In this document: piece by piece, positions 1 through 64,000 of the stretch | How the letters are laid out: the number at the start of each line of letters is the position of its first letter | How positions within the stretch are numbered: position 1 is the first letter of the stretch | Assembly: GCA_000433475.1 (NCBI GenBank) | Contig: HF993109.1 | Span: 133,712-197,711, forward strand | From: Mycoplasma sp. CAG:956 | Lineage (GTDB): Bacteria > Bacillota_I > Bacilli_A > RF39 > UBA660 | Direction of reading: 5' to 3' | Length of the DNA: 64,000 bases | The notes under the pieces: model-generated | The model's database searches: none | Seen by the model: only the letters and a program-made list of their open reading frames with translations | What the model was told of the DNA's origin: nothing | Made by a program: the position numbers and the translations under genes

Positions 1-1
1 T

Positions 2-853
2 TCATATAAAAGTGATGGTACTTTAGATGAAATGTATGAAAGAATATCAATGCTAGATGACGGTGAGAAAAAGGCCAAAGCCTTCTCTAAATATGAGCAA
101 TTATGTCGCAGTGTTGAACAAAGTCAAGGCATTGAAAAAATACTTGGTGATAATTTAAGTCAAGACGGTAAGTATGTTGTTTTCTTACCCGTTGGTCGCA
201 AAAAAGATGGTACCTATTATAATAGTGAAGATGGTAGTAAAATAAGTAGACAACAGGCTGTTTTAATAATGGAAGATTATACTATTTTAATTAGACAATA
301 TTTATATTCCAATGAGTATATGAAAATTCATGGTGATAAGTTATTATCTATTTATGAAAAGATTACTAAAAAACAAGAGTTATCTAAATATGTTGTTTTC
401 TTACCAGTTAGACGTAAAAAAGATGGAAGTTATTATAATAGTGAAGATGGAAGTAAAGTAAGCAAACAACAGGCTGTTTTAATAATGGAAGATTATACTA
501 TTTTAATTAGACAATATTTATATTCTAATGAGTATATGAAGATACATGGTGATAAGTTATTATCTATTTATAATAAAATCATTGCGAAACAAGAACTATC
601 TAGTGAAGATAAAGACTTCTTAAATAAAGAACAAGATAACATTATGTTACTAGATATGGTTAAAATTAAACATAAACCAGCCGTCTTAAATACCTTCAAT
701 AGTACTATAGTAAGTGTGATTGCTAGACACCAAGATTGGGAAAAATTAGATAAAAAAACTCTAAAGATAAGAATAGAAGCCAAGACTTCTGATATGGTTG
801 ATACAAACTCGCTTCTAAGTTACTATAGTAATAGTAAAAATGTTATCTACTGA
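2..853 (+). CDS. 5'-partial N-terminal part of a large tandem-repeat protein, terminated 4 codons after a frame-shifting 247-bp duplication (continues as ORF 840..4355 if one repeat copy is removed)
   Basis: Reading frame is open from window start; contains a 2x74-aa in-frame repeat; last 82 aa are re-encoded in another frame at start of next ORF. Confidence 0.5.
   Translation, partial: SYKSDGTLDEMYERISMLDDGEKKAKAFSKYEQLCRSVEQSQGIEKILGDNLSQDGKYVVFLPVGRKKDGTYYNSEDGSKISRQQAVLIMEDYTILIRQYLYSNEYMKIHGDKLLSIYEKITKKQELSKYVVFLPVRRKKDGSYYNSEDGSKVSKQQAVLIMEDYTILIRQYLYSNEYMKIHGDKLLSIYNKIIAKQELSSEDKDFLNKEQDNIMLLDMVKIKHKPAVLNTFNSTIVSVIARHQDWEKLDKKTLKIRIEAKTSDMVDTNSLLSYYSNSKNVIY
165..608 (+). repeat. 2 x 222-bp in-frame tandem repeat (74-aa unit KYVVFLPV.RKKDG.YYNSEDGSK.S.QQAVLIMEDYTILIRQYLYSNEYMKIHGDKLLSIY)
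   Basis: Direct comparison of nt 165-386 with 387-608; >90 percent identical. Confidence 0.8.
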
Positions 854-1088
854 AGATAAAGATTTCTTAAACAAAGAACAAGATAATATTATGTTACTAG
901 ATATGGTTAAAATTAAACATAAACCTGCCGTCTTAAATACATTCAACAGTACCATAGTAAGTGTGATTGCTAGACACCAAGATTGGGAAAAACTGGATAA
1001 AAAAACTCTAAAGATAAGAATGGAAGCCAAGACTTCCAATATGGTTGATACAAACTCGCTTCTAAGTTACTATAGTAATAGTAAAAAT
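602..1088 (+). repeat. 2 x 247-bp tandem duplication (unit length not divisible by 3) spanning the ORF1/ORF2 junction
   Basis: nt 605-841 and 852-1088 encode the same 80 aa (SEDKDFLNKEQDN...LLSYYSNSKN) in two different frames; ~93 percent nt identity; copy offset 247 nt. Confidence 0.85.
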
Positions 1089-4000
1089 AAATATGAATTA
1101 GCCGAATTTAATAAAGAAACTAATGGTAAACCTAAGTTGTTATTTGTTATGGATAAATTAAACGAAGGAGCCCATTTAAAAGGAGTAAAGGGTATTGTCT
1201 GGTTACGTCCATTAAGTGTTGATTCAAGAATACTATTCTATCAACAGTTAGGTAGATGTATTCATTCTTATCCTGATGGTCATATATTTACCGAAGAAGA
1301 ACGCCCAATAGTAATGGATTTAGTTAATAATATAAATACCGTTAACTTAAAAAGAAATCAATCTCCAATAAATGATTTAGAAGATTTGAAAACTATTATA
1401 GCTTGGATAAATGATAATGGTGGTAAACTTCCTAATAAGAATAGTAATATTTTAGAAGAAAAGAATTATGGTTTAAAATTAGATGTAATTTTATATCGCT
1501 ATATTAAATATTTTAATAATCAAGAAGAATTAAATAGCGTAAAAAATAAAAAAGTAATAGAGGAAATCTTAAGATTAGGTTCCCTAATTGACTTATGGAA
1601 TATCAAAATAGACGAACCGACAAGACAAAGAAAAGAAAAAGAATCAGAAAGAGATGAAGAAAAATTTTTACAAGGATTTTTACAAGTCGAAAGTTCATTC
1701 CGTGATTTTGTTGATTCAAAAGAAGAAATAGATGAGTTGGCATCGCCTGAGTCTACTTTCGATAAGATATTTAATTATTTGACTATTTTAAAAAATCAAG
1801 GGGTTGACATAAATAGTATTAGTAAGTGTGATAAATTGAAGGTAATTAAAACTGATGGTAATTATTTTCTTCAAATAATAAAAAATAAAAGAAAAAAAGG
1901 AAATGGTAAAACAGTTATTATAAATGAAGAAGAATATAAGGAACCGAGCTTAATTTGGATAGGAAGCTATGTCTATGCCTTTAGACAAGGAAAAAATAAT
2001 AAGGATTCAAAAAGTCCAGACTTAGAGGCTGACCAAATTAGTAGATTAAAGACTTTGAATTTCATTTTTGATTGGGAAGTAGATCCTATATTGAATCCAA
2101 GAAGTTTTGAAGATTATATCTTACTCTTAAAAGAGATGCAAAATTCTAAAGATAAGACTGGATATGATATAAACAATATTAAATTTTTAGAAGTAGTAAG
2201 AATATCAAAAATAAATGGTGAGTATGAGTTTGAATATTTTGCTAATAGAGAAGAAGCAAGAAAAAAATATGGCGAAGATGAAGAAATAATTGGAATAGGA
2301 CGCATTATTAATTGCTTTAAAAGAGGAAAAAATATAAATGAAAAAGATTTAACTGCTGAACAGATAAACGAGTTAAGAAATACTGGTTTAATGGTTGTAA
2401 CTGAAAAAGAAAGAGACCATATAATGATGCCCAAAAATTTTGATGATTATGTTAAAGTTTTACAGGCTTTGCAAAATGCTAAAGATAAGACAGGTTGTGA
2501 TATAAATAATATTAAATTTTTAGAGGTAGTAAGAATAATCAAAATAAATGATGAGTATGAGTTTGAATATTTTGCTAATAGAGAAGAAGCAAGAAAAAAA
2601 CATGGTGAAGATGTAGAAATAATTGGGGTAGGCGATGTTATTTATTGGTTCAAAAAAGGAAAAAGCCGTAGTGGAAAAGATTTAACTGTTGAACAGATAA
2701 ATTGGTTAAGAGATATTGGCTTGATGGTTGTAACTGAAAAAGAAAGAGACCCTATAATGAAACCCCAAAATTTTGAAGATTATGTCTTACTCTTAAAAGA
2801 GATGCAAAATTCCAAAGATAAGATTGACCGTGATATAAATGATATTAATAAGAGAAAAGTAGTAAGAATAACCAAAATAAACGATGGGTATGAATTTGAA
2901 TATTTTGCTAATAAAGAAGAAGCAAGAAAAAAATATGGCGAAGACGAAGAAATAATTGGAATAGGAGTAGTTATTAATTATTTTAAAAGAGGAAAAAGCA
3001 GTAGTGGTCAAAAAGATTTAACTACTGAACAGATAAAGCAGTTAAGAGATATTGGCTTGATGGTTGTAACTGAAAAAGAAAGAGATTCTATAATGAAGCC
3101 AAAATATTTTGAAGATTATGTCTTACTTTTAAAAGAAATGCAAAATACCAAAGATAAGACAAGTCGTGATATAAATAGTATTAAATTTTCAGAAGTAGTG
3201 AAAATAACAAAAATAAATGATGATTATGAATTTGAATATTTTGCTAATAGAGAAGAAGCCAGAAAAAAATATGGTAACGATGTAGAAATAATTGGAATAG
3301 GCCTAATTATTTATTGCTTTAAAAGAGGAAAAAGCAGTAGTGGTAAAAAAGATTTAACTGTTGAGCAGATAAAGCAGTTAAGAGATACTGGCTTGATGGT
3401 TGTAACAGAAAACGAAAGAGACCCTCTAATAGAGCCTAAAAGTTTTGATGACTACCTTCTGCTTTTAAAAGAAATGAAAAAGTTCAGAGATAAGACAGGT
3501 CGTGATATAAATGATTTTAAACCAAAAGAAGTAGTGAAAATAACAAAAATAAATGATGAGTATGAGTTTGAATATTTTGCTAATAGTGAAGAAGCAAGAA
3601 AAAAATATGGTGAAGATGTAGAAATAATTGGAATAGGCCTAATTATTTATTGGCTTAAAAAAGGAAAACTTAGCAATCGCGGAAGAGATTTAACTGTTGA
3701 GCAGATAGAAGGGTTAAGAGATATTGGTCTAAGGGTTGTAACCGAAAAAGAAAGAGACACTATAATGGAGCCTAAAAGTTTTGAAGATTATGTTGAACTT
3801 TTAAAAGAATTACAAGAAAATAAAATTGACATCAATGTAATTAAAGTCACAGATAAAATAAGAATTATAAAAAATGATATCGGTTATGATTTTCAAATTG
3901 TTCATAAAAGCAAAGTAATGGTAAATGGTAAAACGACAATTGCTAATAAAGAAGCATATTTTCAGAATGATTTAATGGCGATAGGGATAAAAATTAATCA

Positions 4001-4355
4001 CTTAAGGAAAGGCAAATATTCTGATAAAACATACCTAACCATAGACCAAATGAAAATATTATTAAGCATAGGCTTTAAATTTAATAAAGGAATAGAAGAT
4101 AAAATATATAAACAAGAAATATGTAAGAATCATAATATTGATTTAAAAATAAATGATAAAATAATTGAAAGAATATCAAAAATAGAATTAATAAGTAAGA
4201 TTAACTTTTTAGAAGCAAGTAATTTAGAACTAGTAGATAATGCCGGTAAACTAATAGATATATTTAGTATGAGTAGTATTGATATTCAAGATAACTATGG
4301 TATATCTTTAGAGTCTATAATAAATACTTATGGAAAAGGAGAAACGAGAAAATGA
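840..4355 (+). CDS. Giant HA-like tandem-repeat protein (1171 aa), no signal peptide, conserved family C-terminal module
   Basis: ATG start; ~7 tandem ~112-aa modules (..P.SFEDY..LLKEMQN.KDKTG.DIN.IKF.EVV.I.KIN.EYEFEYFANREEARKKYGEDEEIIGIG.II..FKRGK....KDLT.EQI..LR..GLMVVTEKERD); second half of module resembles HA domain; C-terminus ...ISKIELISKINFL...GKLIDIFSMSSIDI..NYGISLESIINTYG shared with three neighbours. Confidence 0.75.
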   Translation: MLSTEDKDFLNKEQDNIMLLDMVKIKHKPAVLNTFNSTIVSVIARHQDWEKLDKKTLKIRMEAKTSNMVDTNSLLSYYSNSKNKYELAEFNKETNGKPKLLFVMDKLNEGAHLKGVKGIVWLRPLSVDSRILFYQQLGRCIHSYPDGHIFTEEERPIVMDLVNNINTVNLKRNQSPINDLEDLKTIIAWINDNGGKLPNKNSNILEEKNYGLKLDVILYRYIKYFNNQEELNSVKNKKVIEEILRLGSLIDLWNIKIDEPTRQRKEKESERDEEKFLQGFLQVESSFRDFVDSKEEIDELASPESTFDKIFNYLTILKNQGVDINSISKCDKLKVIKTDGNYFLQIIKNKRKKGNGKTVIINEEEYKEPSLIWIGSYVYAFRQGKNNKDSKSPDLEADQISRLKTLNFIFDWEVDPILNPRSFEDYILLLKEMQNSKDKTGYDINNIKFLEVVRISKINGEYEFEYFANREEARKKYGEDEEIIGIGRIINCFKRGKNINEKDLTAEQINELRNTGLMVVTEKERDHIMMPKNFDDYVKVLQALQNAKDKTGCDINNIKFLEVVRIIKINDEYEFEYFANREEARKKHGEDVEIIGVGDVIYWFKKGKSRSGKDLTVEQINWLRDIGLMVVTEKERDPIMKPQNFEDYVLLLKEMQNSKDKIDRDINDINKRKVVRITKINDGYEFEYFANKEEARKKYGEDEEIIGIGVVINYFKRGKSSSGQKDLTTEQIKQLRDIGLMVVTEKERDSIMKPKYFEDYVLLLKEMQNTKDKTSRDINSIKFSEVVKITKINDDYEFEYFANREEARKKYGNDVEIIGIGLIIYCFKRGKSSSGKKDLTVEQIKQLRDTGLMVVTENERDPLIEPKSFDDYLLLLKEMKKFRDKTGRDINDFKPKEVVKITKINDEYEFEYFANSEEARKKYGEDVEIIGIGLIIYWLKKGKLSNRGRDLTVEQIEGLRDIGLRVVTEKERDTIMEPKSFEDYVELLKELQENKIDINVIKVTDKIRIIKNDIGYDFQIVHKSKVMVNGKTTIANKEAYFQNDLMAIGIKINHLRKGKYSDKTYLTIDQMKILLSIGFKFNKGIEDKIYKQEICKNHNIDLKINDKIIERISKIELISKINFLEASNLELVDNAGKLIDIFSMSSIDIQDNYGISLESIINTYGKGETRK
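1750..4100 (+). repeat. Array of ~7 tandem 333-339-bp (111-113-aa) coding repeats; five central copies (approx 2088-3771) near-identical, flanking copies degenerate
   Basis: Repeat starts at ~2088, 2421, 2754, 3090, 3426, 3772 read directly from sequence. Confidence 0.85.
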
Positions 4356-4672
4356 TATTTGATAAATACTTAAATGATACTTATTTAGATATCTTATATA
4401 GTAATTATAATTTAGATTATTTAAAATCAATTGATCCTAATAACTTTGTTGAAATATATAACTTACTTAAAAATAAAGGCTTCTATTTTATAGAAGATAT
4501 TATAATTAATTATATAGATATTTTTGAGTTAGATAGTTATTACTTAAATAAAGTTTTAACTTACTTAGAAAGTAAAATGGGTAAAGATTATATTAAAAGA
4601 ATTGGTCTTAATATGACTATTTTAGATAAAATAATCGATACTACAATAAATCTAGAAATGAAAGAAGACTAG
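4352..4672 (+). CDS. Small hypothetical protein (106 aa) translationally coupled (ATGA overlap) to the giant repeat gene
   Basis: ATG overlaps TGA stop of upstream gene; GGAG ~10 nt upstream; no recognisable motif. Confidence 0.45.
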   Translation: MIFDKYLNDTYLDILYSNYNLDYLKSIDPNNFVEIYNLLKNKGFYFIEDIIINYIDIFELDSYYLNKVLTYLESKMGKDYIKRIGLNMTILDKIIDTTINLEMKED

Positions 4673-4939
4673 CAAGTAACTAAACTGTTAAAGAAATTTA
4701 GCAGTTTTTTGCAAATATCAGTCACATGAAGAATATTTAAAAAAATTGTAAAAAGATCAAATTTAATCGTTGACGTGTTATGATAACAATAGGCATTAGA
4801 ACAAAAAAATATAATGTAATAGTGTTTTTGAAGAAAAATTAAATAAAACTTTGATGTGTAGAAGGTCAAAAGAACCATTACAAAGGAATGCTTAATTTAG
4901 ATGTGCATTTTGTATTTAGGTTACTTGTATAATGTAGTT

Positions 4940-5180
4940 AAGATATTTCTTAACTATATTTTTATATGTATACCTTGCAAACTTCATATTATAAATAACA
5001 TAATAACTTACTGATACTATATCGTCATAAAACTAAAAATTGTATTAAAATTGGTATTTGGCTTTCTAAACAACGTCACTTATTTTATCAAAATAAATTA
5101 ACCCCTAATAAAATAATATCTTTAAAAAACATTGGCATGGTTTAGAATATTAAAACCTATAAAGAAATATCTAGATATCT
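4940..5180 (+). pseudogene. Decayed HA-domain repeat fragment
   Basis: Translation ...HNNLLILYRHKTKNCIKIGIWLSKQRHLFYQNKLTPNKIISLKNIGMV* matches HA consensus (HG.L.IP..Y.T.DG..LG.WL..QR..Y....L....I..L..IGMVW) but with in-frame stop (TAG in place of the TGG Trp codon), no start, flanking AT-rich decay. Confidence 0.5.
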
Positions 5181-5378
5181 AAATACCAAAGAAAATTCAT
5201 GCCAACCTATAATAATTGCTAAAAATATTAATGCTTCTATAAAAATTCTAATTCTAAGAGTCTAAATTTTACTAAAAAACATTAAAATAATAAAATTTAC
5301 TATTATTAAATTAATTTTATGCTTCCAATTCTTAAATAATGTGGTATTATAAAACAACCTCAAGAAAGGAAAAAAAAT

Positions 5379-6530
5379 ATGCCTAAAATTAATCAACCAG
5401 CCTCTAAAATCAGAATGTCATTTGATGAATGGTTTCCTGTAGCCCAAAAATATTATCAAGAACATAAAAATCTCTTAGTACCCCTAGATTATGAAACTAA
5501 AGATGGTAAAAAGTTAGGAAAATGGATAGCCAGTAAAAGAAAAGATTATGCTAATAATTTATTATCCTTAGAAAAAATTAAGGCTTTAGATAGTATTGGT
5601 ATGGTTTGGAGTATCAACGAAAAGAAATGGAATGATATGTTTAATCTTTTAATAGAGTACAAAAATATCCATGGTAATTTAGATATATCATCTTCATATG
5701 TAACCTTAAGTTGTGTAACTTTAGGCATTTGGCTAAGAGAACAACAAAATTCCTATCTTAGGGGTACCCTAAAAGAAGAAAGACAAGAAAAGTTAGAAAG
5801 TATTGGCATTATTTGGCAAACCAATGAAACAAAATGGTATGAAATGTATAAATATGCTAAAGAATATCAAAAAGAACATGGCACTTTAATAACTACCAAG
5901 AATTATATTACTCCAAATGGTAAGTCTCTAACTGAATGGTTACAAGCCCAACGTAGTGGCTACCACAAGAAAACATTAAAACCCGAAAGAATAAAACTTC
6001 TTGAAGCCATTGGCATGGTCTGGAGTATAAATCAAAGTTATACTTGGCATGATATGTATTTACTTGCCCAAGAATATCAAAAAGAACATGGCAATCTAAT
6101 TATTCCTAGAAATTATAAAAGTAAAAATGGCTTAAATTTAGGCTACTGGCTTTATAAAGAAAAACTAAAATATCGTCAAGGAAAATTAGCACCAGAAAAA
6201 ATTATTGCCTTAGAACACATTGGTATCGTTTGGACTAACAAAATTAATCATGACATTTCTAAATATTTAAGAAAACTAAAAGAATCTGACAATCCAATTA
6301 TTATCGATGAAAAAATTAATGCGGATATTTTAAATAATATTTCTTTAATCGAATTAGAAAGTAAAATTAAATATATAACCGATATGGGAGCCCTACCAAT
6401 AGATAACACTGGTCGTTTAATAGATATATTTACTATAAGTAATACTGATATGGAAGAAAGATACGGCATATCTTTAGAAGCCATGATTGAATCATTTGAA
6501 GTAAGCAGTGCTAGAAAACTATATTATTAA
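5379..6530 (+). CDS. HA (helicase-associated) domain repeat protein, 5 tandem HA repeats plus family C-terminal module
   Basis: RBS AAAGGA; repeats of W..(F/Y)....Y...H.NLLVP..Y.T.DGK.LG.WI...R..Y....L..E.I..L.SIGMVW; C-term ...NISLIELESKIKYI...G.LIDIFTISNTDMEERYGISLEAMIESF. Confidence 0.75.
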   Translation: MPKINQPASKIRMSFDEWFPVAQKYYQEHKNLLVPLDYETKDGKKLGKWIASKRKDYANNLLSLEKIKALDSIGMVWSINEKKWNDMFNLLIEYKNIHGNLDISSSYVTLSCVTLGIWLREQQNSYLRGTLKEERQEKLESIGIIWQTNETKWYEMYKYAKEYQKEHGTLITTKNYITPNGKSLTEWLQAQRSGYHKKTLKPERIKLLEAIGMVWSINQSYTWHDMYLLAQEYQKEHGNLIIPRNYKSKNGLNLGYWLYKEKLKYRQGKLAPEKIIALEHIGIVWTNKINHDISKYLRKLKESDNPIIIDEKINADILNNISLIELESKIKYITDMGALPIDNTGRLIDIFTISNTDMEERYGISLEAMIESFEVSSARKLYY

Positions 6531-6547
6531 TATAACAATCGAATTAG

Positions 6548-6667
6548 AAAGAAAAACGTAATGATAACATTTTAAAATGCTTATTCCTAGTAGATAAGCA
6601 AGGCAAATTAATAGACATATTCAGTATGTCAAATTATGAAACCAAAGAAAAATACGGTGTTAGATAA
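6548..6667 (+). pseudogene. Remnant of the family C-terminal module (decayed partial duplicate of 6340-6500)
   Basis: Encodes ...LVDKQGKLIDIFSMSNYETKEKYGVR* with no start codon; preceded at 6533-6560 by a near-copy of the ...aatcgaattagaaag... segment found inside the upstream gene. Confidence 0.45.
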
Positions 6668-6734
6668 TATAAGAAAATATTATCTATAATGGCATTAATA
6701 TATAATTTATAAATTAAATAGGAAGTGACAAAAC

Positions 6735-9359
6735 ATGAATGAATTATTTAATATGACTAATTGTTATACAGATACTGACTATTATTATTTTTATCAAGAT
6801 TTAAATAAAGATAATAAGTTTAATTTTTCTGTTTATAATAATCATACTTTAAAAGACTTACTAAAAATAGTAGAAACTAAATATGGTAAAGATACCAGTT
6901 GTCTTTCTCTAAATGTTTTAACCAATGTTAGTTTAATCTATGGCAGTAATGACTTTATAAAAAAATATATTATAGTTAAAATACCAAAAGTAATTTTAAA
7001 ACAAAAAAAGTTTAAGGAAATAGTAAAAAATATTAATTATTATTTTAATGACGATCAAAAACAAATATTATTTAAAATATATCCCAAAGAAAAAATAAAA
7101 CAAGAATATGATCATTTTTTAAATCCTCAAAATTTTCTAGACTATGCTAATATTTTAAAAAAATTACAAGAAGCTGGATACGACTTAAATGACATAAAAT
7201 TTGATAGTAAATTAAAAGTTGAAAAAGTAAATGATAGTTATAAATTTACTATTATTAGAAAAAAATTAAAAAAAGTAGGTCAAGTTTATGTTATAGATAA
7301 TAAAACTGAGTATAATGATCCTAATCTAATTAAAATAGGTCGCAAATTATATTATTATGAAAAGGGTAAGAAGTACCAATTTGAAGAAAGCATAGATTTA
7401 AATGCCGAAGAAATAAAAACACTACGTGATATTGGATTATATGTTATTTCAGAAAAAAATAGAGATCATATTTTATACCCTAAAAATTTTGAAGATTATT
7501 TTAATCTTTTGAAAAAATTACAAGAATCAGGTATTGATATTAATAGCATTATAGCTAGTGATAATTTAAGAATAATAAAATTTAATAACATTTACAAGTT
7601 TGAAGTAATAAAGAAAAATGTCAAAAAAGCTAAAGATGATAGTAATAACACTTTAAATAACCTAGAATCCAATCAAGTAAACATAATAAAAATTGGTAAA
7701 AAAGTTACTGCTTTTAGAAAAGGTAAAAATTCCGTTGCCACCGATAGTGAACCTTTAAGTGATGATAATTTAGAAAATCTGCAAAGCATTGGCTTTAATA
7801 CCCCTTATCTAAAAAGATTAGAAAGAGAAATAAATCCTAAAACTTTTACTGATTATTTTAATCTTTTAAAAAAATTACAAAATTATGGTGTTGATATAAA
7901 TAAAATAACTAGTAATGATAAAGTAAAAGTTATCAAAATAAATAATGATTTTAGCTTTAAAATTATAAAAAGAATAGTAAAAACAGATAAACAAGGTCAA
8001 AAAATCACAATAAATAGCGATGAATATTATAAAGAAGACCTAATACCAATAGGCTATAAAGTAGTGGCCTTTAAAAAAGCCAAACAAGGTCCCGATAAAG
8101 ATAGTCCTTATCTTACCGAAGAAGAAATTAAAAAATTACAAAGTATTGGTTTAGAAGTAATAAAAGAAAGAGATATAATTTTAAATCCTAAAAGTTTCCT
8201 TGATTATATGGCTATTTTAAAAAAACTCCAAGAAGATGGTTACAATCTTAATGATATCTATTTTACCGATAAGTTAAAAATAACTAAAGAATCAAATAAA
8301 TATAAGTTAGAAATTATAAAAGAAGACTCTAAAGAATATAAAATACCAGGTTTAATGACCATCGGTCAAAAACTATATTGTTTTAAAAGAGGAAAATATA
8401 ATAATAGTCCTAGTAGTAGAGATTTAACCCCAGATGAAATAGCTATTTTAAATACCTTAGGTTTTAAATTAGCTATTGAAGAAAAAAAATCCATTGATTA
8501 TATTGAATTATTAAAAAGATTAAAAGAATCTGGTTATGATATAAATAAGATTAAATATTATGATAAAGTAAAAATAACTAAAAATAATCATGAATTTAAA
8601 TTAGAAATTATAAATGAAAATGATCCATTATATAACCAACCAAATTTAATATTAATCGGACCACACGTTTTATCTTTTAAAAAAGGAAAAAAATTTCAAT
8701 ATTCAGGACCAACTGATTTGAGTTCTGATGAAATAACTAGATTACAGAATATCGGTTTAGTAATATTAAATGATCATGTATTGTATCCGCAAAGTTTTAA
8801 TGATTATTTTAATATTTTAAAACTTTTACATGAGTCTGGTTATAATATAATGGATATCAAGACTACCAGTCGCCTTAAAGTAACAAAAGAAAATGGTAAA
8901 TATTTCTTTAAAATTATTAACAAGGAAGATCAAGAATGGCAAAATAAAGATTTAATTTTTATTGGTCGTAAAGTAAAATCTTTTGAAAGTGGTAAAAATT
9001 CTCCTGGTAATCACTCTAGTTATTTAACTGTAGTAGAAATAAATAATCTCCTTAGTATTGGTTTTACTTTTAAAAAGAAAATCGAAGACATTATTTATAA
9101 AAGAGAAATATGTAAAACTTTTAATATCGATATAAAATTAAATCAAGAAATAATAGATAGAATATCTAAATTGGAATTAATAAGTAAAATTAAATATTTA
9201 ATTAAAGAAAAGAATATGCCTATATTAGATAATAATGGTAATTTAGTAGATATTTTTACCATGAGTAGTCTCGATATAGAAGAAAAATATGGCATATCTT
9301 TAGATACTATAATTTCTACTTATGGTTATAAGCAAGTAAAAAAGTTAAATTTAATATAA
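6735..9359 (+). CDS. HA-like tandem-repeat protein (874 aa), ~7 divergent ~110-aa modules, family C-terminal module
   Basis: Modules .NP..F.DY..LLKKLQE.G.D.N.I......K..K.N..Y.F.II.K.......I.....Y.....I.IG.K...F.KGK........L...EI..L..IG; C-term ICKTFNIDIKLNQEIIDRISKLELISKIKYL...NGNLVDIFTMSSLDIEEKYGISLDTIISTYG. Confidence 0.7.
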   Translation: MNELFNMTNCYTDTDYYYFYQDLNKDNKFNFSVYNNHTLKDLLKIVETKYGKDTSCLSLNVLTNVSLIYGSNDFIKKYIIVKIPKVILKQKKFKEIVKNINYYFNDDQKQILFKIYPKEKIKQEYDHFLNPQNFLDYANILKKLQEAGYDLNDIKFDSKLKVEKVNDSYKFTIIRKKLKKVGQVYVIDNKTEYNDPNLIKIGRKLYYYEKGKKYQFEESIDLNAEEIKTLRDIGLYVISEKNRDHILYPKNFEDYFNLLKKLQESGIDINSIIASDNLRIIKFNNIYKFEVIKKNVKKAKDDSNNTLNNLESNQVNIIKIGKKVTAFRKGKNSVATDSEPLSDDNLENLQSIGFNTPYLKRLEREINPKTFTDYFNLLKKLQNYGVDINKITSNDKVKVIKINNDFSFKIIKRIVKTDKQGQKITINSDEYYKEDLIPIGYKVVAFKKAKQGPDKDSPYLTEEEIKKLQSIGLEVIKERDIILNPKSFLDYMAILKKLQEDGYNLNDIYFTDKLKITKESNKYKLEIIKEDSKEYKIPGLMTIGQKLYCFKRGKYNNSPSSRDLTPDEIAILNTLGFKLAIEEKKSIDYIELLKRLKESGYDINKIKYYDKVKITKNNHEFKLEIINENDPLYNQPNLILIGPHVLSFKKGKKFQYSGPTDLSSDEITRLQNIGLVILNDHVLYPQSFNDYFNILKLLHESGYNIMDIKTTSRLKVTKENGKYFFKIINKEDQEWQNKDLIFIGRKVKSFESGKNSPGNHSSYLTVVEINNLLSIGFTFKKKIEDIIYKREICKTFNIDIKLNQEIIDRISKLELISKIKYLIKEKNMPILDNNGNLVDIFTMSSLDIEEKYGISLDTIISTYGYKQVKKLNLI

Positions 9360-9459
9360 AATAAAATACTATTAAGAAAAAACACTTAATAGTATTTTTA
9401 ATATTGCTAAATTTAAAAAAAGTAGTATAGTATAGAAAATTAATTAAAAAGGGGATTTT

Positions 9460-10857
9460 ATGATTAAAAAAAGTATAAGAAAAAATCCAAAGGATAATTT
9501 TGATGAGTGGTTTAAAATAGCAGCATATTATTATAAAAAACATAACAATCTATTAGTGCCCGCTAACTATTTAACCGAGGATGGTAAAAAATTAGGAGAG
9601 TGGATAATTTATATTCGAACTAAATATAATTCTGATGACCAAAAAATAACTAAAGAGCAAAAAGAAATGCTAGATTCTATTGGTATGGTTTGGAACTTAT
9701 ATGATTATAGATGGCAAGAAAGATTTAATCAAGTTAAAAAGTTTTATGATGAATATGGAACCATAGAACTTTTACCAACCTATCAGGGAAAAGAAGGCTT
9801 AAAACTCTTAAACTGGATAAAATTTCAAAGAAATATTTACTATAGTAAAAGTAAGAAACCAAAAGATCTAGAAAAAATTGCTAAATTAGAAAGTATTGGC
9901 GTCATTTGTCATCATAAAGATGAAATGTGGGTTTCCATGTATAACTTAGCTTTCTTATATTATAAGAAAAACAATAATCTATTGATTCCTGCTTGTTATG
10001 AAACTACTCTTGGTAAAAAACTTGGTATCTGGATAAGAAATCAAAGAAAAAGTTATTCTGATGGTAATTTATCTGAAATTAAAATCGCAGCCTTGGAATC
10101 TATTGGCATGGTTTGGCATGTTTATGAAAATAAGTGGAACCTAATGTATAAAGAAGCCTTAACTTATTATCAAAAATATCATACTATCAGTATTTATAAA
10201 GACTATAAACCAACTTATGTAACCAAAGAAGAACTATGTCAGTGGTTAGCAACTCAAAAGATATATTATAAACAACATAAAAATTTAACTCTTGAGCAAT
10301 ATAAGAAACTAAATTTAATTAAAATAGACTTTGACTATCAAGAAGATAATTGGAATTATATGTATAACTTGGCAACTAATTACTATTTAGAAAATGGTCA
10401 TTTACTAATTCCTAGAACCTTTAAATCTGAAGGTAAGAATTTAGGTATTTGGTTAGAATCACAACGTCAACATTACCAAAAACAAAAACTTTCTGAAGCA
10501 AAAATTCTTCTTTTAGAATCTATCGGTATCATTTGGCAACCGAGAAAAAATCTTTCATCTATATATAATTATTTAGATGAAAATTATCCTTTAATTGATA
10601 AACGACTTAACAGGGATGTTTTAAACCGTATTTCCTTACTAGAACTAATTGCTAAAATTAATTATTTAATTTGTTGTAAACATACTTCCTTTATTTATAG
10701 TAATGGGCTTTTAAAAGATATATTTTCTATGAGTAGTATAGCTATCAAAAATGATCCTAACTATGGTATTTCCTTAGAAGAAATAATTAATACCTATGGT
10801 AAAGAATATATTTTAAAATATAATAAAAATATGAAAGGTAAAACTTTAGACTTATAA
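9460..10857 (+). CDS. HA (helicase-associated) domain repeat protein, 6 tandem HA repeats plus family C-terminal module
   Basis: RBS AAAGGGGA; HA repeats (..W...Y......Y.......L.P..Y.T..GKKLG.WI..QR..Y......E.KI..LESIGMVW); C-term LNRISLLELIAKINYL...NGLLKDIFSMSSIAIKNDPNYGISLEEIINTYG. Confidence 0.75.
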   Translation: MIKKSIRKNPKDNFDEWFKIAAYYYKKHNNLLVPANYLTEDGKKLGEWIIYIRTKYNSDDQKITKEQKEMLDSIGMVWNLYDYRWQERFNQVKKFYDEYGTIELLPTYQGKEGLKLLNWIKFQRNIYYSKSKKPKDLEKIAKLESIGVICHHKDEMWVSMYNLAFLYYKKNNNLLIPACYETTLGKKLGIWIRNQRKSYSDGNLSEIKIAALESIGMVWHVYENKWNLMYKEALTYYQKYHTISIYKDYKPTYVTKEELCQWLATQKIYYKQHKNLTLEQYKKLNLIKIDFDYQEDNWNYMYNLATNYYLENGHLLIPRTFKSEGKNLGIWLESQRQHYQKQKLSEAKILLLESIGIIWQPRKNLSSIYNYLDENYPLIDKRLNRDVLNRISLLELIAKINYLICCKHTSFIYSNGLLKDIFSMSSIAIKNDPNYGISLEEIINTYGKEYILKYNKNMKGKTLDL

Positions 10858-10948
10858 GAAGAAAGAGAAAATTTACTAATTTCCCTTGCTTTTTTTTTCT
10901 ATTTATAAGATAATTAAGAAGTATAGATAGTAAGGAGTCGTAAAAAAT

Positions 10949-13561
10949 ATGGAATATGGTATCGATTATATATTAAAATTACCAACTGAAGATATAAAAA
11001 CTTATTTAGAAAGTGCTAGTATAATAGATATCCTAGCCATCTTAGAAAATATCAAAAAACGTAAGGAAATGGATTATGCTTCTTTAAACAAATTAGAAAA
11101 ATTAGAAGAGCAAATTAAAATAAATAAAAATTACCTTACTGATATCGATAAACGTATAAATTTTGCTACTAAAACTAATGCTCCTAAAGTAGAAGTTGAT
11201 TTATTATGGGAAGAATATAGTCGTTATGATGCCATTATCGATGATTTAACTAGTAAAAAAGAACAATTAATTCAAGGATTTAATGATAAAAAACAAGCCA
11301 TTTTTACTTTAGCATGGAATATGATCTTAGAAGCTCCTGTATCTAAATTAGAAGATTACCGAAACAGCCTTATCACATGGCTAAAAAATAGAATAGAAGC
11401 TATTGAAACTAATAAGAGCAACAGGGAAATAACTACCAATACACTTTTAGAAGATAGAAACTTTACTAAAGAAGATCTAACTGTTAAATCAATTGATGCC
11501 GAGATTAAAGAAATGGAATCTCAAGTTCTAAATCATGAACTTATTTTAAATGAAGAAACTATTGGGAAGATTAAATCATTAAGAGCTAAAAAAGAATCAT
11601 TAGAACATGAAACTTTTACTTTTGTTTGCACAGAAAAGATAAAAACGTCTCTAAAAACTATTAGTAATGATATAACTAAATTACAGATGGAATTATCTAA
11701 CATTATTCAAATGGACATTGAATCTTTAAAAGAAATGATTTTAAGTGATTATGCTCAAGGCAAAGAAGAAATAAAATTAGCCAACTACGTTCGTATTTAT
11801 CGCTCTTATTTAGAAAATATTAGTAAAGTACCTCTTACTTTAAAAGCAGCATATCGTAATATTTGCCTAAACTATGCTAATCTTTTAAATTCCATAGAAA
11901 ATCCTAGCTTTGAAGGGGAAACTCTTAATGATTTAGATATTAAATTAAAAGAATTACATAATTATATAAAAACTTTAGAACAATATAAAACTAAAAAAAA
12001 TGATAAAACTACCGAAACTAAGTTCTTATATACTACTGTAAGACAACAAGGCTTATTTGAACTTCCTTTCTCTAAAGATAAATGGTTATCTTATTTTGGT
12101 AAATATTTTGAATCCTTACTTAACGAAATTAAACCATTAGAAGAAAAGAATAAAGAATATATCTCTTTAACAACAGTTAGTCTAAAGAGTAAAAAGATAG
12201 AAGAAGAATTAGACTTATATCGTAAAGACTTAAGAAGTATGTTAGATGAACTATATAACAAAGTTTTATCCATATATTTAAAGAATAATTTATATATTAA
12301 TGTTAATGTTTATGATTATCGTGATACCGAAACATTTACTAAGTACTTAGAATATCAAACTATTAGTATCGATAAAGAAATAGCAAGTGTTAAAACTACT
12401 ATTGAAGGATTAAATAGTAAGAAGAGTAATATCTTAGAATTAATTAATGATACTTATAGTAAGATTGATACTGATATTAAAGCTAAATTAAATAGTATTT
12501 TTAATGGAACTTATGTAAAAGAAGAAGAACAAGAAGAAAAACCTCATCATTTCTTTGCAAGTCCTACTACATTAGAACCTAGTTATAATGATACTTTTGA
12601 TGATACAACTAGTAATTTAGAACCTATAAGTAAGGTAGAAGAAGAACCAGAAGTATCTGAATTTGATTCTTTCTTTGCTACTGATATTCCTTTTAAAGAT
12701 GATGATACAGAAGAAAATAATGAACTACCAGAAGAAGCTCCTACAAGACCTAAACATGAATTAGAACCAGATGAAGTTCCTTTGAAAGAAAAAGAAATCA
12801 AAGATGAACAAAGTAACAATTCTAGCATAACCACCTTTAATCCCGATGATATCTTTGGTAGTACATCAAATACTTTAGATAATGCTTTAGAAGAAGAGCA
12901 AAAACAAGAACCAGTAGTTTCAAAAGAAGAAGATGATACGGTAATTTCTTTTGATAGTGAAGATATAGCATCAACAAAGGCCTCAGAAAAAAAAGAAGAG
13001 GCTAGTGAAGCTAGTGCAGTATCTGATGATATAAACTTTGATGATGCTATATCATCATCTGATAGAGAAGCTTTTAAAGAACTACTTGAACCTCAAAAAG
13101 TGCCAGATTTTAATACCATAATTAATACTCCTGAACCAAGTACTAAAGAAGAAAAAAACAAAATCAAAAAAAGAGGACTTAAAGTAATTAAACAAGAACC
13201 AGTAGTTTCTAAAAAAATGTCAAAGAAAACACCAGAGGTAGTTTCAAAAACAACTGTTAAAACGGATGCTACTGAGATTAAAGAACGAATCGAAAACAGC
13301 CAAAATGATAGACAAAGTAAAAATGTACCACCACTATTTAATCCGGCTAGTGCTAGTGATGTAAAAAGTGAATACAATGATACTAATGCTCCAATTGATT
13401 TAAATGCTTTTCTAAATGGCAACCTTTCAAATCCAACAGAAAAACAAGAAACTAAAGAAGTTGATGATAAAACTAAAAAATTAACTTTAAGTCAAGATGA
13501 TAATATAAATTTGATGGACTTTTTAAACCAAATTGAAAATAACGATGCTAAAGTAGCTTAA
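10949..13561 (+). CDS. Hypothetical 870-aa coiled-coil protein with long acidic Ser/Glu/Pro-rich disordered C-terminal half
   Basis: RBS AAGGAG; heptad-like K/E/L-rich N-terminal 520 aa; C-terminal ~350 aa dominated by E, D, S, P, T. Confidence 0.7.
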   Translation: MEYGIDYILKLPTEDIKTYLESASIIDILAILENIKKRKEMDYASLNKLEKLEEQIKINKNYLTDIDKRINFATKTNAPKVEVDLLWEEYSRYDAIIDDLTSKKEQLIQGFNDKKQAIFTLAWNMILEAPVSKLEDYRNSLITWLKNRIEAIETNKSNREITTNTLLEDRNFTKEDLTVKSIDAEIKEMESQVLNHELILNEETIGKIKSLRAKKESLEHETFTFVCTEKIKTSLKTISNDITKLQMELSNIIQMDIESLKEMILSDYAQGKEEIKLANYVRIYRSYLENISKVPLTLKAAYRNICLNYANLLNSIENPSFEGETLNDLDIKLKELHNYIKTLEQYKTKKNDKTTETKFLYTTVRQQGLFELPFSKDKWLSYFGKYFESLLNEIKPLEEKNKEYISLTTVSLKSKKIEEELDLYRKDLRSMLDELYNKVLSIYLKNNLYINVNVYDYRDTETFTKYLEYQTISIDKEIASVKTTIEGLNSKKSNILELINDTYSKIDTDIKAKLNSIFNGTYVKEEEQEEKPHHFFASPTTLEPSYNDTFDDTTSNLEPISKVEEEPEVSEFDSFFATDIPFKDDDTEENNELPEEAPTRPKHELEPDEVPLKEKEIKDEQSNNSSITTFNPDDIFGSTSNTLDNALEEEQKQEPVVSKEEDDTVISFDSEDIASTKASEKKEEASEASAVSDDINFDDAISSSDREAFKELLEPQKVPDFNTIINTPEPSTKEEKNKIKKRGLKVIKQEPVVSKKMSKKTPEVVSKTTVKTDATEIKERIENSQNDRQSKNVPPLFNPASASDVKSEYNDTNAPIDLNAFLNGNLSNPTEKQETKEVDDKTKKLTLSQDDNINLMDFLNQIENNDAKVA

Positions 13562-13595
13562 GTTTAATAGATAATAGTAAATACATAAAAAAATT

Positions 13596-14069
13596 GGTTC
13601 AATAAAATCTAGTGTGAAGAGAGATGATAAAATTTCATCTCTTTTTATGTGGTAATATGTAGTAAATAATAATAGGAAGGCGAGTATAGATGAAAGATTA
13701 TTATTTGCTAATAGGATTAAATAGTAAGGAGGTTAAAATAATAATGGATTAATAGAAATTACTATTGAGAATAGGAAAAAGAAAGTAAGGTGTCCTGTCT
13801 GTAATAAATTTACAAGTTCAGTACATGATAAATTAAAGCCTATAAGAAGTGTTTATTTAGATAGTTGTGGTTCAACAAGAAACAAAAATATCTCCAACAT
13901 TAAAAATAAGAAATAAATTTTTTACTCGATTATCAAAATTTTAATAATATTAAAAACGTTCAAAAAATAACTAAAAAAATCATATCAAAAAAAATGTAAA
14001 AAAATCCGTAAATTCCTTATGTTATAAGGCATCATGCAGATTTTTACTTCACACTAGATTTTATTGAAC
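13596..14069. mobile_element. MITE-like internally deleted ISL3-family remnant bounded by perfect 24-bp inverted repeats
   Basis: GGTTCAATAAAATCTAGTGTGAAG at 13596-13619 is the exact reverse complement of 14046-14069; interior encodes fragmented ISL3-like transposase N-terminus (MKDYYLLIGLNSKEVKII.. then ..RCPVCNKFTSSVHDKLKPIRSVYL zinc-finger-like) broken by stops. Confidence 0.55.
13617..13648 (+). terminator. Rho-independent terminator hairpin (agagatga-loop-tcatctct + T-run) after 10949..13561
   Basis: 8-bp perfect stem 13620-13627/13635-13642 followed by TTTTT. Confidence 0.5.
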
Positions 14070-14121
14070 CATAATTCTTGCTTATCCTTTATCTTTGTGT
14101 TACCTTAAATTTGGTGATAAT

Positions 14122-14895
14122 ATGCAAATAATTAAATATACTAAAAAAGGTTCTAATAAATATGAATTGACTTTAAAAGATAATACTAAATTACTAGTAT
14201 ATACTGACCTTATTTTAGAATATAACTTATTAATAAGAAAAAATCTTGATCCTAATACTTTAAAGAAAATAAAAAGTGCTAATCTAAAACTAGAATGTTA
14301 TTATAAAACCTTAAAGTATTTAAAAAATACTAAATGTACTAGTGATATAAAAAACTATTTAAAAGATTATCCTTCTAATATAGTTGATTATACTATTAAA
14401 AGATTAACTAAAGAAGGTTATTTAAATGATAATAATTACATTAAATCTTATATAAATACTAAAATAAATTTAAGTAATGATGGTTATTATAAAATATATT
14501 ATTATTTAAAAAATAAAGATTTAGATGAAACTATTATAAAAAATTATCTAAATGATATTGAAGATAATATCTGGTTAGATAAAATAAATAAGATAGTAAA
14601 TACTAAATTAAAAAGTAATACTAAGTATAGTAATAACTTATTAATAAGTAAAATAAAAACTTATCTTAAAACACTTGGATATCAAGATTATCTAATTAAT
14701 ATAGCCTTAGATAATATTAATTTAGATACCTCTAAAGAAGATGAAAAATTAGAAAAAGACTATCTAAAATTATTTAATAAATATAAAAATAAATATGAAA
14801 AAAATAAGTTAAATTATATTTTAATAGGTAAACTATATCAAAAAGGTTATGATTTAGATAAAGCCAAAAGAGTAGTAGAAACTTCCAATTTGTGA
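14122..14895 (+). CDS. recX: Recombination regulator RecX
   Basis: GGTGA RBS then ATG; three-repeat helical pattern with ..YELTLKDNTKL.V..D.I..Y.L.....L........K.A.......YYKTLKYL..T..S..E...YL......I...I.RL...GYLNDN.Y..SYI.......GY.KI...L..K.. typical of RecX family; tool start 14095 is TTG. Confidence 0.6.
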   Translation: MQIIKYTKKGSNKYELTLKDNTKLLVYTDLILEYNLLIRKNLDPNTLKKIKSANLKLECYYKTLKYLKNTKCTSDIKNYLKDYPSNIVDYTIKRLTKEGYLNDNNYIKSYINTKINLSNDGYYKIYYYLKNKDLDETIIKNYLNDIEDNIWLDKINKIVNTKLKSNTKYSNNLLISKIKTYLKTLGYQDYLINIALDNINLDTSKEDEKLEKDYLKLFNKYKNKYEKNKLNYILIGKLYQKGYDLDKAKRVVETSNL

Positions 14896-14920
14896 TAAAA
14901 TTAGCATAATAGGAGTAAGT

Positions 14921-17900
14921 ATGAATAATAAATTAAGTATTGAAGAATTTAGAAAATATAAAGAACAATTACAAAAAATAATTGATGACTTTAAAAATAA
15001 TTATGAAGTAATGAAAAATAATCCTTCTTATAATGAAGCCCAAGAAGAAGAAAAAAGCATTGCTGCCTATTTTAAAATTGAACAAGATCTTTTTAGTCAT
15101 GATTTAAGTGCTATCCCATACGAAGAGTATCAAAACCTATCAATTATGGCAACAGACCAAGAAGAATTAGATCTGTCAAATAGCCATGCTAATATTGATT
15201 TTTCACTCATCGAGGTATTTGGACACTGCAATTTTAAGGGGTGTAACTTAAAAAATATTGAAAAAGTAAATGATAGAATAAGTCCTAAGTATTTAGATAC
15301 TGATATCTTTTTAAAAAATAAAGATTTATTTTTATCTAGTAGTTTTCCCGAATGGTTCCAAGAAAAATGGTACTATGGTGATTTATCAATCGAAGATGTA
15401 ACTAAATTAGATAAGACTTTAATAGAAGAACTTATCAGTAATCCGCAAATTTTATATCATCTTAGTAATAGTCATGATGTTTATATAATTAGAAATTTAG
15501 GCTTAAAAAAGGCTCTTTCTATCTATAATTATTCTAAAGAAGAATATCAAGTCTTAAATAACCTTATATTTAATCTATCAAGTGCTAATTTTAATAAGAT
15601 AGACCAATCATTAACTGATCCCGAAGCAATTATTAAAAATATTTATCAAATCTCTGTTGATGATATATTAGCGGTAGATAATGAGTATTTTAAAAGAAGA
15701 TTAAAGCCAGAAAGTTATCATCAAAAATTTGTTGAGGCTAATGAAAATATTTTTAAAACTAAGAGTAACTTACCAGAAGATGTTAAAAATAGATATTATG
15801 AACACAATCTTAGTGTAAATGATGTTTTAAATAACTATGAGGAATTCAAAAATATTCCCTTATTAGGATTTATGAAATCAATAACAAGTAGTTCTAAAGA
15901 TATAATTTGTAATATTAATTTAGCTTATGGTAGTATGGCTTTTCAACAAGTTTATCCATTATATCCCAAATTAATTAAACATTTAAATGATGCTGATATT
16001 TTTTTAAGTTTTAATAAAAATTATGATGTAAAAACTGGTTTAAGAGATGCCGTTACTAATTGCTTAGAATGCTTTAAAGAAAAAAAAGTACCCGATTGGG
16101 CAAATGAAATGTTTACAAGTATTGTTCCTAAATATTACGATATAAGCAATTTGAAAAAATATAATCCCCAAATTTGCTTATATGATCCCTTGCAACGCAA
16201 AATAGTAGAAACTAACAACGTTGATAATGCAATCAAATTTAATGACGAAACACATTTTTTTGATTATGTGGACGATAGAAGTCCCGTAAATGCCTTTATC
16301 TTATATTTAAAAAGAAGTAATATTGACTTTAAAGAATTTGCTACTTATCAAGAATTTCGTGCCTTTATGGCAGAGCATTTAGGAAAAATGCGAGAAAAAA
16401 ATTACTTTAAAGATTATGATTCCTACGCCTTTATTCCGACCTATTCCAAAGCTTTTTACCAAGATTTTCGTCATATCTTTATTGATTTAAATAGCAATGG
16501 AACCTTACAAAAAGCCTTCTATGATAATAGATTAACACCTGATTATATAAGGCTTTATCCTAAGTGTTTTAAAGATTTAGAACACGAAGATTTAAGATAT
16601 GTTATAAGTAGCGATAATAAAAAATTTAAAGAAGTATTTATTCCTTTTTATACCAGTCATTTTGGTAATTTAGCATTATTAGATATTTTTAAAAAATATG
16701 CTTATAACAATTATCTAGTTGATTCCCTTGACCAAATAAAGTTAGATGAGGGTATGACTAAGGAACAAATTGATAAAAAAATAAGAAGCATTACTTATAG
16801 TAATATTTTAAAATACAGCCAGTTTTATTGGAAAAATTTAAAAAGTGATCCTTTATTTGCTAAAGAATATCCAGAACTTATTCTATCCGAAGATGAAATA
16901 ATGACACCAAGTGGCATAGTCCAAAATGACATTATCGATAAATTTTACAGAGGTAAATTAACTTTTGATGATATATTTACTTGTAAACCGCTAGCTTTAG
17001 CCTTACAACATAAAAATATCAATGTTGCCATTAGAAACAATAGTACTTATTATTTTGGCAATGGTATGAACGAAGCTCAAATTTATCTAAAACAGTTAGG
17101 CCAAGAAGACTTTCTAAAATTATGTAGTACTTTTGGTAAATTCTTAGATAATTCCATTAACAGAATTAAATTTTCTAATGATATTTCTTATTCCGAATTA
17201 TGTAAACAATTAGAAGAACTAACTGTTAAAAAAGCAACTTATGAAGGTATTCCTTTTAATGAAAGCAATGCCCCTTCCTTCTTAGTACAACAGCATCCTG
17301 AACTTTTCTTGGATGAATCTGCTCCTTGGGGGTTAAAAATGGCTTTTGAGGATGGTATTGATTTTTACTCTTTAGCAGCTAACTATAATGAGACTTTCCC
17401 TTTCTTAAAAGATAAAGCGGCTGTAAGTTTCTTTATCAGAAAAGATAAAGGACATAAAGGTGCCATTGCTAATTATTTTAATCTTTTTGGTAATATAGAT
17501 GCCTTAAAACTTGCTGGTAAAAAGCCCGATATTGTAACTAAAATGATTCATCATGATAAGGTTTACAATTTAAGAACCTGGTATTTAAAAACAGGTGGTA
17601 AATTTATTCCTGATCCAGTTGTTATGGAAAATTTTCCCCTAGATGATGTTGATAAATTCTTAACAGCAGGATTTAAATGGAGCAATTTAATGCGTTTATC
17701 AGAATTTACTAAAAATGATGAAACCAAAGAAGCCTTGCTAAAAATTGCTTATGTTTTTGGTACTTTTGATAATGATGATAGGGGCTATAAAAAAGTATAT
17801 GACTTATTAACTGAATTGCCGACTAAGTTTAAAGAAGATATTGGTTATATCTTTGATAACTTAGATAATGCTCTAGATAGTAATGCTAATTTTAATGTTT

Positions 17901-19513
17901 ATTTTCCTAATAATGATTTGGCAACAAATTTAATATTAACTGCTAATTCTGAAAAATTTCCGATTACTAGACCTAACTTTTTTAAACAGTTATATCGCCA
18001 TAATGCTGATAATACTTATACTTTAACAATTAATCAGCAAAAATATCCTAAAACAAGCCTAGTTATTCATGAAATTCTAAGTAGTTTTAAAGAATTTCAT
18101 TTAATAAATGCTACCAATGCTCATCAATTATTTGGTAACTTTGATTTTCAATATAATCCTGACTTTTATAATTTTTTCATAACTAATTTAGATACAATAT
18201 TAAATGATACTGAAAATTCTAGGTATTTGGGTTCTATTCAAAAACAATTTAAAGATATTAAAACAATAAATTCTAATCGTCACCTAACTTGGCAGATGGC
18301 AGTTAACTATGTTTTAGAAAATAAGTTTACCAATGTTAATCTTGGTAACGAACAAATGGCTGCTGTTTCATCTATTGCAGGCTATACCCAAGAACAATTT
18401 GAAAAACTACAAGAAATTTATGAATATAGTAAAAGAAGAGTAAAAAGTAGTATTCCTCATATCGAAGAAAGAACTGATGATTACACTTATGAGACCTTAA
18501 GATTAGATGATCCATTAGGTCTTGCTATTGGTACCCTTACTGATTGCTGTCAGGAAATAGATGATGCTGCCGAAGTTTGTATGGAACACTCAATGACAAG
18601 TTCCGATGGTCGTATTTTTGTCATAAAAGATAAAGAAAATAATATTGTAGCTCAAAGTTGGGTATGGCGAAATCAAAATGTTTTATGTTTTGATAATATA
18701 GAAATTCCTCACAAAGCCTTTGAACGAGCTATCCAAAAAAAGATAAATTTAACCCAAGTAGTTTATGATATATATAAACAAGCTGCTAATATTTTATTAG
18801 AAAAAGATAAAGAAATGTATAAGTCTTTATTGGAAAAAGGAAAGATAACAAAAGAAGAATATGATGCCCTATGTTTATCAAAAGTAACTGTTGGATTAGG
18901 TTATAATGATATTGCCGAAGAATTAGAAAAACAAGCAACACTTGATAATGGTATTCTTACTCATCCTCTTGATTATGATGCTCCAGTAAAGTTAAATCGT
19001 AGTCTTTATACCAATGACTCTAAAACCCAATATATTATTGCTGGCAACCAAGATCGTCTAAATAGAAGCCCAATGGAAACTAAAGCTTTATATACCGATG
19101 ACTTTAAAATTTATGATGATACTAACTTCCAAGAAAAAGATTATTTACATTTAATGAAATTAGAACTATTAACTGAAAATGGTAGCGATGATTTGAACTA
19201 TGCATTAACTAAATCAAGAAAAGATGAAAGCTTCCTAACTATTTTAGCTCGTTGTTATAATTTAGATCCTAAAACAACCCAAGTAATTTATAATAGTAAT
19301 ATGTCTATAATCTATGATATAAAAGATGATACCTTAAGAATAGGTAAAATTCTTTATAATTCAAATAACTATGATGTAGCTTATTACCAAATAAAAATAG
19401 CTATAGAAAAAATAGCCCAAGATAAAAATATAGATTTATCATTATCAGATAAAAATACCCAAGATTTATATAACAAAATAAATCTTAATAATGATATAAA
19501 GAGTAGGAGTTAA
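14921..19513 (+). CDS. Giant (1530 aa) cytoplasmic hypothetical protein
   Basis: RBS TAGGAG; no signal peptide or TM; Cys cluster GTLTDCCQEIDDAAEVCMEHSMTS near aa 1190; no family recognised. Confidence 0.75.
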   Translation: MNNKLSIEEFRKYKEQLQKIIDDFKNNYEVMKNNPSYNEAQEEEKSIAAYFKIEQDLFSHDLSAIPYEEYQNLSIMATDQEELDLSNSHANIDFSLIEVFGHCNFKGCNLKNIEKVNDRISPKYLDTDIFLKNKDLFLSSSFPEWFQEKWYYGDLSIEDVTKLDKTLIEELISNPQILYHLSNSHDVYIIRNLGLKKALSIYNYSKEEYQVLNNLIFNLSSANFNKIDQSLTDPEAIIKNIYQISVDDILAVDNEYFKRRLKPESYHQKFVEANENIFKTKSNLPEDVKNRYYEHNLSVNDVLNNYEEFKNIPLLGFMKSITSSSKDIICNINLAYGSMAFQQVYPLYPKLIKHLNDADIFLSFNKNYDVKTGLRDAVTNCLECFKEKKVPDWANEMFTSIVPKYYDISNLKKYNPQICLYDPLQRKIVETNNVDNAIKFNDETHFFDYVDDRSPVNAFILYLKRSNIDFKEFATYQEFRAFMAEHLGKMREKNYFKDYDSYAFIPTYSKAFYQDFRHIFIDLNSNGTLQKAFYDNRLTPDYIRLYPKCFKDLEHEDLRYVISSDNKKFKEVFIPFYTSHFGNLALLDIFKKYAYNNYLVDSLDQIKLDEGMTKEQIDKKIRSITYSNILKYSQFYWKNLKSDPLFAKEYPELILSEDEIMTPSGIVQNDIIDKFYRGKLTFDDIFTCKPLALALQHKNINVAIRNNSTYYFGNGMNEAQIYLKQLGQEDFLKLCSTFGKFLDNSINRIKFSNDISYSELCKQLEELTVKKATYEGIPFNESNAPSFLVQQHPELFLDESAPWGLKMAFEDGIDFYSLAANYNETFPFLKDKAAVSFFIRKDKGHKGAIANYFNLFGNIDALKLAGKKPDIVTKMIHHDKVYNLRTWYLKTGGKFIPDPVVMENFPLDDVDKFLTAGFKWSNLMRLSEFTKNDETKEALLKIAYVFGTFDNDDRGYKKVYDLLTELPTKFKEDIGYIFDNLDNALDSNANFNVYFPNNDLATNLILTANSEKFPITRPNFFKQLYRHNADNTYTLTINQQKYPKTSLVIHEILSSFKEFHLINATNAHQLFGNFDFQYNPDFYNFFITNLDTILNDTENSRYLGSIQKQFKDIKTINSNRHLTWQMAVNYVLENKFTNVNLGNEQMAAVSSIAGYTQEQFEKLQEIYEYSKRRVKSSIPHIEERTDDYTYETLRLDDPLGLAIGTLTDCCQEIDDAAEVCMEHSMTSSDGRIFVIKDKENNIVAQSWVWRNQNVLCFDNIEIPHKAFERAIQKKINLTQVVYDIYKQAANILLEKDKEMYKSLLEKGKITKEEYDALCLSKVTVGLGYNDIAEELEKQATLDNGILTHPLDYDAPVKLNRSLYTNDSKTQYIIAGNQDRLNRSPMETKALYTDDFKIYDDTNFQEKDYLHLMKLELLTENGSDDLNYALTKSRKDESFLTILARCYNLDPKTTQVIYNSNMSIIYDIKDDTLRIGKILYNSNNYDVAYYQIKIAIEKIAQDKNIDLSLSDKNTQDLYNKINLNNDIKSRS

Positions 19514-19515
19514 CT

Positions 19516-20496
19516 ATGTTAGATAATAATTTAGATACTATAATTAATAAAACTTATATTATCGATAAAACCCCTTTAAATGAAGAAAAAATAAAAAAAG
19601 TAATAATAAGTCTAAAAGACAGTATTATTTCTAGTAAAGAAGAAATTACAGCGGCAAATGCTATAGATATAAAAAATCATAATGGCAATATAATTGACTT
19701 TTCTATTATTGAAAGAATATTTAAAAATATTAATAATGAAAAAATTTATTATGGTAATGTAACAACCCTAAAAAAAGATAATAATAAGTATTATGGCAAA
19801 CAATACTTTGATAAAGGCAATGTCTTAATTTTTAATACAGGCAATCCTTATATTATCTTAGAAATATTTTTAAAAAACTTTTTAGCAGGTAATACTTCTA
19901 TTATTGTTACTACTAATTATGCATATGGCTTAAATAAATTATTAGAAACCATTATTAAAACTGTGTTAGAAACAAATAATCTATCACCAGACTTTATTAA
20001 CTTACTTACAACTGATGCCCCCGAAGAATTATTAAAAAATAATTATGCCAATATTGATTTAGTAATAGCACTTGGTAATAAATCTTTCCAAAATAAGATT
20101 ACTAACTATTCTAAAGTACCTGTTTTACTTAGTGGCTATGAAACATTTGATTTATATATTGATGAAATGTTAGATAAAACTTTTCTAACAAAGATAATTA
20201 ATCTTCATTTACCAATGCACGTTTATATTAATAAAAATTTAAAAATTGATTTACGAGGTAGTATGTTAGTAGATGGAGTAGAGGAAGCTATTATGCAAAT
20301 TAATTATAATGGTAATGGTTATAGTAGTGCTATATTTACTAGTAATGATGATAATGCCGCTAATTTTATTAGTAAAGTTAAGTCCAAGATAGTTACGGTT
20401 AATACTAGTCCTACTATTGAAAGACTAATGGATATACAAGTTAAGGATTTAGTCTTAGAAAAGACCGTTATTTATCCTAATAAAAAGAAAAACTAG
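19516..20496 (+). CDS. Shortened gamma-glutamyl-phosphate reductase (ProA)-like protein lacking the ALDH catalytic Cys (probable pseudoenzyme)
   Basis: 326 aa vs ~415 for ProA; by-eye alignment, recalling the E. coli ProA sequence from memory: LDDAI.HIN.HG..HSDAILT.D...A.RFV..VDS.AVYVNASTRF vs ours VEEAIMQINYNGNGYSSAIFTSNDDNAANFISKVKSKIVTVNTSPTIE; position of the ProA ..STCNTVE.. catalytic Cys reads HLPMHVYINKN; start 3 nt after upstream stop. Confidence 0.5.
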   Translation: MLDNNLDTIINKTYIIDKTPLNEEKIKKVIISLKDSIISSKEEITAANAIDIKNHNGNIIDFSIIERIFKNINNEKIYYGNVTTLKKDNNKYYGKQYFDKGNVLIFNTGNPYIILEIFLKNFLAGNTSIIVTTNYAYGLNKLLETIIKTVLETNNLSPDFINLLTTDAPEELLKNNYANIDLVIALGNKSFQNKITNYSKVPVLLSGYETFDLYIDEMLDKTFLTKIINLHLPMHVYINKNLKIDLRGSMLVDGVEEAIMQINYNGNGYSSAIFTSNDDNAANFISKVKSKIVTVNTSPTIERLMDIQVKDLVLEKTVIYPNKKKN

Positions 20497-20515
20497 AATA
20501 TAAATTGTTTCAAAT

Positions 20516-20551
20516 AAAAAATATCAAGGTTTGTTTTCTTGATATTTTTTT
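20516..20551. terminator. Bidirectional rho-independent terminator between convergent genes
   Basis: aaaaa-ATATCAAG-9nt loop-CTTGATAT-ttttt. Confidence 0.6.
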
Positions 20552-20555
20552 AAAC

Positions 20556-21605
20556 TTAGTTACTAGATGAACTATTTTTTTTGTTTTCTTGAATTTTTAA
20601 TAATGAATTTTGAATATAATTTGTATAATTAGTATTTAAATCATCATCAATAATATTCATACCATATTCTTTACGAACAGCTTGCATTGATTTAATATAA
20701 GCTTCTTGGTTTTTACTTAAATAATCACTTACTAAAGCATCAATAATTTTATCTCTAACATCTTCTAATTTGGCTTTTTCTTTAGTTTCTGTACGATATA
20801 CTAAGTGATATCCTAATTCAGTCTCAACAATGTTAGATGAATATTCACCATCTTTTAATTTGTAAGCTTCAGTAACAAGATTATTATAGTTAGAACCTAA
20901 AGTATCAGTATTAATAAATCCTAAACTACCACCATCGTTTTTAGAAGAATCATCATTAGAATATTCTTTAGCAAGTTCACTAAAAGTATCTGCAATCTTA
21001 CTCTTATCAGCAGCTTTTAATTTATCAAGTGCTTCTTGAGCTTTTGCTTTAGCTTCATTTTTAGCCTTAGTTTTATCATCATCAGAAGCATCAGATGCAT
21101 AATTAACACTAATTAGAATATGAGAAACTTTAATATCAGGTTTAATTTCATCATTATAATATTTTTTGATATCTTTTTCACCAATATTATCTTTAGCATA
21201 ATCTTCAGCTGCTTTATTTTGTAAGTAGCTTAAATATACATAATCTTTATATTCATCAAGTGTTTGATATCCAGTATAAGTTTGGATAGCGCTAAGTAAT
21301 TTATCACCATAACTAGTTTCTAATTGACTCATAACTGAATCAGCATTCTTATGAGCTTCTTCAGTAGAATCAGCATATTTCTTTTCTAATATCATTTTAT
21401 CAATCATATTTAAGATGACTTCAGTTCCATATTTATCCTTCATTTGATTATAGAAATCGGTAACACTGATTTTAGCATCCTCATTAAATGTTACAACAGC
21501 TTGATCTCCGTTTTCTAAAGTTGGTATCGTCTTTGCACCACAACCACTAAGCAATGTCATACTGGCAAGACTAAGTGCTACTACTTTTTGTATTTTCTTA
21601 TTCAT
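20556..21605 (-). CDS. prsA: PrsA-like lipoprotein foldase (PpiC-type peptidyl-prolyl isomerase)
   Basis: Signal peptide with lipobox LLSG-C; parvulin motifs SHILI...GGSLGF...GYHLVY; RBS AGGAGAG. Confidence 0.75.
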   Translation of the reverse strand: MNKKIQKVVALSLASMTLLSGCGAKTIPTLENGDQAVVTFNEDAKISVTDFYNQMKDKYGTEVILNMIDKMILEKKYADSTEEAHKNADSVMSQLETSYGDKLLSAIQTYTGYQTLDEYKDYVYLSYLQNKAAEDYAKDNIGEKDIKKYYNDEIKPDIKVSHILISVNYASDASDDDKTKAKNEAKAKAQEALDKLKAADKSKIADTFSELAKEYSNDDSSKNDGGSLGFINTDTLGSNYNNLVTEAYKLKDGEYSSNIVETELGYHLVYRTETKEKAKLEDVRDKIIDALVSDYLSKNQEAYIKSMQAVRKEYGMNIIDDDLNTNYTNYIQNSLLKIQENKKNSSSSN

Positions 21606-22138
21606 TTTAATCTCTCCTCTAATGCATTATAGCATATTTGCAAGGAGTGTTACTATAAATTTTGATGATTTTGCTTAATTTTTTGGCATACTTCTGGGCT
21701 TTTTATGATATCTTTACAAATTGAAAACAAGTACTAACTAATTTTTGCTTTATTAGTTTGTTCTTTTTGAATCTTAATTACCTCATCAACAGACTATTAA
21801 CAAACTTAGAAATTTGTTCTGGCATTAATCCTAAACCAATAGAATTTTTAATAGTTTCATTTTTTAGAAGTAAGTAACATTAAGGCTCTTTTTTGTCAAT
21901 CATCATAATTTCGTTATGAAAATTATCTTCTAATTTATCAAGGGCAATTAAAATAGTTGTCACTGCAAATGGGTATTTAACTTACAAATCTTCTTCTTTT
22001 ATAACAAAACGATTAACTATCTTACGATTAAATGGCAGACTGGAACATAATCGATATCAATTACTTAATTAAAATATCATACACAAAAAAATTTCCTTAC
22101 CATAATATATAATGAGACTTATAAAAGGAGGGAAATTT

Positions 22139-22231
22139 ATGAATAACGGATGCGGATGCAACGGCATGGGTCCTGCTATTATCTTAGTTTTATTTATATT
22201 ATTAATTATCATAGTTGGAGCTTTTATTTAA
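22139..22231 (+). CDS. Tiny membrane peptide (30 aa) resembling the YjcZ / tiny-TM family of Bacillus-like Firmicutes
   Basis: AAAGGAGGG RBS 7 nt before ATG; MNNGCGCNGMGPAIILVLFILLIIIVGAFI (Gly/Cys head + ..LVLFILLIIVGA.. core); below 60-aa cutoff so absent from ORF track. Confidence 0.55.
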   Translation: MNNGCGCNGMGPAIILVLFILLIIIVGAFI

Positions 22232-22240
22232 GGTGATATT

Positions 22241-22357
22241 ATGGAAAAGTGTGTAAAAAAGGATACTTGTCCTAATAAAACCAATCAAAACTACTTATTT
22301 ATAATAGTTCTTTATATTTTACTTGCTATTATATTATCTAGTTTCATCTTTTATTAA
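22241..22357 (+). CDS. Second tiny membrane peptide (38 aa), tandem to the first
   Basis: ATG 9 nt after previous stop; MEKCVKKDTCPNKTNQNYLFIIVLYILLAIILSSFIFY; Cys-containing head + single TM. Confidence 0.4.
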   Translation: MEKCVKKDTCPNKTNQNYLFIIVLYILLAIILSSFIFY

Positions 22358-22436
22358 AAGGGGAAAACCCTTTTTTTCTAATGCTTTTTTTTAATATTTA
22401 TATTATAATGGAATTGTTAGGAAAGTAGGATGTATT

Positions 22437-24725
22437 ATGGCAAAAAAGAAAAAACGTAAAAATAGTGATGATAAGGCTAAAGGCTATAGTGTTGAGTTAA
22501 CTGGTCTTATTATTGTTTTAATAGGTATTATTGGTTTTGGCTTCGGCATCGTTGGTGCTATGATAAAAAAATTTGCTATCTTTTTAGTTGGTGAATTTTG
22601 GTTTGCCTTACTTATTCTTTTAGTGATTATTGGTATTATGATGTTATTTAGACGTAATTTACCTAACTTTAAATCAGCTAAATGGACCGGTATATTTATA
22701 TTACTAGCAGTTATTTTAATTTTAGCTCATGCTACCTTCATAAAAAATAATTATACATTTACCAGTGTACTTAATGCGACAAAAGATAACTATATGGAAC
22801 GCATTGCAACAATTAATGGTACGGGTCCTATTTTATCAAGTGGTCAAAGTTCTATTAGTGTTGGTGGTGGCATAATTGGGGCTTTACTTGCTGGTGGTTT
22901 AGTCCAATTATTTGGCTACATTGGTACTATGATAACTATTTCTATTTGTGCTATTTTTGGTATTGTCTTATTCTTTGATATTAATTTAGCTGAAGTATTC
23001 ACAAATATTAAAGACTATATTGTTAATACTTTCTTTGAAAGCGATGACGATGAAGAAGATGATGATGAGGAAGAATCAGATAAACACGTCGAAGAAATAC
23101 CTATTACTAAAGCTACTCCGCAAGTGCCAGATGCAGATAACAAAGTAATTATTACTAGTGTTGATGAATTAAAACAACGTACAGGATTTGAACAACCAAG
23201 AGAAATTCCAGTTACAACAGGTGAGACTATAAGCAGCAGTGAACAACAAGAAGACAAATTAGTATTTGTTAATGACAATTATCGTTTGCCTGATATTAAT
23301 AAGATTTTAGATCCTATTAAGAAAGACAATAAAACTAATTCCACAGAATTTATTCGCAGTAATAAAAATATCTTAGAAAGAGTCCTAAAAGAATTTGGCA
23401 TTGAAGGTAAAGTAGTAGAGATTCATATGGGACCAGCTGTTACGCAGTATGAAGTCCATATTCCTGCTGGTACTAAACTAAGTCGTATTGTTTCTTTAGA
23501 TAAAGAAATTGCCCTCGGTATGGCGGCTAAATCAGTTAAAATAGAAGCCCCAATCCCAGGTAAAAATACAGTTGGTATTGAAATCCCTAACCCAGTTATT
23601 TCTTCTGTTCAAATTAAAGAAGTTATGGCAAACATTCCTCCTAATCAGTTAAAAGCTAAGATTTTAGTATCTTTAGGTAAAGATATCATGGGTCGTGTCC
23701 AAACTGCTGATATTTCAAAAATGCCTCACCTTTTAGTAGCGGGTTCTACTGGTTCTGGTAAATCTGTTTGTATTAACTCATTCATCGCTAGTATTTTAAT
23801 GCGTTATCGTCCTGATGAAGTAAAATTAATGATGGTTGATCCTAAGAAAGTTGAACTTTCTAATTACAATGGGGTTCCTCATCTATTATGTCCAGTTGTA
23901 ACTGATCCTAAGAAAGCCTCTCTTGCTCTACAAAGAATAGTAGAAGAGATGGAACATCGCTATGACTTATTTGAAGAAAATGGTGTTAAAAATATTTCTG
24001 GTTATAATGAAATGATAGATAAATATAATGAAGATAATCCTGATGATAAAAAGAAACACATGACTTATATCGTTGTTATAATAGATGAGTTAGCCGACCT
24101 TATGATGGTTGCCTCTAAAGAAGTAGAAGACTCCATTATGCGTATTACCCAGATGGCTCGTGCTGCTGGCATCCATTTAATTGTTGCTACTCAAAGACCA
24201 TCAACTGACGTTATTACTGGTGTTGTTAAAGCTAATATTCCATCTCGTATTTCTTTTGCCGTATCAAGTCAAATCGATTCTCGTACTATCTTAGATTGCT
24301 CAGGAGCTGAAAAACTATTAGGAAAAGGTGATATGTTATATTTACCAATGGGCGAAAATGCCCCAATCCGTATTCAAGGGTGTTTCATTTCTGATGATGA
24401 GATAAGACGTTTAATTGAATATGTTTGTTCACAACAACAAGCAAACTACGATACAAGAATAACCGCTCCTAAAGAAGAAGACCATAATCCGGTATCTGGA
24501 GAAAAAGAAGACTATGAAGATCCTTTATACAATGAAATAGTAGAATTTGCTATAAATACTGGTAAGATTTCTGCATCATTACTTCAAAGAAGATTTAGAC
24601 TAGGTTATAACCGTGCCGCAAGATGTATTGATTTACTTGAAGAACGTGGTATTATTGGACCTGCTAATGGTTCTAAACCAAGAGAGGTTTTAGTTAAATT
24701 AGAATCAAAAACACCAGAAGATTAG
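22437..24725 (+). CDS. ftsK: DNA translocase FtsK/SpoIIIE
   Basis: 4 N-terminal TM helices, acidic linker, Walker A VAGSTGSGKS, Walker B IVVIIDELAD, C-terminal gamma winged-helix LLQRRFRLGYNRAARCIDLLEERGIIGP. Confidence 0.95.
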   Translation: MAKKKKRKNSDDKAKGYSVELTGLIIVLIGIIGFGFGIVGAMIKKFAIFLVGEFWFALLILLVIIGIMMLFRRNLPNFKSAKWTGIFILLAVILILAHATFIKNNYTFTSVLNATKDNYMERIATINGTGPILSSGQSSISVGGGIIGALLAGGLVQLFGYIGTMITISICAIFGIVLFFDINLAEVFTNIKDYIVNTFFESDDDEEDDDEEESDKHVEEIPITKATPQVPDADNKVIITSVDELKQRTGFEQPREIPVTTGETISSSEQQEDKLVFVNDNYRLPDINKILDPIKKDNKTNSTEFIRSNKNILERVLKEFGIEGKVVEIHMGPAVTQYEVHIPAGTKLSRIVSLDKEIALGMAAKSVKIEAPIPGKNTVGIEIPNPVISSVQIKEVMANIPPNQLKAKILVSLGKDIMGRVQTADISKMPHLLVAGSTGSGKSVCINSFIASILMRYRPDEVKLMMVDPKKVELSNYNGVPHLLCPVVTDPKKASLALQRIVEEMEHRYDLFEENGVKNISGYNEMIDKYNEDNPDDKKKHMTYIVVIIDELADLMMVASKEVEDSIMRITQMARAAGIHLIVATQRPSTDVITGVVKANIPSRISFAVSSQIDSRTILDCSGAEKLLGKGDMLYLPMGENAPIRIQGCFISDDEIRRLIEYVCSQQQANYDTRITAPKEEDHNPVSGEKEDYEDPLYNEIVEFAINTGKISASLLQRRFRLGYNRAARCIDLLEERGIIGPANGSKPREVLVKLESKTPED

Positions 24726-24744
24726 AATCTTAATTAATTGGAAA

Positions 24745-25152
24745 ATGCAACAACATGAAGTCATAACTAAATTTAAATTTACTTTTCTTAAATATTATGT
24801 TATTATCGTAGCGAAAAAATGGGAAAAATATGATATATCTAAAAACTTAATAAATACTATTCTTACTGAAAATTATGAAGAAGTATTAAAATATTATAGT
24901 TCAATTAACTTAGTTTTGGCTATTTCGGTTTTAGATGTTTATGAGGCTATAACCTTAATTAATGCTAGTAGTAATCTTTATAGTGCATCTATATTTACAA
25001 GTGATGATACTATCGCTAGAACTTTTATAAAAGATATTCATACTAAAAAAGTAATGGTAAATGCCAGTCCTTTATTAGAAAGTTTTCTTGATATAAAAGA
25101 AGAAGATTTAGTTGATATAAAAGAAATATATAGTGCTTATTCTAATAATTAA
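24745..25152 (+). pseudogene. C-terminal ProA-like fragment, paralogous to the C-terminus of 19516..20496
   Basis: ...ISVLDVYEAITLINASSNLYSASIFTSDDTIARTFIKDIHTKKVMVNASPLLE.. aligns with ..VEEAIMQINYNGNGYSSAIFTSNDDNAANFISKVKSKIVTVNTSPTIE..; only 135 aa, no RBS. Confidence 0.4.
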
Positions 25153-25331
25153 TAAGATAAACCCTGATTCGTATTTTTGCTGAATTGGGGTTTTTATAAT
25201 ACAATCTAAATATTAAGATTATCAATCTTTTTTTGAAATCACCTAAAATAATTATGAAAAATAACCCAAAAGCGGTTGCTAAAAACTGGAAAATATAATA
25301 AAATAATCTATACGGAAGAGTGGGGATTAGA

Positions 25332-26687
25332 ATGCCAGCAAAGAAGAAAATAAAAACAAAAAAAACAACTACAACTAATAAAGGAGTAAAGAAAAGTACC
25401 AAGAAAGTAACTACTAAATCTCCAACTAAAAAATCAACAACTAAAGACTTAAAAAAGGAGATTGAAAAAACAACAACTCCTAAAAAGGTTATAAAAAAGC
25501 AAACTACTAAAACAACTAAGGATACCAAAAAAGTATCTAAAATGCCTAAAACTACTAAGAAGACTACTCCTAAAAAGCCAGTTGTAGTAAAAGCTGAAAA
25601 TGAAAAAATAAAAGAAACCATTGAATTACCAAAAACTAAAGCTCAAGTAAAACTAGAAGAAGAAACTAGAAAATTAGAATTAAAACAAGAGTTAGAACGT
25701 AAATTAGCCTTAGAAGAAAATTTAGAAAAGACTCATGAACTTAATTTAAAGAAGATAAATAAAACTAGAAAGAAAAGCCATGCTCAAAATATTGCTCGTG
25801 AAAAAACCAATGATTTTGTTAAAAAATTAAAAAAATTACAACGAAAAATAAAAATATATGGCATCGATAGTGTTATTCCTAAAAAATATATTGCAACGAC
25901 AGTAGTAGCTATCTTAATAATTCTTATTTGTATTATGAGTATTAATATGGTTAAACCAGAAATTGATAATATTAATCTTGAAAATGTTTCTGAAGAAATT
26001 GATCAGTTAAAGACCCTAAGTTTTGAAATAAGTAATACTAGTAATGTTATTGAAGAAAGCAAAGCCTACAAAAGTGAGTTAAAAGAATATTATGAATACG
26101 ATTTTTCCACCTTCGGTCTCCAAAGAAGTTGGTTAGATGAATTTAAAATATTTTATAATGAAAAAAATAAACAATTGTTTTTTGTTTTAAAACCAACTAA
26201 CGATAATAACGATAATGTAACGGGTGCTATTGAAAAATTTTTAAAAACCAATAAAATTAATACTACTAAAGAAGAATATGATGGTTATATCTTCTATATT
26301 AATAGTAACGATGATAAAAAAGTAGTTAGTAAAATTAAACAAAGTCAAATTAAAGTATTTGATATCTTACAAGAACTAAATAAAGACGAAATCAAAGAAA
26401 AATATGGTATAGAAAGTTCTCTTTATAAAGAATATAAAGTTAAAACAGCCATGATAGTTAAATCTGATGTAACAGAATATTTACTATTTTATCCTAAGAA
26501 CCATACAGCTGCTAAAGAAATAGAAAAGTTGATGGATGAGTATTACGAGAAAAGAGAAGAAAAATGGGCAAACAATGAAGAAAATCTTAACCTCATTAAA
26601 AATCGTTATACTGGTAATTACAATGGCTATTTAGTGTATATTGTTTCTAAAGATAATGACCTAGTTTTACAATTATTGAAAAAATAG
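25332..26687 (+). CDS. Bitopic membrane protein with Lys/Thr-rich low-complexity cytoplasmic N-tail
   Basis: ATG 25332 (tool start 25320 is GTG); ~85 aa of KKTTTK-type repeats, coiled-coil segment, TM IATTVVAILIILICIMSINMV, ~230-aa extracytoplasmic domain. Confidence 0.65.
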   Translation: MPAKKKIKTKKTTTTNKGVKKSTKKVTTKSPTKKSTTKDLKKEIEKTTTPKKVIKKQTTKTTKDTKKVSKMPKTTKKTTPKKPVVVKAENEKIKETIELPKTKAQVKLEEETRKLELKQELERKLALEENLEKTHELNLKKINKTRKKSHAQNIAREKTNDFVKKLKKLQRKIKIYGIDSVIPKKYIATTVVAILIILICIMSINMVKPEIDNINLENVSEEIDQLKTLSFEISNTSNVIEESKAYKSELKEYYEYDFSTFGLQRSWLDEFKIFYNEKNKQLFFVLKPTNDNNDNVTGAIEKFLKTNKINTTKEEYDGYIFYINSNDDKKVVSKIKQSQIKVFDILQELNKDEIKEKYGIESSLYKEYKVKTAMIVKSDVTEYLLFYPKNHTAAKEIEKLMDEYYEKREEKWANNEENLNLIKNRYTGNYNGYLVYIVSKDNDLVLQLLKK

Positions 26688-26828
26688 ATTTTAATAGATA
26701 AAAAATATGTCTAATAAAATCTATTTTTTTTATATTTAATTATCTAGAGTGTGTTAAAATAATTATGATAAGTAAGGTAGGTGAAGTAAAGATTTAAATT
26801 TAAATAATAAGAAAAAGAAAGGAAAAAC

Positions 26829-29381
26829 ATGGAAAAAAAGAATAAAGGCTTTACAATCCCTGAACTTTTGGCTGTTATTGTTATAATTGGCATCTTAGTA
26901 ACCATAGCATCCGCAAGTTATAATGGAATTAGTAAAACCTTAAAAGAAAAAACATATCAAAATAAAATAAACTTGATAAAAACTAAAGCCGTTGAATATG
27001 CAACCGATAATAATGTTGATGCTGAAACTATAAGTGTTGCAAAATTATTAAATGAAGGCTATCTAGAATTGGAAAATGATACGGAAGCCAATGAAAAACT
27101 AAATAATCCTAACGGTGGTTACTTAGATTGCTACCAAGTAAGCATTAATAAAAATATCGATGATTATGATATCAATGTTACTAGTGATGATACTTGTAAT
27201 ATGGCAAATCTTGATAATGCTTCTAGTAAAATTACTATTTATGCTTATGAGACAGAAAAGGTAAATAATAATGTTCAGATTAATTATGAAGCCTTAGGTA
27301 GTAATAACAATACTAAATGGACAAATAAAGACGTTTACTTATTTATTGATCCTAAAACTTTACCAGTTGAAGAACTAAGTAATGTTAAAATAACTTGGAC
27401 TCTTAATAATGAAATAATTACTAAAAATGGTAATTTAACTGATAGTGTTTCTAGTAATTTAGATTATGCCAATATCTATCAGGTAGAAACTAATTACTTA
27501 TATAATGCTATGGTAACTGCTCAGATTGAAATCGATGGTAAAAGATATAGTCAAAAAGCCAGTGTTAAGATTGATAAAGAAAAACCTAGTGTAGCTCTTG
27601 ATTTTAATGCTAGTTATGAAAAAATGGATGAACAAACGAGAAGAGCTACTAAAATTATTAATTTTAATGGTTCTGATGGTAGTGGTTCTGGTATTGGTCT
27701 TACTAAAGAAAATAATACTGTAGTTGGTTATTTCCTTACTGATGATGCCACTTACGTACCAAGTGCTAGTGACTTTAATATAACAACTGAGGCTCATCAA
27801 ACTAATGCTTATGAAAATGGTACTTATTATGGTTATACCATCGATGCTGTAGGTAATATTTCTAATCCTACTAGTATCAATATTGACAATGTTACTTACG
27901 ACTTACCAGTTTGTTTATTACCAAATGCTAATAAAACTTGGACTAACAAAGATTATACTTATACCTATGGCTGTAAAAATGATAAAGGAACTGGTTGTTC
28001 TTATGAATTAATAAGTAAAACTGTAACTACTGATACCGATACTTTACCAGATTTTGAATGGAAAGCAACTGATAATACTGGTAACTCTGTTAATTGTGAA
28101 TCTAAAGGCTTATCTGTTAAAGTTGATAAAACCGCACCAACTTGTAATATTACTGTTATAAGTGGTACCTTAGGACGTAATAATTGGTATACTACTGATG
28201 TTAAGTTAGCCCTAAATTACTCTGATAATTTAAGTGGCATAGCAGCATATGGCATTACAACCAGTACTAATGCCGACTTTAATTCAGAAAAAGAAACAAC
28301 CCTAAATTTTGATACTCCAGGTATAACTTACTATGGTTATGTTAAGGATAATGCTGGTAATGTAGGTACTTGTAATATTACTGTTAAAAGATTAACAACA
28401 CCACCAACTTGTAATCTTTCTCTAAGTGGTACTAAAGGAAATAACAATTGGTATCGTTCTAATGTTGCTGTTACTATGCAAACAAATGGTTATGGTATAA
28501 GTGAAAAGAAAATATACTCACCAAACGGTGCAGTAAATAATGATTATTATACGTTAACTTATGATACTAATAATGCTACTATTACTGGTAATGTGACTAA
28601 TGAAGCTGGTTTAACTGGTACTTGCTCTACAATTATAAAAAGAGATGTTACCCCGCCAGTTGCAACCTTAAGAATGAAAACTACTCATTATTGTTACCAT
28701 ACTATAAATGTAACTACATCTGGTGGTTGTGGTGATAGTAGTAGTTCTAGAGATATTGATTGTACAACTTGGGATAATAAAGGCTTTAATAACAGTTCAA
28801 CTTTAAATAGTTATTTAAGTAGTAATGTTGGCAGTTATAAATCTTATTCTTATAAAGGTAAAACTGAGGGAGATAATGTATCTTATAACCAAGCCGAATT
28901 AGTTTGCTCTGATAATATGACTACTAATGTAAGTTATAAAATAGGTAATAAATCGGGAGCTATTTATGATTTAGATAGCGATTCTAATGCCAGAAGTAAA
29001 ACTAACTATACTATGACCGGTACTTGTACCGATGAAGCTGGTAACCAAGCAAGCTCATCTAAAAACTTTTATCGTTATGAAGATGAACAATACTGTGAAA
29101 AAACCCATACAGAATATACTTGCGATAGTACTCATATCGAAGTTACTAACTGTGATGATGGTAAAAACTATACAACATCTAGTGGTAATAACTGTGGTGG
29201 TGCCGATTCTAACGGTGAATACGGTTCCAACGGTGATGGCTCATATTATGATTGCGGTTGGGGTAGCGGTGGCTCCGGTAGTACCAGTGATTGTGGACAC
29301 GTTAATGAAGTTTGTGACCACGAAACTAGTTACGAAGTATCCGATGGCTTTTATAAATGTGCCGATAATAAATGGAGATAA
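26829..29381 (+). CDS. Large (850 aa) type IV pilin-like / pseudopilin-like protein with class III signal peptide and repeated Ig-like modules
   Basis: RBS AAAGAAAGGA; N-terminus KG/FTIPELLAVIVIIGILVTIASASY (prepilin cleavage G, Glu+5, hydrophobic helix); three ~100-aa modules T.PTCN.(T/S)...G..G.NNWY...V.......D..SG......T......G.TGTC..I.KR; Gly/Ser/Cys-rich C-tail. Confidence 0.65.
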   Translation: MEKKNKGFTIPELLAVIVIIGILVTIASASYNGISKTLKEKTYQNKINLIKTKAVEYATDNNVDAETISVAKLLNEGYLELENDTEANEKLNNPNGGYLDCYQVSINKNIDDYDINVTSDDTCNMANLDNASSKITIYAYETEKVNNNVQINYEALGSNNNTKWTNKDVYLFIDPKTLPVEELSNVKITWTLNNEIITKNGNLTDSVSSNLDYANIYQVETNYLYNAMVTAQIEIDGKRYSQKASVKIDKEKPSVALDFNASYEKMDEQTRRATKIINFNGSDGSGSGIGLTKENNTVVGYFLTDDATYVPSASDFNITTEAHQTNAYENGTYYGYTIDAVGNISNPTSINIDNVTYDLPVCLLPNANKTWTNKDYTYTYGCKNDKGTGCSYELISKTVTTDTDTLPDFEWKATDNTGNSVNCESKGLSVKVDKTAPTCNITVISGTLGRNNWYTTDVKLALNYSDNLSGIAAYGITTSTNADFNSEKETTLNFDTPGITYYGYVKDNAGNVGTCNITVKRLTTPPTCNLSLSGTKGNNNWYRSNVAVTMQTNGYGISEKKIYSPNGAVNNDYYTLTYDTNNATITGNVTNEAGLTGTCSTIIKRDVTPPVATLRMKTTHYCYHTINVTTSGGCGDSSSSRDIDCTTWDNKGFNNSSTLNSYLSSNVGSYKSYSYKGKTEGDNVSYNQAELVCSDNMTTNVSYKIGNKSGAIYDLDSDSNARSKTNYTMTGTCTDEAGNQASSSKNFYRYEDEQYCEKTHTEYTCDSTHIEVTNCDDGKNYTTSSGNNCGGADSNGEYGSNGDGSYYDCGWGSGGSGSTSDCGHVNEVCDHETSYEVSDGFYKCADNKWR

Positions 29382-29384
29382 ATT

Positions 29385-30521
29385 ATGAAGAAGAAAAAAA
29401 ATAGCATGGGAATATTTATCCTTATAATCTTAGTAATACTTATCTTAATTGGACTTGTTATATTCTTCTTAACTAGAAAACCTAAAGTAACTTATGAATA
29501 TTATATTAATAATAATAAAAGTAATATTGCTGGTAATAATATTTCTAATTATGAATGTAATAATGGTACAACCCTAAATATTGATGAAGATAATAATACT
29601 TATAGTATTTCATCTATTACTAAGAATTCTTTATGTAAAATATATTATGAAGATACAGCTGGTGAACAAATTATCAATTTAGCAAGTGGACTAGATACCT
29701 TAGAAGAAAAAAATAAAACTTATATTGATGATGCTAGTACCCTTCGTTATTACGGAGAAAATCCTCTTAATTATGTTTATTTTAATTGCAATAGTGATAC
29801 TGATACTAATACCTGTGAAATATGGCGTATTGTTAGTATAAATAAAGTATCTGATGTAACTAAGAAAAATAAATATAACTTAAAAATAGTAAAAGATACT
29901 CCTCTAAAAGCTATAGATACTACAACTAAAAATGAAATAACCGACTTTGAATGGAATAATAATCGTGACTTTAATATTATAGAATCTAGTATTTATAAAT
30001 TATTAAATGAAGCTTATTATAATGCTTCTAGTAATTATACCTATACTAATAAAGATAACAAGACCATTACTTTAGATTTCTCTAATAGTGGTTTAAAAAA
30101 TGATAATGTTAGAAAGATGGTTTTATCTAATACTTGGCGTATTAATGCTAATACAGATAATAATCAAACTATTACTAATTGGTATAGTGATACCACATCT
30201 GGAAATATGGCTAATTTTAAAATTGGCTTAATAAGTATTAGTGATTATGTTCTAGCTCTAAAAGATAACTGTAAAGATATAAAGATTAATGAATTTGCTA
30301 CTTGCAAGTCTAAATCTTATCTTACTAAAGAAAATGGTTTCTTTGTTTTAGATAGTTATCAAGAAAAAGAGGGATTTGTTTATCGAATTGCTGGCAATAA
30401 TGCTATAAATGCTATCTATCCAACGGCTACTTATAATATTTATCCATCTTTATATTTAAATGAAGATGTTAAGATTGTAAGTGGTGATGGCAGTATATCT
30501 AATCCTTATCATTTAGGATAA
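29385..30521 (+). CDS. N-terminally membrane-anchored hypothetical protein (378 aa), translationally linked to the pilin-like gene
   Basis: GGAG RBS; start 4 nt after upstream stop; TM IFILIILVILILIGLVIFFL then Asn/Thr-rich extracellular domain with Cys pairs. Confidence 0.6.
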   Translation: MKKKKNSMGIFILIILVILILIGLVIFFLTRKPKVTYEYYINNNKSNIAGNNISNYECNNGTTLNIDEDNNTYSISSITKNSLCKIYYEDTAGEQIINLASGLDTLEEKNKTYIDDASTLRYYGENPLNYVYFNCNSDTDTNTCEIWRIVSINKVSDVTKKNKYNLKIVKDTPLKAIDTTTKNEITDFEWNNNRDFNIIESSIYKLLNEAYYNASSNYTYTNKDNKTITLDFSNSGLKNDNVRKMVLSNTWRINANTDNNQTITNWYSDTTSGNMANFKIGLISISDYVLALKDNCKDIKINEFATCKSKSYLTKENGFFVLDSYQEKEGFVYRIAGNNAINAIYPTATYNIYPSLYLNEDVKIVSGDGSISNPYHLG

Positions 30522-30615
30522 TTATTAAAACCTTTTAAAAGTAATAAAATGTCTTATTAATTTAAGGCATTTTTTAATTTGAAATGTTTAAAATATAGAA
30601 GTTTAAATATGTATC

Positions 30616-30645
30616 TTGACAGTAAGCAAACACAAGTGTTAAAGT
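30616..30645 (+). promoter_or_regulatory. Sigma-A-type promoter candidate (TTGACA - 18 nt - extended -10 TGtTAAAGT)
   Basis: Perfect -35 hexamer at 30616-30621; extended -10 at 30637-30645; 35 nt upstream of RBS of 30681. Confidence 0.4.
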
Positions 30646-30680
30646 AGTCATACTTTAAAATTTAAAAAGGGGGAAACCTT

Positions 30681-32282
30681 ATGGATATAAATGATAGTTT
30701 AAATAAAGGAATACCAATTAGCGAACCTGTAATTCTTGATAAAACAGATATTGCCAATAACGTTCAAAATAAAGAAAAAATGGAAGATATGTTAAACGAA
30801 TCTATAGTAAAATATCATAACTTTATACTAAGCCAGTCCCAAATATTATTTGGCTTAGAATTTAATGGTGCTATTGCTATAGTAACTGATTTTACTACTT
30901 TAAAACGTAAAATAGAATTTTCTGTTCATGCTTTTTATGATAGTTTAAAACGAAATTTAAATATGTCCTTATCAACAGATGACTTTGCAAGTGATGAAGA
31001 ATACAGAGAGTCTTTAATAAAGCAAGCTAATAAAAAAATAGAAGCTTTAAAAAGAATAAAGACCCCAGCTGAACTTCAAAGAAAATTTCCTGTTTTACAT
31101 AGAAGATATTTATCATGTGTTCAAGAGTATTATCTAGTTAAAAAGAATATTATTGAACCTCTTAATAAGTTAGATCCAATTACTAGAACTAAAAAAATGT
31201 TCCAACTTAATATAGATTTAGAACAAAAAAATCCGTTTTATAATCCTAAAAATAATATTGTAGCTATAATAGATTATACTAATTCATTCAGTTTAAAAAC
31301 ATTTATTGCTTCTTGTGTTATTGCCCTTCCTAATATCATAAATAATAGGGATAAAATAGTTAATTATATTCATAATAATCCTATCGATTTTAGCTTTTTA
31401 GATGATGCTGATAAAGATAAGTTAGAATTATATTTTGCTTACTGTAATTTAAAACAAGCCAATAATGCTGATAGTAAATATAAACAAGATTATTTATATT
31501 ATGTATCTAATTACTTTAAAGAACATAAAGATACTACAGATGATATTTCTATAATAGTGGGTGCTAGTGATGGTAAAACAATTCAAAGTGGCATTCTTAC
31601 AACCATTTGCCAAGAAGTAAGTACTGGAATAATTATAACACCCAAAATTCTATATGAATTATACCGAAAAGTTTTAATTGAAAATCCTAACTTAAAAATA
31701 ATTGACTTTTCTAGTTTTGATTTTACGGGTATGAATTTAGATGAAGTATCTGCGTTTACAAATGAATATTTAAAAGACTTAGAAGTTAACTGGGAACTTT
31801 TACCACCAGATGATAAAACATTTGAAGAAGATATTATAAGACACTTAAAAGAATCAAGCAAAAATTTAAAAGATGAAACTAAGGAAGAACATGAAAAAAG
31901 ACTATTAGAATTATTTATGAAAAAAAAGAACTTATATGATTCTACCAATCCACTCTTTAGAATAATGGGTAAAAATACTTTTAATGGCTATATTGGCTAT
32001 GTTTATCCCAATGGACGTGTTGTTTTAGATAGATTTTATGATAAACAAAATGATTCTACTCTTGCTGATGGCAATGCCGTTTATGCTATGAATATCGAAG
32101 AATTTTATGAACTAAGTAAGCTAAGTAAATCCGAACTTATTCGAAGTAAGTTGTGCCGAAGATATATTCATAAAGGCAATTGGACAAGTAAAGTCTTAGC
32201 AAAAGAAATTAAGTTAAATGTTTATGATAAAAAGTCTGTTAACGTAAGAAGTCTGCTTAAAAAAGATTCTGATAAAAAGTAA
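30681..32282 (+). CDS. Hypothetical protein (533 aa), cytoplasmic, no recognised domain
   Basis: RBS AAAGGGGGAAA; long ORF with typical codon usage. Confidence 0.7.
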   Translation: MDINDSLNKGIPISEPVILDKTDIANNVQNKEKMEDMLNESIVKYHNFILSQSQILFGLEFNGAIAIVTDFTTLKRKIEFSVHAFYDSLKRNLNMSLSTDDFASDEEYRESLIKQANKKIEALKRIKTPAELQRKFPVLHRRYLSCVQEYYLVKKNIIEPLNKLDPITRTKKMFQLNIDLEQKNPFYNPKNNIVAIIDYTNSFSLKTFIASCVIALPNIINNRDKIVNYIHNNPIDFSFLDDADKDKLELYFAYCNLKQANNADSKYKQDYLYYVSNYFKEHKDTTDDISIIVGASDGKTIQSGILTTICQEVSTGIIITPKILYELYRKVLIENPNLKIIDFSSFDFTGMNLDEVSAFTNEYLKDLEVNWELLPPDDKTFEEDIIRHLKESSKNLKDETKEEHEKRLLELFMKKKNLYDSTNPLFRIMGKNTFNGYIGYVYPNGRVVLDRFYDKQNDSTLADGNAVYAMNIEEFYELSKLSKSELIRSKLCRRYIHKGNWTSKVLAKEIKLNVYDKKSVNVRSLLKKDSDKK

Positions 32283-32380
32283 GAAAAGTATCATATTTTA
32301 TTAAAATAATATAGATAAGGTAGTATTAAAATTATATTTAATATTATCTTTTTCTATTTGCAAAAAGTAAATAAAAAGAT

Positions 32381-32408
32381 TTGACAAATTCAAAATATGT
32401 GCTATACT
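32381..32408 (+). promoter_or_regulatory. Strong sigma-A-type promoter (TTGACA - 16 nt - TATACT)
   Basis: Consensus -35 at 32381-32386 and near-consensus -10 at 32403-32408; the tool's ATG 32397 lies inside this promoter. Confidence 0.6.
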
Positions 32409-32466
32409 AGACAAACTGTAAAAAAGGGGAGTTTTACAAAATCCCAAAAGAAAGAAGGTTTAAAAA

Positions 32467-33113
32467 TGAATGATTTAATAATGCGTACAGAAAAACAAAT
32501 TGAAAAATTGCGTAAAGCTGTATCAGTAGAAAGCAAATATGGCTTAGGAGTAGATGATAAATATAGTGATTTTGTTGTTTATATCATAGTTTCTCTAAGA
32601 AATTATTTAACAACTCTTCAAAGTTATCAGAAAATGGGTATATCTGGTGGCATTTATAGTTGCAATACCGAATTTTTTGCTAAAATGAATGAGTATATTG
32701 AATCTTGTGAATTTTATCCATTAACAAAAACTAGTGAATTTAAGGGTATCTTTGAAGGATTTAGAAGACCAAATACTCCTGATATGGTTGTTTCTTTTAT
32801 TGAAACTAATTTTGATAAAATTTTGAAATTTAGTGCTTTATCTAATGAGGTTTTAAGAAGTAATGAAATATTTGCTGATGAAAAATTATACCATTATCGT
32901 CGTAATGGCAAAGTAAAAGCTAAGTTATCAGATCTTGATACTTCTTCCTTATCTTCGCTTAATGTAGTTGCAGCTTATAGAGATGGCGGCTTCGATAAAC
33001 TATGTCCAAAAGATTTAGAAGAGAAAAAAAGATGTGATATAGCAAGACAAAATAAACTTATTAAGTCTCAAAAAAAATTAAGTTTAGGTAGATTTTTCCA
33101 TGGACTATTTTAG
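32467..33113 (+). CDS. Hypothetical protein (215 aa)
   Basis: Start moved to ATG 32467 (MNDLIMRTEKQ.., RBS AAGAAGG) because the upstream ATG sits inside the promoter. Confidence 0.6.
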
Positions 33114-33933
33114 TGTTTTAAAATTAAATAGCAATGCCACTATTATCGATATAATAGGTATGTATGAAGTATTATTAAAAAATACTAAAAAAGAGATAAA
33201 GGCTGGTAAATCTGATATTTCTAAATTAAATGAACTAAATATGGCATTTATTCTTGCTTGTACTACTAAAAATAAAGATGAATTAGTTAATGTTAAAAAT
33301 AAATATATTCTTAATAATAAAGTAATAATTATTATTAATAAGATTAAACAAACTATTACTACTTTTAAAAGTGCAAGTAATATTGGTTTTGGTATCTATT
33401 TTAATAAACTAATTGAAATCTTAAATGAATATTTAAAAGGTTACTATCGTTTAATAAATCAAATAAGACAAGCTAAAAACTTAGATGAATTTAATAAAAT
33501 AACTAAAGAATTTAAAGAAATTAATTGGAGTAATTATTTTATTACTAACCTTAATGATATAAGTAAAAACATTTTAATGCCAGGCTTACATTATACTAAA
33601 GAACATCAACAGTTCCTTTATGATTTAAAAAGAATAACAAATAATTTAGAACTTATTTCATTCTTAAATAATAATATTAAATATATAGAAAAATTAGAAA
33701 TAATAAATGAAACTTTAGCAAATAATATTTTTTATAATAATTATGATACTTCTAAACTTTCTTACCAAGAGTTAAACATTATTAGCAGTAAAATAAATAA
33801 AATTATTATTGAAGATGTTATTATTCATCATCTAACAATAGATGAATTAGTATGTAAATATAACAGTAGTATGATAGAAAATACCCAAAAAAGATTAGTA
33901 AAAGAACTAGGTTTTCCTAAAAATTATATGTAA
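33100..33933 (+). CDS. Hypothetical protein (277 aa), 14-nt overlap with upstream gene
   Basis: ORF only; Asn/Ile/Lys-rich, no motif. Confidence 0.55.
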   Translation: MDYFSVLKLNSNATIIDIIGMYEVLLKNTKKEIKAGKSDISKLNELNMAFILACTTKNKDELVNVKNKYILNNKVIIIINKIKQTITTFKSASNIGFGIYFNKLIEILNEYLKGYYRLINQIRQAKNLDEFNKITKEFKEINWSNYFITNLNDISKNILMPGLHYTKEHQQFLYDLKRITNNLELISFLNNNIKYIEKLEIINETLANNIFYNNYDTSKLSYQELNIISSKINKIIIEDVIIHHLTIDELVCKYNSSMIENTQKRLVKELGFPKNYM

Positions 33934-34145
33934 TAAATAGACTAGATACTGATGTGAACCCCAATTGGTAGACATCATAAAAAGGACTAATTTTAAAAAA
34001 AATCAAGGGCGAACTTTAGTGAGTTCATCTAGACCCTTGATTTTTATAATGTAATTATAATATTTATTCAAATAAAGTTTGTCTTTATTTGTTATCAATT
34101 AATAAATTAATCATTTATAAAATATTTTCTACACATTCAACAATT

Positions 34146-34940
34146 TTATTTATCATTTTTCTTATAGCCTTTCTTTTTGTTAATTTTCTTTCCTTTAATT
34201 CTAGTTGTATTATAAAATTCTATCCATTCTTCAACTAATTGTATGTATTCTTCTAAAGATGTGATATCATTGTTATACAAAGTTTCCTTTTTTAGGAGAG
34301 AGTGCCAACTCTCAATTGGTGAGTCATCTATTGGAGTACCTTTTCTAGACATAGAAATAGTAATTCCATTAGATTCACAAATAGCTTTGTATTCATAAGA
34401 TGTATACTGGAATCCTTGGTCGGAATGTATTATTAATTCAGATACATCTTTTCTTTTTGCTATCGCTTTATTTAAAGTATCCATAACTAATTTATTATCA
34501 TTATGTTTTGATATTTTATATGCAACTACTTTTCTATCATACAAATCAATTATTGTTGATAAATATGCTCTAGAACCCTTAAATATAAGATATGTTACAT
34601 CTGTATCCCAAACTTTATTAGGTGCATCAGTGTTAAAATTACGATTTAATAAATTAGGTTTAACATTATCTTCAATTCTTTCATTTTTATTTTTCTTTTT
34701 TGATTCCCTTACATATTTAGGAATCAAATTATATTTTTTCATTATTCTTAAAACCTTCTTTCCATTCATTACAACTCCTTCATATTTGACTTTAATGCCT
34801 TCCGCAACGCGACGATATCCATATGTGCCCTTAGATTCATCAAATACTTCTTTAATTATCAAATAATCATAATAATCAGGATCTTCCTTATTTCGATATT
34901 TATAGTAAGTTTTAGAACTTATCTCTAATACGACACACAT
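34146..34940 (-). CDS. IS3-family transposase OrfB (DDE/rve integrase core)
   Basis: D..WDTDVTY, HSDQGFQYTS, ..E.. ..YNTTRIK motifs; frame -1 relative to orfA ((35278-34940) mod 3 = 2); orfB reading frame extends upstream of its first ATG. Confidence 0.85.
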   Translation of the reverse strand: MCVVLEISSKTYYKYRNKEDPDYYDYLIIKEVFDESKGTYGYRRVAEGIKVKYEGVVMNGKKVLRIMKKYNLIPKYVRESKKKNKNERIEDNVKPNLLNRNFNTDAPNKVWDTDVTYLIFKGSRAYLSTIIDLYDRKVVAYKISKHNDNKLVMDTLNKAIAKRKDVSELIIHSDQGFQYTSYEYKAICESNGITISMSRKGTPIDDSPIESWHSLLKKETLYNNDITSLEEYIQLVEEWIEFYNTTRIKGKKINKKKGYKKNDK

Positions 34941-34981
34941 ATTATATAACTTATAATTATCTCTATATAGATTAATAAAAG

Positions 34982-35278
34982 TTACTTTTTCTTTCGTTGT
35001 GCCTTGAGGAAGGCTTGGTATTTTTTTAGTATTTCATATCTTTCTTTATAATCTTCTAAAGATATGCGTCCTTCTTTTTTAGACTTACCACGCGTTTCTT
35101 CTTTTTCAATATATCCACTTTTTCTAAATTTTTCTATCCAATTCCTTAATGAACTTCTAGGAATATTGTATTTACGTGCAAGACTATATGTAGAGCCACC
35201 AACATCATAATACTCATTTACTATTTTCATTTTTTCTTCATACGAATATCTATATGTTTTGTTTACTTTTTCAGCCAT
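34982..35278 (-). CDS. IS3-family transposase OrfA (HTH)
   Basis: Strong RBS AAGGAGGTG; HTH ..YSLARKYNIPRSSLRNWI..; ends AAG AAA AAG TAA, a slippery-like run where the -1 shift into orfB would occur. Confidence 0.85.
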   Translation of the reverse strand: MAEKVNKTYRYSYEEKMKIVNEYYDVGGSTYSLARKYNIPRSSLRNWIEKFRKSGYIEKEETRGKSKKEGRISLEDYKERYEILKKYQAFLKAQRKKK

Positions 35279-35440
35279 TAGAAAAACACCTCCTTTCGGA
35301 GATGTATTCTATCATAAATTAGTCCTTTTTTAATGTCTACCCTAAAGGGTGCATTTCATACCATAGTCTATTTTTCGTTGTCAAAATAAATTATTTAGTT
35401 TATAATTATATTAAGATATAATAAAAAGAGGTTAATTGTT

Positions 35441-36715
35441 ATGAATAATAATACTAATAGTAATACAAATAATACTAATATTAATAATATACCAAGTAAT
35501 ACAGTACCCCAAGTAAATACTAATAATAACAATAATGGCATAGTAAATAGTACTAATACTGCAGTAAATGCCACCATAAATAATCCTGTTAATAATAACG
35601 TAACTAAAGCAAACCATACAAATACTAGCACCACTCAGTCTAATAATTCTACTCCAAGTAATGATTCTAATAGCCAAAATAATATTAAAATTCAAGAAAC
35701 TAGTGTTACTAAATCCCAAAAAGGAACACTTACAGTTGCTACTTTAAATAATGGTACAGTTAATATTGTAAATAATAGCTTTCCTGAACAAATTGATATT
35801 AACGTTAAAGCTAATAAAATAGTTACTAAAAATGGTAAAAGAGTTCGGATAATGACTAAAAGAGAATTAATAACTAATATTATTTTAAGTTTCTTTTTTG
35901 TTCTTGCTTTATGTGGAGTAGGTTATGGAACTTACTATTATATCTTTAGAAATAATCCTCGTAATTTTGAAACTAAAAATGTTACTGTTGAATATGGAGA
36001 AGAAATACCTGTATCTGTTAAGAATTATATTAATTTAACTGATATTAGTGAACCAGATTATAACTTAGATTTATCTGCTGTTAAAAACGAAATAGGTACC
36101 TATACTTATAAAGTAAGCTATGGTAATACAGTTAAAACTGGTACTATAACAATCAATGATACTAAAGCTCCTGTTATAACCTTTAAAACTTTAAATGATA
36201 TTGATAGTGACACTGAAATTACTAAAGATATGTTAGTCGAATCATGCGAAGATCCATCCGATTGTACTTACGATTTAACCAGTCCAGTTGATACAACAAA
36301 TCCTGGCGAAGTAACGGCTAGCATAACTGCTAAAGATAATCTTGGTAATAGCAAAGATTATACTATAAAACTAAATATTATTGAAAAAATAATTAATATA
36401 GTATGTAAGGGTACCGTTGTAACTACCGATGAATCAGGAAAGACTATTTTAGAAAGTAATAATTATAACTTAAAATTCAATACTTCTAAAAATTTAAAAC
36501 CTAGTACTTTAAATACAATTAGAACTTATTTAAGTGAAAGTGATTATCTCTCTGTAAAGGATGGCTTAACAGCAAATGGTTATACTTTAGAAGAAGTAAA
36601 TAAAAGAGCTCAAAAAGATTCAAGTATTGATAATGTTGCTAATTTAACTACGCAAGATGAAATAAAAACTCATTTAGAAAGTAGTGGCTATACTTGTACA
36701 ATTGATGGAAACTAA
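35441..36715 (+). CDS. Bitopic membrane protein with ~150-aa Asn/Thr-rich low-complexity cytoplasmic N-tail and Ig-like extracellular domain
   Basis: RBS AAAGAGG; TM ITNIILSFFFVLALCGVGYGTYYYIF; extracellular GTITINDTKAPVITFK..CEDPSDC.. ; located immediately downstream of IS3. Confidence 0.65.
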   Translation: MNNNTNSNTNNTNINNIPSNTVPQVNTNNNNNGIVNSTNTAVNATINNPVNNNVTKANHTNTSTTQSNNSTPSNDSNSQNNIKIQETSVTKSQKGTLTVATLNNGTVNIVNNSFPEQIDINVKANKIVTKNGKRVRIMTKRELITNIILSFFFVLALCGVGYGTYYYIFRNNPRNFETKNVTVEYGEEIPVSVKNYINLTDISEPDYNLDLSAVKNEIGTYTYKVSYGNTVKTGTITINDTKAPVITFKTLNDIDSDTEITKDMLVESCEDPSDCTYDLTSPVDTTNPGEVTASITAKDNLGNSKDYTIKLNIIEKIINIVCKGTVVTTDESGKTILESNNYNLKFNTSKNLKPSTLNTIRTYLSESDYLSVKDGLTANGYTLEEVNKRAQKDSSIDNVANLTTQDEIKTHLESSGYTCTIDGN

Positions 36716-36836
36716 AAAATAATATTTAAAATTATTTAAAATATAGATGTGTAAATTTTATTGCTTTACACATCTTTTCTATAGAAAAAATATCTTAGAT
36801 GATATATAATTAAAAGGTAGAGAAAAGAGGTAAAAT

Positions 36837-39800
36837 ATGAGAAAAATAGTTGATGGTAATACTGCTTGTAGTAATATTGCTAATCTATTTACAGAAATTG
36901 CATCAATTTATCCTATTACACCATCTAGTCCGATGGCTAGTAATATCGATAATTTAAAATTAAAAAAGAAAAATTTATTCAATGAATCCGTTGAGGTTGT
37001 AGAAATGCAAAGCGAAGCTGGTGCCGCTGGTGCTATGCACGGAGCCTTAATTAGTGGTTCTCTAGCGACTACTTTTACAGCATCGCAAGGACTACTTTTA
37101 ATGATTCCTAATATGTATAAAATTGCCGGTGAAGGCTTACCAGGAGTAATTCACGTTGCGGCTCGTACCGTTGCTACCCATGCCTTATCAATCTTTGGTG
37201 ACCATAGTGATATTTATGCGACTCGTGGTACTGGCTTTGCAATGCTCGCATCAACCAATGTTTTTGATGCCCAAAACTTAGCAGCTGTTGCTCATCTTTC
37301 AACCATTGAAGGTAGTGTTCCTTTCTTACATTTTTTTGATGGTTTTAGAACTAGTCATGAACTAAATAGTATTGAGGAATTACCAGATGAAGAACTTCTA
37401 AAATTAATTGATTTTGATAAAGTAAATGCCTTTAAAAAGCATGCTCTTAATGTTGGCTGTGGCTACCAAAGAGGTATGGCAGAAAACGAAGATATTTACT
37501 TCCAAAGTGTTGAAGCCCGTAATGCTGATTATTTAAAAATACCTGATATCGTAAATAATTATATGGAAAAAATTAATAGTATTATGCATACTGATTATAA
37601 ACCATTCAATTACTATGGCTCAGAGACTGCTAAGTATGTCATTGTTGCCATGGGTAGTGTTTGTGATACCATAAAGCTTACTATTAATGAATTAAATAAA
37701 GAAAATAATATTTATGGTCTAATCGAAGTTCATCTATACCGTCCATTTAGTAAAGATTATCTAACCAAAGTTTTACCAAGTACGGTAGAAAAAATAGCTG
37801 TCTTAGATAGAACAAAAGAATCAGGTAGCATTGGTGAACCATTATATCTAGATGTCGTTGCATCTCTTAATGATAAAAATATCCAAATTGTCGGCGGACG
37901 TTACGGCTTATCTAGCAAAAATACAACTCCAAGTGATATCGCTGGTGTTTATAAAATGCTAGCAACCGAACTTAAAAACAACTTTACAATCGGTATTAAC
38001 GACGATGTAACTAACTTAAGTTTAACAAGAGTGCCAATGGATATTGAGGTTGCCGATAAAGAACTTATTATCTATGGTTATGGTTCTGATGGTATGGTAT
38101 CAACTTCTAAAGATATCATGCATTATCTAGGCGAAGAAAAAGACTTACACGTTCAAGGTTACTTCCAATACGATAGCAAAAAATCTGGTGGTGTAACTGT
38201 CTCTAACCTAAGAATGTCAAGTAAACCAATAAATGCACCTTATTATGTTCTTCATCCATCATTACTAGTTATTACTAAAGATGCTTATTTAAAAGATTTT
38301 GATATGTTTAGTAATTTAAAAGAAAATGGTATTTGCTTAATTAATACTAATAAAAAATCTCATGAATTAGATGAAGTTTTACCTAATAAAGCTAAAGATT
38401 TAATTAAAAATAAAAATATTAAAGTATTATTAATTGATGCTGATAAGATAGCTTTAGAAAATGGTATTAAAGGTAAAATTAGTAAAATTATGGAAATCGT
38501 TATCTTAAAACTAATGGGATTTAATGATGCTGAAGATTATATCAAAGATTCTATTCGTAAAAAGTTCGGTACTAAGGGTGATGATATTGTCAATGCTAAT
38601 ATTAACTCTTTAAGTAGTGCAGTTAAGAGTGTTATCCTTGTTAAAGCTGAATTTAAAAATAAAGAAGAAACAGAGTCCCATGATGATATCTTTACTTTAA
38701 TTAATAAAAGAGAAGGGGATAACCTTAAAGTATCTGATTTAATGGCTTATAAGAATGGTATCTTCCCTAATGGTCTTGCTGCTAATGAAAAACGTAAAAT
38801 AACTAATATGGTACCAAAATGGATACCTGAAAATTGCATTCAATGTGGTATGTGTGCAACCGTTTGTCCTCACGCAGTAATTCGCCCAATTATAACCGAA
38901 GCTAAAGATGAAGAAAGAGGTATTAAAGTACTAGGACATACTGATTATAATTATGAGATTGTCGTTAGTGAAGCTGACTGTACTTCTTGTGGTTTATGTA
39001 TCAATGCTTGTCTTGGTAAATCCGGTAAGAAAGCTCTAGAATTTGGTGAAGCAACATATGAAACTCAAGATTATGCTGATAAAATGTTTAAAGAACATAA
39101 AAATCCGGAAATTTTTGATAGATTTACTTTAAAAGGTGCATCTCTAAGAAAACCATGCTTTGAATTTAGTGGTGCTTGTGCTGGTTGTGGTGAAACTCCA
39201 TACTTAAAGATGCTAAGTCAATTATTTGGTGAAAAATTAGTTATTGCTAATGCAACAGGTTGTTCATCAATCTACGGTGGTTCTGCTCCATCAACCCCAT
39301 ACTTAATTCCTTGGGCTAACTCATTATTTGAAGATAATGCTGAATTCGGTTATGGTATGTATTTAACTTATAAAAATACCCAAAAACGTATTCGTGATAT
39401 TATTGCTAAGTCTATAGATTGCGTAAGCGAAGACGTAAAAGAGTTACTAAATAAATGGTTAGAAAATGAAACTAATTATGATATAACTAAAGAAATCGTT
39501 GATAAATTACAAACTATGGAAATTCCAAAAGACATAAAAGATATTATAGAATACATGGTTGCTCGTAGTGTCTTTATCGTCGGTGGTGATGGTTGGGCTT
39601 ATGATATTGGCTTTGGTGGTATCGACCATGTCTTATCTAGTGGTGAAAATGTTAATGTCTTAGTACTTGATACTGAGGTCTACTCAAATACTGGTGGTCA
39701 AGCATCTAAATCAAGCCGTGTTGGAGCCGTAGCTGAATTTGCTAACATGGGTAAAAAAACAGCTAAGAAAGACTTATTTAAAATAGCTATGTCATATCCA

Positions 39801-40205
39801 AACTGTTATATCGGTAGTATCTCTTTCGGTGCTAACTTCATGCAAACTATAAAAACCATGAAAGAAGCTGAATCTCATAATGGACCAAGTTTGATTATTT
39901 GCTATTGTCCATGTATCGAACAAGGACTTCATGGAGGTATGTCAAACTCTATAAGTGAAGAAAAACTAGCTGTAGAATGTGGTTATGTTAATTTAATGCG
40001 TTATGTACCAGAAGATAAGAAGTTATATATCGATTCTAAAGAACCAGATTTTACTAAGTATGAAGACTTCTTAAAGAATGAAGTAAGATATAGTAGTCTA
40101 ATAAAGAAAGATAACGAACTTGCTAAAGAATTATTAGATATTCAAGTAAATAATGCTAAAGAAAGATATAACTTCTATAAAGATATAGCAAGTAAAAATA
40201 ATTAA
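36837..40205 (+). CDS. nifJ: Pyruvate:ferredoxin (flavodoxin) oxidoreductase, single-polypeptide PFOR
   Basis: 1122 aa; two 4Fe-4S ferredoxin motifs CIQCGMCATVCPH and CTSCGLCINAC; TPP-binding GDGWAYDIGFGG; typical PFOR N-terminus. Confidence 0.95.
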   Translation: MRKIVDGNTACSNIANLFTEIASIYPITPSSPMASNIDNLKLKKKNLFNESVEVVEMQSEAGAAGAMHGALISGSLATTFTASQGLLLMIPNMYKIAGEGLPGVIHVAARTVATHALSIFGDHSDIYATRGTGFAMLASTNVFDAQNLAAVAHLSTIEGSVPFLHFFDGFRTSHELNSIEELPDEELLKLIDFDKVNAFKKHALNVGCGYQRGMAENEDIYFQSVEARNADYLKIPDIVNNYMEKINSIMHTDYKPFNYYGSETAKYVIVAMGSVCDTIKLTINELNKENNIYGLIEVHLYRPFSKDYLTKVLPSTVEKIAVLDRTKESGSIGEPLYLDVVASLNDKNIQIVGGRYGLSSKNTTPSDIAGVYKMLATELKNNFTIGINDDVTNLSLTRVPMDIEVADKELIIYGYGSDGMVSTSKDIMHYLGEEKDLHVQGYFQYDSKKSGGVTVSNLRMSSKPINAPYYVLHPSLLVITKDAYLKDFDMFSNLKENGICLINTNKKSHELDEVLPNKAKDLIKNKNIKVLLIDADKIALENGIKGKISKIMEIVILKLMGFNDAEDYIKDSIRKKFGTKGDDIVNANINSLSSAVKSVILVKAEFKNKEETESHDDIFTLINKREGDNLKVSDLMAYKNGIFPNGLAANEKRKITNMVPKWIPENCIQCGMCATVCPHAVIRPIITEAKDEERGIKVLGHTDYNYEIVVSEADCTSCGLCINACLGKSGKKALEFGEATYETQDYADKMFKEHKNPEIFDRFTLKGASLRKPCFEFSGACAGCGETPYLKMLSQLFGEKLVIANATGCSSIYGGSAPSTPYLIPWANSLFEDNAEFGYGMYLTYKNTQKRIRDIIAKSIDCVSEDVKELLNKWLENETNYDITKEIVDKLQTMEIPKDIKDIIEYMVARSVFIVGGDGWAYDIGFGGIDHVLSSGENVNVLVLDTEVYSNTGGQASKSSRVGAVAEFANMGKKTAKKDLFKIAMSYPNCYIGSISFGANFMQTIKTMKEAESHNGPSLIICYCPCIEQGLHGGMSNSISEEKLAVECGYVNLMRYVPEDKKLYIDSKEPDFTKYEDFLKNEVRYSSLIKKDNELAKELLDIQVNNAKERYNFYKDIASKNN

Positions 40206-40432
40206 AAATGTATTAAAGATGTAGATATTTGTCTATGTCTTTTTTTAAAGGGCAAGCCAAATATAAAAATATAAGTTACTTAAAACTTGAAATATTTATT
40301 ATTTTGTTAGAAGACAAATATTAAATTTAACCAGAAGATAAAAAAGGTTTTAATCTATGTAAACTTTTACTTGACAAATAGTAAAAAAATGTTAAACTAA
40401 TCATCAACCAGAAAAAGAAAGCAGGTGGGTTT

Positions 40433-40786
40433 ATGGTTAAAGGTGATAGATTAAAAGCATTAAGAAAAGAAAAGGGTCTAACCCAAAGTCAATTAGGTGA
40501 ATTAATCGGTGTCAAAAAATCCGTTATTTGTCTTTATGAAAGAGAACTTAGAAATCCAACTATTGAAAGTATCGTTGCCTTATGTCAAATTTTTAATGTC
40601 AATGCTGATTATTTAATTGGTAATGATGAACTAGCAACTATTGATAATAATAATGAAGAACATTTTGCAATGACTAAAGAAGAAGTCGACTTTATAATAG
40701 AGCTTCGCAAAAATAAAGCAGCATATGCTCTTCTAGTAGAAGATTTAAAAAGGGGAATGGATTTTCTAAAATCCAAAATTAATTAA
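40433..40786 (+). CDS. XRE-family HTH transcriptional regulator
   Basis: LKALRKEKGLTQSQLGELIGVKKSVICLYERELRNPTIESIVALCQIFNV; RBS AGGTGGG. Confidence 0.85.
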   Translation: MVKGDRLKALRKEKGLTQSQLGELIGVKKSVICLYERELRNPTIESIVALCQIFNVNADYLIGNDELATIDNNNEEHFAMTKEEVDFIIELRKNKAAYALLVEDLKRGMDFLKSKIN

Positions 40787-40854
40787 AGTCTAGGAAACTA
40801 GATTTATAAAAAGATTAGGGAATAATGACCATTAGAAAAAGTAAAGGGGAAAAT

Positions 40855-41598
40855 ATGAAAAAAGTAACTGAAGATTTAGTAAAAAAATTAGCATATGAAG
40901 AAAGATTATGTATTTATACATTAGCACGTAAAGGAGAAATATCTCCAAACGAAATAGAAAACTATATGTATGTTGTTGAAAATTTAACAAAAATAAATAT
41001 GAGTGGAATCAATTTTGATTTTGAAACAGTTAACCAATTAGGAATAGATAATTGTTGTGCTTTTTTTAAGGCTTTGTGTGAACAATATAGCAAACTTGCT
41101 AGTCCAGATAATGAGTTTGCTCGTTATGAGGCCAGTCAAGTTAGATGTGAAGTAGAAGTCCCTGGTAGCAATAATGCTGTGCCTCAAAAAATGAGCATTG
41201 GATTACATGATTGTGCTTCAATGGTTGATAAAGCCATCGATGAAAATTACAATGAATTAAAAGTCGGTTGTATGTATGGCAATTCTGATGAATCTATTTA
41301 TAGATACGCTCAAGTTGGAACTATAGCTGATGTATATTATAGAATTAGAGATTTAATTGAAGGAAAGAATTATTTTGATGGTAAATTCATGTCAGAATAT
41401 AGAGAACTAGGCCCTATATTTGCCAGTCAAAGCGATACATTAATTGCCAATTATGCACGTCGTAAAAATATCTCAAAAGAAGAAGCTAAGCAAGAATTAC
41501 GCCAAACTTTAGATGATGGATTTGCTGCACTTAGTAAAACACCAATCAAAGTTGAAAAACATGAAACAACATTAGAATTTAAACCAAAAAATAAATAG
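40855..41598 (+). CDS. Hypothetical cytoplasmic protein (247 aa)
   Basis: Start moved to ATG 40855 with RBS AAAGGGGA; several Cys; no motif. Confidence 0.55.
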   Translation: MKKVTEDLVKKLAYEERLCIYTLARKGEISPNEIENYMYVVENLTKINMSGINFDFETVNQLGIDNCCAFFKALCEQYSKLASPDNEFARYEASQVRCEVEVPGSNNAVPQKMSIGLHDCASMVDKAIDENYNELKVGCMYGNSDESIYRYAQVGTIADVYYRIRDLIEGKNYFDGKFMSEYRELGPIFASQSDTLIANYARRKNISKEEAKQELRQTLDDGFAALSKTPIKVEKHETTLEFKPKNK

Positions 41599-41681
41599 TA
41601 TAATGTATTATAATGAATATAGATGTGAAGAACGTCTATATTTTTTAATACTTTTGAATATGATTTTACTAGGTGATCATT

Positions 41682-42458
41682 TTGAAAAAATATAAAAAAT
41701 ACATCCTTTTTAGTCTTTTAGTTCTTTTAAGTTTTTATACTACTAATAAAACAGCTAACCTGGTTCGTAATCAAGATCCCATTTTAAAAGAAATAAGAAA
41801 CATTAGTTTAGAAAAAAAAGAAGACTTTGTTAATGCAGTTATTCAGGATGACTATATTATTCCCGGAATGTATGGAAGCGTTGTAGATGAGTTAAAAAGT
41901 CTATCCAAAATGAAAGAACAAGATGTTTTTAACAATTTATATTTAGTTAGTCAACCGATTAAGCCCGATATTTCCTTAAGTGATAACTTAGATAAAATCA
42001 TAATTAAAGGTAATAGTAAAAAACAGCAAGTAAGCTTCGTTATTGATGAAAATAGTAGTAAAAAAATTAAAGATTACTTAGTAAAAAATAGTATCAAAGC
42101 ATCACTTTTAATTACTAAAGATAATTTTTCTAAAGATAGTTATTTTGAACAAATTAATAACGATTTCAAAAATTATAAGGAATTAGATAAAACACTGAAA
42201 AAAAATAAAATTAATACAAATATTTGTGTACTTGATAATAATAATTCTAATTTAAAATTTTGTAAAAGTAAGAAAAAATATTTAGTAAAACCAGGAATGT
42301 TTCTAGATAATGCTAATATTATTGAAATAAAAACAAAGCTAGATAGTGGCAGTATCATTTATATTAAGGATGCTACTTACCTAGATTGCCTAGTAGAGTA
42401 TATAAAATCTAAAGATTTAAAAATAGTACCTTTAAGTCAGTTAATTAGTGAAAAGTAA
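41682..42458 (+). CDS. Hypothetical secreted/membrane-anchored protein
   Basis: TTG start 5 nt after AGGTGA RBS (tool GTG 41673 is inside the RBS); N-terminal hydrophobic YILFSLLVLLSFYTT. Confidence 0.5.
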   Translation: MKKYKKYILFSLLVLLSFYTTNKTANLVRNQDPILKEIRNISLEKKEDFVNAVIQDDYIIPGMYGSVVDELKSLSKMKEQDVFNNLYLVSQPIKPDISLSDNLDKIIIKGNSKKQQVSFVIDENSSKKIKDYLVKNSIKASLLITKDNFSKDSYFEQINNDFKNYKELDKTLKKNKINTNICVLDNNNSNLKFCKSKKKYLVKPGMFLDNANIIEIKTKLDSGSIIYIKDATYLDCLVEYIKSKDLKIVPLSQLISEK

Positions 42459-42608
42459 TTATTACTAAAAAATAGTTGTAAAGTATTATAAAAGATAATT
42501 TGCCTTTTAAAGTGTGAAAACTAAGTGAAGATTAGGAATAATGTTTGACTAATCTTTTTAGTAATGTTAGAATTATTTTGTTAGTTTCCTAACAATGGTG
42601 GTAAAATT

Positions 42609-43067
42609 ATGCAAGAAAATAATTCAATAGGGTATCATATAATCAATACTGATAAATTAATAGGACGTTACATATTAGATAAATTTGATAAAAAAGCCAG
42701 ACATCGCATTAGTCCTATGCAAGTTATGATTATGAATTACTTACTTAAAAATCAAAATAAGAAAGTATTTCAGCAAGACATTTGTGATACTTTTAACTTA
42801 AGGCGTTCAACTGTAAGTGGTATTCTTACGACTATGGAAAAAAATGATATTATAAGAAGAAAAGTAGATACCGAAGACCCTAGAAAGAATGAAGTTAAAC
42901 TTACTAAAATTTTTATTAATAATACTAAGAGAGTATCTAATGAATTAGTAAAAATGGAAAGTATTTTAGAACAAAATTTTACCCAAGAAGAAAAAAAAGA
43001 ATTGATAAGACTGTTACAAAAATTGGAAGGAAATTTAATAAAAGAAGAGAGGAATAAAAATGTTTAA
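42609..43067 (+). CDS. MarR-family transcriptional regulator
   Basis: Winged-helix ..PMQVMIMNYLLKN....FQQDICDTFNLRRSTVSGILTTMEKNDIIRRKVDTEDPRKNEVKLT; overlaps the downstream ABC gene start by 8 nt. Confidence 0.8.
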   Translation: MQENNSIGYHIINTDKLIGRYILDKFDKKARHRISPMQVMIMNYLLKNQNKKVFQQDICDTFNLRRSTVSGILTTMEKNDIIRRKVDTEDPRKNEVKLTKIFINNTKRVSNELVKMESILEQNFTQEEKKELIRLLQKLEGNLIKEERNKNV

Positions 43068-44820
43068 ATTATTTAAAAATTTTACCAAAAAAGATATAGG
43101 TATGATAATTGTAAGCATTGTTTTAGTTGTTTTTCAAGTATGGTTAGATTTAAAACTACCTGATTATATGTCTGCTATTACTAGACTTGTTCAAACTGAC
43201 GGTGCTGCTATGGCAGATATTCTACGTCAAGGTGGTTATATGTTGCTTTGTGCCTTCGGTTCCCTAATTTCTGCTTGTATTGTTGGCTTTTTAGCTAGTA
43301 ACTTATCAGCAAACTTTTCTTATACTTTAAGAAGCAAAGTTTATAACAAAGTTTTAAACTTAAGTACCGCCGAAATTAAACAATTTCAAACTAGTAGTTT
43401 AATTACTCGTACGACTAACGATATTACCCAGTTAGAAATGCTTATATCTATTGGCTTACAATTACTTATTAAAGCTCCAATTATGGCTGTTTGGGCAATT
43501 ACTAAAATTCTAAATAAATCCATTGAGTGGAGTATGTTAACAGCCGGCTGTGTAGTAATTTTACTATGTGTAGTTATTGGCTTAATGTTAATCGTTTTAC
43601 CAAGATTTGAAAAAGTTCAGAAACTTATTGATAAAATCAATAATGTAACTAGAGAATCTATTACCGGTATCCGTGTTATAAGAGCTTTCAATGCGGAAAA
43701 ATACCAAGAAAATCGTTTTGAAAAAGTAAATGATGACTTAACTAATATGCAATTATTTAACCAAAAATGCTTTGCTATCCTAAATCCCATCATGATGCTC
43801 GTCATGAATGGTCTAACTTTGGGAATTTATGTTATTGGAACATATTTAATAAATAATGCAATTATCAGTGTTAAAATTAGTTTATTTAGTGATATGGTCA
43901 TTTTCTCTAGTTATGGTATACAAGTTATTATGTCATTTTTAATGCTTGCCATGATTTTTATGATGTGGCCTCGTGCTCAAATATCAGCTCGCCGTATTAA
44001 TGAAGTTCTAGATTGCAAAGTTAGTATTGAAGACGGTAAAGATGATATCAAACCTACAGAGGTAGGAACCGTTGAATTTAAAAATGTATCCTTTAAATAT
44101 CCAGATGCCGATGAATATTTATTACGTAATATCTCATTTAAAGTTAATAAAGGAGAAACTATTGCTTTTATTGGTTCGACTGGTTCCGGTAAAAGTAGCC
44201 TTATTAACCTAGTACCAAGATTTTATGATGCAACCGACGGCGAAGTTTTAGTGGACGGTGTTAATGTGAAAAATTACTCTTTAGAAGAATTACATAATAA
44301 ATTAGGATATATTCCTCAAAAAGCTGTTATGTTTACTGGTACAGTTAAGAGTAATGTTGCTTATGGTACTAAAAAAGGTAAGAAGCCTAGTGATAAAAAA
44401 GTGAGTGAAGCCATTAATATTGCTCAAGCTGAAGAATTCGTATCTAAAATGGAAGGTGGTCTTGATGCTCACATCGCCCGTGGTGGTACAAATGTATCCG
44501 GTGGTCAAAAACAACGTTTAGCTATTGCTAGAAGTATTGCTCGTGACCCAGAAATTTATATATTTGACGATTCATTCTCAGCCCTAGATTATAAGACTGA
44601 TGCCACCTTAAGAAGTGAATTAAAAAAATATACTAAAGATGCAACTAGTATGATTGTTGCCCAAAGAATTGGTACTATTATAAATGCTGACAAAATAGTC
44701 GTTTTAGATAAAGGTACTTGTGTTGGCATAGGTACTCATCAAGAATTATTAAAAAATTGTGAAGTCTATAAAGAAATAGCCTTATCACAATTATCAAAGG
44801 AGGAGTTAGAAAATGCCTAG
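43060..44820 (+). CDS. ABC exporter permease/ATPase fusion, subunit 1 of heterodimeric multidrug-type exporter
   Basis: 6 TM + NBD; Walker A GSTGSGKSS, signature VSGGQKQRLAIAR, Walker B IYIFDDSFSALD. Confidence 0.9.
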   Translation: MFKLFKNFTKKDIGMIIVSIVLVVFQVWLDLKLPDYMSAITRLVQTDGAAMADILRQGGYMLLCAFGSLISACIVGFLASNLSANFSYTLRSKVYNKVLNLSTAEIKQFQTSSLITRTTNDITQLEMLISIGLQLLIKAPIMAVWAITKILNKSIEWSMLTAGCVVILLCVVIGLMLIVLPRFEKVQKLIDKINNVTRESITGIRVIRAFNAEKYQENRFEKVNDDLTNMQLFNQKCFAILNPIMMLVMNGLTLGIYVIGTYLINNAIISVKISLFSDMVIFSSYGIQVIMSFLMLAMIFMMWPRAQISARRINEVLDCKVSIEDGKDDIKPTEVGTVEFKNVSFKYPDADEYLLRNISFKVNKGETIAFIGSTGSGKSSLINLVPRFYDATDGEVLVDGVNVKNYSLEELHNKLGYIPQKAVMFTGTVKSNVAYGTKKGKKPSDKKVSEAINIAQAEEFVSKMEGGLDAHIARGGTNVSGGQKQRLAIARSIARDPEIYIFDDSFSALDYKTDATLRSELKKYTKDATSMIVAQRIGTIINADKIVVLDKGTCVGIGTHQELLKNCEVYKEIALSQLSKEELENA

Positions 44821-47008
44821 ACCTATGCATGCTTCAAGTGAAAAATCAAAGGATTTCGTTGGCTCAATCAAAAGATTACTAGCTAATTTAAAACCATGGA
44901 AAGTTCTAATGGGTTTAGCTATTACTTTGGCATTTTTATCAGCCATTCTTTCTCTTACAGCTCCCAATAAACTATCTAGTCTAACTGATGTTATAACAAA
45001 TGGTATTAAACCTAATACTGATGTTTTACAAGAAATTGTTACAGAAATTAGTAATAACTTTGATAGTGAGGTCATGAGTGAAAAGACAATGCTTATTTTA
45101 ACAAGCGAAGATATAAGTACTGAAGATAAAGCAACTTATCAAGCCTTCTTAACTAAAATGCAAGAAACCACTAATAAAAGCGATATTACCGAAAATGATA
45201 GTAATACTTCTGATAATAAAGAGATCATGAAAACAATTCTTGATTTACCAAGTAGTATTTTAAATGTTTTAGTTGATGGTATTACAGTAAGTGGCATTAC
45301 AATAAGTTCTGAAGATGAAATTGCCTTCTTAAAAAGTGTAATTGATATCGATGCAAGTAAGGTGAAAGATGACACATTAAAAGTAATGGATAACTTGCCA
45401 GCATCTATCTATAATTTGATTAAACCTAATATGGATTTGGCTGCCGCTAAGAAAATTATTATTACTTTAGTATGCTTATATCTACTAAGTGCTATATTTG
45501 GCTATATTCAAAGCTATTCAATGACAACTGTATCTAATGGTTTTGCCAAAAATTTAAGAGCAAAAATTTCTATTAAGATCAATAAATTACCATTAAAATT
45601 CTTTGATTCTCATGAAATAGGTGATATTTTAAGCCGTGTTACTAACGATGTTGATACAATTGCTCAAAATTTAAATCAAAGTTTAGCTACTTTAATTAGT
45701 TCTATTACACTATTTATTGGTTCTATTATCATGATGTTTACAACTAACTGGGTAATGGCTATAACTGCAATTTTGTCGACTTTATTTGGCTTTACTTTCA
45801 TGATATCTATTCTAAAAAAATCTCAAAAATATTTTATTGCTCGTCAAGAAGAACTGGGCAATATAAATGGTCATATCGAAGAAATCTATAGTGGTCATAA
45901 TGTAGTAGAATGCTACAATGCTAAAAGCGAGGTAACAAAGACCTTCGACGAGTTAAATGGACGTTTGCGTGAGTGCAATAAAAAGAGTCAGTTTCTATCC
46001 GGACTTATGCAACCAATGATGGGATTTATTGGTAACTTTGGCTACGTTATGGTTTGTATTGTTGGTGCCTTGCTTACTATGAAAGGATATATAACATTCG
46101 GGGTAATTGTCGCTTTCATGATTTACGTTCGTTTGTTTACAAATCCACTTTCACAAATTGCTCAAGCCATGACATCACTTCAAACAACTGCTGCTGCATC
46201 AGAACGTGTTTTTGAATTCTTAGATGAAAAAGAAATGACTGATGAAAGTAATAAGACAAAAGTTTTAGACAAAAGAAAAGTTAAAGGCGATATCGAATTT
46301 AAAAACGTTAAATTTGGTTATGATGATTCAAGATTAATTATTAAAAACTTCTCAGCTAGTGCCCATCCTGGGGAAAAGATTGCTATTGTTGGTCCAACTG
46401 GTGCTGGCAAAACAACCATGGTTAACCTGCTTATGAAATTCTATGAAATAAATTCTGGTGATATTTTGATTGACGGTGTTTCTACTAAGGATTTAACAAG
46501 AGAAAATATTCATGATTTATTTATCATGGTTTTACAAGACACATGGCTATTCGAAGGCTCTATTCGTGATAATATTAAGTTTAATCAAGAAGATGTAACT
46601 GATGAAGAAATATGGGCTGCTTGTAAGACTGTTGGTGTAGACCATTTCATTAAGACTTTACCAGGGGGACTAGACTGTGTAATTGGCGAGAATGACTCTA
46701 TTAGTAGCGGTCAAAAACAATTACTTACTATTGCTCGTGGTATGATTGAAAATGCTCCATTTTTAATTTTGGATGAAGCTACTTCCAACGTTGATACCAG
46801 AACCGAGGAATTGGTACAAAAAGCCATGGATAAGTTGATGGAAGGACGTACATCATTTATTATTGCTCACCGCTTATCAACCATTAAAAATGCTAACCTT
46901 ATTCTTGTAATGAATGAAGGTAATATCATTGAACAAGGTACTCATGAAGAATTAATGAAAAAAAATGGCTTCTATGCTGACCTTTATAATTCTCAATTTA
47001 AAAAATAA
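44813..47008 (+). CDS. ABC exporter permease/ATPase fusion, subunit 2 (long extracytoplasmic loop)
   Basis: Walker A GPTGAGKTT, signature ISSGQKQLLTIARG, Walker B FLILDEATSNVD, H-loop IAHRLST; 8-nt overlap with partner. Confidence 0.9.
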   Translation: MPRPMHASSEKSKDFVGSIKRLLANLKPWKVLMGLAITLAFLSAILSLTAPNKLSSLTDVITNGIKPNTDVLQEIVTEISNNFDSEVMSEKTMLILTSEDISTEDKATYQAFLTKMQETTNKSDITENDSNTSDNKEIMKTILDLPSSILNVLVDGITVSGITISSEDEIAFLKSVIDIDASKVKDDTLKVMDNLPASIYNLIKPNMDLAAAKKIIITLVCLYLLSAIFGYIQSYSMTTVSNGFAKNLRAKISIKINKLPLKFFDSHEIGDILSRVTNDVDTIAQNLNQSLATLISSITLFIGSIIMMFTTNWVMAITAILSTLFGFTFMISILKKSQKYFIARQEELGNINGHIEEIYSGHNVVECYNAKSEVTKTFDELNGRLRECNKKSQFLSGLMQPMMGFIGNFGYVMVCIVGALLTMKGYITFGVIVAFMIYVRLFTNPLSQIAQAMTSLQTTAAASERVFEFLDEKEMTDESNKTKVLDKRKVKGDIEFKNVKFGYDDSRLIIKNFSASAHPGEKIAIVGPTGAGKTTMVNLLMKFYEINSGDILIDGVSTKDLTRENIHDLFIMVLQDTWLFEGSIRDNIKFNQEDVTDEEIWAACKTVGVDHFIKTLPGGLDCVIGENDSISSGQKQLLTIARGMIENAPFLILDEATSNVDTRTEELVQKAMDKLMEGRTSFIIAHRLSTIKNANLILVMNEGNIIEQGTHEELMKKNGFYADLYNSQFKK

Positions 47009-47029
47009 ATGTTTTAAATTAATATCTTA

Positions 47030-47064
47030 AAGAATCATTGTTTGCAATAATGGTTCTTTTCTTT
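47030..47064 (+). terminator. Rho-independent terminator after ABC exporter operon
   Basis: aagaatcatt / aatggttctt 10-bp stem (one G-U), 9-nt loop, T-run. Confidence 0.5.
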
Positions 47065-47091
47065 TATAATAGAAACTAACGGGTGATTATT

Positions 47092-47847
47092 ATGTTTAAA
47101 AATGATACAGACTATTTAGATCAACATTTTTTGGTTGATGAAGATATTATAAATAAGTATATTGATTTTCCAAAATTTAACAAAAATGATGTAGTCCTAG
47201 AAATAGGACCAGGGAAGGGGACTCTAACTAAAAAAATAGCTCCCAAGGTAAGAAAAATGTATGCTATTGAGTTGGATGAGAGATTAAAAAACTACTTAGA
47301 GGCAATTCCTAATTTAGAAGTTATTTGGGGAAGCGTTTTAGATGTAAAAATACCTAAAGCAAATAAAATCATTACCTCACTTCCATATAGTATAATTGAG
47401 CCATTTATTTATAAGATGATTAAGACGGACTTTGATGAAATGTATATGCTAATGGGGGATAAATTTGTTTTAAATGTTGTAGATAAAGAAATTACAAAGC
47501 TAAGTGTTATCACTAACAGTTTTTTTAAAACAGAAAAATTACTAGAAGTTCCTCCTATAGCATTTGATATTCCTCCTCGTACTGATTCTTATATTGTCAA
47601 AATGGAAAAAGTTGCTGAACCAGAATCAAAAAAATATCAAATTTATCGTGGCTTATATTTACTCGATGAAAAGAAAATCAAAAATAGTTTAATGGAAACT
47701 TTAATAAAATTAAATAAACTGACTAAAAGAGAAGCCAAAGAAATTATTAAAAATATGCATCTTTCTGAAAGAATATTAGAAGAAAAATTCTCTAGTTTGA
47801 GCAATAACGACTTAAAAATACTAGATAAAGTCCTTGAAAATTTATAA
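47092..47847 (+). CDS. rRNA adenine N6-methyltransferase family protein (Erm/KsgA-like), short form
   Basis: QHFLVDEDII..., SAM motif VLEIGPGKGTLT, AIELDERL, substrate motif ITSLPYSI; 251 aa is nearer Erm length than KsgA; ATG 47092 after GGGTGA RBS. Confidence 0.6.
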   Translation: MFKNDTDYLDQHFLVDEDIINKYIDFPKFNKNDVVLEIGPGKGTLTKKIAPKVRKMYAIELDERLKNYLEAIPNLEVIWGSVLDVKIPKANKIITSLPYSIIEPFIYKMIKTDFDEMYMLMGDKFVLNVVDKEITKLSVITNSFFKTEKLLEVPPIAFDIPPRTDSYIVKMEKVAEPESKKYQIYRGLYLLDEKKIKNSLMETLIKLNKLTKREAKEIIKNMHLSERILEEKFSSLSNNDLKILDKVLENL

Positions 47848-47942
47848 AATTAACAAAAGTAGCAAAAAATAAGCGAAAAAAGTAAGAAAAGCCTTGCTTT
47901 TTTTTTAGAATAATTATACAATTATATTGCGTTGGAAGTTTT

Positions 47943-48019
47943 GCACCCATAGCGCAATTGGATAGAGCGTTAGACTACGGATCTAAAGGTTAGGGGTTCG
48001 ACTCCCTTTGGGCGCACCA
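47943..48019 (+). tRNA. tRNA-Arg (anticodon ACG)
   Basis: Cloverleaf by hand: acceptor GCACCCA/TGGGCGC (one A3-C70 mismatch), D-loop AATTGGATA, anticodon loop CTACGGA, T-arm AGGGG-TTCGACT-CCCTT, encoded CCA. Confidence 0.75.
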
Positions 48020-48026
48020 CGTATTT

Positions 48027-48103
48027 CGAGAAGTAGCACAGTTTGGTAGTGCACTTGGTTTGGGACCAAGGGGTCGCAGGTTCGAATCCTGTCTTCTCGA
48101 CCA
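48027..48103 (+). tRNA. tRNA-Pro (anticodon UGG)
   Basis: Acceptor CGAGAAG/CTTCTCG with C1-G72 typical of bacterial tRNA-Pro, anticodon loop TTTGGGA, T-arm GCAGG-TTCGAAT-CCTGT, encoded CCA. Confidence 0.85.
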
Positions 48104-48263
48104 TTTGAGTTTATTAAATATCGTATTTCTACGGTATTTTTTTTTATCCACCCCTTGGCTCCAAAACAATAGCACTACAAGTCTGTGCTACATATATAAT
48201 ATAGTGATACTTAATATCAAATTAAAATTCAAAGAAAGGTGATACTTATAAAAGAAAGATAAA

Positions 48264-48887
48264 TTGTTTCTATACTATAATTTTGCTTTAAGGATGCTTG
48301 AAACCGAAATAAATATTTTAGTAGATGAGTTTGTTTTTAATCACGGCTATAATCCAGTTGAACATATTAAATCAAGAATTAAAAGTGAAAAAAGCATTAA
48401 AAATAAATTAAAAGATAAAGGATATGACTATACATTAGCTAATATAAAAAAATATATTCATGATGTTGTAGGAATTAGAATTGTTGTTTCATTTTTAAGT
48501 GATGTTTATGATATTGTTAGCGTTCTTAAAAATAGCCAAGACTTAATTATAGTTAAGCAACAAGATTATATTAAAGAACCAAAAGATACTGGTTACATTT
48601 CTTATCATTTAAATGTCTTAATACCTATTTATTTAAATAACAAAACCGAATATGTTGAAGGTGAAATTCAAATAAGAACCATTGCCATGGATTTTTGGGC
48701 TAGTCTTGACCATAAAATTGAATATAAATTCAGTGATACAGAGAAAATACCTTTAGAAGTTTACGATAAAATGTATGAAAATTCTCTAATTATTAAAGAA
48801 CTAGATAAAAAAATGATGCATTTAAATGAAACAGTTAATAAGTATGAAAATGATAAAAAAACTAAAAATCAAGGCAAGTATGAGTAG
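48264..48887 (+). CDS. Small alarmone synthetase (RelA/SpoT synthetase-only domain, RelQ/RelP-like)
   Basis: ..NPVEHIKSRIKSEKSIKNKLKDKG......I..YIHDVVGIRIVVSFLSDVY.......YIKEPKDTGYISYHLNV...EIQIRTIAMDFWASLDHKIEYK; annotated start is TTG, ATG 48294 is an alternative. Confidence 0.8.
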   Translation: MFLYYNFALRMLETEINILVDEFVFNHGYNPVEHIKSRIKSEKSIKNKLKDKGYDYTLANIKKYIHDVVGIRIVVSFLSDVYDIVSVLKNSQDLIIVKQQDYIKEPKDTGYISYHLNVLIPIYLNNKTEYVEGEIQIRTIAMDFWASLDHKIEYKFSDTEKIPLEVYDKMYENSLIIKELDKKMMHLNETVNKYENDKKTKNQGKYE

Positions 48888-48925
48888 TACTCATTAAAGC
48901 CTTGATTTTATTATTTTAAATTACT

Positions 48926-49489
48926 TTATCTGCCCTTTTTTAAATGTTGTTCATAATTAATATCATTTAAACTTTTACAATATTCTTTAAAGTCATTAAT
49001 ATTATCAAAAATAGTGCCATTTATTTGTAACTGACCATTTTTAATATTTAGTAAATCCATTAATTTTAAAATTTTATCACAGGTTGCTATTTCTAATTGT
49101 TTATTAGTACTTAAAGTAGGCATCATTAAAACAAAATTATCGGGGGCTGTTCGCATAATAATACCCATGCCCTTATTTAAAAACATATTGGCAATTATAT
49201 AACGATCTAAAATACCTTCAAATTTTTCCCGAACATAAAATTTAGAACCATCCCTTAATAACAATTCGTTTATTTTACGAAAACAATTAGCATGTCCTTG
49301 TTGTTCAAAATATTTATCATCTTTTTTTGCCCCAAAATTAAGGCGAGGGTATAAATCATATTCACCATTTTCCTTAGGAATTAACACGGTAACTAAGTTA
49401 TAATGAAATGCATTGTAATATTTCTCTCTAACTTCACTAGTACTCATATAAACACCATTAAAAATCATAAAATTACTTTTAAAATCCAT
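48926..49489 (-). CDS. Hypothetical protein (187 aa), convergent with the alarmone synthetase
   Basis: RBS AGGTGA 4-5 nt before ATG; no recognised motif. Confidence 0.6.
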   Translation of the reverse strand: MDFKSNFMIFNGVYMSTSEVREKYYNAFHYNLVTVLIPKENGEYDLYPRLNFGAKKDDKYFEQQGHANCFRKINELLLRDGSKFYVREKFEGILDRYIIANMFLNKGMGIIMRTAPDNFVLMMPTLSTNKQLEIATCDKILKLMDLLNIKNGQLQINGTIFDNINDFKEYCKSLNDINYEQHLKKGR

Positions 49490-49579
49490 AATATCACCTG
49501 CAAATATTCTAACACATTATATCTAGATTTTAAAATTATTTTCTGCTAAAATACCATTTAGAAAAGGAGATAAATTTAT

Positions 49580-50719
49580 ATGAACGAAGAATTACAAATT
49601 AAAATTAAAAATAATATGAATCATGATAATTTTTTAAGCCCTTTGGCATGTCTAAATAAAGATGCCATCCGCTTGCACGAAGAAAAAGAAGACATTAGAC
49701 CACCATATTTTCATGATACAGACCGTATTATATATTCGCTTGCCTACACCCGTTATATAAATAAGACCCAAGTATTTACCAATACTTTAAATGACAATGT
49801 TACAAGACGCAGTACTCATGTTCAATTAGTAAGCAAAATTGCTCGTACTATTGGTAGAGCCCTAGGGCTCAATGAAGATTTAATCGAAGCAGCCAGTCTT
49901 GGTCATGATATTGGTCATACGCCTTTTGGCCATGCTGGTGAGGCCATATTAAATGAAATATCTCTAAGAGTAGGGGAAGGCTATTTTAATCATAACATTC
50001 AAAGTGTTCGTAAACTAGAATTTATTGAAAATAAAGGCAATGGACTAAATTTAACTATGCAAGTAGTAGATGCTATTATGTGTCATAATGGTGAATTAGA
50101 ATTAGAATGTTACCGTCCCAAAAAGAAAACATTTCAAGATTTTTTAAGTGAATACTCAAAAACTTACTACGAAAAAGATGCCAATGCATCACTTATTCCG
50201 TGTACCTTAGAAGGATGTGTAGTAAGAATCAGTGATATTATTTCTTATATTGGTCGTGATATTGAAGATGCCTTAAGACTTCATATAATTACTAAGCATG
50301 ATTTACCTAAGGATATCATGACAACAACAGGCTATACTAATAAAGAAATTGTCAATTATTTTATTAGAGATGTTATTAATAACAGTTTTGGCAAAGACTA
50401 TATCAAAATGAGTAAAGAAGCTTTTGAAAACTTAAAAAAATTAAAAAAGTTTAATTATGAACATATTTATAGCAAAGCTAATTCTAAAGAAACTTTAAAT
50501 AAATGGCATGACATGATGGAAAAAGTATTCGCTAAATCTTTAAAAGACCTAAAAGAAGAAAATGAGACTAGTGACATTTATATTTATTTTTATAAATATA
50601 TGAGCGATGATTATAAAAAGAACACTACTAAAGAAAGAGTTGTAATTGACTACATTTCAGGAATGACAGACCGTTTTTTTATTGCTTCATATGAAAAAGC
50701 TCTTACAGATAATGAATAG
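49580..50719 (+). CDS. HD-domain dGTP triphosphohydrolase-like protein (Dgt family)
   Basis: RBS AAAGGAGA; RRSTHVQLVSKIARTIGRALGLNEDLIEAASLGHDIGHTPFGHAGE (H..HD..H metal-binding core). Confidence 0.8.
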   Translation: MNEELQIKIKNNMNHDNFLSPLACLNKDAIRLHEEKEDIRPPYFHDTDRIIYSLAYTRYINKTQVFTNTLNDNVTRRSTHVQLVSKIARTIGRALGLNEDLIEAASLGHDIGHTPFGHAGEAILNEISLRVGEGYFNHNIQSVRKLEFIENKGNGLNLTMQVVDAIMCHNGELELECYRPKKKTFQDFLSEYSKTYYEKDANASLIPCTLEGCVVRISDIISYIGRDIEDALRLHIITKHDLPKDIMTTTGYTNKEIVNYFIRDVINNSFGKDYIKMSKEAFENLKKLKKFNYEHIYSKANSKETLNKWHDMMEKVFAKSLKDLKEENETSDIYIYFYKYMSDDYKKNTTKERVVIDYISGMTDRFFIASYEKALTDNE

Positions 50720-50906
50720 TTAATTTATTATTTATATTATTATGTAAATTATATAAAAGACTATTTCATTAAATCAAACTAAAATACTCATTTCTTTTTA
50801 AAATACTATCAAACACTATAATCTTTTAAAACAATTCATAAATATTATAAAGTTAAATTGACTTTTTAAACTTTTAATAAGATAATATAAGTAGAGGTGA
50901 ATTACT

Positions 50907-52661
50907 TTGCAAAAGAAAGAAAAAAACTTAACCATAACTCAAGAGGAAATCGAAAGTAACCATATTGTTAAATCAACTAAGTCTTATTTAATAGTATTTA
51001 GTATTTTATTTCTATCTATTTTATTACTGTTAGTAGGTAGTCTTTTCCGTACTAATATTACCCCTGATTATCCAATTGTATTTAAGGGAGCTGATAATCG
51101 TTTAATGGTAATAACTCGTAATAACGATGTTAATGATATAACCAATATTGAAGAAACGGATATAGTCTATGCTAATAGTGATGTTAGATATATCCTTTAT
51201 ACTGATAAGAATACATTATATCTTCTAGATACTACCAGTACAAATAACAAAAAAATCTTAACTAATAATGCTAATAGTTATGGCTTTAGTAGTGATGATA
51301 AATATGTTTATTATATAGAAAACAACAAAGATCTTCATCTTTATAACAGAAAAACTGCTTCTGATACTCTTATTGATACCGATGTAACAAAATTTTTAGA
51401 CATTTCTTTAAACTATGCTATATATGAAAAAGATAATTGCCTAATTGTAAAAGATATTGAAACTGGTTCTTCAGATATAGCAGCCAAGTCTTATGAAGAA
51501 ATTATTCTAAGTAAAGATGGTAAAAAGATGCTTTATTCTAATTTAAATACAGATGAATCTTTAAATTACTATTTATATAATTTTGTTGATTCTAGTAATG
51601 AACGTATTCTAACTGATATCGAAGAACTATTAAGTTACAATGCCAATTTTACTAAATTTATCTATACTACTAAAACTACTGATACAATAAATATTTATAA
51701 TAACATTAAAGATAGCAAAGCTAGTAGTGATAAAAAATTTGTGGCTTTAGACAAAGATAGTGTAACTAAAGAAGAATACGAAGCTAATCAAAAATTAGAA
51801 GCAGAAATAAATTTACGTAACGAAATGCGTGATTATGCCAAAAACTATACTGTTAGTGCTTATGATGTTTATTATCAAAACAATCAAACCAAAACTTTAC
51901 TAGCCAGCAGTGTTAATAAAGTTTACATAAATGATATAACAGACCGTAAATTAATCTATACAAAAATGAATTGGAATAGTAATTTTGACTTAGCAAGTTA
52001 TACATCCTTAGAAGAGTTTAAAAAAGACATTGAAACTAATAAAGAAAATGGACTTTACTATAAAGTAATTGATACTGAAGCTTCTCTTGTAAAAGAAAAT
52101 GTCAACGAAACTCTAGTGGTTGAGTTACTAAGTGGCGATGGTATTTATTTTAGTGAAGATAATAATTTATATTACAGTAAAGTTACCAATAAAAAAGCTG
52201 GTGCTTATAAACTAGTAGCGGAAAATCTAATTAATCCTATAAAAGATATGACTAGTGATGTTGGCTTAATTTATTTAGTTAAAGAAAATGATACTAATAC
52301 TTTAAAATATATTAGTGGTGGTAAATCAAGCATTATCAGTACTAATGTTTATCCAGAATACATAACAATTTCAGAAACAGAAAATGCTATTTATTATTTA
52401 AAAGATTATGAAAATAATCAAGGAAAATTAATGCTTTATAACGGCATTATTAATAGTAAGATTGCTGATGGTGTTAATTCATTCATTTATATTAATGATG
52501 ACTTAATGTATGCAACTAAAAACTTTGATGAAAAGAGTAGTACATGCGATTTATATCGCTTAAATGGTAGTAAATTAACTTTAGTTTATAAGGGAGTTTC
52601 AAAATGGTATAATCCTATTGCCAAAGAAAGTACTAACGATGAAAAAGCCCTAGCTAATTAG
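50907..52661 (+). CDS. N-terminally membrane-anchored hypothetical protein (584 aa)
   Basis: TTG start after GAGGTGA RBS; TM YLIVFSILFLSILLLLVGSLF; large extracytoplasmic domain. Confidence 0.6.
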   Translation: MQKKEKNLTITQEEIESNHIVKSTKSYLIVFSILFLSILLLLVGSLFRTNITPDYPIVFKGADNRLMVITRNNDVNDITNIEETDIVYANSDVRYILYTDKNTLYLLDTTSTNNKKILTNNANSYGFSSDDKYVYYIENNKDLHLYNRKTASDTLIDTDVTKFLDISLNYAIYEKDNCLIVKDIETGSSDIAAKSYEEIILSKDGKKMLYSNLNTDESLNYYLYNFVDSSNERILTDIEELLSYNANFTKFIYTTKTTDTINIYNNIKDSKASSDKKFVALDKDSVTKEEYEANQKLEAEINLRNEMRDYAKNYTVSAYDVYYQNNQTKTLLASSVNKVYINDITDRKLIYTKMNWNSNFDLASYTSLEEFKKDIETNKENGLYYKVIDTEASLVKENVNETLVVELLSGDGIYFSEDNNLYYSKVTNKKAGAYKLVAENLINPIKDMTSDVGLIYLVKENDTNTLKYISGGKSSIISTNVYPEYITISETENAIYYLKDYENNQGKLMLYNGIINSKIADGVNSFIYINDDLMYATKNFDEKSSTCDLYRLNGSKLTLVYKGVSKWYNPIAKESTNDEKALAN

Positions 52662-52757
52662 GACTTTTTTGTTTAAAATTTTAAAAAATGTAAATAATAA
52701 GAAAGAAGGAGAATAATTAATTAAAGAGCAGTACCATTTGATTAATTAAAACTAATT

Positions 52758-54038
52758 ATGGAATATAAAAATTATAAACACGATACATATACATTTTATA
52801 CAATAAAAACAGATAAATTTAAAACTTGTCATTTAGAAATAATATTTAAAAATAAAATAAATAAGGAAGAAATAACTTTATTAAACCTTTTAGGTACTTA
52901 TCTTGCTTATACTTCTAAAAAATATCCTAAACGACGTGATGTTATTGAAGCTCTAGAAGATCTTTATGATACTAACTTTTATGAAACAAATGCGAGAGTA
53001 GGTCAAAATATCTTTGCTTCCTTTATAATGGACTTTTTAGATCCAACTTACTGTGAAAAGAAATTCTTGGATGAAGTTTTAGCTTTTCCTTTTGAATTTA
53101 TCTTTAATCCAAACTTTAAAAATACAATTCCTGATAAGAAAATCTTTGAAGTAATTATCAATATGGTTAAAAGTTCAATTCTTAGTAGTAAAGATAGTCC
53201 AACTAACTATGCCTTTAAACAGGCATTCAAGACTTTAGGAGCAAATAATCCTGCTAGTTTCGACATGAATGGAGATTTAGAAATTTTAAAAAATGTAACT
53301 CCAGAAGATTTATATAACTATTATCAAAAATTCTTAAAAGAGTTTAGCTGTGATATTTATATTATTGGTAATTTAGATATGGAACATGTTGATATGAAAA
53401 TAGCTGAAAACTTTAAAAATAATTATGTTGCTCCAGCAATTACTGATTATTACTTAAATTACCCTTTAAATAGAAAAGTAATTGATAAGTGTGAGATTGG
53501 ACCATATGAACAATCATCATTTATTATGCTTTATAAAACTGATATGCTGACTGAAAAAGAAAAAAATTATGTTATTCATTATTTTAATTCAATCTTTGGT
53601 AGCGGTTCTTTAAACAATAAATTAAATCAATACTTGCGTGAAGATAATGGCTTATGTTACAGTACCTATAGTGCTTATCAAAAAATTGACAACTTATTTA
53701 TTGTATATGCTGGTATCGATGCGGAAAATAAAGATACATGTGTTAAATTAGTAAAGAAGGCTCTAAAAGAAATGCAACAGGGAAAATTTGCTTTAGAAGA
53801 AATAACATTTGCTAAAGAAAATTTAAGAAATCAAATAAAGATGAGTTTAGATACCGAAACAAGCATTTTAGATAATTATGTATTTCATAATTTAATTAAC
53901 TCCCCATTACTTAGTGAACGCATCAAAGAAATTGAAAATGTCACTAAAGAAGAAATTATTGCTTTGGCTAAGAAGATAAAATTAAATTCTATCTATTTAC
54001 TAGGAGGTTCTAATGTTAAAGAAAATCAAAATAAATAA
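52758..54038 (+). CDS. M16 (insulinase/pitrilysin) family protein, non-catalytic partner (no HxxEH)
   Basis: M16-like size, overlaps (26 nt) and is coupled to the catalytic M16 gene; lacks the zinc motif. Confidence 0.55.
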   Translation: MEYKNYKHDTYTFYTIKTDKFKTCHLEIIFKNKINKEEITLLNLLGTYLAYTSKKYPKRRDVIEALEDLYDTNFYETNARVGQNIFASFIMDFLDPTYCEKKFLDEVLAFPFEFIFNPNFKNTIPDKKIFEVIINMVKSSILSSKDSPTNYAFKQAFKTLGANNPASFDMNGDLEILKNVTPEDLYNYYQKFLKEFSCDIYIIGNLDMEHVDMKIAENFKNNYVAPAITDYYLNYPLNRKVIDKCEIGPYEQSSFIMLYKTDMLTEKEKNYVIHYFNSIFGSGSLNNKLNQYLREDNGLCYSTYSAYQKIDNLFIVYAGIDAENKDTCVKLVKKALKEMQQGKFALEEITFAKENLRNQIKMSLDTETSILDNYVFHNLINSPLLSERIKEIENVTKEEIIALAKKIKLNSIYLLGGSNVKENQNK

Positions 54039-55311
54039 ATATAACGAAACCATTTATTATGAAAAATTAGATAATGGGTTAGATGTATATATGTGGCCAA
54101 ATAATAATGTTAGTAGTTATTATGCCACTTTATCAGTTAAATACGGTAGTGTAGATACAAATTTTAAAATCAAAAATAAGACTTATGAAGTATCAAAAGG
54201 TATTGCACATTTTCTTGAACATGTTAAATTTAATGAAGGACCAAATAGAACAGCACATGAATATTTTAATAAACTAGGTTCATCTATAAATGCTTTTACA
54301 ACTTTTGATTATACTTCTTATGAAGTAACAGCAACTGATAAAATTAAAGAAAATATTACTCATTTACTTGATTATGTCCAGACTCCTTACTTTACGAAGG
54401 AACTAATTGAAAAAGAAAGAAAGATTATTCTTTCTGAAGTAAAAATGGGTAAAAATAATCCTTATCAAGTTTTATACTATACATTAAATGGATCCGTATT
54501 TTCAAACGATAATCATCGTTACTATGTTACTGGTGATATTGATGATGTAAAAAATATAACTTTAGATGAAATAAATTTAGTTTATAATACGTTTTATCAT
54601 CCAAGTAATATGTTTTTGACTGTAACTGGTAATTTTGATCCTGAATATCTAAGTGTTGTTATCAAAGAAAATCAAAATAATAAAGAATTTAAAACGTATT
54701 TAGAACCAGAAAAAATAAAAGAAAAAGAACCAGAAAGAGTTGCAGTTCGTGGTATTGATATAGCAGGTAATATAGCTTTACCTAAATTAAAACTAGCTTA
54801 TAAAATAAAAAAAGATTTATTTGGTGATTTATCTGATTTAGAAAAACTATTATATATTCGTATTATTTTAAATGCTAACTTTGGAACGACTAGTCTTTTG
54901 AAAGAAAGGTTATTAGAAAGTAATTTAGTAACTAAACTAAGTACAAGTGCTACTATCGTAGGAGATTACGTTGAAATAGTTATTAGCTCAGAAACTAATT
55001 ATCCAAATGAAATAATTAAAATATTAAAAGAAACATATAGTAATATGGATATTACCAAAAAACGTTTAGAAAGAAGAATACGTTGTAATATTGCAGATTT
55101 TATTTATGGATTAGATGATATAGAATATACTAATACTGTAATTCAAGATAATATAATAATGTATGGTAAATTAATACCTAATACCTATGATATAATTAAT
55201 AGTTTAAATGTTTTAGTAGCAAATAAAATTATTAAAACAATGCAAACTGAAAATAACTGCTTTGTAATTATGCACCCAATAAGTAAAGAAGAACAATCTA
55301 TCAGTGCTTAG
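54013..55311 (+). CDS. M16 family zinc peptidase, catalytic subunit
   Basis: RBS AGGAGG; inverted zincin motif GIAHFLEHVKF with downstream ELIEKERKIILSEV. Confidence 0.75.
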   Translation: MLKKIKINKYNETIYYEKLDNGLDVYMWPNNNVSSYYATLSVKYGSVDTNFKIKNKTYEVSKGIAHFLEHVKFNEGPNRTAHEYFNKLGSSINAFTTFDYTSYEVTATDKIKENITHLLDYVQTPYFTKELIEKERKIILSEVKMGKNNPYQVLYYTLNGSVFSNDNHRYYVTGDIDDVKNITLDEINLVYNTFYHPSNMFLTVTGNFDPEYLSVVIKENQNNKEFKTYLEPEKIKEKEPERVAVRGIDIAGNIALPKLKLAYKIKKDLFGDLSDLEKLLYIRIILNANFGTTSLLKERLLESNLVTKLSTSATIVGDYVEIVISSETNYPNEIIKILKETYSNMDITKKRLERRIRCNIADFIYGLDDIEYTNTVIQDNIIMYGKLIPNTYDIINSLNVLVANKIIKTMQTENNCFVIMHPISKEEQSISA

Positions 55312-55341
55312 ATTGTTCTTTTCATATATTTATGATAAATA

Positions 55342-55368
55342 AAAAACTCTCAGTTGGAGAGTTTTTTT
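55342..55368. terminator. Bidirectional terminator between M16 operon and rpsD
   Basis: aaaaaCTCTC-agttg-GAGAGttttttt. Confidence 0.6.
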
Positions 55369-55369
55369 A

Positions 55370-55972
55370 CTATCTGTTGTAATATTCAACGATTAATGCT
55401 TCATTAATATCAGGATTTAATTCGCTTCTATCTGGATAACGAAGATATTTTCCTGTTAATTTATTAGCATCAAATTCAACATAAGCAGGTCTATTTAAAG
55501 TAGCTTCAACAGCAGCTTTAATAGCAGGATGGTCTAAAGATTGTTCTTTAACAGCGATAACATCACCAGGTTTTACTGTATATGAAGGAATATCAACTTT
55601 GATACCATTAACAGTAATATGACCATGATTTACAATTTGACGAGCAGCACGACGAGTAGTAGCCATTCCCATACGGTAAACTACATTATCAAGTCTTGTT
55701 TCAAGAAGTTGAAGTAAGTTTTCACCAGTAATACCAGCCATTTTAGTAGCACGTTTAAATGTTTTAGCAAATTGTTTTTCATTTAAACCATACATAAATC
55801 TTACTTTTTGTTTTTCTTGTAACTGAACACCATATTCACTTAGTTTTCTTCTTCTATCTTGTCCATGAATACCAGGAGCATAAGGTCTTTTTGCAAGTTC
55901 CTTACCATTTTCTAAAGTAGAAAAACCAAGATGACGTGATTTCTTATATTGAGCACCAGTGTATCTTGCCAT
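55370..55972 (-). CDS. rpsD: 30S ribosomal protein S4
   Basis: [16 protein letters not shown]...; 200 aa; RBS AAGGAG. Confidence 0.95.
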
Positions 55973-56265
55973 AAATAATTCTCCTTTCTTTATATTTGCT
56001 TTTACTTAGTACGAGCCATCATTAAATAGGGGAGTCTATCTAGATATTTTCTCATAGGCAGAGATAGATACTAATAACCATTTCTGGGATAGACACATCT
56101 ACTAAACTTTGGCACTGCCAATTAAATGCAAGAATAATTTATCATATCCTTAATTATAAGTCAATTAAACTATGAAAATTTGTACAAATTTGTCAGAATA
56201 AATTGTTTTTTTAATGAAAAAATGATATTCTTATATTAGTTATGATAGAGAAGGACAGTGTATGT

Positions 56266-57123
56266 ATGAAAAATAAATTGAAAATAAATTTTAAAGACAA
56301 AAAGACTATTATTATCTCCATATTATTAGGACTTATCTTAATTAGCCTAATAATATTTATTTGTACAAAGGTATTTCATAAAGATAAAGAATTGACTCCA
56401 GATGATCCAACAACAAAAGAATTTGAAAATTATTTAAAAGATGCTATAAAACCTTTTGATGAAGATACTATAAAAGATTTTATTAGTAGTACTGATAATG
56501 TTGCCAACGTTGATGAAATATACTTAGCAACAACTCATTCTGCTGATATAGATAAAGAAGTAAAAATCTTATATACATTAAGTAGAATGTTTTATAACGA
56601 TTCTGATATAGTTCATTATATGTCAGGAGCTAATATGTTTGATGAAGATACTGAACTTGGCAATGTAAAACTATCGATTAAATTCATTAACAAAGCTCTA
56701 GCAGCTAAATTTAATGATACAACCATTGATCCAGATACAACAATTACCGATGGCTTTTTTAGAGGAATAAATGCTGTTATTTGTGATGATACATATTGCA
56801 TAATTCCAATATCTAAAACCCAAGAAACTTCTAATGAATCAGATGGATTGTATGAAAGTGTATTTGAAAACATAACCAAAACTTCAAATGGTTATGAATT
56901 AGTAGGTAAATACTATTATTCTGAATTTAGTATGGATGGAGATATGACTTTAGGTGTTTATAATAATATCTTTAAAGAAAAAACTTTCTGTGAAGTATCG
57001 CTTTGGAATGTTTACTTAACCGATGGCGAAGTACCAGAAGAATGTCAAAAAGATAGTGAATATGATAAAGTTAAATACTATTTCGATAAAAACTATCACT
57101 TTATTAAATCAGAAAATGTGTAA
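56266..57123 (+). CDS. N-terminally membrane-anchored hypothetical protein
   Basis: ATG 56266 after GAAGGA; TM IISILLGLILISLIIFICT; several Cys in extracytoplasmic part. Confidence 0.55.
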   Translation: MKNKLKINFKDKKTIIISILLGLILISLIIFICTKVFHKDKELTPDDPTTKEFENYLKDAIKPFDEDTIKDFISSTDNVANVDEIYLATTHSADIDKEVKILYTLSRMFYNDSDIVHYMSGANMFDEDTELGNVKLSIKFINKALAAKFNDTTIDPDTTITDGFFRGINAVICDDTYCIIPISKTQETSNESDGLYESVFENITKTSNGYELVGKYYYSEFSMDGDMTLGVYNNIFKEKTFCEVSLWNVYLTDGEVPEECQKDSEYDKVKYYFDKNYHFIKSENV

Positions 57124-57138
57124 GAAAGGAGTTAAACT

Positions 57139-57855
57139 ATGAAAAAAAATTACTTTATTTTTGGAATTATTGGCTTACTTGCTTGTGTTAAAGTAAATGC
57201 TGAAGTCTGTCCTTTTGAAACCCAAGTTGCTATTAATAATGATGCTGGTTCTGTAAGTGTTAGTACTTCTCCTTTTGAATATGAATTTACTGATACCGAT
57301 ACAGAGACTGATGAAGAATATGATGGCACTGCCTACACTGGCTTAGTTCACATTTATAATTTAACTAAAAATATATATGCTGTAGCTAGTGATGGTACTA
57401 ATAAAATAACATTAAATTATGATGAGGAAAATCCTAATCAAGTAACATTTTCGACTGGTGGTATGGCATTCTTAAAAGAATATAAGATATCAATATATCC
57501 AACTAATACAAGTTGTGGCAAAACGGCTATAAGAGAACTTAATGTCACAGTTCCTAGATTAAATCGTTATTATTCATATGATTCTTGCAGCGATTATCCT
57601 GATTATTTTTATTGCCAACAATTTCTAAGTGTTGAAGATATATCGGAAGAAGATTTTGTTAACGGACTTGATGAATATGCTAAAAGTAATAAAAAGAAAA
57701 GTGATGAAAATCGCAAAGAAGGAATAATAGATGGAACTAAGGATTTTCTAAAAGATCACTGGTTAATTACTGCAATAATTACAATTGTAATTGTAGGTAG
57801 TATTGGTACATTTATATTCTTTAAAAGAAAAAAGAGAAAGGAGCATATCGTCTAA
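57139..57855 (+). CDS. Secreted protein with signal peptide and C-terminal TM anchor + basic tail
   Basis: RBS AAGGAG; SP MKKNYFIFGIIGLLACVKVNA; C-term ITAIITIVIVGSIGTFIFFKRKKRKEH. Confidence 0.6.
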   Translation: MKKNYFIFGIIGLLACVKVNAEVCPFETQVAINNDAGSVSVSTSPFEYEFTDTDTETDEEYDGTAYTGLVHIYNLTKNIYAVASDGTNKITLNYDEENPNQVTFSTGGMAFLKEYKISIYPTNTSCGKTAIRELNVTVPRLNRYYSYDSCSDYPDYFYCQQFLSVEDISEEDFVNGLDEYAKSNKKKSDENRKEGIIDGTKDFLKDHWLITAIITIVIVGSIGTFIFFKRKKRKEHIV

Positions 57856-60800
57856 TGAAAAAAAATAGTAAATTATTAAGTGTCACATTATTTTTAATAT
57901 TAACTTATTTTATTGCAATCCCCAATACTTTAGCTAAAAAGATACAATGTACATATAACAAAACTATAAATGTTGGTGGCCTAGATTCCGCTTACAATGG
58001 TAGCAAGACTATCGATTTAACCAATATTGTAAAATATTGTGATCATGATTTTGATACATCAACGGATTCAATTACTTCTGCTAAGGGTGATTATGTCAAT
58101 GCTACTGCTAAAGATAATAAAGTCACTCTATGGTATTTAAATAATTTAAAAAACGATACGACTGAAACTGAAATTACAATTAAATATAAAAAACCAGTAC
58201 CAATCGGAAGTGCTTTTGGAAGTGATTCTCATACTATTGTTGCAAAAGTTAAACTAGTAAAAACAACTCTCAAACCTGAGATTACAAAAGAAGTTACTAT
58301 TAACACTAAAGAATTAGAAATTAAAAGTTTAGTAGAAGAGTATATGAAAACACACTCAACTAATAAAGAATTTGATGAAACAAAATATAAATATAAATCT
58401 AAAAATTTAGTTAAAAATGGTAATATTGCCTTTTTAACAGGTATGCCTGGAGATATTAATAAGGTTGCTGTAGATGTTAATGCCTTAGCTAAACAGACTA
58501 ATAGCATTAGCAATAATTTGATTATTAAATATTCTTATGCTGGTACTAATTACCAATTAACTGTCCATGTTAACTATAAATATGGTTTTGGAATAACTAC
58601 AATAAATAAAAATTATAATCAAAAAGATTTTGAACATGGAAGTATAAAAATAAATCTAAAAAACGAAGTGGCAAAATCTCAAGGAAATGTTAGTTCTTCT
58701 AGAGTTACTATCGAATCAATCGATTCAGGTAATGGCTTTTTGGTTGGCAAAAAAGATACTAATGAAATAATAATATTTGCGGGCGAAGTTAAAACTTTAA
58801 AAGTAAATACAGTATCTAATCTTAATTTTAAGTATAGAATAGATGGTGGTGTTCTTAAAACTGGCATTTTTAAAGCTAATATTAGAGTAGATGGTAGCCA
58901 ATCATCTTCTAGCAAAACTGATACAGGAACAACAACTCCTGAAGAAGAGGCTTGCTACGAATTTTCTAATACTGGTATTTACTACTGGGGAACAAAAACC
59001 AATGCTGAAGCCAAAAGTCAAGGAATGATGCCTAAAATAACGACTAAGACTAAAGCTGAATGTAATGCTACAAATGCTACAAAAAAGGATACTGATGAAG
59101 AAGCAGATGCTGCCCAGACTCCCGATAGTGGTCTAGCCAGTGGAACATCATCAGTTACTGAATTAGGTGAAAATGCTTGTAAAAGTTATATTATTAGAAG
59201 AGTAAGAGGATATAACTCATCAAGTACCAAGATTCCAACATACAATGATAGCTATTTTAGAAGTGCTATTGGTTTAGCTGGTTCTGCTTATCAATATTAT
59301 TACGTTTATAAAGCAACTTATAATTGCAGTGGTTATGATAAAAATACTAATGTAACTGCTTTCTGTATTGATCCAGGAGCTAGAGGTGCTGAAAATACTG
59401 GTACTAAATATAATGTTGGTAAAACTATAGATAAAGATAAAGCCTTAGGTAAAGGTTTATATCATTTATATACATATTGGTATTTAGATCATCGCAGTGA
59501 GATAAGTTCAACCTATAGTGGTACTAGTCCAAATGGGGCTGAGGATTTAGTTGATTATGTTATTAACAATGTTGCCCGTCAATTAGTTAGCAAATATGGT
59601 GCAGCTTCTGGCATAACATTTACTAATCCTTTAAAAAACGGATATGGTAATAAGAGTCAACTTACATACGAATATAATGCTTATAAAACAAAAACAGTTG
59701 GTATTGATGCTCTAAGCTCCCTTAAGAGTAAAGAAATACTTACTAAAGTATGGCAAGATACTGATGATTATGCAAGTGGCAGAAAGAAAGATGAAAGTAA
59801 TCAAACAGATGTTAAATTCGGTATTAATCTTGATTCTTCATCAACTAAAAATAGTAAAAAAGGCTTCGATGCTGAATTTACTGTTACTATTCAAACTCAA
59901 GACAAAGATATCTTAAAAGCTATTACTGAAAATTATAAAATTACTGCTACCGTAGTAGAAAATGGTACAGAAAAAGATATTACGGATGGTATAACTAGTT
60001 CAATCGATGAATCAGGATGGCAAACAAGTAGTGATGGTACAACTATGACAGCTAAGTTCAAAGCATCCGCTGAAGACATCTATAGTTATGTCTCAGAAAG
60101 TGCTATTGATAATGTTAAAATTAACTTTAACATTCATTATTCTGACAAACGTTCAATCAATAATATCATGTATTTAACACCAACTGGTGGTAAATATCAA
60201 AAATTTATTTCTTTCTTAAATGGTACTATTGATACTAAACGTTCTGTATCAATTGAAATGGGTAAGCAAGAAGTTAACAATTGTCGTCCAACATTTGCTA
60301 TGCCATGTGTTGATAAAGAAACTGTTGTATATTTAATTGAAGGAACTCAATCTGGAACATTATATAATACCGTTATGAATGGTATTAAGTCTGCTGGTGA
60401 TGTTAAAAATATTATAAGTAATGCTTATAACATGGTTAAATCATTACTTGATAATGGTCTTAGTGGTTTAGGTGATTCTGAATTAAAATTAATTAGTAGT
60501 TTTATTTACAATATTGCTGATAAAGTAAATATTACTGGTAATATAAAAAATGAACTTTCATTCTTACAAACTTTAGGAAATAACGGTAATAATACTGCTA
60601 AACAATTATATCAATTATTAACCAATACACAATTTACATCAGACAGTAAACAAAACTATACTCAATTACAAAGTTTATTTGTAAGTAGCATTTTAAATGC
60701 TTTAACTGGTGGGTATGATAAATTAGTTAGTGAATGGCAAGAAATCCTTGCTACTGCCGAAAAACAAGTATCAAACAGTAAGCTTTCAAAATCAACTTAC

Positions 60801-63800
60801 GAATTATTAGAAAATATTCAAAATTTAATTACTAGTGCTAAAGATGGAAATGGACTATCAGGCATCTTGAAAGGTGCTACAACTTTAGCCGAAAATTTCT
60901 TTAAAGATTTAACTGATGTAAGTTCTATTAAAGAATTAGCCGTTTCCTTCGGAGCAGCTATTTCTGGAGCAATTCAATCAGCTAGTGGCAACTTACAAAA
61001 TATATATCAACAATTAAGTAATACTTGGAGTCAAATATTTAATATTAATAGTCTAAGTGATATTAATATCAGTGGCTTATATAATTCCTTAACAAGTGCC
61101 TTTACAGTTGACTGGGAAAAATGTATCATTGGTGAGGGTAATACCGAAGCTACAGATCCAGGTGGAAACTCTTATACCGTTCAAGCCCAAAATATGTATT
61201 GTAAAGTTGTTTGTAAAGAAGACTATGCTATAAAAATGCCAGGAAACTTAGGAACTGTTTATGCTGGTCAAAATTTATCTACTAATATTGATAATATCTA
61301 TCATGCTACTATTGGTATGGCTGGTCAAAGAACTTGTGTAAGTACTAAAATAGATAATGATTCTTATGTAAATGATGCTGCGGCTGTAAAAGATAATATT
61401 TTAACAGCATATAATGAATTCCAAAAGCATTATGCCCATTATAAAGAATTAAAAAATAATTATAGTCAATTTGAAAATAAAGATAAAGAAGCTTATAACG
61501 ATAAAAAAGTTGTATCCGTTGATATATCGTTAGATGGTGTAAAAGCTGACTTTGAAAATGTTATTAAAACTACAATGAGTACTTTCTTAACTAACTTAGT
61601 CAATCCAACTAATGAAGAACAACGTGATTTACTAGATACTTTAAAACAAGAGCTTACAAATAGTTTAGCAGGGGATAATGGTATCGTTATGAAATTAATT
61701 GGTACCTTCATGCAAAAGGGAAGTATTGGAGCCGATGATATAAGTAGTGTTTTAACATCTTCTATCGGAAGTAAAGGTGAAGAATTAGCAAATGGCTTTA
61801 AAAAACGATTTGAAGATGCTTTATCGACAACTGCAACATCACTTCAAAATCAATTAGAAACAATTGCTAAAAAATATGCTACTGACGGTGCTTTATCAGT
61901 TGGTAGTACCGCTGGTAAAATGGCTTTATCAGCAGCATGCAAAATTTTAACTAGACTTCCTTATGTAAATGCTGTTGCAACACCTGTTTGTGAAGCTTAT
62001 GCTGGTGCTACAACAATTGCAAGTAATGCTATAACCTCTGTTAGTAAAGCAACTATTAACAACTTAAAAATATTTGCTATTCATGATTATTCAAATATTA
62101 GTTTAGATGGCTCATATAATAAGTTTAAATATAATACTACCAATACTGATAATATTTCTAAATTAAAAGCTTCCATAACAGAAAATAGTGAAATTGCAAA
62201 TGAAGGTAATTTAACATTTAGTAAAGATAGAAAACAATTATGGGTAATGGAATCAGGTTCTTATAATGTTTCTACCACATATTTTGGTATCTCTGTAGAT
62301 TTAACTATGTTAAAGAAAGCCTTTGATAGCTTTAGTAATTTAGGTAATGCTGATTATGGAGTAATATCAGATACCCTAGAATATATAACAAAAACCGTTT
62401 CTAAGTTAGGAGAATCTACTAGTTATTCTAGTGCTAAAGGCTCAAAAGAAGCTTTAGAAAAAATGCAAAATTCTGGTGTTTTAGACAATGTTCTTTCTAT
62501 TATCGGTAATTTAACTCAAGCCTTAGGAGACATTAGTGGAGCCTTAGGAAATGCTCAAACTGATATAACTAAATATGTTGATACAGCCCTAGATGGTATC
62601 TACTACTTACTTGGTGCCTTTAATCCATACTATTATCAAGTAGCACTTGTAAGAGAGCAAATGCTAAATGCTAAAAATCAATATGATGAATATCGTAAAC
62701 AATTAGAACAACTTGCTGGTAATATGAACCAATGTACAATGTTTGCTAATGAATATGAATTTGATCCAGACTTAGTATTTACTTATGGATATCCAAATAA
62801 TAGTCTATTAGATTATATTGTTGATAAGAAAAATAGTACAGCTGATTCTATTAGACTAAAAGCAATTAATCCTCAAGAATCTGCTGAAACTGTAACTTAT
62901 TATTGTAAAGATGATGTTCCAATTAATAACATTCAAGATATTTCAACTATAATGAGTGGTAAGTGTACAACATCTGATGGTATGTTTGGTGGTATTGTTG
63001 CCTCAGTATTCGGAAGTGATAGTCAAATGTCAACTATCTTGAAAAAATTCCAAGAAAATTCTGATGGTTTACGCAAATTGCTAAATAATGATAAAGTTAA
63101 AGAATATATAAATAGTACTGGTTATGCATCAAAACTTAATGACGTCTTATGTTCTGGTCTTGGTACATCATTCTGTGATTTACTTGATACCGATGATACT
63201 GATGGAGATTCTTTAATTACTAATGTTCCAGGTGATATTGTTTATACTTTAAAAGATACTAAATTATCTACTAGTTCTTGGAGCAATGTTAAATCAATAT
63301 TTAGTGGTGGCATTCATGAAATCGATAAAAATATTACTAATAGTTTAAAATATACAACAACTGGTGATAACAAATTTACTTATCGAAATGCTAAACGAGT
63401 AGTTAGTGTTTCCAGATATGGTAATCCAGGTGTGTCTATTTCTGGTTTAAGCTTTACAAGTTTATTATCAAATATTGCTTCTTGGATATCTAGTGAAGCT
63501 GGTGGCACTACATCAGATGCCCTAAATAAAATCAATGATACTGTTATGAGTGTAACTGGACAAGGTGCTCAAAAATTCATTTACTATCAATCAAGCTTGC
63601 CTTACTTTACGACATCTAATAAAGGTATCTATACAACCTCATCGGCACCTAGCGATGCAATTTATATCGATGCTGGTGATAAAGCTTTAACTGATGATAA
63701 AATTAAGACTACTGATGGTTCGAAAAAAGAAGCAAATGGTTTAGTATATCCAATTGCCTTATCAACAGCATCAGGAACTTATAGTTATCAAATAAAAATT

Positions 63801-64000
63801 AACAATGTTGGTCAATATTATAATAATACTTTAGGTCTTGGACGTATCATTGATAATAATGGTTATGTAAGTGGTTTACTAGCAAACCAATATGTATGTA
63901 AATACGAAGTTGAAACAGAACCACCTACACCAAATCCAACGTGTGAAGAAATCTTAGAATCATCTGATTGTAAAGATGAAAATGGTTACTTTAAAGATTT
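57855..64000 (+). CDS. Giant secreted protein, 3'-partial (>2048 aa), with Gly/Ala/Ser small-residue helical segments
   Basis: ATG overlaps upstream stop (TAATG); SP MKKNSKLLSVTLFLILTYFIAIPNTLA; frame 3 open to window end (spot-checked at 58200, 61440, 63960); absent from ORF track only because no stop is reached; segments such as AVSFGAAISGAIQSASG and GALSVGSTAGKMALSAA. Confidence 0.7.
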   Translation, partial: MKKNSKLLSVTLFLILTYFIAIPNTLAKKIQCTYNKTINVGGLDSAYNGSKTIDLTNIVKYCDHDFDTSTDSITSAKGDYVNATAKDNKVTLWYLNNLKNDTTETEITIKYKKPVPIGSAFGSDSHTIVAKVKLVKTTLKPEITKEVTINTKELEIKSLVEEYMKTHSTNKEFDETKYKYKSKNLVKNGNIAFLTGMPGDINKVAVDVNALAKQTNSISNNLIIKYSYAGTNYQLTVHVNYKYGFGITTINKNYNQKDFEHGSIKINLKNEVAKSQGNVSSSRVTIESIDSGNGFLVGKKDTNEIIIFAGEVKTLKVNTVSNLNFKYRIDGGVLKTGIFKANIRVDGSQSSSSKTDTGTTTPEEEACYEFSNTGIYYWGTKTNAEAKSQGMMPKITTKTKAECNATNATKKDTDEEADAAQTPDSGLASGTSSVTELGENACKSYIIRRVRGYNSSSTKIPTYNDSYFRSAIGLAGSAYQYYYVYKATYNCSGYDKNTNVTAFCIDPGARGAENTGTKYNVGKTIDKDKALGKGLYHLYTYWYLDHRSEISSTYSGTSPNGAEDLVDYVINNVARQLVSKYGAASGITFTNPLKNGYGNKSQLTYEYNAYKTKTVGIDALSSLKSKEILTKVWQDTDDYASGRKKDESNQTDVKFGINLDSSSTKNSKKGFDAEFTVTIQTQDKDILKAITENYKITATVVENGTEKDITDGITSSIDESGWQTSSDGTTMTAKFKASAEDIYSYVSESAIDNVKINFNIHYSDKRSINNIMYLTPTGGKYQKFISFLNGTIDTKRSVSIEMGKQEVNNCRPTFAMPCVDKETVVYLIEGTQSGTLYNTVMNGIKSAGDVKNIISNAYNMVKSLLDNGLSGLGDSELKLISSFIYNIADKVNITGNIKNELSFLQTLGNNGNNTAKQLYQLLTNTQFTSDSKQNYTQLQSLFVSSILNALTGGYDKLVSEWQEILATAEKQVSNSKLSKSTYELLENIQNLITSAKDGNGLSGILKGATTLAENFFKDLTDVSSIKELAVSFGAAISGAIQSASGNLQNIYQQLSNTWSQIFNINSLSDINISGLYNSLTSAFTVDWEKCIIGEGNTEATDPGGNSYTVQAQNMYCKVVCKEDYAIKMPGNLGTVYAGQNLSTNIDNIYHATIGMAGQRTCVSTKIDNDSYVNDAAAVKDNILTAYNEFQKHYAHYKELKNNYSQFENKDKEAYNDKKVVSVDISLDGVKADFENVIKTTMSTFLTNLVNPTNEEQRDLLDTLKQELTNSLAGDNGIVMKLIGTFMQKGSIGADDISSVLTSSIGSKGEELANGFKKRFEDALSTTATSLQNQLETIAKKYATDGALSVGSTAGKMALSAACKILTRLPYVNAVATPVCEAYAGATTIASNAITSVSKATINNLKIFAIHDYSNISLDGSYNKFKYNTTNTDNISKLKASITENSEIANEGNLTFSKDRKQLWVMESGSYNVSTTYFGISVDLTMLKKAFDSFSNLGNADYGVISDTLEYITKTVSKLGESTSYSSAKGSKEALEKMQNSGVLDNVLSIIGNLTQALGDISGALGNAQTDITKYVDTALDGIYYLLGAFNPYYYQVALVREQMLNAKNQYDEYRKQLEQLAGNMNQCTMFANEYEFDPDLVFTYGYPNNSLLDYIVDKKNSTADSIRLKAINPQESAETVTYYCKDDVPINNIQDISTIMSGKCTTSDGMFGGIVASVFGSDSQMSTILKKFQENSDGLRKLLNNDKVKEYINSTGYASKLNDVLCSGLGTSFCDLLDTDDTDGDSLITNVPGDIVYTLKDTKLSTSSWSNVKSIFSGGIHEIDKNITNSLKYTTTGDNKFTYRNAKRVVSVSRYGNPGVSISGLSFTSLLSNIASWISSEAGGTTSDALNKINDTVMSVTGQGAQKFIYYQSSLPYFTTSNKGIYTTSSAPSDAIYIDAGDKALTDDKIKTTDGSKKEANGLVYPIALSTASGTYSYQIKINNVGQYYNNTLGLGRIIDNNGYVSGLLANQYVCKYEVETEPPTPNPTCEEILESSDCKDENGYFKD

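What the first reader, a model, noticed from the sequence alone, without database searches (positions are those of the whole stretch)
1..10857. Multigene cluster of HA-repeat and HA-like-repeat proteins that all share one ~75-aa C-terminal module
Four adjacent same-strand genes (840-4355, 5379-6530, 6735-9359, 9460-10857) are built almost entirely from tandem repeats. Two are arrays of canonical helicase-associated (HA) repeats with the pattern W..Y...HG.L.VP..Y.T.DG..LG.WI..QR..Y..G.L..E.I..L..IGMVW. The other two are arrays of a ~110-aa module whose second half is HA-like (IIGIG.II..FKRGK...KDLT.EQI..LR..GLMVV). None has a signal peptide. All four end in the same module: ...ISK(I/L)ELI(S/A)KI.(F/Y)L......D..G.L.DIF(S/T)MSS.(D/A)I....YGISL(E/D).II.TYG. 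The locus also carries decayed HA and C-module fragments and a frame-breaking duplication, which is the signature of a fast-evolving paralogous family such as an effector or variable-protein repertoire. I cannot assign the C-terminal module to any family I know. Pure HA-repeat proteins are known in actinomycetes with unknown function, but an HA-derived module family with a shared C-terminal tag is not something I recognise.
Basis: partly seen in the sequence, partly recalled or inferred. Interest (0 to 1): 0.85.

Follow-up and report, generated by a model that had tools for sequence, protein, structure and literature searches.

The report
HA-repeat helicase family with mTERF-like cap
The cluster is real. 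It is a lineage-specific expansion, in uncultured gut Bacilli, of a DNA-motor (helicase) family whose repeat arrays always end in a small, previously unnamed domain that is predicted to fold like eukaryotic mTERF nucleic-acid binders, so it is an intracellular nucleic-acid system, not a secreted effector repertoire.

Summary
Genes B (5379-6530) and D (9460-10857) carry 4 and 5 canonical HA repeats. Genes A (840-4355) and C (6735-9359) carry 7 and 6 copies of a ~110-aa module. All four end in one ~85-aa module, and decayed fragments and a frame-breaking 247-bp duplication are present.

The interpretation needs revision.
- Gene A is the 3' part of a ~2,040-aa SF2 helicase that runs off the window's left edge. 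It is intact in related contigs.
- Across 51 loci from gut Bacilli MAGs, the C-module is always the extreme C-terminus of helicase-HA-array proteins or of their motor-less derivatives.
- The helicase motor is closest to the type IV restriction enzyme SauUSI (E 4.5e-16).
- A ~107-aa gene (window 4352-4672) overlaps the stop codon of 28 of 31 helicase genes.
- Neighbourhoods often hold defence or mobile genes (AbiE, restriction-modification genes, a retron).

Best reading: a DNA-tracking motor with an HA reader array, an mTERF-like cap and partner, and motor-less paralogs. A defence role is plausible but unproven.

The parts
2..853 (+). Internal part of the giant helicase gene, entering from beyond the window's left edge (about residues 747-1030 of the 2,042-aa protein). 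It ends in a stop created by the frameshift.
   Evidence: The frame is open from base 2. It aligns to L001 5086-5710. The L001 gene is intact and carries ResIII/DEAD domains.
169..600 (+). In-frame tandem duplication (216-nt period, 72 codons, 88% identical) inside the helicase. It is absent from L001 and L002.
597..1088 (+). Frame-breaking tandem duplication (247-nt spacing, copies 95% identical) that splits the helicase gene in this assembly.
   Evidence: Both related contigs that cover this region (L001, L002) have a single copy.
840..4355 (+). Gene A as called. It is the 3' 1,171 codons of the helicase: C-lobe with motif VI (QQLGRCIHS, about 1266-1292), a linker, 7 modules and the C-module.
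1752..4094 (+). Array of 7 HA-derived ~110-aa modules. The central five also form a DNA tandem repeat (336-nt period, 83% matches).
4092..4352 (+). C-module of A, the mTERF-like cap.
4352..4672 (+). ORF106, a 106-aa partner gene whose ATG overlaps the helicase stop codon (ATGA). It has an mTERF-like fold.
4999..5260 (+). Decayed pseudogene remnant: the last HA repeat plus the start of a B-type C-module, interrupted by stops.
5379..6530 (+). Gene B, motor-less paralog: HA x4 (5421-6242) plus C-module (6249-6527).
6581..6661 (+). C-module fragment (profile positions 71-97).
6735..9359 (+). Gene C, motor-less paralog: N-domain of the giant helicase (6735-7118), 6 modules (7119-9083) and C-module (9081-9356). 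In effect it is a giant helicase with the middle region and the motor deleted.
   Evidence: It has a 73%-identical ortholog with the same architecture in L018.
9460..10857 (+). Gene D, motor-less paralog: HA x5 (9496-10545) plus C-module (10555-10854).
   Evidence: It has 466-aa orthologs (52% identical) in L018, L049, L051 and L052.

Best explanation
The locus is a lineage-specific expansion of an HA-repeat SF2 DNA-translocase family in uncultured gut Bacilli.

The basic unit, conserved across the clade, is a two-gene cassette:
1. A protein made of a SauUSI-like helicase motor, an array of 3-11 HA repeats (three-helix units reported to bind DNA), and an ~85-aa C-terminal cap.
2. A translationally coupled ~107-aa protein (ORF106).

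Both the cap and ORF106 are predicted to be short mTERF-like helical-repeat solenoids.

Proposed mechanism (inferred):
- The HA array lies along nucleic acid as the target reader, taking the place of the target-recognition domain in SauUSI.
- The mTERF-like cap closes the array.
- The cap either stacks with ORF106 into a longer mTERF-like superhelix or docks it, coupling target binding to the ATPase.

In the window's genus the family has diversified:
- Giant helicases gained a highly conserved 540-aa N-terminal region.
- In some copies the HA repeat was remodelled into a 110-aa module, with an insertion of about 40 residues.
- Motor-less copies (B, C and D here) arose by deletion of the motor. 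They keep the array and the cap, so they most likely act in trans as alternative or competing readers that plug into the same partner.

The most likely biological role is surveillance of foreign or damaged DNA (defence or anti-mobile-element). That role is inferred from the motor type and the gene neighbourhoods.
For: Shown by tool results:
- HA repeats in B and D. The HA profile hits the solved HA domain 2KTA at 5e-6.
- The intact 2,042-aa helicase in L001 has ResIII/DEAD domains, and a second giant helicase lies upstream.
- In 51 loci the C-module is always terminal, after HA or module arrays, with or without a helicase.
- In 140 representatives from a 1.84-billion-protein search, a median of 3 residues follow the C-module and none of the other locus-derived domains tested here (helicase core, N-terminal 540 aa, ORF106) lies downstream of it.
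- The helicase-core profile hits SauUSI (7CLG) at E 4.5e-16 over both lobes. There is also a weak PADLOC type IV restriction-enzyme hit.
- ORF106 follows 28 of 31 helicase genes but only 1 of 19 motor-less paralogs. It is the most conserved component.
- Module arrays occupy exactly the position of HA arrays in paralogous giant helicases. They share the last ~35 residues with HA (hhalign 1e-4) and the same pattern of conserved and variable columns.
- Of 141 ORFs within 5 kb in 44 loci, the matches include AbiEi/AbiEii (3 loci, directly upstream of giant helicases), the HpaII and MvaI/BcnI restriction enzymes, a C5 methylase, a retron reverse transcriptase, SIR2, AbiL, relaxases and resolvases.
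- Decayed AbiE lies next to the window's own gene in L001.

From the literature:
- HA domains have been reported to bind DNA (Mills 2013, cited in PMC12191111).
- SauUSI couples target recognition to ATP-driven translocation (PMC7913695).
- Prokaryotic mTERF-like repeat proteins from gut Bacillota bind DNA sequence-specifically (pTERF, PMC11417379).
Against: - No nuclease or other effector domain was found in the short helicases or in the giant N-terminal 540 aa.
- No PADLOC system matches.
- The mTERF likeness is at fold level only. Pfam gives no hit at E<=10, PDB profile searches give none, and Foldseek found nothing significant for the C-module.
- hhalign does not link ORF106 to the C-module (E 0.18), and their interaction was not modelled.
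- The three AbiE loci come from related species, so the neighbourhood signal is not independent. Many neighbours are housekeeping genes, and in the window the cluster sits next to recX, prsA and ftsK.
- The module's fold was not predicted.
Confidence: 0.55

Rival explanations
1. This is a housekeeping DNA-repair or replication-restart helicase (RadD-like) with a lineage-specific DNA-binding tail. The extra copies in this genus are neutral duplicates on their way to decay.
For: - There is a weak RadD similarity (E 1.7e-4).
- Most species show one helicase plus ORF106 per locus.
- recX and ftsK lie nearby in the window.
- The locus holds decayed fragments and a broken helicase.
Against: - Flanking genes are not conserved between species, and defence or mobile genes are frequent neighbours.
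- B, C and D are intact, identical between strains, and have full-length orthologs in several species.
- SauUSI is a far better match than RadD.
Confidence: 0.2
2. This is an RNA-directed system. The helicase and the mTERF-like parts act on rRNA or other structured RNA, as MTERF4 and mS93 do on mitoribosomes.
Against: - The motor is closest to a dsDNA translocase.
- HA has been reported to bind DNA (PMC12191111, reference 64).
- The variable copy number and genomic context are unlike those of ribosome-biogenesis factors.
Confidence: 0.1
3. One reading: a repertoire of exported effectors or variable surface proteins that share a C-terminal targeting tag.
For: - It is a multigene family with repeat-number variation and pseudogene fragments.
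- D diverges faster (52%) than its neighbour w870 (70%) in the same genome pair.
Against: - No signal peptides are visible by inspection.
- The family is rooted in a cytoplasmic helicase.
- The tag has a nucleic-acid-binder-like fold and is paired with a helicase-coupled partner.
- No secretion-system genes are linked.
- There are zero differences in B, C or D between strains.
Confidence: 0.03
4. The cluster is an assembly artefact of a repetitive region.
For: - The window's first 1.1 kb holds two staggered duplications that are absent from related contigs.
- Several related contigs end inside the cluster.
Against: Window 844-16529, which spans gene A to the start of the 1,530-aa gene, is reproduced at 99.7% in contigs L001 and L002. 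L003 and L004 reproduce the stretch from ORF106's 3' end onward at 99.98-100%. The four contigs come from ENA and Logan samples. Orthologous architectures occur in many MAG species. Only the 247-bp duplication remains doubtful.
Confidence: 0.02

Closest known systems
HA-domain (PF03457) SF2 helicases, e.g. Streptomyces TtrA and Bacteroides BVU_0683 (HA NMR structure 2KTA)
   Same: - Both have an SF2 (ResIII/DEAD) motor followed by tandem ~70-aa HA repeats.
- B and D pass the Pfam threshold, and their profile hits 2KTA.
- HA-repeat proteins are common on plasmids: 425 records, 240 of them Streptomyces.
   Different: - The plasmid matches from other bacteria end within the HA array or cover at most the first part of the C-module; none was seen to reach the protein's C-terminus.
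- None is reported with an ORF106-type partner, a 110-aa module variant or motor-less paralogs sharing a cap.
- TtrA is subtelomeric on linear replicons and is linked to conjugal transfer (bioRxiv 10.1101/2024.11.13.623437).
SauUSI, the ATP-dependent type IV restriction endonuclease (PDB 7CLG)
   Same: It is the closest solved motor. Both RecA-like lobes align (domain E 5.5e-6 and 8.2e-9, whole sequence 4.5e-16). The general layout is also shared, with the motor followed by a C-terminal DNA-reading region.
   Different: - No PLD nuclease domain was detected.
- The C-terminal region is an HA array plus an mTERF-like cap rather than the SauUSI target-recognition domain.
- There is a separate small partner gene.
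- No cleavage activity is known.
mTERF family (PF02536; MTERF1, MTERF3, MTERF4, mS93)
   Different: - There is no sequence-level match.
- Only about 2.5-3.5 repeats are present per polypeptide.
- The proteins are bacterial and cytoplasmic, and the fold is fused to, or coupled with, a helicase.
- Foldseek does not recover the link for the C-module.
- The literature states that mTERF is absent from prokaryotes (PMC12977773).
pTERF, prokaryotic mTERF-like DNA-binding tandem-repeat proteins (NAR 2024, PMC11417379)
   Same: These are mTERF-like helical repeats in proteins from gut Bacillota MAGs. They form a narrow, MAG-only family with experimentally shown sequence-specific DNA binding.
   Different: pTERF is a stand-alone array of 3-11 near-identical 35-aa tandem repeats that databases annotate as mTERF motifs. 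Here the mTERF-like parts are short, non-tandem at sequence level, unannotated, and attached to HA arrays and helicases. A direct sequence comparison was not possible because the pTERF sequences are not held.

Membership tests
HA (Pfam PF03457) | Match to the Pfam HMM above the gathering score (28.4 bits) | tested here: met
   B scores 218.7 bits (4 stretches) and D scores 227.4 bits (5 stretches). This holds for B and D only.
HA (Pfam PF03457), the 110-aa module of A and C | Match to the Pfam HMM above the gathering score, or a profile link to the solved HA domain | tested here: not met
   A scores 25 bits (below the cut-off) and C has no hit. The module profile does not hit 2KTA. Only the last ~35 residues align to HA (hhalign E 1e-4, probability 57%). 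The module is best described as an HA derivative. That description rests on partial similarity and on its position being equivalent to HA arrays in paralogous helicases.
HA (Pfam PF03457), the 110-aa module | Three-helix HA fold | not tested
mTERF (PF02536) | Sequence match to the family HMM or to solved mTERF proteins | tested here: not met
   Pfam gives no hit at E<=10 for four C-modules and two ORF106 proteins. Profile searches of PDB sequences find no mTERF protein.
mTERF (PF02536) | Left-handed helical-repeat fold built from ~30-aa units of two helices plus a short helix | tested here: inconclusive
mTERF (PF02536) | Nucleic-acid binding in organelles of eukaryotes | not testable with these tools
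   The context here is bacterial. Binding would need EMSA or SELEX experiments.
SauUSI-type type IV restriction enzyme | Helicase-like SF2 ATPase related to SauUSI | tested here: met
   Profile A6 hits 7clg_A at E 4.5e-16, with both lobes aligned.
SauUSI-type type IV restriction enzyme | N-terminal PLD-family nuclease domain | tested here: not met
   Pfam finds no nuclease family in the short helicase (L045) or in the giant helicase, including its N-terminal 584 aa at E<=1.
SauUSI-type type IV restriction enzyme | C-terminal modification-reading target-recognition domain and modification-dependent cleavage | tested here: not met
   The C-terminal region is an HA or module array plus the cap. 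Cleavage activity is not testable here.
pTERF (prokaryotic mTERF-like tandem-repeat proteins) | Tandem 35-aa repeats (3-11 units) annotated as mTERF motifs | tested here: not met
   No 35-aa tandem periodicity is present. TRF and repeat analysis find periods of 216, 247 and 336 nt only, and there is no mTERF annotation.
Secreted effector or variable surface-protein repertoire | Export signal or a linked secretion system | tested here: not met
   No hydrophobic N-terminus is seen in B, C or D by reading. No secretion-system family appears among the listed Pfam and PADLOC families for 141 neighbouring ORFs. No dedicated signal-peptide predictor was available.
Known anti-phage defence systems (PADLOC-DB 2.0) | Match of the component proteins to a PADLOC model | tested here: not met
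   The only hit is a weak mREase_IV match (2.8e-5, 20 bits) on the giant helicase. ORF106, B, C and D have none.

The most novel reading that the evidence does not exclude
The cassette is an undescribed genome-surveillance or defence system. A SauUSI-like translocase is aimed by a modular, repeat-encoded DNA reader made of HA units and 110-aa modules, whose most variable positions lie on one helix. Motor-less paralogs supply alternative target specificities in trans. On this reading it would be a TALE- or pTERF-like recognition code wired to a motor, and a second, independent bacterial lineage of mTERF-like folds relevant to the origin of organellar mTERFs.
Probability: 0.15. Interest if true: 0.85.

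Novelty: new variant of a known kind. Interest (0 to 1): 0.55.

Why it matters
- HA-repeat helicases are widespread in actinomycetes, on plasmids and in gut bacteria, but their function is barely understood. This lineage offers a compact, dissectable version: a motor, a reader array, a cap and a small partner, plus natural motor-less variants.
- The cap and its partner are unannotated families. Their predicted mTERF-like fold adds to the single earlier report of mTERF-like proteins in prokaryotes, a family still described as absent from bacteria.
- If the arrays read DNA sequence through their variable helix positions, they could form a new programmable DNA-binding scaffold.
- If the cassette restricts foreign DNA, it would be a new defence system in an uncultured, reduced-genome gut clade.

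Tried and rejected
- CBS domain for the C-module: the PDB sequence profile gave only E 0.1-0.8 hits, and the AF2 model is all-helical. Rejected.
- ORF106 as a sequence homolog of the C-module: hhalign E 0.18. Not supported at sequence level, although both are mTERF-like by fold.
- Foldseek of the C-module against PDB: nothing significant. The afdb50 library was unavailable.
- Known families for the giant helicase's N-terminal 540 aa (Pfam, NCBIfam, PHROGs, PDB single sequence and profile): nothing. My impression from the 'YYFFR...SLSS' pattern that it might be an ADP-ribosyltransferase-like domain could not be tested and is not claimed.
- Conserved synteny beyond the two-gene cassette: clustering of all ORFs in 51 loci found none. 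The apparent 'family 3' neighbour is a set of unrelated ABC transporters, and 'family 2' is a set of secreted pilin-like proteins.
- Promoter and terminator scans: no more hits than in shuffled sequence in this AT-rich DNA.
- Phage origin: ORF106 has no match in 50,697 phage records, and D has one weak HA-only match.
- dN/dS between species was not attempted because 52-73% protein identity in a 25% GC genome implies saturated synonymous sites. Strain-level differences were used instead.
- Word-indexed protein searches returned only short fragments for the C-module and the module (40 and 30 hits). The unindexed search showed the true family size, 327 clusters at 50% identity.
Full report
**1. 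What is in the window**

The window has ~25% GC and codes mainly on the + strand. Pyruvate:ferredoxin oxidoreductase, FtsK, PrsA and a RecX-like gene lie downstream, so it comes from an anaerobic low-GC bacterium.

- Pfam HA (PF03457) hits B (5379-6530) with four stretches (E 8.3e-66) and D (9460-10857) with five (E 1.5e-68).
- A (840-4355) reaches only 25 bits, below the 28.4-bit cut-off. C (6735-9359) has no HA hit.
- An HMM seeded on one 110-aa unit finds seven units in A and six in C. Its positions 44-98 also match the HA repeats of B (6e-10) and D (3e-8).
- All four proteins end in one module. Pairwise tblastn gives 1e-10 to 1e-37, and the four-way alignment has 24 invariant columns.
- No further copy of any of these elements occurs in the remaining 53 kb.
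- Remnants lie at 4999-5142, continuing to about 5260 (HA plus the start of a C-module, interrupted by stops), and at 6581-6661 (C-module).
- Two tandem duplications sit at the left edge: a 216-nt, in-frame one at 169-600, and one with 247-nt spacing at 597-1088 that breaks the frame.

**2. Gene A is the tail of a giant helicase**

The first ~300 residues of A contain SF2 helicase motif VI (QQLGRCIHS). The reading frame upstream (2-853) is open to the window edge.

An exact-sequence look-up of B returned four independent human-gut contigs (L001-L004) that carry the same gene order at 99.7-100% identity. In L001 the gene is an uninterrupted 2,042-aa protein with these parts:
- an N-terminal region of ~540 aa;
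- a ResIII/DEAD core;
- a C-lobe with an insertion;
- seven modules;
- the C-module.

A second giant helicase (1,818 aa) lies directly upstream and ends in the same way. L001 and L002 lack both duplications. The split of the gene in the window is therefore strain-specific or an assembly problem.

Protein C shares the first ~130 residues of the giant helicase (BLASTP 1e-17). In effect it is a giant helicase with the middle region and the motor deleted.

**3. The family outside the window**

*Family size.* A word-indexed profile search found only 40 (C-module) and 30 (module) mostly fragmentary hits among 5.8 billion proteins. An unindexed HMM search of 1.84 billion representatives found 327 clusters (198 with E<=1e-10). 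In 140 of them examined with my own HMMs:
- the C-module is always at the extreme C-terminus, with a median of 3 residues after it;
- 104 carry HA repeats and 6 carry modules;
- 30 are C-module-only fragments;
- none of the other locus-derived domains I tested (helicase core, N-terminal 540 aa, ORF106) lies downstream of the C-module.

*Genome scan.* A scan of one genome per GTDB species returned 51 loci. Nearly all come from 'uncultured Bacilli' gut MAGs (Hadza people, rabbit, mouse, rumen) plus Clostridium sp. CAG:710. Domain mapping of every ORF in these loci shows three architectures:
- The common one is a ~900-1,100-aa protein with an N-terminal helicase core, 4-11 HA repeats and the C-module. 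Pfam on the L045 example gives ResIII plus HA x6.
- Giant versions have the extra N-terminal 540 aa and either HA arrays (L015, L017) or module arrays (L006, L007, L009-L011).
- Motor-less proteins consist of an HA or module array plus the C-module. They often lie in runs next to helicases; L016 has five in a row between two helicases.

*ORF106.* A ~107-aa ORF overlaps or abuts the stop codon of 28 of 31 helicase-bearing genes, but of only 1 of 19 complete motor-less paralogs. In the window this is 4352-4672, whose ATG overlaps A's stop codon as ATGA. I call it ORF106.

*Flanks.* No other flanking gene family is conserved.

The conserved unit is therefore the pair of genes, and the window shows an expanded version of it.

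**4. What the parts are**

*Motor.* A profile of 12 helicase cores hits one solved structure strongly. That is 7CLG, at E 4.5e-16 with both RecA-like lobes aligned. RadD follows at 1.7e-4, and a type I restriction-modification R subunit at 6e-3. 7CLG is SauUSI, the ATP-dependent type IV restriction endonuclease in which target recognition switches on ATP-driven translocation (PMC7913695). PADLOC gives a weak type IV restriction-enzyme hit on the giant helicase. No nuclease domain was found.

*HA repeats.* The profile of the nine repeats of B and D hits the HA NMR structure 2KTA (5e-6). The paper on that structure is cited as showing that HA binds DNA (PMC12191111, reference 64). A preprint on telomeric transposons likewise treats tandem HA domains as DNA-recognition elements of TtrA helicases (bioRxiv 10.1101/2024.11.13.623437).

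*Module.* With 58 modules against 200 HA units, hhalign aligns module columns 66-103 to HA columns 34-68 (E 1e-4, probability 57%). This is the 'IG..I..FKRGK....LT.EQI..L..IG' stretch against 'LG.WI..QR......LS.E.I..L..IG'. Three further points bear on the relationship:
- A global alignment places the module's first helix on HA helix 1 and leaves ~30-40 residues as an insertion, but it is not significant.
- The module profile does not reach 2KTA.
- Module arrays replace HA arrays at the same position in paralogous giant helicases, and both repeat types have their most variable columns at equivalent places on the second helix.

I conclude that the module is an HA derivative. This is not proven structurally.

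Foldseek against PDB found nothing with E<=0.001. This is a genuine weakness of the assignment.

hhalign does not connect ORF106 with the C-module (E 0.18). Two unrelated sequences, encoded back to back, are thus independently predicted to have the same rare fold. That agreement is my main reason for accepting 'mTERF-like' despite the Foldseek result.

**5. Evolutionary behaviour**

Identity between the window and other species:

| Component | Identity |
|---|---|
| ORF106 | 81-98% |
| Helicase tail (A) | 68-77% |
| C | 73% |
| B | 57% |
| D | 52% |
| Flanking 870-aa gene, in one of the genomes where D is 52% | 70% |

- The giant N-terminal 540 aa is 76-93% identical across species.
- Repeat number varies from 4 to 7 modules and from 3 to 11 HA units.
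- Against the 99.7%-identical contig L001, 43 of 50 differences fall in two patches of gene A (850-1402 and 4207-4323), four fall at the start of ORF106, and none fall in B, C or D. This pattern suggests gene conversion between helicase paralogs rather than hypervariation of the motor-less genes.

**6. Genomic context**

I scanned 141 ORFs lying within 5 kb of the cassette in 44 loci.
- Pfam and PADLOC matches among them include AbiEi/AbiEii pairs in three loci, the HpaII and MvaI/BcnI restriction enzymes, a C5 methylase, a retron reverse transcriptase, SIR2, AbiL, PDC-M03A, 5-hmdU DNA kinase, relaxases and resolvases. The AbiEi/AbiEii pairs lie immediately upstream of giant helicases in L006, L007 and L011.
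- The same set also contains clear housekeeping genes such as mraW, exonuclease VII, sufB and ftsZ.
- In L001, the contig that is 99.7% identical to the window, the gap between the two giant helicases holds a broken ORF106 copy and decayed AbiEi/AbiEii remnants.
- ORF106 has no match in phage records.
- HA repeats occur on 425 plasmids, mostly Streptomyces. Those matches end within the HA array or reach at most the first part of the C-module.

This context is suggestive of variable, defence-rich regions. It is not conclusive, because the AbiE cases come from related species.

**7. Mechanism proposed**

Shown by tool results:
- the architectures;
- the motor's affinity to SauUSI;
- the HA identity of the repeats in B and D;
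- the strictly terminal position of the cap;
- the coupling of ORF106 to motor-bearing genes;
- confident helical-repeat models that resemble mTERF proteins.

Inferred:
- The HA or module array binds along DNA as the target reader.
- The cap terminates the array and, together with ORF106, forms or recruits a longer mTERF-like superhelix.
- This assembly gates the ATPase, as the target-recognition domain does in SauUSI.
- Motor-less paralogs keep the cap and so can engage the same partner or substrate in trans, as alternative or competing readers.
- The role is surveillance of foreign or damaged DNA.

I put 0.55 on this overall picture. About 0.35 of that is on the defence role specifically.

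**8. Comparison with known families**

The family works like, and belongs to, the broad class of HA-domain SF2 helicases (TtrA type). It differs from them in the cap, the partner, the 110-aa module and the motor-less paralogs.

It resembles SauUSI in its motor only, so it should not be filed as a type IV restriction enzyme. The nuclease and the target-recognition domain were looked for and not found.

The cap and ORF106 resemble mTERF proteins in predicted fold only, so membership of PF02536 is not met.

Reviews state that mTERFs are absent from prokaryotes (PMC12977773). One 2024 study described 'pTERF', a family of 35-aa tandem-repeat, mTERF-like, sequence-specific DNA binders from gut Bacillota MAGs (PMC11417379). 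The present domains are not tandem 35-aa arrays, and they could not be compared directly with pTERF sequences.

**9. Verdict**

It is not an effector repertoire. It is a new variant of a known kind, HA-repeat helicases, with two new small families of predicted mTERF-like fold.

Interest is 0.55. The function is unknown. The defence reading and the 'repeat code' reading are open and testable.

Noticed in passing
L001 1880-2849 (the contig 99.7% identical to the window; region just upstream of the window's left edge): The gap between the two giant helicase genes holds a broken copy of ORF106 and decayed remnants of an AbiEi/AbiEii toxin-antitoxin pair. The same pair is intact directly upstream of giant helicases in L006, L007 and L011.
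   Followed up: partly
L001 2849-4480; window 6735-7118 (N-terminus of protein C): The N-terminal ~540 aa of the giant helicases is 76-93% identical across species, which makes it better conserved than the repeat arrays. It matches nothing in Pfam, NCBIfam, PHROGs or PDB. Its first ~130 aa recur in protein C with changes at conserved positions (YYFFRALN becomes YYFYQDLN). It may be the effector domain.
   Followed up: partly
window 850-1402 and 4207-4450, compared with L001: Almost all differences from a 99.7%-identical strain fall in two patches of the helicase gene, and most are synonymous. The next 12 kb has only three differences, all intergenic. This looks like gene conversion from a paralogous helicase copy.
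   Followed up: partly
protein P0023 (795-bp ENA contig): This is a chimeric ORF in which residues 1-73 of ORF106 continue directly into a C-module ('...YLEDKIYKQEIC...'). It is either a real rearrangement joining the two mTERF-like parts or an assembly chimera.
   Followed up: no
L045 7181-10237, residues ~387-427 (short helicase, just after motif VI): A ~40-aa stretch hits several small PHROG families (Arc-like repressor, the C-terminal region of endonuclease VII, and families of unknown function). It reads like a SAP/HeH-type DNA-binding motif inserted in the motor.
   Followed up: no
window 10949-13561: An 870-aa acidic, coiled-coil-rich protein with no family match borders the cluster. 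It is a conserved downstream neighbour in two other species (L051 at 70% and L012 at 48% identity).
   Followed up: partly
window 14095-14895, 14921-19513 and 19516-20496: A RecX-like gene is followed by a 1,530-aa protein with no family match, and then by a 326-aa protein that matches only part of glutamate-5-semialdehyde dehydrogenase (ProA), well below the family cut-off.
   Followed up: no
window 26829-29381: An 850-aa protein carries an N-terminal prepilin-type methylation motif (N_methyl). This is unusually large for a pilin-like protein. Similar secreted proteins of unknown function cluster next to the HA genes in L017, L018 and L052.
   Followed up: no
plasmid records such as NZ_CP109587.1 2120-3148 and NZ_CP108083.1 2142-3170: HA-repeat helicase genes lie within ~3 kb of the ends of many Streptomyces linear plasmid records (TtrA-type). 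HA proteins occur on 425 plasmids in total, including 109 from Pseudomonas.
   Followed up: no
alignments of 58 modules and 200 HA repeats (loci L005-L055): In both repeat types the highest-entropy columns lie directly after the conserved (L/I)G and at the two positions after the W/I of the second helix. This is the pattern expected for specificity-determining residues on a recognition helix.
   Followed up: partly

Follow-up and report, generated by a model that had tools for sequence, protein, structure and literature searches.

A two-allele block splits a giant SF2 helicase gene in the Mycoplasma sp. CAG:956 record

Genuine and false duplications within genes

Internal tandem duplications that disrupt an open reading frame (ORF) have been described in the pneumococcal genes cap3A, cap8E and tts. 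According to the passages of PMC4243769 that cite Waite 2001 and 2003, these duplications arise spontaneously and revert, and their precise loss restores the ORF. Duplications can also be false: Ko et al. (2022, Genome Biol 23:205, PMC9516828) documented assembly errors in which diverged alleles stand side by side in one sequence and gene models are broken or inflated. The cases of Ko et al. come from diploid vertebrate assemblies, lie in unusually divergent regions with close paralogues, are missing from better or independent assemblies, and usually have copies separated by a gap or a depth gap. A further comparison is the ordinary bacterial pseudogene, where an insertion that is not a multiple of three cuts an ORF in two while relatives keep it whole.

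Here we describe a duplicated block in a 64,000-nt stretch of contig HF993109.1 (the window; all coordinates are window positions, and all features of the block and its gene lie on the plus strand). The source assembly, Mycoplasma sp. CAG:956, is a short-read, metagenome-derived, population-level assembly of a MetaHIT co-abundance group (MGS) from 2014. Genomes of the MGS type are composites reconstructed at the population level (PMC4914512), and the method behind CAG:956 is known here through secondary sources, PMC4782286 and PMC4914512.

The locus compares in part with each described system. As in cap3A, cap8E and tts, an internal tandem duplication disrupts an ORF that reopens when one copy is removed; unlike in those genes, the copies are two alleles (94.9% identical), the repeat is a compound of 216 and 247 nt, it has a single known occurrence, and the wild type is not regained when one copy is lost. 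As in the cases of Ko et al., diverged alleles are adjacent in one sequence, a gene model is broken, the region is unusually divergent with close paralogues, and independent assemblies lack the duplication, whereas the present assembly is of a bacterial population and its join contains no N. As in an ordinary pseudogene, the ORF is intact in relatives and the insertion is not a multiple of three, but the insert here is a second allele of the segment that it interrupts, and no further decay is visible downstream.

The helicase and the block that interrupts it

We found that intact homologues of the interrupted gene are single ORFs of 1,592 to 2,043 aa. The usual form of the gene, we conclude, is a single ORF of about 2,040 aa whose product is an SF2 helicase (ResIII/DExH); its second RecA domain (RecA2) contains a helical insert, and its C-terminus carries an array of 112-aa repeats. 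The helicase region (aa 544-695) matched the Pfam families ResIII (E = 5.9e-18) and DEAD (E = 4.5e-10). Membership in SF2 is borne out by two RecA-like domains in which motifs I, II, III, IV, V and VI are all present, including GSGKS at 574 (Walker A), DELH at 656 and TATPE at 688 (TATPER), followed in RecA2 by KYVVF at 803, NEGAHL at 979 and QQLGR at 1006. An AF2 model of the helicase core had a pLDDT of 85.7, and its top Foldseek matches were SF2 helicases. The best of these were RIG-I/MDA5 Hel2i, Hef/FANCM, XPB, RadD and LlaBIII (type ISP), with E values of 4e-11 to 1e-9; RIG-I/MDA5 and Hef/FANCM likewise carry a helical insertion in RecA2. Sequence identity to the structural matches was only 11-16%, with overall TM-scores of 0.22-0.41 (query-normalised), and no PDB entry matched at the sequence level. 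The structurally matched helicases contain nothing equivalent to the 540-aa N-terminal region or to the C-terminal repeats.

The repeats lie in frame at 2081..3809, where a unit of 336 nt (112 aa) occurs 5.2 times in succession, and their copy number varies among homologues. Similarity to the HA domain (PF03457) is weak, at 25.0 bits for the downstream ORF and 19.9 bits for the intact protein, both below the gathering threshold of 28.4 bits. Two neighbouring genes, at 5379-6530 and 9460-10857, are clear members of the HA-domain family (218.7 and 227.4 bits). NCBIfam returned nothing for the helicase, PADLOC gave a weak helicase-motif match only, a plasmid search gave no match and IMG/VR held no relative; these searches lend no support to an origin from a mobile element or a defence system.

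In the CAG:956 record the gene is annotated as two ORFs. The 3' part of ORF1 occupies 1..853, extends past the left window edge and ends in a TGA stop at 851-853; it belongs to CCY89213.1 (881 aa, "DNA or RNA helicases of superfamily II", Mycoplasma sp. CAG:956). ORF2, at 840..4355, is CCY89214.1 (1,171 aa, "helicase associated domain protein"), and its start overlaps the ORF1 stop by 14 nt. Comparison of the window translation with P0350, the ORF1 protein, gave the same C-terminal ending, NSKNVIY followed by the stop at 853. P0350 begins at residue 149 of full-length homologues, and thus 148 N-terminal residues are missing. TGA is a stop codon in CAG:956, because ORF2 and its NCBI protein both end at TGA; even under code 4, with TGA as Trp, ORF1 would not be rescued, as a TAA follows two codons further on.

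The initial annotation had described a tandem duplication at a 247-nt offset, about 93% identical and coding for the same 80 aa in two frames. We recovered this repeat by three routes. TRF reported a period of 247 nt at 597-1088 with 2.0 copies and 94% matches (score 893), a pairwise repeat search found 95% identity between 597-841 and 844-1088, and a direct count over 605-841 and 852-1088 gave 225/237 identical nucleotides (94.9%) and 77/79 identical residues, in frames 2 and 0. The repeat and the two frames therefore stand, with slightly higher nucleotide identity and with peptides that are similar but not the same. It was also correct that the offset is 1 mod 3, that the upstream frame ends in NSKNVIY at 853, and that a gene present elsewhere as one uninterrupted ORF is split by the frameshift that the duplication causes.

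The 247-nt repeat is only half of the structure. A neighbouring 216-nt tandem repeat (169-384 and 385-600; copies 88-91% identical by TRF and repeat search) makes up the other half, and the two together form a single 463-nt anomaly with the order a' a b b'. The gene is thereby longer by 463 nt (1 mod 3), which shifts the reading frame. From left to right, the anomaly and its surroundings consist of a "pre" segment (1..168), unit a' (169..384; 216 nt or 72 aa; omega 0.10 against a), unit a (385..600; 216 nt, the first half of the out-of-register block), unit b (597..843; coding part 605-841), unit b' (844..1090; coding part 852-1088) and a single-copy flank (1089..1247). Joining 2..604 to 852..4355 gives an open frame of 1,368 codons, and in this respect the proposal that deletion of one copy would fuse the two ORFs was right; it overlooked that 72 aa would still be extra, because the 216-nt repeat belongs to the same anomaly.

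We examined the ends of the block, junctions J1 and J2. An 8-nt direct repeat, GTTATCTA, flanks the inserted block, with one copy at 379..386, at the end of a', and the other at 842..849, at J2; a rare G is common to both sides. J2 joins ...AGTAAAAAT of unit b to GTTATCTACTGAAG of unit b'. Microhomology amounts to 1-2 nt at J1 and is lacking at J2, and there is sequence overlap at neither. Inspection of the junction sequences by eye revealed no inverted repeats at the block ends, and the window contains no N anywhere, so no assembly gap lies between the copies.

The start codon of ORF2 had been placed inside the second copy. Instead, the ATG at 840..842 straddles J2 (AAAAAT/G) and arises from it. 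It has no Shine-Dalgarno sequence on its 5' side, unlike most other genes in the window, which have a GGAG-like site. We conclude that this start codon is an accident of the junction. Within the window sequence, the overlap of the two ORFs, AATGTTATCTACTGA, contains neither a slippery heptamer nor a prfB-like CUU-UGA site; with no slippery site, and with a junction that is absent from every relative, programmed ribosomal frameshifting was rejected.

The gene is interrupted within RecA2. In the AF2 model, the region of a and b forms strand 1 of RecA2, the helical insert and strand 2, and unit a' encodes the first RecA2 strand, KYVVFLPV (motif IV), with the start of the insert. Motif V (KLLFVMDKLNEGAHLKGV) and motif VI (QQLGRCIH) lie at 1134..1265, in ORF2 only. 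Within the RecA2 sheet the cut lies after strand 2 and before motif V; the motif IV strand is missing from ORF2.

Allelic composition and occurrence in relatives

Comparison with related loci showed that the block contains two alleles. The inner units a and b (385-841) were identical at 457/457 positions to an allele, A, present in loci L001, L002, L013, L014 and L015; it is borne by intact 2,042-aa genes of near-identical strains from four independent gut metagenomes. The outer copies and flanks belong to other alleles, with 87.6% and 94.5% identity to A, the former value applying to the pre segment. We refer to the pre segment, a', b' and the single-copy flank as B type. Window positions 1-386 were 97.9% identical to L034 (the P0081 locus) and 844-1247 were 98.0% identical to L035, and the body of ORF1 was closest to P0052 (97.2% aa identity). 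From 1248 on, the window matched the A-type loci L013 and L014 without a difference over some 3.4 kb. The following 9-15 kb were 99.98-100% identical to other assemblies, with values of 99.9-100% for the backbone in L004, L031, L032 and L033, and the sample behind Logan SRR29904084 showed 100% identity over 9.3 kb. Because the best matches differ (L034, L035, P0052 and A), a span of about 3 kb combines three or four types of allele, and this mixture adjoins more than 14 kb of essentially single-strain sequence.

Units b and b' differ by 10 synonymous and 2 non-synonymous substitutions (omega 0.04, p = 2e-6), whereas the neutral expectation is about 80% non-synonymous changes (193.7/237 sites). 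The single-copy flank has the same pattern, with 11 differences from allele A of which 10 are synonymous. Since the b/b' differences are mostly synonymous, they represent ordinary allelic divergence and not decay after duplication. Past 1247, ORF2 showed zero other changes relative to intact alleles over 3.1 kb.

A search for the donor among paralogue U, which lies upstream in the closest strains (P0048; L015-L017), and L034, L035 and L036 did not yield the exact B allele; U was only 88.9% and L036 93% identical to the B-type segments. The 28-mer predicted for a B-type a'/b' junction had no match in the JGI metagenomes. U and D share identical runs of 59 nt across the a/b border and of 212 nt at 1275-1486, which would account for a crossover near 1248, but for neither J1 nor J2.

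All of the approximately 196 homologues that cover the region, and all 36 related loci, contain exactly one a and one b. The junction was absent from the 36 loci, and a junction 24-mer found no match among the GTDB genomes or the JGI metagenomes. The gene is intact and single-copy in L001, L002, L008, L013 and L014, and MEGAHIT re-assemblies of ERR209457 and ERR321468 likewise contain the A allele in intact form. Tandem paralogues occur in L015, L035 and L008, with a further locus in L036. The upstream neighbourhood is of the peptidase M23/M50-U type in L015, whereas the P0052-like paralogue of L036 has a Lon-RT context. Split copies, broken at other positions, were found in other assemblies (P0207+P0215 and P0213+P0214). 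The helicase family is multi-copy, hypervariable and strongly mosaic. In the short-read assemblies L003, L004 and L010-L014, a contig ends in or beside the helicase gene, which therefore is a known trouble spot.

Assembly join or cellular rearrangement

A second-allele block that is found only once, in one metagenome-derived record from 2014, is most likely an assembly chimera or a lesion private to one strain, and not a genetic switch. The best reading, which we hold with about even confidence, is a two-allele (heterotype) false duplication by mis-assembly. The comparisons establish that two alleles are present, that the structure is unique, that the gene is intact elsewhere and where in the fold the break lies; we infer that the join was made by the assembler rather than in a cell. 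The 5' third of the helicase gene in the record would then be a patchwork of alleles, with the 463-nt A block lying out of register between B-type a' and b'. Reads of two or more co-occurring alleles or paralogues would have been recruited and assembled into one path, so that both 463-nt versions were set down in succession. The gene of the real organism would be intact, and the join would have produced the split, together with the stop codon and restart ATG, as by-products.

Several observations are consistent with this reading. The copies are allelic, the template was heterogeneous and unphased, and independent assemblies of near-identical strains have a single copy. The divergence of b and b' has the allelic pattern of the single-copy flank, the structure is unique to this record, other short-read assemblies break at this gene, and the ORF2 start is accidental. 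In addition, the missing N-terminus of ORF1 is a second defect in the same gene of the same record, yet ORF2 is otherwise unchanged relative to intact alleles. The assembly gap expected between falsely duplicated copies is absent, as the window contains no N. We take the assembler of the record to have been Velvet. For a pure de Bruijn assembler to produce a junction, its k-mers must be present in the reads, and scaffolding of the Velvet type leaves runs of N. With neither an overlap at the junctions nor an N, an assembly error would therefore require blind abutment or faulty gap filling, neither of which we could document for this assembly. The paired GTTATCTA with its rare G looks like the signature of a molecular insertion or a template switch, but could equally be explained by two B-type contigs that overlapped by 8 nt.

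The main rival to mis-assembly is a real pseudogenising rearrangement, private to one strain, by a double template switch during replication or repair; we consider it a serious possibility, if on balance doubtful. The cell would have held two versions of the gene, as tandem or dispersed paralogues or as DNA arriving from a related strain. Synthesis would have left B at the end of a', copied A-type a and b 216 nt out of register, and rejoined B 8 nt upstream, with a frameshifted pseudogene too young for further decay as the product. Since the family is multi-copy and mosaic with tandem paralogues, two alleles per cell and frequent exchange are plausible. Microhomology of 0-2 nt and an 8-nt duplication of the B target with its rare G are typical of illegitimate recombination and template switching, the contig has no N, and copies split at different positions occur in further assemblies. 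This history nevertheless supposes that one event included two illegitimate switches, each between different alleles, with a donor block that is 100% identical to the allele carried intact at the same locus by the closest strains. The structure is known from one record, and that record is a 2014 short-read population assembly. Further, the gene has a second lesion, yet ORF2 has gathered no neutral change over 3.1 kb.

We regard it as very unlikely that a' a b b' is a real product of a one-step double template switch with both products expressed, either reassembling into a split helicase or reverting by recombination between b and b'. If it were true, it would represent natural inter-allelic, copy-choice remodelling of a gene in an uncultured, Mollicutes-like gut bacterium.

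The initial annotation had also raised an ON/OFF phase switch mediated by RecA, in which deletion between b and b' gives ON and re-duplication gives OFF. Deleting one copy does regain an open frame, the perfect runs shared by b and b' (50, 39 and 38 nt) suffice for occasional homologous deletion, and reversible intragenic duplications are described for the pneumococcal capsule locus (PMC4243769). The copies here are two different alleles and not a spontaneous perfect duplication (94.9% identity, omega 0.04), and the reverse step could not rebuild a two-allele structure. The pneumococcal copies are reportedly perfect, with both forms coexisting in a single strain; among the assemblies compared here (about 196 homologues and 36 loci), only the one-copy form recurs, no other strain or paralogue has the two-copy form, and the junction 24-mer went unmatched. 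Removing one copy of b would not restore the wild type, because the extra 72-aa a' stays in RecA2 and 148 N-terminal residues are missing, and ORF2 has no ribosome binding site. We therefore consider a phase switch extremely unlikely.

It is scarcely credible that the gene is functionally split, with ORF1 (RecA1 and half of RecA2) and ORF2 (the b module, motifs V and VI, and the repeats) both made and reassembling, and the b module kept in both by selection. Both copies are free of stops with almost exclusively synonymous differences, and the 14-nt overlap could permit translational coupling. However, two intact alleles are the source of the synonymous pattern, which is the same in the single-copy flank, the RecA2 sheet is cut, ORF2 has no motif IV strand, the ORF2 ATG is accidental and lacks a ribosome binding site, and no other genome has the same split. 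Finally, a simple in-situ 247-nt duplication that later diverged by about 5% as an ageing pseudogene would give the tandem layout and the 94.9% identity, but it is refuted by the two-allele composition (copy 1 and the preceding 216-nt unit match an external allele, the divergence lies wholly in copy 2 and runs on into the single-copy flank, and the 216-nt repeat has the same inner-versus-outer asymmetry), by the 2/12 non-synonymous changes between b and b' where neutral decay predicts about 80% (p = 2e-6), and by the unchanged ORF2 downstream of 1247, and has next to no remaining likelihood. The other proposal of the initial annotation, a recent pseudogenising duplication, is likewise not supported as a simple in-situ event, since copy 1 is of one allele and copy 2, with its flank as far as 1247, of another.

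Whether an assembler or a strain made it, the defect is confined to one record, the gene being intact everywhere else, and it teaches nothing about regulation. We conclude that CCY89213.1 and CCY89214.1 each represent a piece of a single helicase of about 2,040 aa; to treat them as two families, or as a split gene, would be wrong. Such cases can be recognised without reads by a copy that equals an external allele, differences that are nearly all synonymous, divergence that continues into single-copy flank, and an accidental start codon. The helicase family is of more interest than the duplication: it is a giant SF2 family with a Hel2i-like insert, a variable number of 112-aa repeats, tandem paralogues and strong mosaicism.

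Structure of the split helicase gene

The giant SF2 helicase gene at the left end of the window is present as two pieces: ORF1, which runs from past the left window edge to a stop at 851-853, and ORF2 (840-4355), which encodes 1,171 aa. In NCBI these are CCY89213.1 and CCY89214.1, respectively, on a 206,111-nt contig of Mycoplasma sp. CAG:956. TRF identified a period-247 repeat with 2.0 copies in the window (597-1088, 94% matches, score 893), and a repeat search found 95% identity between 844-1088 and 597-841. Compared in coding register, 605-841 and 852-1088 were identical at 225 of 237 nt and 77 of 79 aa, read in two different frames. These results verify the duplication reported in the initial annotation, the same peptide encoded in two frames, and an upstream frame ending (...NSKNVIY*) soon after the copy junction. 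Joining 2..604 to 852..4355 gave an open frame of 1,368 codons, so removing one copy does restore a single frame, as had been proposed. The ORF2 start was also correctly placed at 840, but its ATG does not lie inside the second copy; the junction itself creates it (AAAAAT/G). This ATG lacks the GGAG-like site that precedes most genes in the window. Directly upstream is an in-frame tandem repeat of period 216 (169-600), and a 336-nt repeat of 5.2 copies occupies 2081-3809. Besides these three, we found no large near-identical tandem repeats in the 64-kb window.

We refer to the 216-nt units as a' (169-384) and a (385-600), and to the 247-nt units as b (597-843) and b' (844-1090). Nucleotides 385-841 were identical (457/457) to intact loci L001, L002, L013, L014 and L015 from four samples, whereas 1-386 had only 87.6% identity to the same loci. 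Segment 844-1247 differed from L013/L014 at 24 positions, all within 850-1247, and from 1248 up to where L014 ends (~nt 4712) the sequences were identical. Therefore, the order is a'(B) a(A) b(A) b'(B), where A is the allele in the intact genes of the closest strains and B is the sequence of the outer copies and flanks. Removing 463 nt (216+247) made the window colinear with every relative. At the first junction, B ...CAAGAGTTATCT(A) meets A AAATATGTTG, and at the second, A ...AGTAAAAAT meets B GTTATCTACTGAAG; the 8-mer GTTATCTA, which carries a rare G, flanks the block on both sides. The B segments resemble real alleles of intact genes (97.9% identity to L034 and 98.0% to L035), and the ORF1 body has 97.2% aa identity to the family protein P0052. 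No match to the exact B allele was found.

All divergence between copies was confined to the outer copies. Units b and b' differ by 10 synonymous and 2 non-synonymous changes (omega 0.04; synonymous excess p = 2e-6), omega was 0.10 for a versus a', and the non-duplicated flank (1089-1247) had an omega of 0.02 and a dS of 0.41 relative to allele A. Given the low omega in all three comparisons, the divergence is of the ordinary allelic kind, accumulated while the genes were functional.

The helicase family and its neighborhood

Near-identical human-gut metagenome contigs, which we retrieved by exact-protein look-ups of neighboring genes, carry a single ORF of 1,818-2,042 aa with ResIII/DEAD domains at this locus. 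A database search returned more than 240 homologues, and the best 120 were full-length (1,474-2,043 aa), falling mostly into length classes ~112 aa apart, which is the repeat unit. Most lengths lie near 1,595, 1,705, 1,818, 1,930 and 2,040 aa, with two cluster members of 2,264-2,265 aa. Copy number of the 112-aa (336-nt) in-frame array differs among strains and paralogues (P0001-P0120, P0351, P0357), which appears to reflect real gain and loss of repeats, in contrast to the 247-nt duplication.

The protein contains the helicase motifs GSGKS, DELH, TATPER, KYVVFLPV, NEGAHL and QQLGR. Modeled with AlphaFold (alignment of 53 sequences; pLDDT 85.7, pTM 0.81), residues 530-1110 form two RecA domains, and the top structural matches of the model are SF2 helicases, several with a RecA2 insertion; the best were RIG-I/MDA5, Hef, FANCM, XPB, RadD and LlaBIII. 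In the model, unit a (aa 803-874) supplies RecA2 strand 1 (motif IV) together with a hairpin and a helix of 40 residues, and unit b (aa 876-954) forms more helices and RecA2 strand 2, with motifs V and VI next. Because of this placement, the break severs the RecA2 sheet, leaving ORF1 without motifs V and VI and ORF2 without the motif IV strand.

Helicase alleles show strong mosaicism between strains, and tandem paralogues occur in L035 (8001-21536), L008 (1-9381) and L015 (10001-22554). In L035, each copy is followed by a 106-aa gene, with an AbiEii-family gene between the copies; L008 apparently has the same order, its upstream copy being cut by the locus end, and in L015 only a 33-aa remnant ORF follows the upstream copy. 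L036 carries a P0052-type helicase (8795-15460) elsewhere in the chromosome, in a Lon ... LepA context; the gene immediately upstream of it encodes a 317-aa reverse transcriptase (RVT_1) and has a divergent orientation. Within the window, a C-terminal module of ~60 aa (...ISKIELISKINYL...VDNxGKLIDIFSMSxxDIxxxYGISLExII...) is common to four neighbors: the helicase, 383-aa and 465-aa HA-domain proteins, and an 874-aa protein (4132-4322, 6298-6488, 9121-9314 and 10589-10669). The module matched no known family and may have a common role in docking or targeting.

The source record

CAG/MGS-type genomes are population-level composites (PMC4914512), for which reads mapping to a co-abundance gene set are pulled out per sample and then reassembled (PMC4782286). 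The first residue of ORF1 (P0350, 881 aa) corresponds to residue 149 in full-length homologues; therefore, the same gene has a second defect upstream of the window. Beyond the 5' region of the helicase, the window was 99.98-100% identical to other assemblies with one exception, two substitutions and a 1-nt deletion at 13,958-13,993 that are private to this record versus six other assemblies. This cluster spans ~50 nt of A/T-rich intergenic DNA (13946-14004) where the six mutually agree, and represents a local error in the consensus or, alternatively, a strain marker. Contigs end in or beside the helicase gene in several modern assemblies. Other assemblies also have the helicase as two ORFs split at other positions, after motif VI or inside the repeat array (P0207 and P0215, 29,363-nt contig; P0213 and P0214, 148,519-nt contig); these may be true pseudogenes or errors of assembly or sequencing.

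Relatives are labeled as uncultured Bacilli or Tenericutes gut MAGs. The window has ~27% GC, translation with code 11 leaves its long ORFs open, and TGA (4353-4355) terminates both ORF2 and its NCBI protein. Despite the record name, we conclude that this is not a code-4 Mycoplasma but a Mollicutes-like gut bacterium in which TGA serves as a stop.

Possible origins of the a' a b b' structure

False duplication of diverged alleles, placed side by side, is a documented assembly error (PMC9516828). We put the chance that a' a b b' is such an artefact at about even. In its favor, three or four allele types are mixed within ~3 kb, and a gene that is otherwise pristine has two structural defects. In addition, the donor block is identical to the intact allele of the closest strains, the structure is unique, and the record is of the CAG/MGS type. 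Against it, the 8-nt flanking repeat resembles a molecular signature, and the junctions have neither overlap nor N; such joins are not expected from a plain de Bruijn assembler.

A serious rival, to which we assign a somewhat less than even chance, is a real private lesion made by a double template switch between co-resident paralogues, which is consistent with the tandem paralogues in L015, L035 and L008 and the further locus in L036.

All other explanations are jointly improbable. The recent in-situ pseudogenising duplication suggested initially did not hold up, since the copies are two alleles, with a synonymous excess, the same pattern in the flank and divergence in the outer copies only. 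An ON/OFF phase switch or functional split is rejected because a and b each occur exactly once in all ~196 family proteins spanning the region, the junction 24-mer had no match in the 36 fetched loci, 185,579 GTDB species genomes or JGI metagenome contigs, and the ORF2 ATG is accidental. Perfect b/b' runs of 50, 39 and 38 nt make occasional deletion possible; the product would still contain the surplus a' unit, and there would be no way to regenerate the two-allele structure. Whether artefact or real private lesion, the split is an isolated defect rather than a mechanism.

What the first reader, a model, noticed from the sequence alone, without database searches (positions are those of the whole stretch)
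1750..4100. Near-identical 333-339-bp intragenic tandem repeats (~7 copies)
Five central copies (starts ~2088, 2421, 2754, 3090, 3426) are nearly identical at the nucleotide level, with degenerate copies on each flank. High DNA identity implies recent expansion or ongoing gene conversion, so the repeat number is likely variable. It is also an obvious site for short-read assembly collapse, so the true copy number may differ.
Basis: seen in the sequence. Interest (0 to 1): 0.55.

Follow-up and report, generated by a model that had tools for sequence, protein, structure and literature searches.

The report
Diverged domain repeats in a helicase
The repeats are seven copies of a 112-amino-acid protein domain, distantly related to a known DNA-binding domain, at the tail of a giant helicase from an uncultured human-gut bacterium; they are old and only about 80% alike, so this is a fairly ordinary repeat-domain protein whose copy number differs between strains.

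Summary
The repeat array is real. It has seven in-frame units of 333-339 bp at 1746-4094: five central units and one degenerate unit on each flank. The central units are not near-identical. They share 79-85% nucleotide and 67-79% amino-acid identity, with dS 0.30-0.66 and dN/dS 0.27-0.49. They are old duplicates under purifying selection, not a recent expansion or a homogenised array.

Each unit encodes one confidently folding domain (pLDDT 93). It is a lineage-restricted relative of the helicase-associated (HA, PF03457) domain that carries an insert. The array forms the C-terminal arm of a ~2,042-aa SF2 helicase of uncultured human-gut Bacilli.

Module number does vary, from 3 to 7 among 110 homologues and from 3 to 5 central units among conspecific strains. 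These are divergent haplotypes. Hybrid units and rare near-identical neighbours point to occasional unequal crossing-over.

Collapse risk is low. The longest exact match between two units is 49 nt, and five other assemblies give a 100% identical five-unit array.

The function is inferred, not shown: probably a nucleic-acid-binding or substrate-recognition arm.

Side findings: a 463-nt frameshifting insertion at 385-847, and a helicase gene about ten times more diverged than its flanks.

The parts
1..4355 (+). 3' part (about 1,300 codons) of a ~2,042-codon SF2 helicase gene that starts upstream of the window. Here it is read in frame 2 up to the stop at 851-853, then in frame 3 from ATG 840 to the stop at 4353-4355.
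   Evidence: ORF list. P0001, a 2,042-aa intact homologue, is 99% identical and carries PF04851 ResIII (71.7 bits) and PF00270 DEAD. Removing 385-847 gives one open frame from the window start to 4355.
385..847 (+). 463-nt insertion that shifts the frame. It consists of 457 nt (385-841) exactly identical to the homologous segment of another allele (L020/L021), plus a 6-nt repeat of GTTATC (379-384 and 842-847).
   Evidence: TRF and direct-repeat rows 169-571 and 597-1088. BLAST of the segments against related loci. Exact-match extension. The junctions are absent from all related loci and from JGI metagenome contigs.
1746..2081 (+). R0, a flank-type module (112 aa, pI 9.1) with a second beta-hairpin in place of helix 3.
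2082..2414 (+). R1, central-type module (111 aa).
2415..2747 (+). R2, central-type module (111 aa).
2748..3083 (+). R3, central-type module (112 aa).
3084..3419 (+). R4, central-type module (112 aa). This unit was modelled: pLDDT 93, helix-helix-beta hairpin-helix-helix-helix.
3420..3755 (+). R5, central-type module (112 aa), the most diverged of the five (78.6-82.4% nt).
3756..4094 (+). R6, flank-type module (113 aa, pI 9.2).
4095..4355 (+). C-terminal helical domain of about 85 aa. It is shared (47-60% identity) with the 874-aa, 383-aa and 465-aa neighbouring proteins.
7110..9089 (+). Six diverged flank-type copies of the same module, inside the 874-aa paralogue ORF 6735-9359. This protein lacks a helicase core but shares the helicase's N- and C-terminal domains.
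   Evidence: Profile hits at E 1e-10 to 1e-17. N-terminal BLASTP E 7e-24. C-terminal alignment.
5379..6530 (+). Neighbouring 383-aa protein with four canonical HA domains plus the shared C-terminal domain.
   Evidence: PF03457 at 218.7 bits..
9460..10857 (+). Neighbouring 465-aa protein with five canonical HA domains plus the shared C-terminal domain.
   Evidence: PF03457 at 227.4 bits..

Best explanation
The array encodes seven tandem copies of a ~112-residue, independently folding protein domain. The domain is a lineage-restricted, insert-bearing derivative of the helicase-associated (HA) domain. Together the copies form the C-terminal arm of a ~2,042-aa SF2 (ResIII/DEAD-type) helicase of uncultured human-gut Bacilli.

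Shown:
- The five central units are old duplicates of a derived subtype, flanked by two units of an older subtype that also builds the neighbouring 874-aa paralogue.
- They evolve under purifying selection with a few very variable positions.
- They are neither homogenised nor recently expanded.
- Module number differs between alleles and paralogues (3-7). Hybrid units and rare near-identical neighbours show that occasional unequal crossing-over between units changes the number.

Inferred:
- The modules act as a string of nucleic-acid-binding or substrate-recognition domains that position or target the helicase motor.
- Module number and a few exposed helix residues tune what is recognised.
For: Anatomy:
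- All units are in frame. Each folds with pLDDT 93 alone and about 85-90 within the array. The pTM of 0.44 for the whole arm means well-folded beads in an undetermined arrangement.

Family:
- The Pfam HA model hits weakly (25 bits).
- hhalign of the unit profile against the canonical HA repeats of the neighbouring genes gives 65% probability and E 6e-5 over the last two helices.
- The unit profile, searched against 1.84 billion representatives, finds 188 proteins. About 12 clusters match the whole module. Most other listed hits match only its C-terminal half. All five multi-stretch hits sampled are canonical HA-repeat proteins (PF03457 at 450-695 bits).

Age and selection:
- dS is 0.30-0.66 and dN/dS 0.27-0.49.
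- Within-protein identity equals between-protein identity.

Copy number:
- Homologue lengths step by about 111 aa. Module number runs from 3 to 7, and from 3 to 5 central units in conspecific strains.
- 12 of 110 homologues have a terminal unit that is central-type in its first two-thirds and R6-type in its last third. Two more cross over nearer the end.
- Near-identical units occur in P0057 (98% aa, adjacent units) and L002 (97.6% nt, units 1 and 3).

Function:
- HA domains are cited as 'previously shown to bind DNA' (Mills et al. 2013, cited in PMC12191111).
- The arm sits next to a helicase core.
- The most variable positions 74, 77 and 78 fall on one face (i, i+3, i+4) of the helix equivalent to HA helix 2.
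Against: - The function is not shown. The Pfam HA score is below the gathering threshold (25 against 28.4 bits).
- The central units are neutral to acidic (pI 5.2-8.0, net charge -3 to +1). The flank units and the canonical HA proteins of the locus have pI about 9.0-9.3. This fits a protein-binding or regulated role as well as it fits DNA binding.
- The per-site excess of nonsynonymous change at positions 74, 36 and 35 is not individually significant (p 0.08-0.23). It was also computed on a tree that ignores recombination.
- In this window the gene is interrupted by a frameshifting insertion, so this copy may not be functional, or the sequence may be misassembled.
Confidence: 0.7

Rival explanations
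1. One reading: a recently expanded or gene-conversion-homogenised array whose copy number changes rapidly and may be collapsed in this assembly.
For: - Copy number differs among related genomes.
- Contigs of several metagenome-assembled genomes end inside the array (L007, L009, L011).
- A few other alleles have near-identical units.
Against: - Units are 79-85% identical, with dS 0.30-0.66.
- The longest shared exact word between units is 49 nt.
- The five-unit array is 100% identical in five other assemblies from different samples.
- The 3- and 4-unit alleles are diverged all along the array, not deletion derivatives.
- Units within a protein are no more similar to each other than to units elsewhere.
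Confidence: 0.05
2. The modules are protein-protein interaction or scaffold domains, or a spacer that sets a distance, rather than nucleic-acid binders. The array recruits partners such as the neighbouring HA proteins that share the C-terminal domain.
For: - Central units are neutral to acidic (pI 5.2-8.0), unlike the basic flank units and canonical HA proteins.
- Four proteins of the locus share a C-terminal domain that could mediate assembly.
- The number of beads varies without loss of the end modules.
Against: - The only family relation found is to HA, which is cited as DNA-binding.
- The conserved basic FKRGK motif lies in the HA-like half.
- The arm is fused to a helicase motor.
Confidence: 0.25
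3. The helicase is a diversifying sensor of foreign DNA (an unrecognised defence or anti-mobile-element factor). The array is its variable recognition arm, kept diverse by selection and by recombination with paralogues.
For: - The helicase gene is 90-92.5% identical between strains whose flanks are 98.7-99.2% identical. It shows a mosaic of 100% blocks and 69-90% blocks.
- Several paralogues occur per genome (L001, L003, L015).
- An AbiEii gene lies next to it in one strain.
- A few positions are very variable.
Against: - There is no significant match to any PADLOC defence model; only weak partial helicase-core hits to Cas3 and a type IV enzyme appear. NCBIfam gives no match.
- No nuclease or other effector domain was found.
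- The neighbourhood is chromosomal housekeeping: RecX, FtsK, PFOR.
- Overall dN/dS is below 1.
Confidence: 0.12
4. The repeat array itself is an assembly artefact, with units falsely duplicated or mixed from several strains.
For: - The window has an odd chimeric insertion 1.2 kb upstream, in the same gene.
- All related sequences are metagenome assemblies.
Against: - Identical arrays occur in five other assemblies made with different assemblers.
- Every unit is in frame and folds.
- The same architecture occurs in more than 100 homologues.
Confidence: 0.03

Closest known systems
Helicase-associated (HA) domain repeats, Pfam PF03457 (NMR structure 2KTA, Bacteroides vulgatus BVU_0683)
   Same: - Tandem copies lie C-terminal to an SF2 helicase core.
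- The last two helices and the motif 'G..I..f.rGk...L..eqi..L..iGl' align with canonical HA repeats.
- Canonical HA proteins are encoded next door.
   Different: - The unit is 112 aa rather than about 64-70. It carries a ~35-45-residue beta-hairpin plus a helix (or a second hairpin) inserted in the middle.
- It scores below the Pfam threshold.
- The full module is confined to about a dozen 50%-identity clusters out of 1.84 billion.
- The central subtype is acidic to neutral.
mTERF repeat proteins (e.g. human MTERF1 bound to DNA, 3n6s)
   Different: - Pfam mTERF does not match.
- The output does not say which part of the arm matched. It may be the shared C-terminal helical domain rather than the repeat units.
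Intragenic tandem repeats with near-identical units (contingency loci and surface-protein repeat arrays)
   Same: The repeat is in frame and unit number differs between strains.
   Different: The units are about 20% diverged, with no long identical stretches. The protein is a cytoplasmic helicase. The same allele is stable across samples.

Membership tests
HA domain (Pfam PF03457) | Scores at or above the Pfam gathering threshold (28.4 bits). | tested here: not met
   25.0 bits for ORF 840-4355. 20.0 bits for the full-length P0001. Only profile positions 45-63 are matched.
HA domain (Pfam PF03457) | Profile-level homology to bona fide HA repeats. | tested here: met
   - hhalign of the unit profile against nine HA repeats of the neighbouring genes gives 65% probability and E 6e-5 over 44 columns.
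- The unit profile retrieves canonical HA-repeat proteins from 1.84 billion representatives at E down to 4e-17, through its C-terminal half only.
HA domain (Pfam PF03457) | Three-helix fold as in 2KTA. | tested here: inconclusive
   [not shown]
HA domain (Pfam PF03457) | Occurs in tandem next to a helicase core. | tested here: met
   Seven modules follow the ResIII/DEAD core in P0001 and in more than 100 homologues.
HA domain (Pfam PF03457) | Binds DNA. | not testable with these tools
   Only the literature statement for a canonical HA domain is available. The central units are not basic.
SF2 helicase (ResIII/DEAD) | Walker A, DExH and motif VI in one polypeptide. | tested here: met
   - In P0001, PF04851 scores 71.7 bits and PF00270 42.1 bits.
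- GSGKS, DELH and TATP are read.
- QQLGRCIH lies within the window ORF.
- In the window itself the N-terminal half lies outside the sequence, and the frame is broken at 385-847.
Rapidly variable (contingency-type) intragenic tandem repeat | Near-identical units that allow slippage or frequent unequal exchange. | tested here: not met
   Units are 79-85% identical in DNA and the longest shared word is 49 nt. The array is identical in five other samples.
Array under concerted evolution (gene conversion) | Units within a gene are more alike than units between genes. | tested here: not met
   Median aa identity is 72.3% within proteins, 72.1% between proteins at the same position and 70.5% at different positions.
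Diversity-generating retroelement target | Variation confined to adenine positions of a template, with a reverse transcriptase nearby. | tested here: not met
   Adenine columns are the least variable (28% against 31-70% for the other bases). No reverse transcriptase was found among the ORFs scanned.
mTERF repeat family | Pfam mTERF match or a strong fold match. | tested here: inconclusive
   [not shown]
Known anti-phage defence systems (PADLOC) | Match to a defence protein model. | tested here: not met
   Only weak partial helicase-core hits appear: Cas3 at 26.9 bits and type IV REase at 22.5 bits.

The most novel reading that the evidence does not exclude
The helicase is a hypervariable, recombining recognition machine. 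Its arm would be a modular reader of nucleic acid, in which each ~112-aa module contributes a few specificity residues (positions 35/36, 74, 77/78, 100). Module number and identity would be shuffled by recombination among alleles and paralogues, loosely comparable to other modular repeat readers. It would then serve strain-specific recognition of foreign or self DNA in uncultured gut Bacilli.
Probability: 0.12. Interest if true: 0.7.

Novelty: new variant of a known kind. Interest (0 to 1): 0.3.

Why it matters
For the scan, the result mainly corrects the record. These are diverged domain repeats, not a fast-evolving or collapsed near-identical array, and the copy number of five central units is reproducible.

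Biologically it defines an undescribed subtype of the poorly understood HA domain. The subtype is 112 aa long, carries a hairpin insert, has no Pfam model or solved relative, and is confined to one clade of uncultured gut Bacilli. It also shows that the helicase carrying it is about ten times more diverged between strains than its neighbours. If the modules prove to be specific nucleic-acid readers, the locus would be a natural example of modular recognition with variable module number.

Tried and rejected
- Recent expansion or gene conversion: rejected by identity, dS and the within- versus between-protein comparison.
- Short-read collapse: rejected by k-mer analysis and five identical independent assemblies.
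- DGR-type mutagenesis: rejected, with no adenine bias.
- Phage or plasmid origin: tblastn of the array found nothing in 50,697 phage and 72,556 plasmid records.
- Defence-system membership: no PADLOC or NCBIfam family.
- Solved relatives by sequence: none for P0001 or for the unit profile.
- Foldseek against the PDB: nothing at E below 0.2.
- The AlphaFold-database fold library was not available.
- Looking up the window's own 1,171-aa ORF in the assembly index found no record.
- Both insertion junctions were absent from JGI metagenome contigs. Whether the insertion is real therefore stays open.
- The paper on the HA NMR structure is not held in the library. Only its title and a citing sentence could be used.
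- A literature search for this helicase family gave nothing relevant.
- Per-site selection tests were only suggestive.
Full report
OBSERVATION

Tandem Repeats Finder reports one array at 2081-3809 with period 336, 5.2 copies, 83% matches and score 2201. The direct-repeat finder gives five copies spaced 333, 333, 336 and 336 bp, at 72-85% identity to the reference copy. The array lies in ORF 840-4355 on the + strand.

Using the protein frame, I set seven units: R0 1746-2081, R1 2082-2414, R2 2415-2747, R3 2748-3083, R4 3084-3419, R5 3420-3755 and R6 3756-4094. Each is 333-339 bp and in frame. A profile of the central units scores R1-R5 at E about 1e-62, R6 at 3e-13 and R0 at 8e-6.

The identity estimate is wrong. 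R1-R5 are 78.6-85.4% identical in DNA and 67-79% in protein. R0 and R6 are 49-61% identical in DNA to the central units and 34% identical in protein to each other.

AGE AND MODE OF EVOLUTION

Between the five central units, synonymous divergence is 0.30-0.66 and dN/dS is 0.27-0.49. A parsimony count on 58 distinct units gives an overall ratio of about 0.45. These are old duplicates under purifying selection.

In 110 full-length homologues, units within a protein are 72.3% identical (median). Units at the same position in other proteins are 72.1% identical, and units at different positions 70.5%. There is no concerted evolution and only weak positional orthology. The exception is the first central unit, whose nearest relative is another first unit in 96 of 109 cases.

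Variation is not adenine-biased, so a retroelement-driven mechanism is excluded. A few positions are very variable: alignment columns 35, 36, 74, 77, 78 and 100. At columns 74, 36 and 35 the nonsynonymous rate is 2-2.5 times the global synonymous rate. None of these is individually significant.

COPY NUMBER

Homologue lengths fall in steps of about 111 aa: roughly 1595, 1708, 1818, 1930 and 2040. Total modules per protein run from 3 to 7, and the window's allele is at the top of that range.

Among contigs that encode the identical 106-aa downstream protein, the helicase has 1,818, 1,931 or 2,042 residues. That corresponds to 3, 4 or 5 central units. These are not recent deletion variants. Against the 5-unit allele, the 4- and 3-unit alleles are 77-99% identical in 100-nt windows all along the array.

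The five-unit array of the window is 100% identical in five other assemblies from different samples: L013, L015, L018, L020 and L021. Identity with L020 runs unbroken from window 1248 to 4712.

The mechanism of change leaves visible footprints.
- 12 of 110 homologues have a terminal unit that is central-type in its first two-thirds and R6-type in its last third. The switch is at the conserved IG motif.
- Two more homologues cross over nearer the end of the unit.
- A few alleles hold near-identical units: P0057 units 2 and 3 at 98% aa, and L002 units 1 and 3 at 97.6% nt.

Occasional unequal crossing-over is thus shown for the family, though not for this allele.

ASSEMBLY RISK

The longest exact match between two units is 49 nt. 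No word of 51 nt or more is repeated within the array, and none of 61 nt or more anywhere in 1-4700. Assemblers with k of 51 or more, and ordinary reads, therefore resolve the array.

Contigs of related genomes do often end in this gene. Some end inside the array (L007, L009, L011). Others end in its variable 5' part or just before R0 (L008, L017, L018, L019). This fits strain heterogeneity and the presence of paralogues rather than within-array repetition.

WHAT THE UNIT IS

The ORF is the 3' part of a ~2,042-aa protein. P0001 is 99% identical and has a ResIII/DEAD helicase core at residues 544-695. Motif VI (QQLGRCIH) lies in the window ORF.

The relation to the HA domain rests on several results.
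- Pfam's HA model (PF03457) hits the repeat only weakly, at 25 bits against a cut-off of 28.4.
- The neighbouring 383-aa and 465-aa proteins are strong canonical HA-repeat proteins, at 219 and 227 bits.
- A profile of 62 diverse units aligns with those HA repeats at 65% probability and E 6e-5 over the last two helices.
- Searched against 1.84 billion representative proteins, the profile finds 188 proteins. About a dozen clusters match the whole 114-position module. Most other listed hits match only positions about 54-112, in 4-11 stretches each. All five such multi-stretch hits sampled are canonical HA-repeat proteins, with PF03457 at 450-695 bits.

AlphaFold2 models one unit with pLDDT 93. 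The fold is a helix, a short helix, a beta-hairpin and then three helices. The whole arm (R0 to the C-terminus, 869 aa) gives pLDDT 84.6 but pTM 0.44. That means seven well-folded beads in an undetermined arrangement. In R0 and R6 a second hairpin replaces helix 3.

No solved structure is a clear relative.
- Foldseek finds nothing at E below 0.2.

The unit is therefore an HA derivative with a ~35-45-residue insert. It has no Pfam model and is restricted to this clade.

The flank subtype is likely the older one. It also builds the six modules of the neighbouring 874-aa protein at 7110-9089.

ORGANISM AND CONTEXT

Related loci come from metagenome-assembled genomes labelled uncultured Bacilli or Tenericutes from human gut. 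The window has about 27% G+C and long ORFs under genetic code 11. The surrounding genes are chromosomal: RecX, FtsK, a PPIase, PFOR, ABC transporters and two tRNAs. Nothing similar occurs in the phage or plasmid collections. No defence-system model matches.

FUNCTION

This part is inferred. HA domains are cited as DNA-binding (Mills et al. 2013, quoted in PMC12191111). The arm is fused to a helicase motor. The HA-like half keeps a basic FKRGK motif. The most variable residues 74, 77 and 78 lie on one face of the helix equivalent to HA helix 2.

I therefore favour a string of nucleic-acid-binding or substrate-recognition modules. Against this, the central units are neutral to acidic (pI 5.2-8.0), whereas the flank units and the locus's canonical HA proteins have pI about 9.0-9.3. 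A protein-binding or scaffold role remains a serious rival.

SIDE FINDINGS

(a) The two other tandem repeats that TRF reports, at 169-571 and 597-1088, are one event. A 463-nt insertion at 385-847 is made of 457 nt exactly identical to the homologous stretch of the L020/L021 allele, plus a 6-nt GTTATC repeat. It shifts the frame and splits the gene into ORFs 32-853 and 840-4355. Deleting it restores one frame from the window start to 4355. Its junctions occur nowhere else that I could search. The 6-nt overlap is too short for a simple k-mer misjoin. Whether the insertion is real cannot be decided here.

(b) The helicase gene is 90-92.5% identical between strains whose upstream and downstream DNA is 98.7-99.2% identical. 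It shows a block mosaic, and there are several paralogues per genome. The gene is a local hotspot of divergence and recombination.

VERDICT

The repeat is real and ordinary in kind: diverged domain repeats in a large protein. It is misjudged as near-identical. Its number does vary between lineages, through rare unequal exchange rather than ongoing instability. The domain subtype is undescribed, and the gene's hypervariability is the most interesting lead.

Noticed in passing
window 385-847 (with 169-1088): A 463-nt insertion lies in the helicase gene. 457 nt are 100% identical to the homologous segment of another allele (L020/L021). It is flanked by a 6-nt GTTATC repeat. It shifts the frame and splits the gene into ORFs 32-853 and 840-4355. 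The junctions are not found in any related locus or in JGI metagenome contigs. Real insertion or strain chimera is undecided.
   Followed up: yes
window 1-4355 compared with L012, L013, L014: The helicase gene is 90-92.5% identical between conspecific strains whose flanking genes are 98.7-99.2% identical. Blocks of 100% identity alternate with blocks of 69-90%. This makes it a local divergence and recombination hotspot.
   Followed up: partly
window 6735-9359: An 874-aa paralogue has no helicase core. It carries six diverged flank-type copies of the same module (7110-9089), plus the helicase's N-terminal domain of about 110 aa (BLASTP E 7e-24) and its C-terminal domain.
   Followed up: partly
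window 4095-4352, 9081-9356, 6285-6527, 10561-10854: Four proteins of the locus (the helicase, the 874-aa protein and the 383- and 465-aa HA proteins) end in the same ~75-85-aa helical domain, at 47-60% identity with 23 invariant columns. No Pfam family matches it. It may be an assembly or docking domain.
   Followed up: partly
[not shown]
   Followed up: no
window 2082-3755 compared with 1746-2081 and 3756-4094: Central-type modules are neutral to acidic (pI 5.2-8.0). Flank-type modules and the canonical HA proteins of the locus are basic (pI 9.0-9.3).
   Followed up: partly
L001 2980-5010 and 8889-11237; L003 1824-3182 and 8892-10922; L015 53-1051 and 6757-9123: Two helicase paralogues, each with its own repeat array, lie a few kb apart in several related genomes. 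In L015 an AbiEii-family gene lies between them.
   Followed up: no
P0001 residues 1-540 (upstream of the window): The helicase has a conserved N-terminal region of about 540 residues with no Pfam, NCBIfam or PDB match.
   Followed up: no
window 14921-19513 and 10949-13561: A 1,530-aa ORF and an 870-aa ORF have no match above threshold in Pfam, NCBIfam or PADLOC. By eye, the C-terminal half of the 870-aa ORF looks acidic and low in complexity. They lie in the same gene cluster, next to a RecX homologue at 14095-14895.
   Followed up: no
window 34146-34940 (-): An IS-type transposase with an rve integrase core and an HTH_21 domain lies on the minus strand.
   Followed up: no

Follow-up and report, generated by a model that had tools for sequence, protein, structure and literature searches.

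The 475-bp element at positions 13596–14070 (+) of the window, by which we mean the whole 64-kb (64,000-nt) stretch of DNA analysed here, is very probably a dead, non-autonomous ISL3-family copy that marks the junction of two terminator sites, Z and X, with ~9.7 kb of DNA lost beside recX. It carries deletion type A of its family, and its blocks were aligned to the closest full-length copy, L029 452–2027 (1576 bp), which serves as the reference for its decay. Downstream of the element, and outside it, lies a recX-like gene of 257 aa (14122–14895, +) assigned from NCBIfam and Pfam profiles. Its product matches NCBIfam PRK14135 with E=1.7e-35 and 123 bits against a model cut-off of 240 bits, matches three Pfam RecX helix domains weakly and below the gathering score, and has more distant homologues that NCBI names 'RecX family transcriptional regulator'. 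RecX is a regulator of RecA. The right end of the element (14070) is positioned 51 nt 5′ of the recX ATG (14122).

Boundaries of the element and its full-length relatives

The element is bounded by a perfect 24-nt terminal inverted repeat. The left arm (IRL), GGTTCAATAAAATCTAGTGTGAAG, occupies 13596–13619 (+) and its exact reverse complement forms the right arm (IRR) at 14047–14070 (−). The perfect 24-bp repeat of the initial annotation therefore stands, while the right arm, placed there at 14046–14069, lies one base further right. The DNA between the arms measures 427 nt. A repeat search returns 25-nt arms (13595–13619 and 14047–14071), and the 25th T/A pair belongs to the flank rather than to the element because the bases there differ in other copies. 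In the 64-kb window the two arms are the sole matches at up to 3 mismatches, and 100 dinucleotide-preserving shuffles contained none. Beyond the window the repeat is not unique, as a search for other copies recovered it in species-representative genomes (19 stretches) and in metagenomes (47 stretches). The 19 genome stretches come from about a dozen gut MAGs labelled as uncultured Bacilli, Tenericutes, Firmicutes or Clostridium, with human, goat and water deer as hosts. Viral contigs scanned for the inverted repeat gave no match, and neither did plasmids searched with the element by distant blastn.

Full-length partners of 1.58–1.66 kb are found in gut MAGs and metagenomes, and six of these copies (L001, L002, L014, L025, L026 and L029) share the ends of the window element. 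IRL is identical to both ends of the L025 copy, which encodes an intact transposase. The L001 and L002 copies, each 1657 bp (2811–4467), have a split transposase, and in L025, L014 and L026 a single ORF encodes a transposase of 437, 434 and 448 aa, respectively. The L025 transposase scores 258.6 bits against NF033550 (ISL3; cut-off 180), 183 bits against PF01610 and 27.7 bits against PF14690, and that of L014 scores 195 bits in the ISL3 model search. Perfect 8-bp target duplications flank the copies in L001 (AATCTTTT), L002 (CAAGTTCC), L014 (CAAAAAGA) and L086 (TTATTTAG). Because partners with identical ends encode intact ISL3 transposases, the ISL3 derivation proposed in the initial annotation is confirmed, and so is its description of a non-autonomous, internally deleted element whose ends are perfect and intact. 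ISL3-family terminal inverted repeats are ~15–39 bp long, a range that includes the 24-nt perfect ends found here and shared with the full-length copies.

The coding remnant of the window copy, repaired to 75 aa, finds no match, to ISL3 models or others, in Pfam and NCBIfam scans, so that the link to ISL3 rests on its homologues and on the full-length DNA copies. Among 62 close homologues of the repaired remnant, each ≤126 aa, many carry PF14690, the ISL3 zinc ribbon. The window remnant keeps the first CxxC only and does not match PF14690 by itself; longer homologues, P0003, P0005 and P0008 among them, do match, as do the full-length proteins. The window copy is also without a DDE domain, which makes it a derivative rather than a functional ISL3 member. 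Plasmid-borne ISL3 transposases provide no close relative of the parent, the nearest, from Ligilactobacillus salivarius, sharing only ~30% identity, and this places the parent on a deep, divergent and unnamed ISL3 branch. The parent IS populates low-GC uncultured gut Bacilli, some of them binned as 'Tenericutes', and combines a length of 1.58–1.66 kb with 24-bp ends, 8-bp duplications, a DDE transposase of 434–448 aa and an internal left-end hairpin. In full-length variants, 1–3 tandem left-end-like repeats (for example GGTTCAATAAAATCTAGTGTGAAG, GAAACAATAAAATCTGGTGTGAAG and GCAATAAAATTTAGTGTGAAG) precede this hairpin, at L001 2811–2925, L014 291–405, L002 2811–2925 and L025 1535–1620, and a single left-end repeat is present in window-type copies and in L029. 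The tandem repeats may be several transposase-binding sites or duplicated ends.

Internal deletions and the transposase remnant

Compared with L029, the retained blocks of the window copy are 97.8%, 99.2%, 98.4% and 93.1% identical. The missing 1082 bp corresponds to positions 291–1372 of the L029 element, the transposase core, and lies between 9-nt direct repeats, GTGGTTCAA, which L029 has on both sides and of which one copy is left in the window at 13867–13875 (+). This loss is in frame and joins codon ~67 to the last 13 codons (..DSCGS to ..TRNKNISNIKNKK*). A second loss, of 19 nt between AAAATAA repeats at 13734|13735, shifts the frame and breaks the residual ORF. As such, the transposase start ORF, MKDYYLLIGLNSKEVKIIMD*, is shortened to 13690–13752 (+), and an out-of-frame remnant at 13737–13916 (+) carries the first zinc-ribbon CxxC fused to the last 13 codons, with a C-terminus (..GSTRNKNISNIKNKK*) that matches that of the L029 transposase. 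Both peptides quoted in the initial annotation are present in two different frames, MKDYYLLIGLNSKEVKII(MD*) as the ORF at 13690–13752 and ..RCPVCNKFTSSVHDKLKPIRSVYL.. in the frame starting at 13620, in agreement with its account of a broken ISL3-like transposase N-terminus whose second part is out of frame.

The 1082 bp were lost first and the 19 nt afterwards. At the same locus, L033 retains the 19 nt and has an intact 81-aa fusion ORF, which keeps 1 of the 2 zinc-ribbon CxxC pairs. The strains with the 19 nt undeleted (L033 3549–3794 and L032 930–1175) thus encode an in-frame fusion of the N-terminus, with its one CxxC, to the last 13 residues. The fusion has no family match, and a regulatory role for it is at most conceivable. 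The window copy has no coding function, and its movement would require a transposase supplied in trans; its 20-codon ORF should not be annotated as a gene.

Other short derivatives of the family have distinct junctions, including type B (287 bp), type C (~370 bp), a 1175-bp form in L015 and solo left-end fragments. These differing junctions indicate that the family consists of copies decaying independently rather than of one amplified unit. The solo fragments, each comprising the left end, the hairpin and the T-run over about 55–80 nt, lie beside genes in L075 (10597–10654), L082 (953–1035), L020 (3415–3494) and L081, and are leftovers of further deletions that spared only the terminator-bearing end.

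Hybrid flanks and the DNA missing beside recX

The two flanks of the window element do not form the 8-bp target duplication that the initial annotation had considered: the left flank reads AAAAAATT (13588–13595) and the right flank ATAATTCT. The comparison with relatives that it had also proposed yields an empty site, which reveals a junction with hybrid flanks rather than a simple insertion. The native terminators are split by this junction and leave orphan halves at 13569–13582 and 14079–14089. On the right, the flank is exactly the loop and 3′ arm of the terminator 5′ of recX (site X), consisting of the loop ATAATTCT followed by the orphan 3′ arm TGCTTATCCTT at 14071–14089 (+), and the window is without the 5′ arm of this hairpin and without the DUF5411 gene. 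Strains with an empty site X, in which RecX is 98% identical and the downstream DNA 98.3% identical to the window, have the intact hairpin at the end of the DUF5411 gene as AAGGATAAGCA-ATAATTCT-TGCTTATCCTT and then a T-rich tail, with an 11–12-bp stem and a folding energy of −15.4 kcal/mol (z=−6.3). Among the fetched loci, site X is empty in 15 (L055–L064 and L068–L072) and occupied by the element in 25. The gene order of the empty-X strains is a type-B copy, a 283-aa gene, a 236-aa gene, a 2405-aa M23-peptidase gene, the DUF5411 gene, the hairpin and recX. In L042, whose RecX is 95% identical, a different, ~790-bp degenerate ISL3 derivative sits in the same recX hairpin loop (1658–2449); it has the ends GGTTCTCGATAATTTAGTGGGGAG and ..CTCACTAGATTATCGAGAGC, flanks that match at 7 of 8 positions (ATAATTAT/ATAATTCT) and a DUF4143 ATPase gene to its left.

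On the left, the flank holds the orphan 5′ arm (13569–13582, +) of the terminator that the 870-aa gene originally had (site Z), and the left end of the element adjoins the boundary between the loop and the 3′ arm of that terminator. The orphan arm pairs with DNA flanking the type-B copy in L007 and L068. The right flank of that copy starts with AAAAAATT, the left-flank 8-mer of the window, and when the window left flank and the L007/L068 right flank are overlapped on these 8 nt, they form a 14-bp stem followed by T8. The intact Z hairpin would read AGATAATAGTAAAT-ACATAAAAAA-ATTTACTATTATTT and T8. The rebuilt hairpin lies 8 nt past the stop codon of the 870-aa gene, and only 0.5% of random joins fold as well. 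The alleles of the two half-sites also co-vary, ATAATAGTAAAT of the window with ATTTACTATTAT of L007 (G..C) and ATAATAATAAAT of L119 with ATTTATTATTAT of L068 (A..T). An intact Z site turned up in none of the strains, the fetched loci contained no empty Z, Y, V or U site, and an exact-protein look-up of the 465-aa neighbour in the window returned the window's own arrangement only.

The Z and X terminators are ~9.7 kb apart in conspecific strains (L068 215–9950), and an element with one flank from each marks a recombination or deletion junction and not a simple insertion. From the pairing of the Z half-sites and the gene order of the empty-X strains, we infer an ancestral order of 870-aa gene, terminator Z, 283-aa gene, 236-aa gene, M23-peptidase gene, DUF5411 gene, terminator X and recX. 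It is very unlikely that the element simply inserted between the 870-aa gene and recX with an 8-bp duplication that has since decayed, an event that would predict a conspecific empty site with ...CATAAAAAAATT-ATAATTCTTGC... contiguous. The adjacency of the two genes could be ancestral, given that an 830-aa homologue lies directly 5′ of recX in L043. However, AAAAAATT and ATAATTCT agree at only 2 of 8 positions while the element blocks are still 93–99% identical to the full-length copy, the left flank pairs precisely, and with compensatory alleles, with DNA 9.7 kb away in conspecifics, and the hairpin that supplies the right flank with its 3′ half has its other half in the end of a DUF5411 gene that is absent here. 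The L043 locus, from a species with RecX 82% identical, has a hairpin and no element between the two genes. Gene order around recX has changed on more than one occasion, in a direction that these loci settle only in part.

The DNA used for comparison is entirely metagenome-assembled, and such assemblies are prone to mis-joins across repeats; the source of the window is probably a metagenome assembly too. An assembly chimera, with two loci joined across the repeated element and flanks that are not truly adjacent, would fit an element that breaks many contigs, and random mis-joins could also yield each of the four flank combinations described below. Such an artefact is nevertheless highly improbable, since no fewer than four further independent assemblies (L033, L065, L066 and L119), made from different samples and by different assemblers, have the Z-left/X-right join, some of their contigs spanning 68–319 kb, and since the empty-X arrangement is consistent across 15 loci. 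Moreover, alleles track the arrangement, as seen for the 19-nt indel and a left-end G/C variant. L067 displays the Z-left junction only.

Two routes to the Z/X junction can be proposed. In the first, RecA-type homologous recombination would occur between directly oriented copies at Z and X; in the second, a transposase-mediated intramolecular attack would drive the Z copy into the X hairpin. Both would delete the intervening genes and leave one copy without a target duplication. Among the strains recovered, none carries a copy at Z together with one at X, and at neither site does any of them hold a copy with a duplication; an ancestor with two copies is thus a reconstruction, and recombination and intramolecular transposition are not separable by these data.

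The type-A deletion junction occurs with left flanks Z and Y and right flanks X and V in all four combinations, which is the pattern expected from crossing-over among copies. It also bears on whether the 475-bp form is an active MITE, amplified in trans at several sites including this one and still mobile. One deletion junction beside four flanks could be read as amplification, the perfect ends are the same as in copies with an intact transposase, and in many samples short-read contigs terminate within the element, 30 nt from its right end, which points to a multi-copy repeat. We nonetheless regard an active MITE as improbable: every type-A copy compared is hybrid-flanked and none has matching flanks, so that no type-A copy shows a target duplication; the set of two left and two right flanks is explicable by crossing-over between copies; the other junctions of types B and C, the 1175-bp form of L015 and the solo left ends speak for local decay rather than amplification; and the 64-kb window contains no transposase gene. 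From the sequences, mobilisation of the deleted form in trans is a possibility only. L032 was considered as an independent insertion of the same form in a higher-GC genome and rejected, as L045 and L075, of the same species, join the same left flank to recX.

Around the junction, four consecutive genes of 383, 874, 465 and 870 aa (5379–13561) share stretches of nucleotide similarity and are a local paralogous family, and repeated 'helicase-associated' HA domains (PF03457) are present in two of their products, the 465-aa protein matching with E=1.5e-68. A conserved non-coding module of 370–590 nt follows each member of a gene family of 470–475 aa (C-terminus ..DPYxLKMQ*), at L007 1–355 and 2461–2906, L045 540–973 and L032 340–835. 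The module seems to contain the 3′ end of the gene once more, in degenerate form, and itself ends in a hairpin, GAAAATTCC..GGGATTTTC, that serves as insertion site Y of the element. Upstream of the 383-aa gene lies a non-coding gap of ~700 nt (4672–5379). L066 and L067, independent contigs of the same locus, begin about 775–795 nt 5′ of this gene, and from these contig starts the gap may hold another repeat or variable segment. Further upstream, a 336-nt tandem repeat of 5.2 copies at 83% identity (2081–3809) lies inside a 1171-aa ORF (840–4355), and two-copy repeats of 216 and 247 nt precede it (169–571 and 597–1088); all three repeats are protein-coding and lie in large genes. At the far end of the window (56242–64000), a paralogous cluster of a 293-aa gene, a 238-aa gene and a very large gene running off the window has 65–71% nucleotide identity to the 283-aa/236-aa/M23 segment that is missing beside recX in this strain.

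Terminator-like hairpin, candidate promoter and target sites

Just inside IRL, at 13620–13647 (+), folding and conservation within the family define a terminator-like hairpin that reads AGAGATGA-TAAAATT-TCATCTCT and then TTTTT. Its energy is −16.6 kcal/mol (z=−5.6), and 0 of 200 shuffles are equally stable; a simple terminator scan does not call it. The hairpin and its T-run follow IRL in every family variant, with the compensatory changes GAGGTGATAA/TTATCACCTC and AGAGGCGA/TCGTCTCT. The placement of the element between a terminator and recX in the initial annotation is consequently to be revised, this hairpin being inside the element and a conserved part of the IS. From general IS biology, we take its most likely role to be the blocking of outside transcription into the transposase gene. 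The hairpin lies 58 nt past the stop codon of the 870-aa gene and, as the sequence pattern suggests, would now follow that gene in place of its lost terminator. An Rfam search of 13000–14600 returned nothing relevant, only a chance-level CRISPR-repeat match (E=0.31).

At the other end, a candidate hybrid promoter faces recX at 14048–14075 (+), with the −35 TTCACA in IRR (14048–14053), a 16-nt spacer and the −10 CATAAT (14070–14075), which spans the last base of the inverted repeat and the flanking ATAAT. This 10/12 match is the best in 13400–14250 and lies 47 nt 5′ of the recX ATG, in a region where, by consensus matching only, the total of promoter-like matches is no higher than in shuffles. 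The stretch from hairpin to recX in the empty site contains a single promoter-like match (9/12), which overlaps the recX start codon. Together, TTCACA in the right end and ATAAT in the flank may serve recX as a hybrid promoter. A circle-junction promoter of right end and left end was also considered and rejected, its spacing being unsuitable as judged by eye. Hybrid promoters of ISL3 elements with phenotypes have been documented, one in E. faecium (folT), where an intergenic insertion bias is also described (PMC13216065), and one of IS1167A in S. pneumoniae (SP_0835as; PMC13142319).

These precedents, the conserved hairpin and T-run behind the 870-aa gene, the promoter match close to recX and the lone match at the start codon in the empty site together speak for a domesticated regulatory cassette, retained for the control that its terminator and outward promoter would exert over the 870-aa gene and recX. 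The arrangement is, however, polymorphic within the species, the recX proteins are 98% identical with and without the element, and the internal remnant is decaying still, all of which makes domestication unlikely. Our preferred reading of a dead copy at the Z/X junction makes the element an ordinary mobile-DNA relic of known ISL3 biology whose local history is well documented.

All 8 reconstructable insertion sites of the family (L001, L002, L014, L086, X and Z from L055/L068, and the cross-locus pairs L083+L096 and L025+L087) are terminator-like hairpins. The element faces either way in them, and its 8-bp duplication is located in the loop, 3′ arm or T-tract. In five cases, the folding energies rank at percentiles of 0.02, 0.09, 0.015, 0.14 and 0.003 of local background windows, which Fisher's method combines to about 7e-5 against this local background. 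Part of this enrichment may be survival bias toward short intergenic regions, which are largely terminators in these genomes. We found no specific report of terminator or stem-loop targeting by ISL3 in the literature searched. Given a terminator of its own at the left end and an outward −35 at the right, an inserted copy would exchange the host terminator for a terminator-plus-promoter cassette. From these sites, and from the second ISL3 derivative in the recX hairpin loop of L042, we put forward only tentatively that this ISL3 lineage might target intrinsic-terminator hairpins, swap in such a cassette and leave decayed copies that act as recombination hubs. If this were true, the hubs would lead strains of uncultured gut Bacilli to gain and lose large clusters of surface-protein and pilin-like genes.

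The analysis describes a divergent and unnamed ISL3 element, common among low-GC gut Bacilli that have been little studied, and it shows at the level of sequence how an IS derivative marks a deletion specific to certain strains, here of ~9.7 kb and including a giant M23-peptidase gene. It also offers a testable idea, that insertion sequences of this lineage seek out terminator hairpins and rewire the genes beside them, recX in this case. Assemblies of these genomes are expected to break at this repeat.

The parent IS is readily compared with the ISL3 family (ISL3, IS1167, IS1165 and IS1251; NF033550, PF01610 and PF14690). Its transposase passes the family models end to end, and it shares 24-bp ends beginning with GG, 8-bp duplications, a length of ~1.6 kb and intergenic sites. 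It differs in the 1–3 tandem left-end-like repeats of its full-length variants, and the window copy differs further in having neither the DDE domain nor a target duplication. Like bacterial MITEs, the window element is short (475 bp) and non-coding, has the perfect ends of an autonomous IS and arose by internal deletion; unlike them, it is without a target duplication, its occurrence beside several flanks is explicable by recombination, and the family comprises several independent deletion derivatives in place of one expanded unit. The promoter match facing recX resembles the published ISL3 hybrid promoters (PMC13216065 and PMC13142319) in combining an IS end with its flank toward a neighbouring gene, and whereas those were established by RNA-seq or 5′-end mapping with phenotypes, the one here is a 10/12 consensus match only. 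The closest parallel to the junction itself is IS-mediated deletion and recombination as described for ISL3 in E. faecium (PMC13216065), where recombination between identical ISL3 copies is discussed as a source of deletions. The two systems have in common hybrid flanks, loss of the DNA between insertion sites and structural variation at the level of strains; in the window, by contrast, the junction is a 475-bp deleted derivative and both ancestral sites are terminator hairpins.
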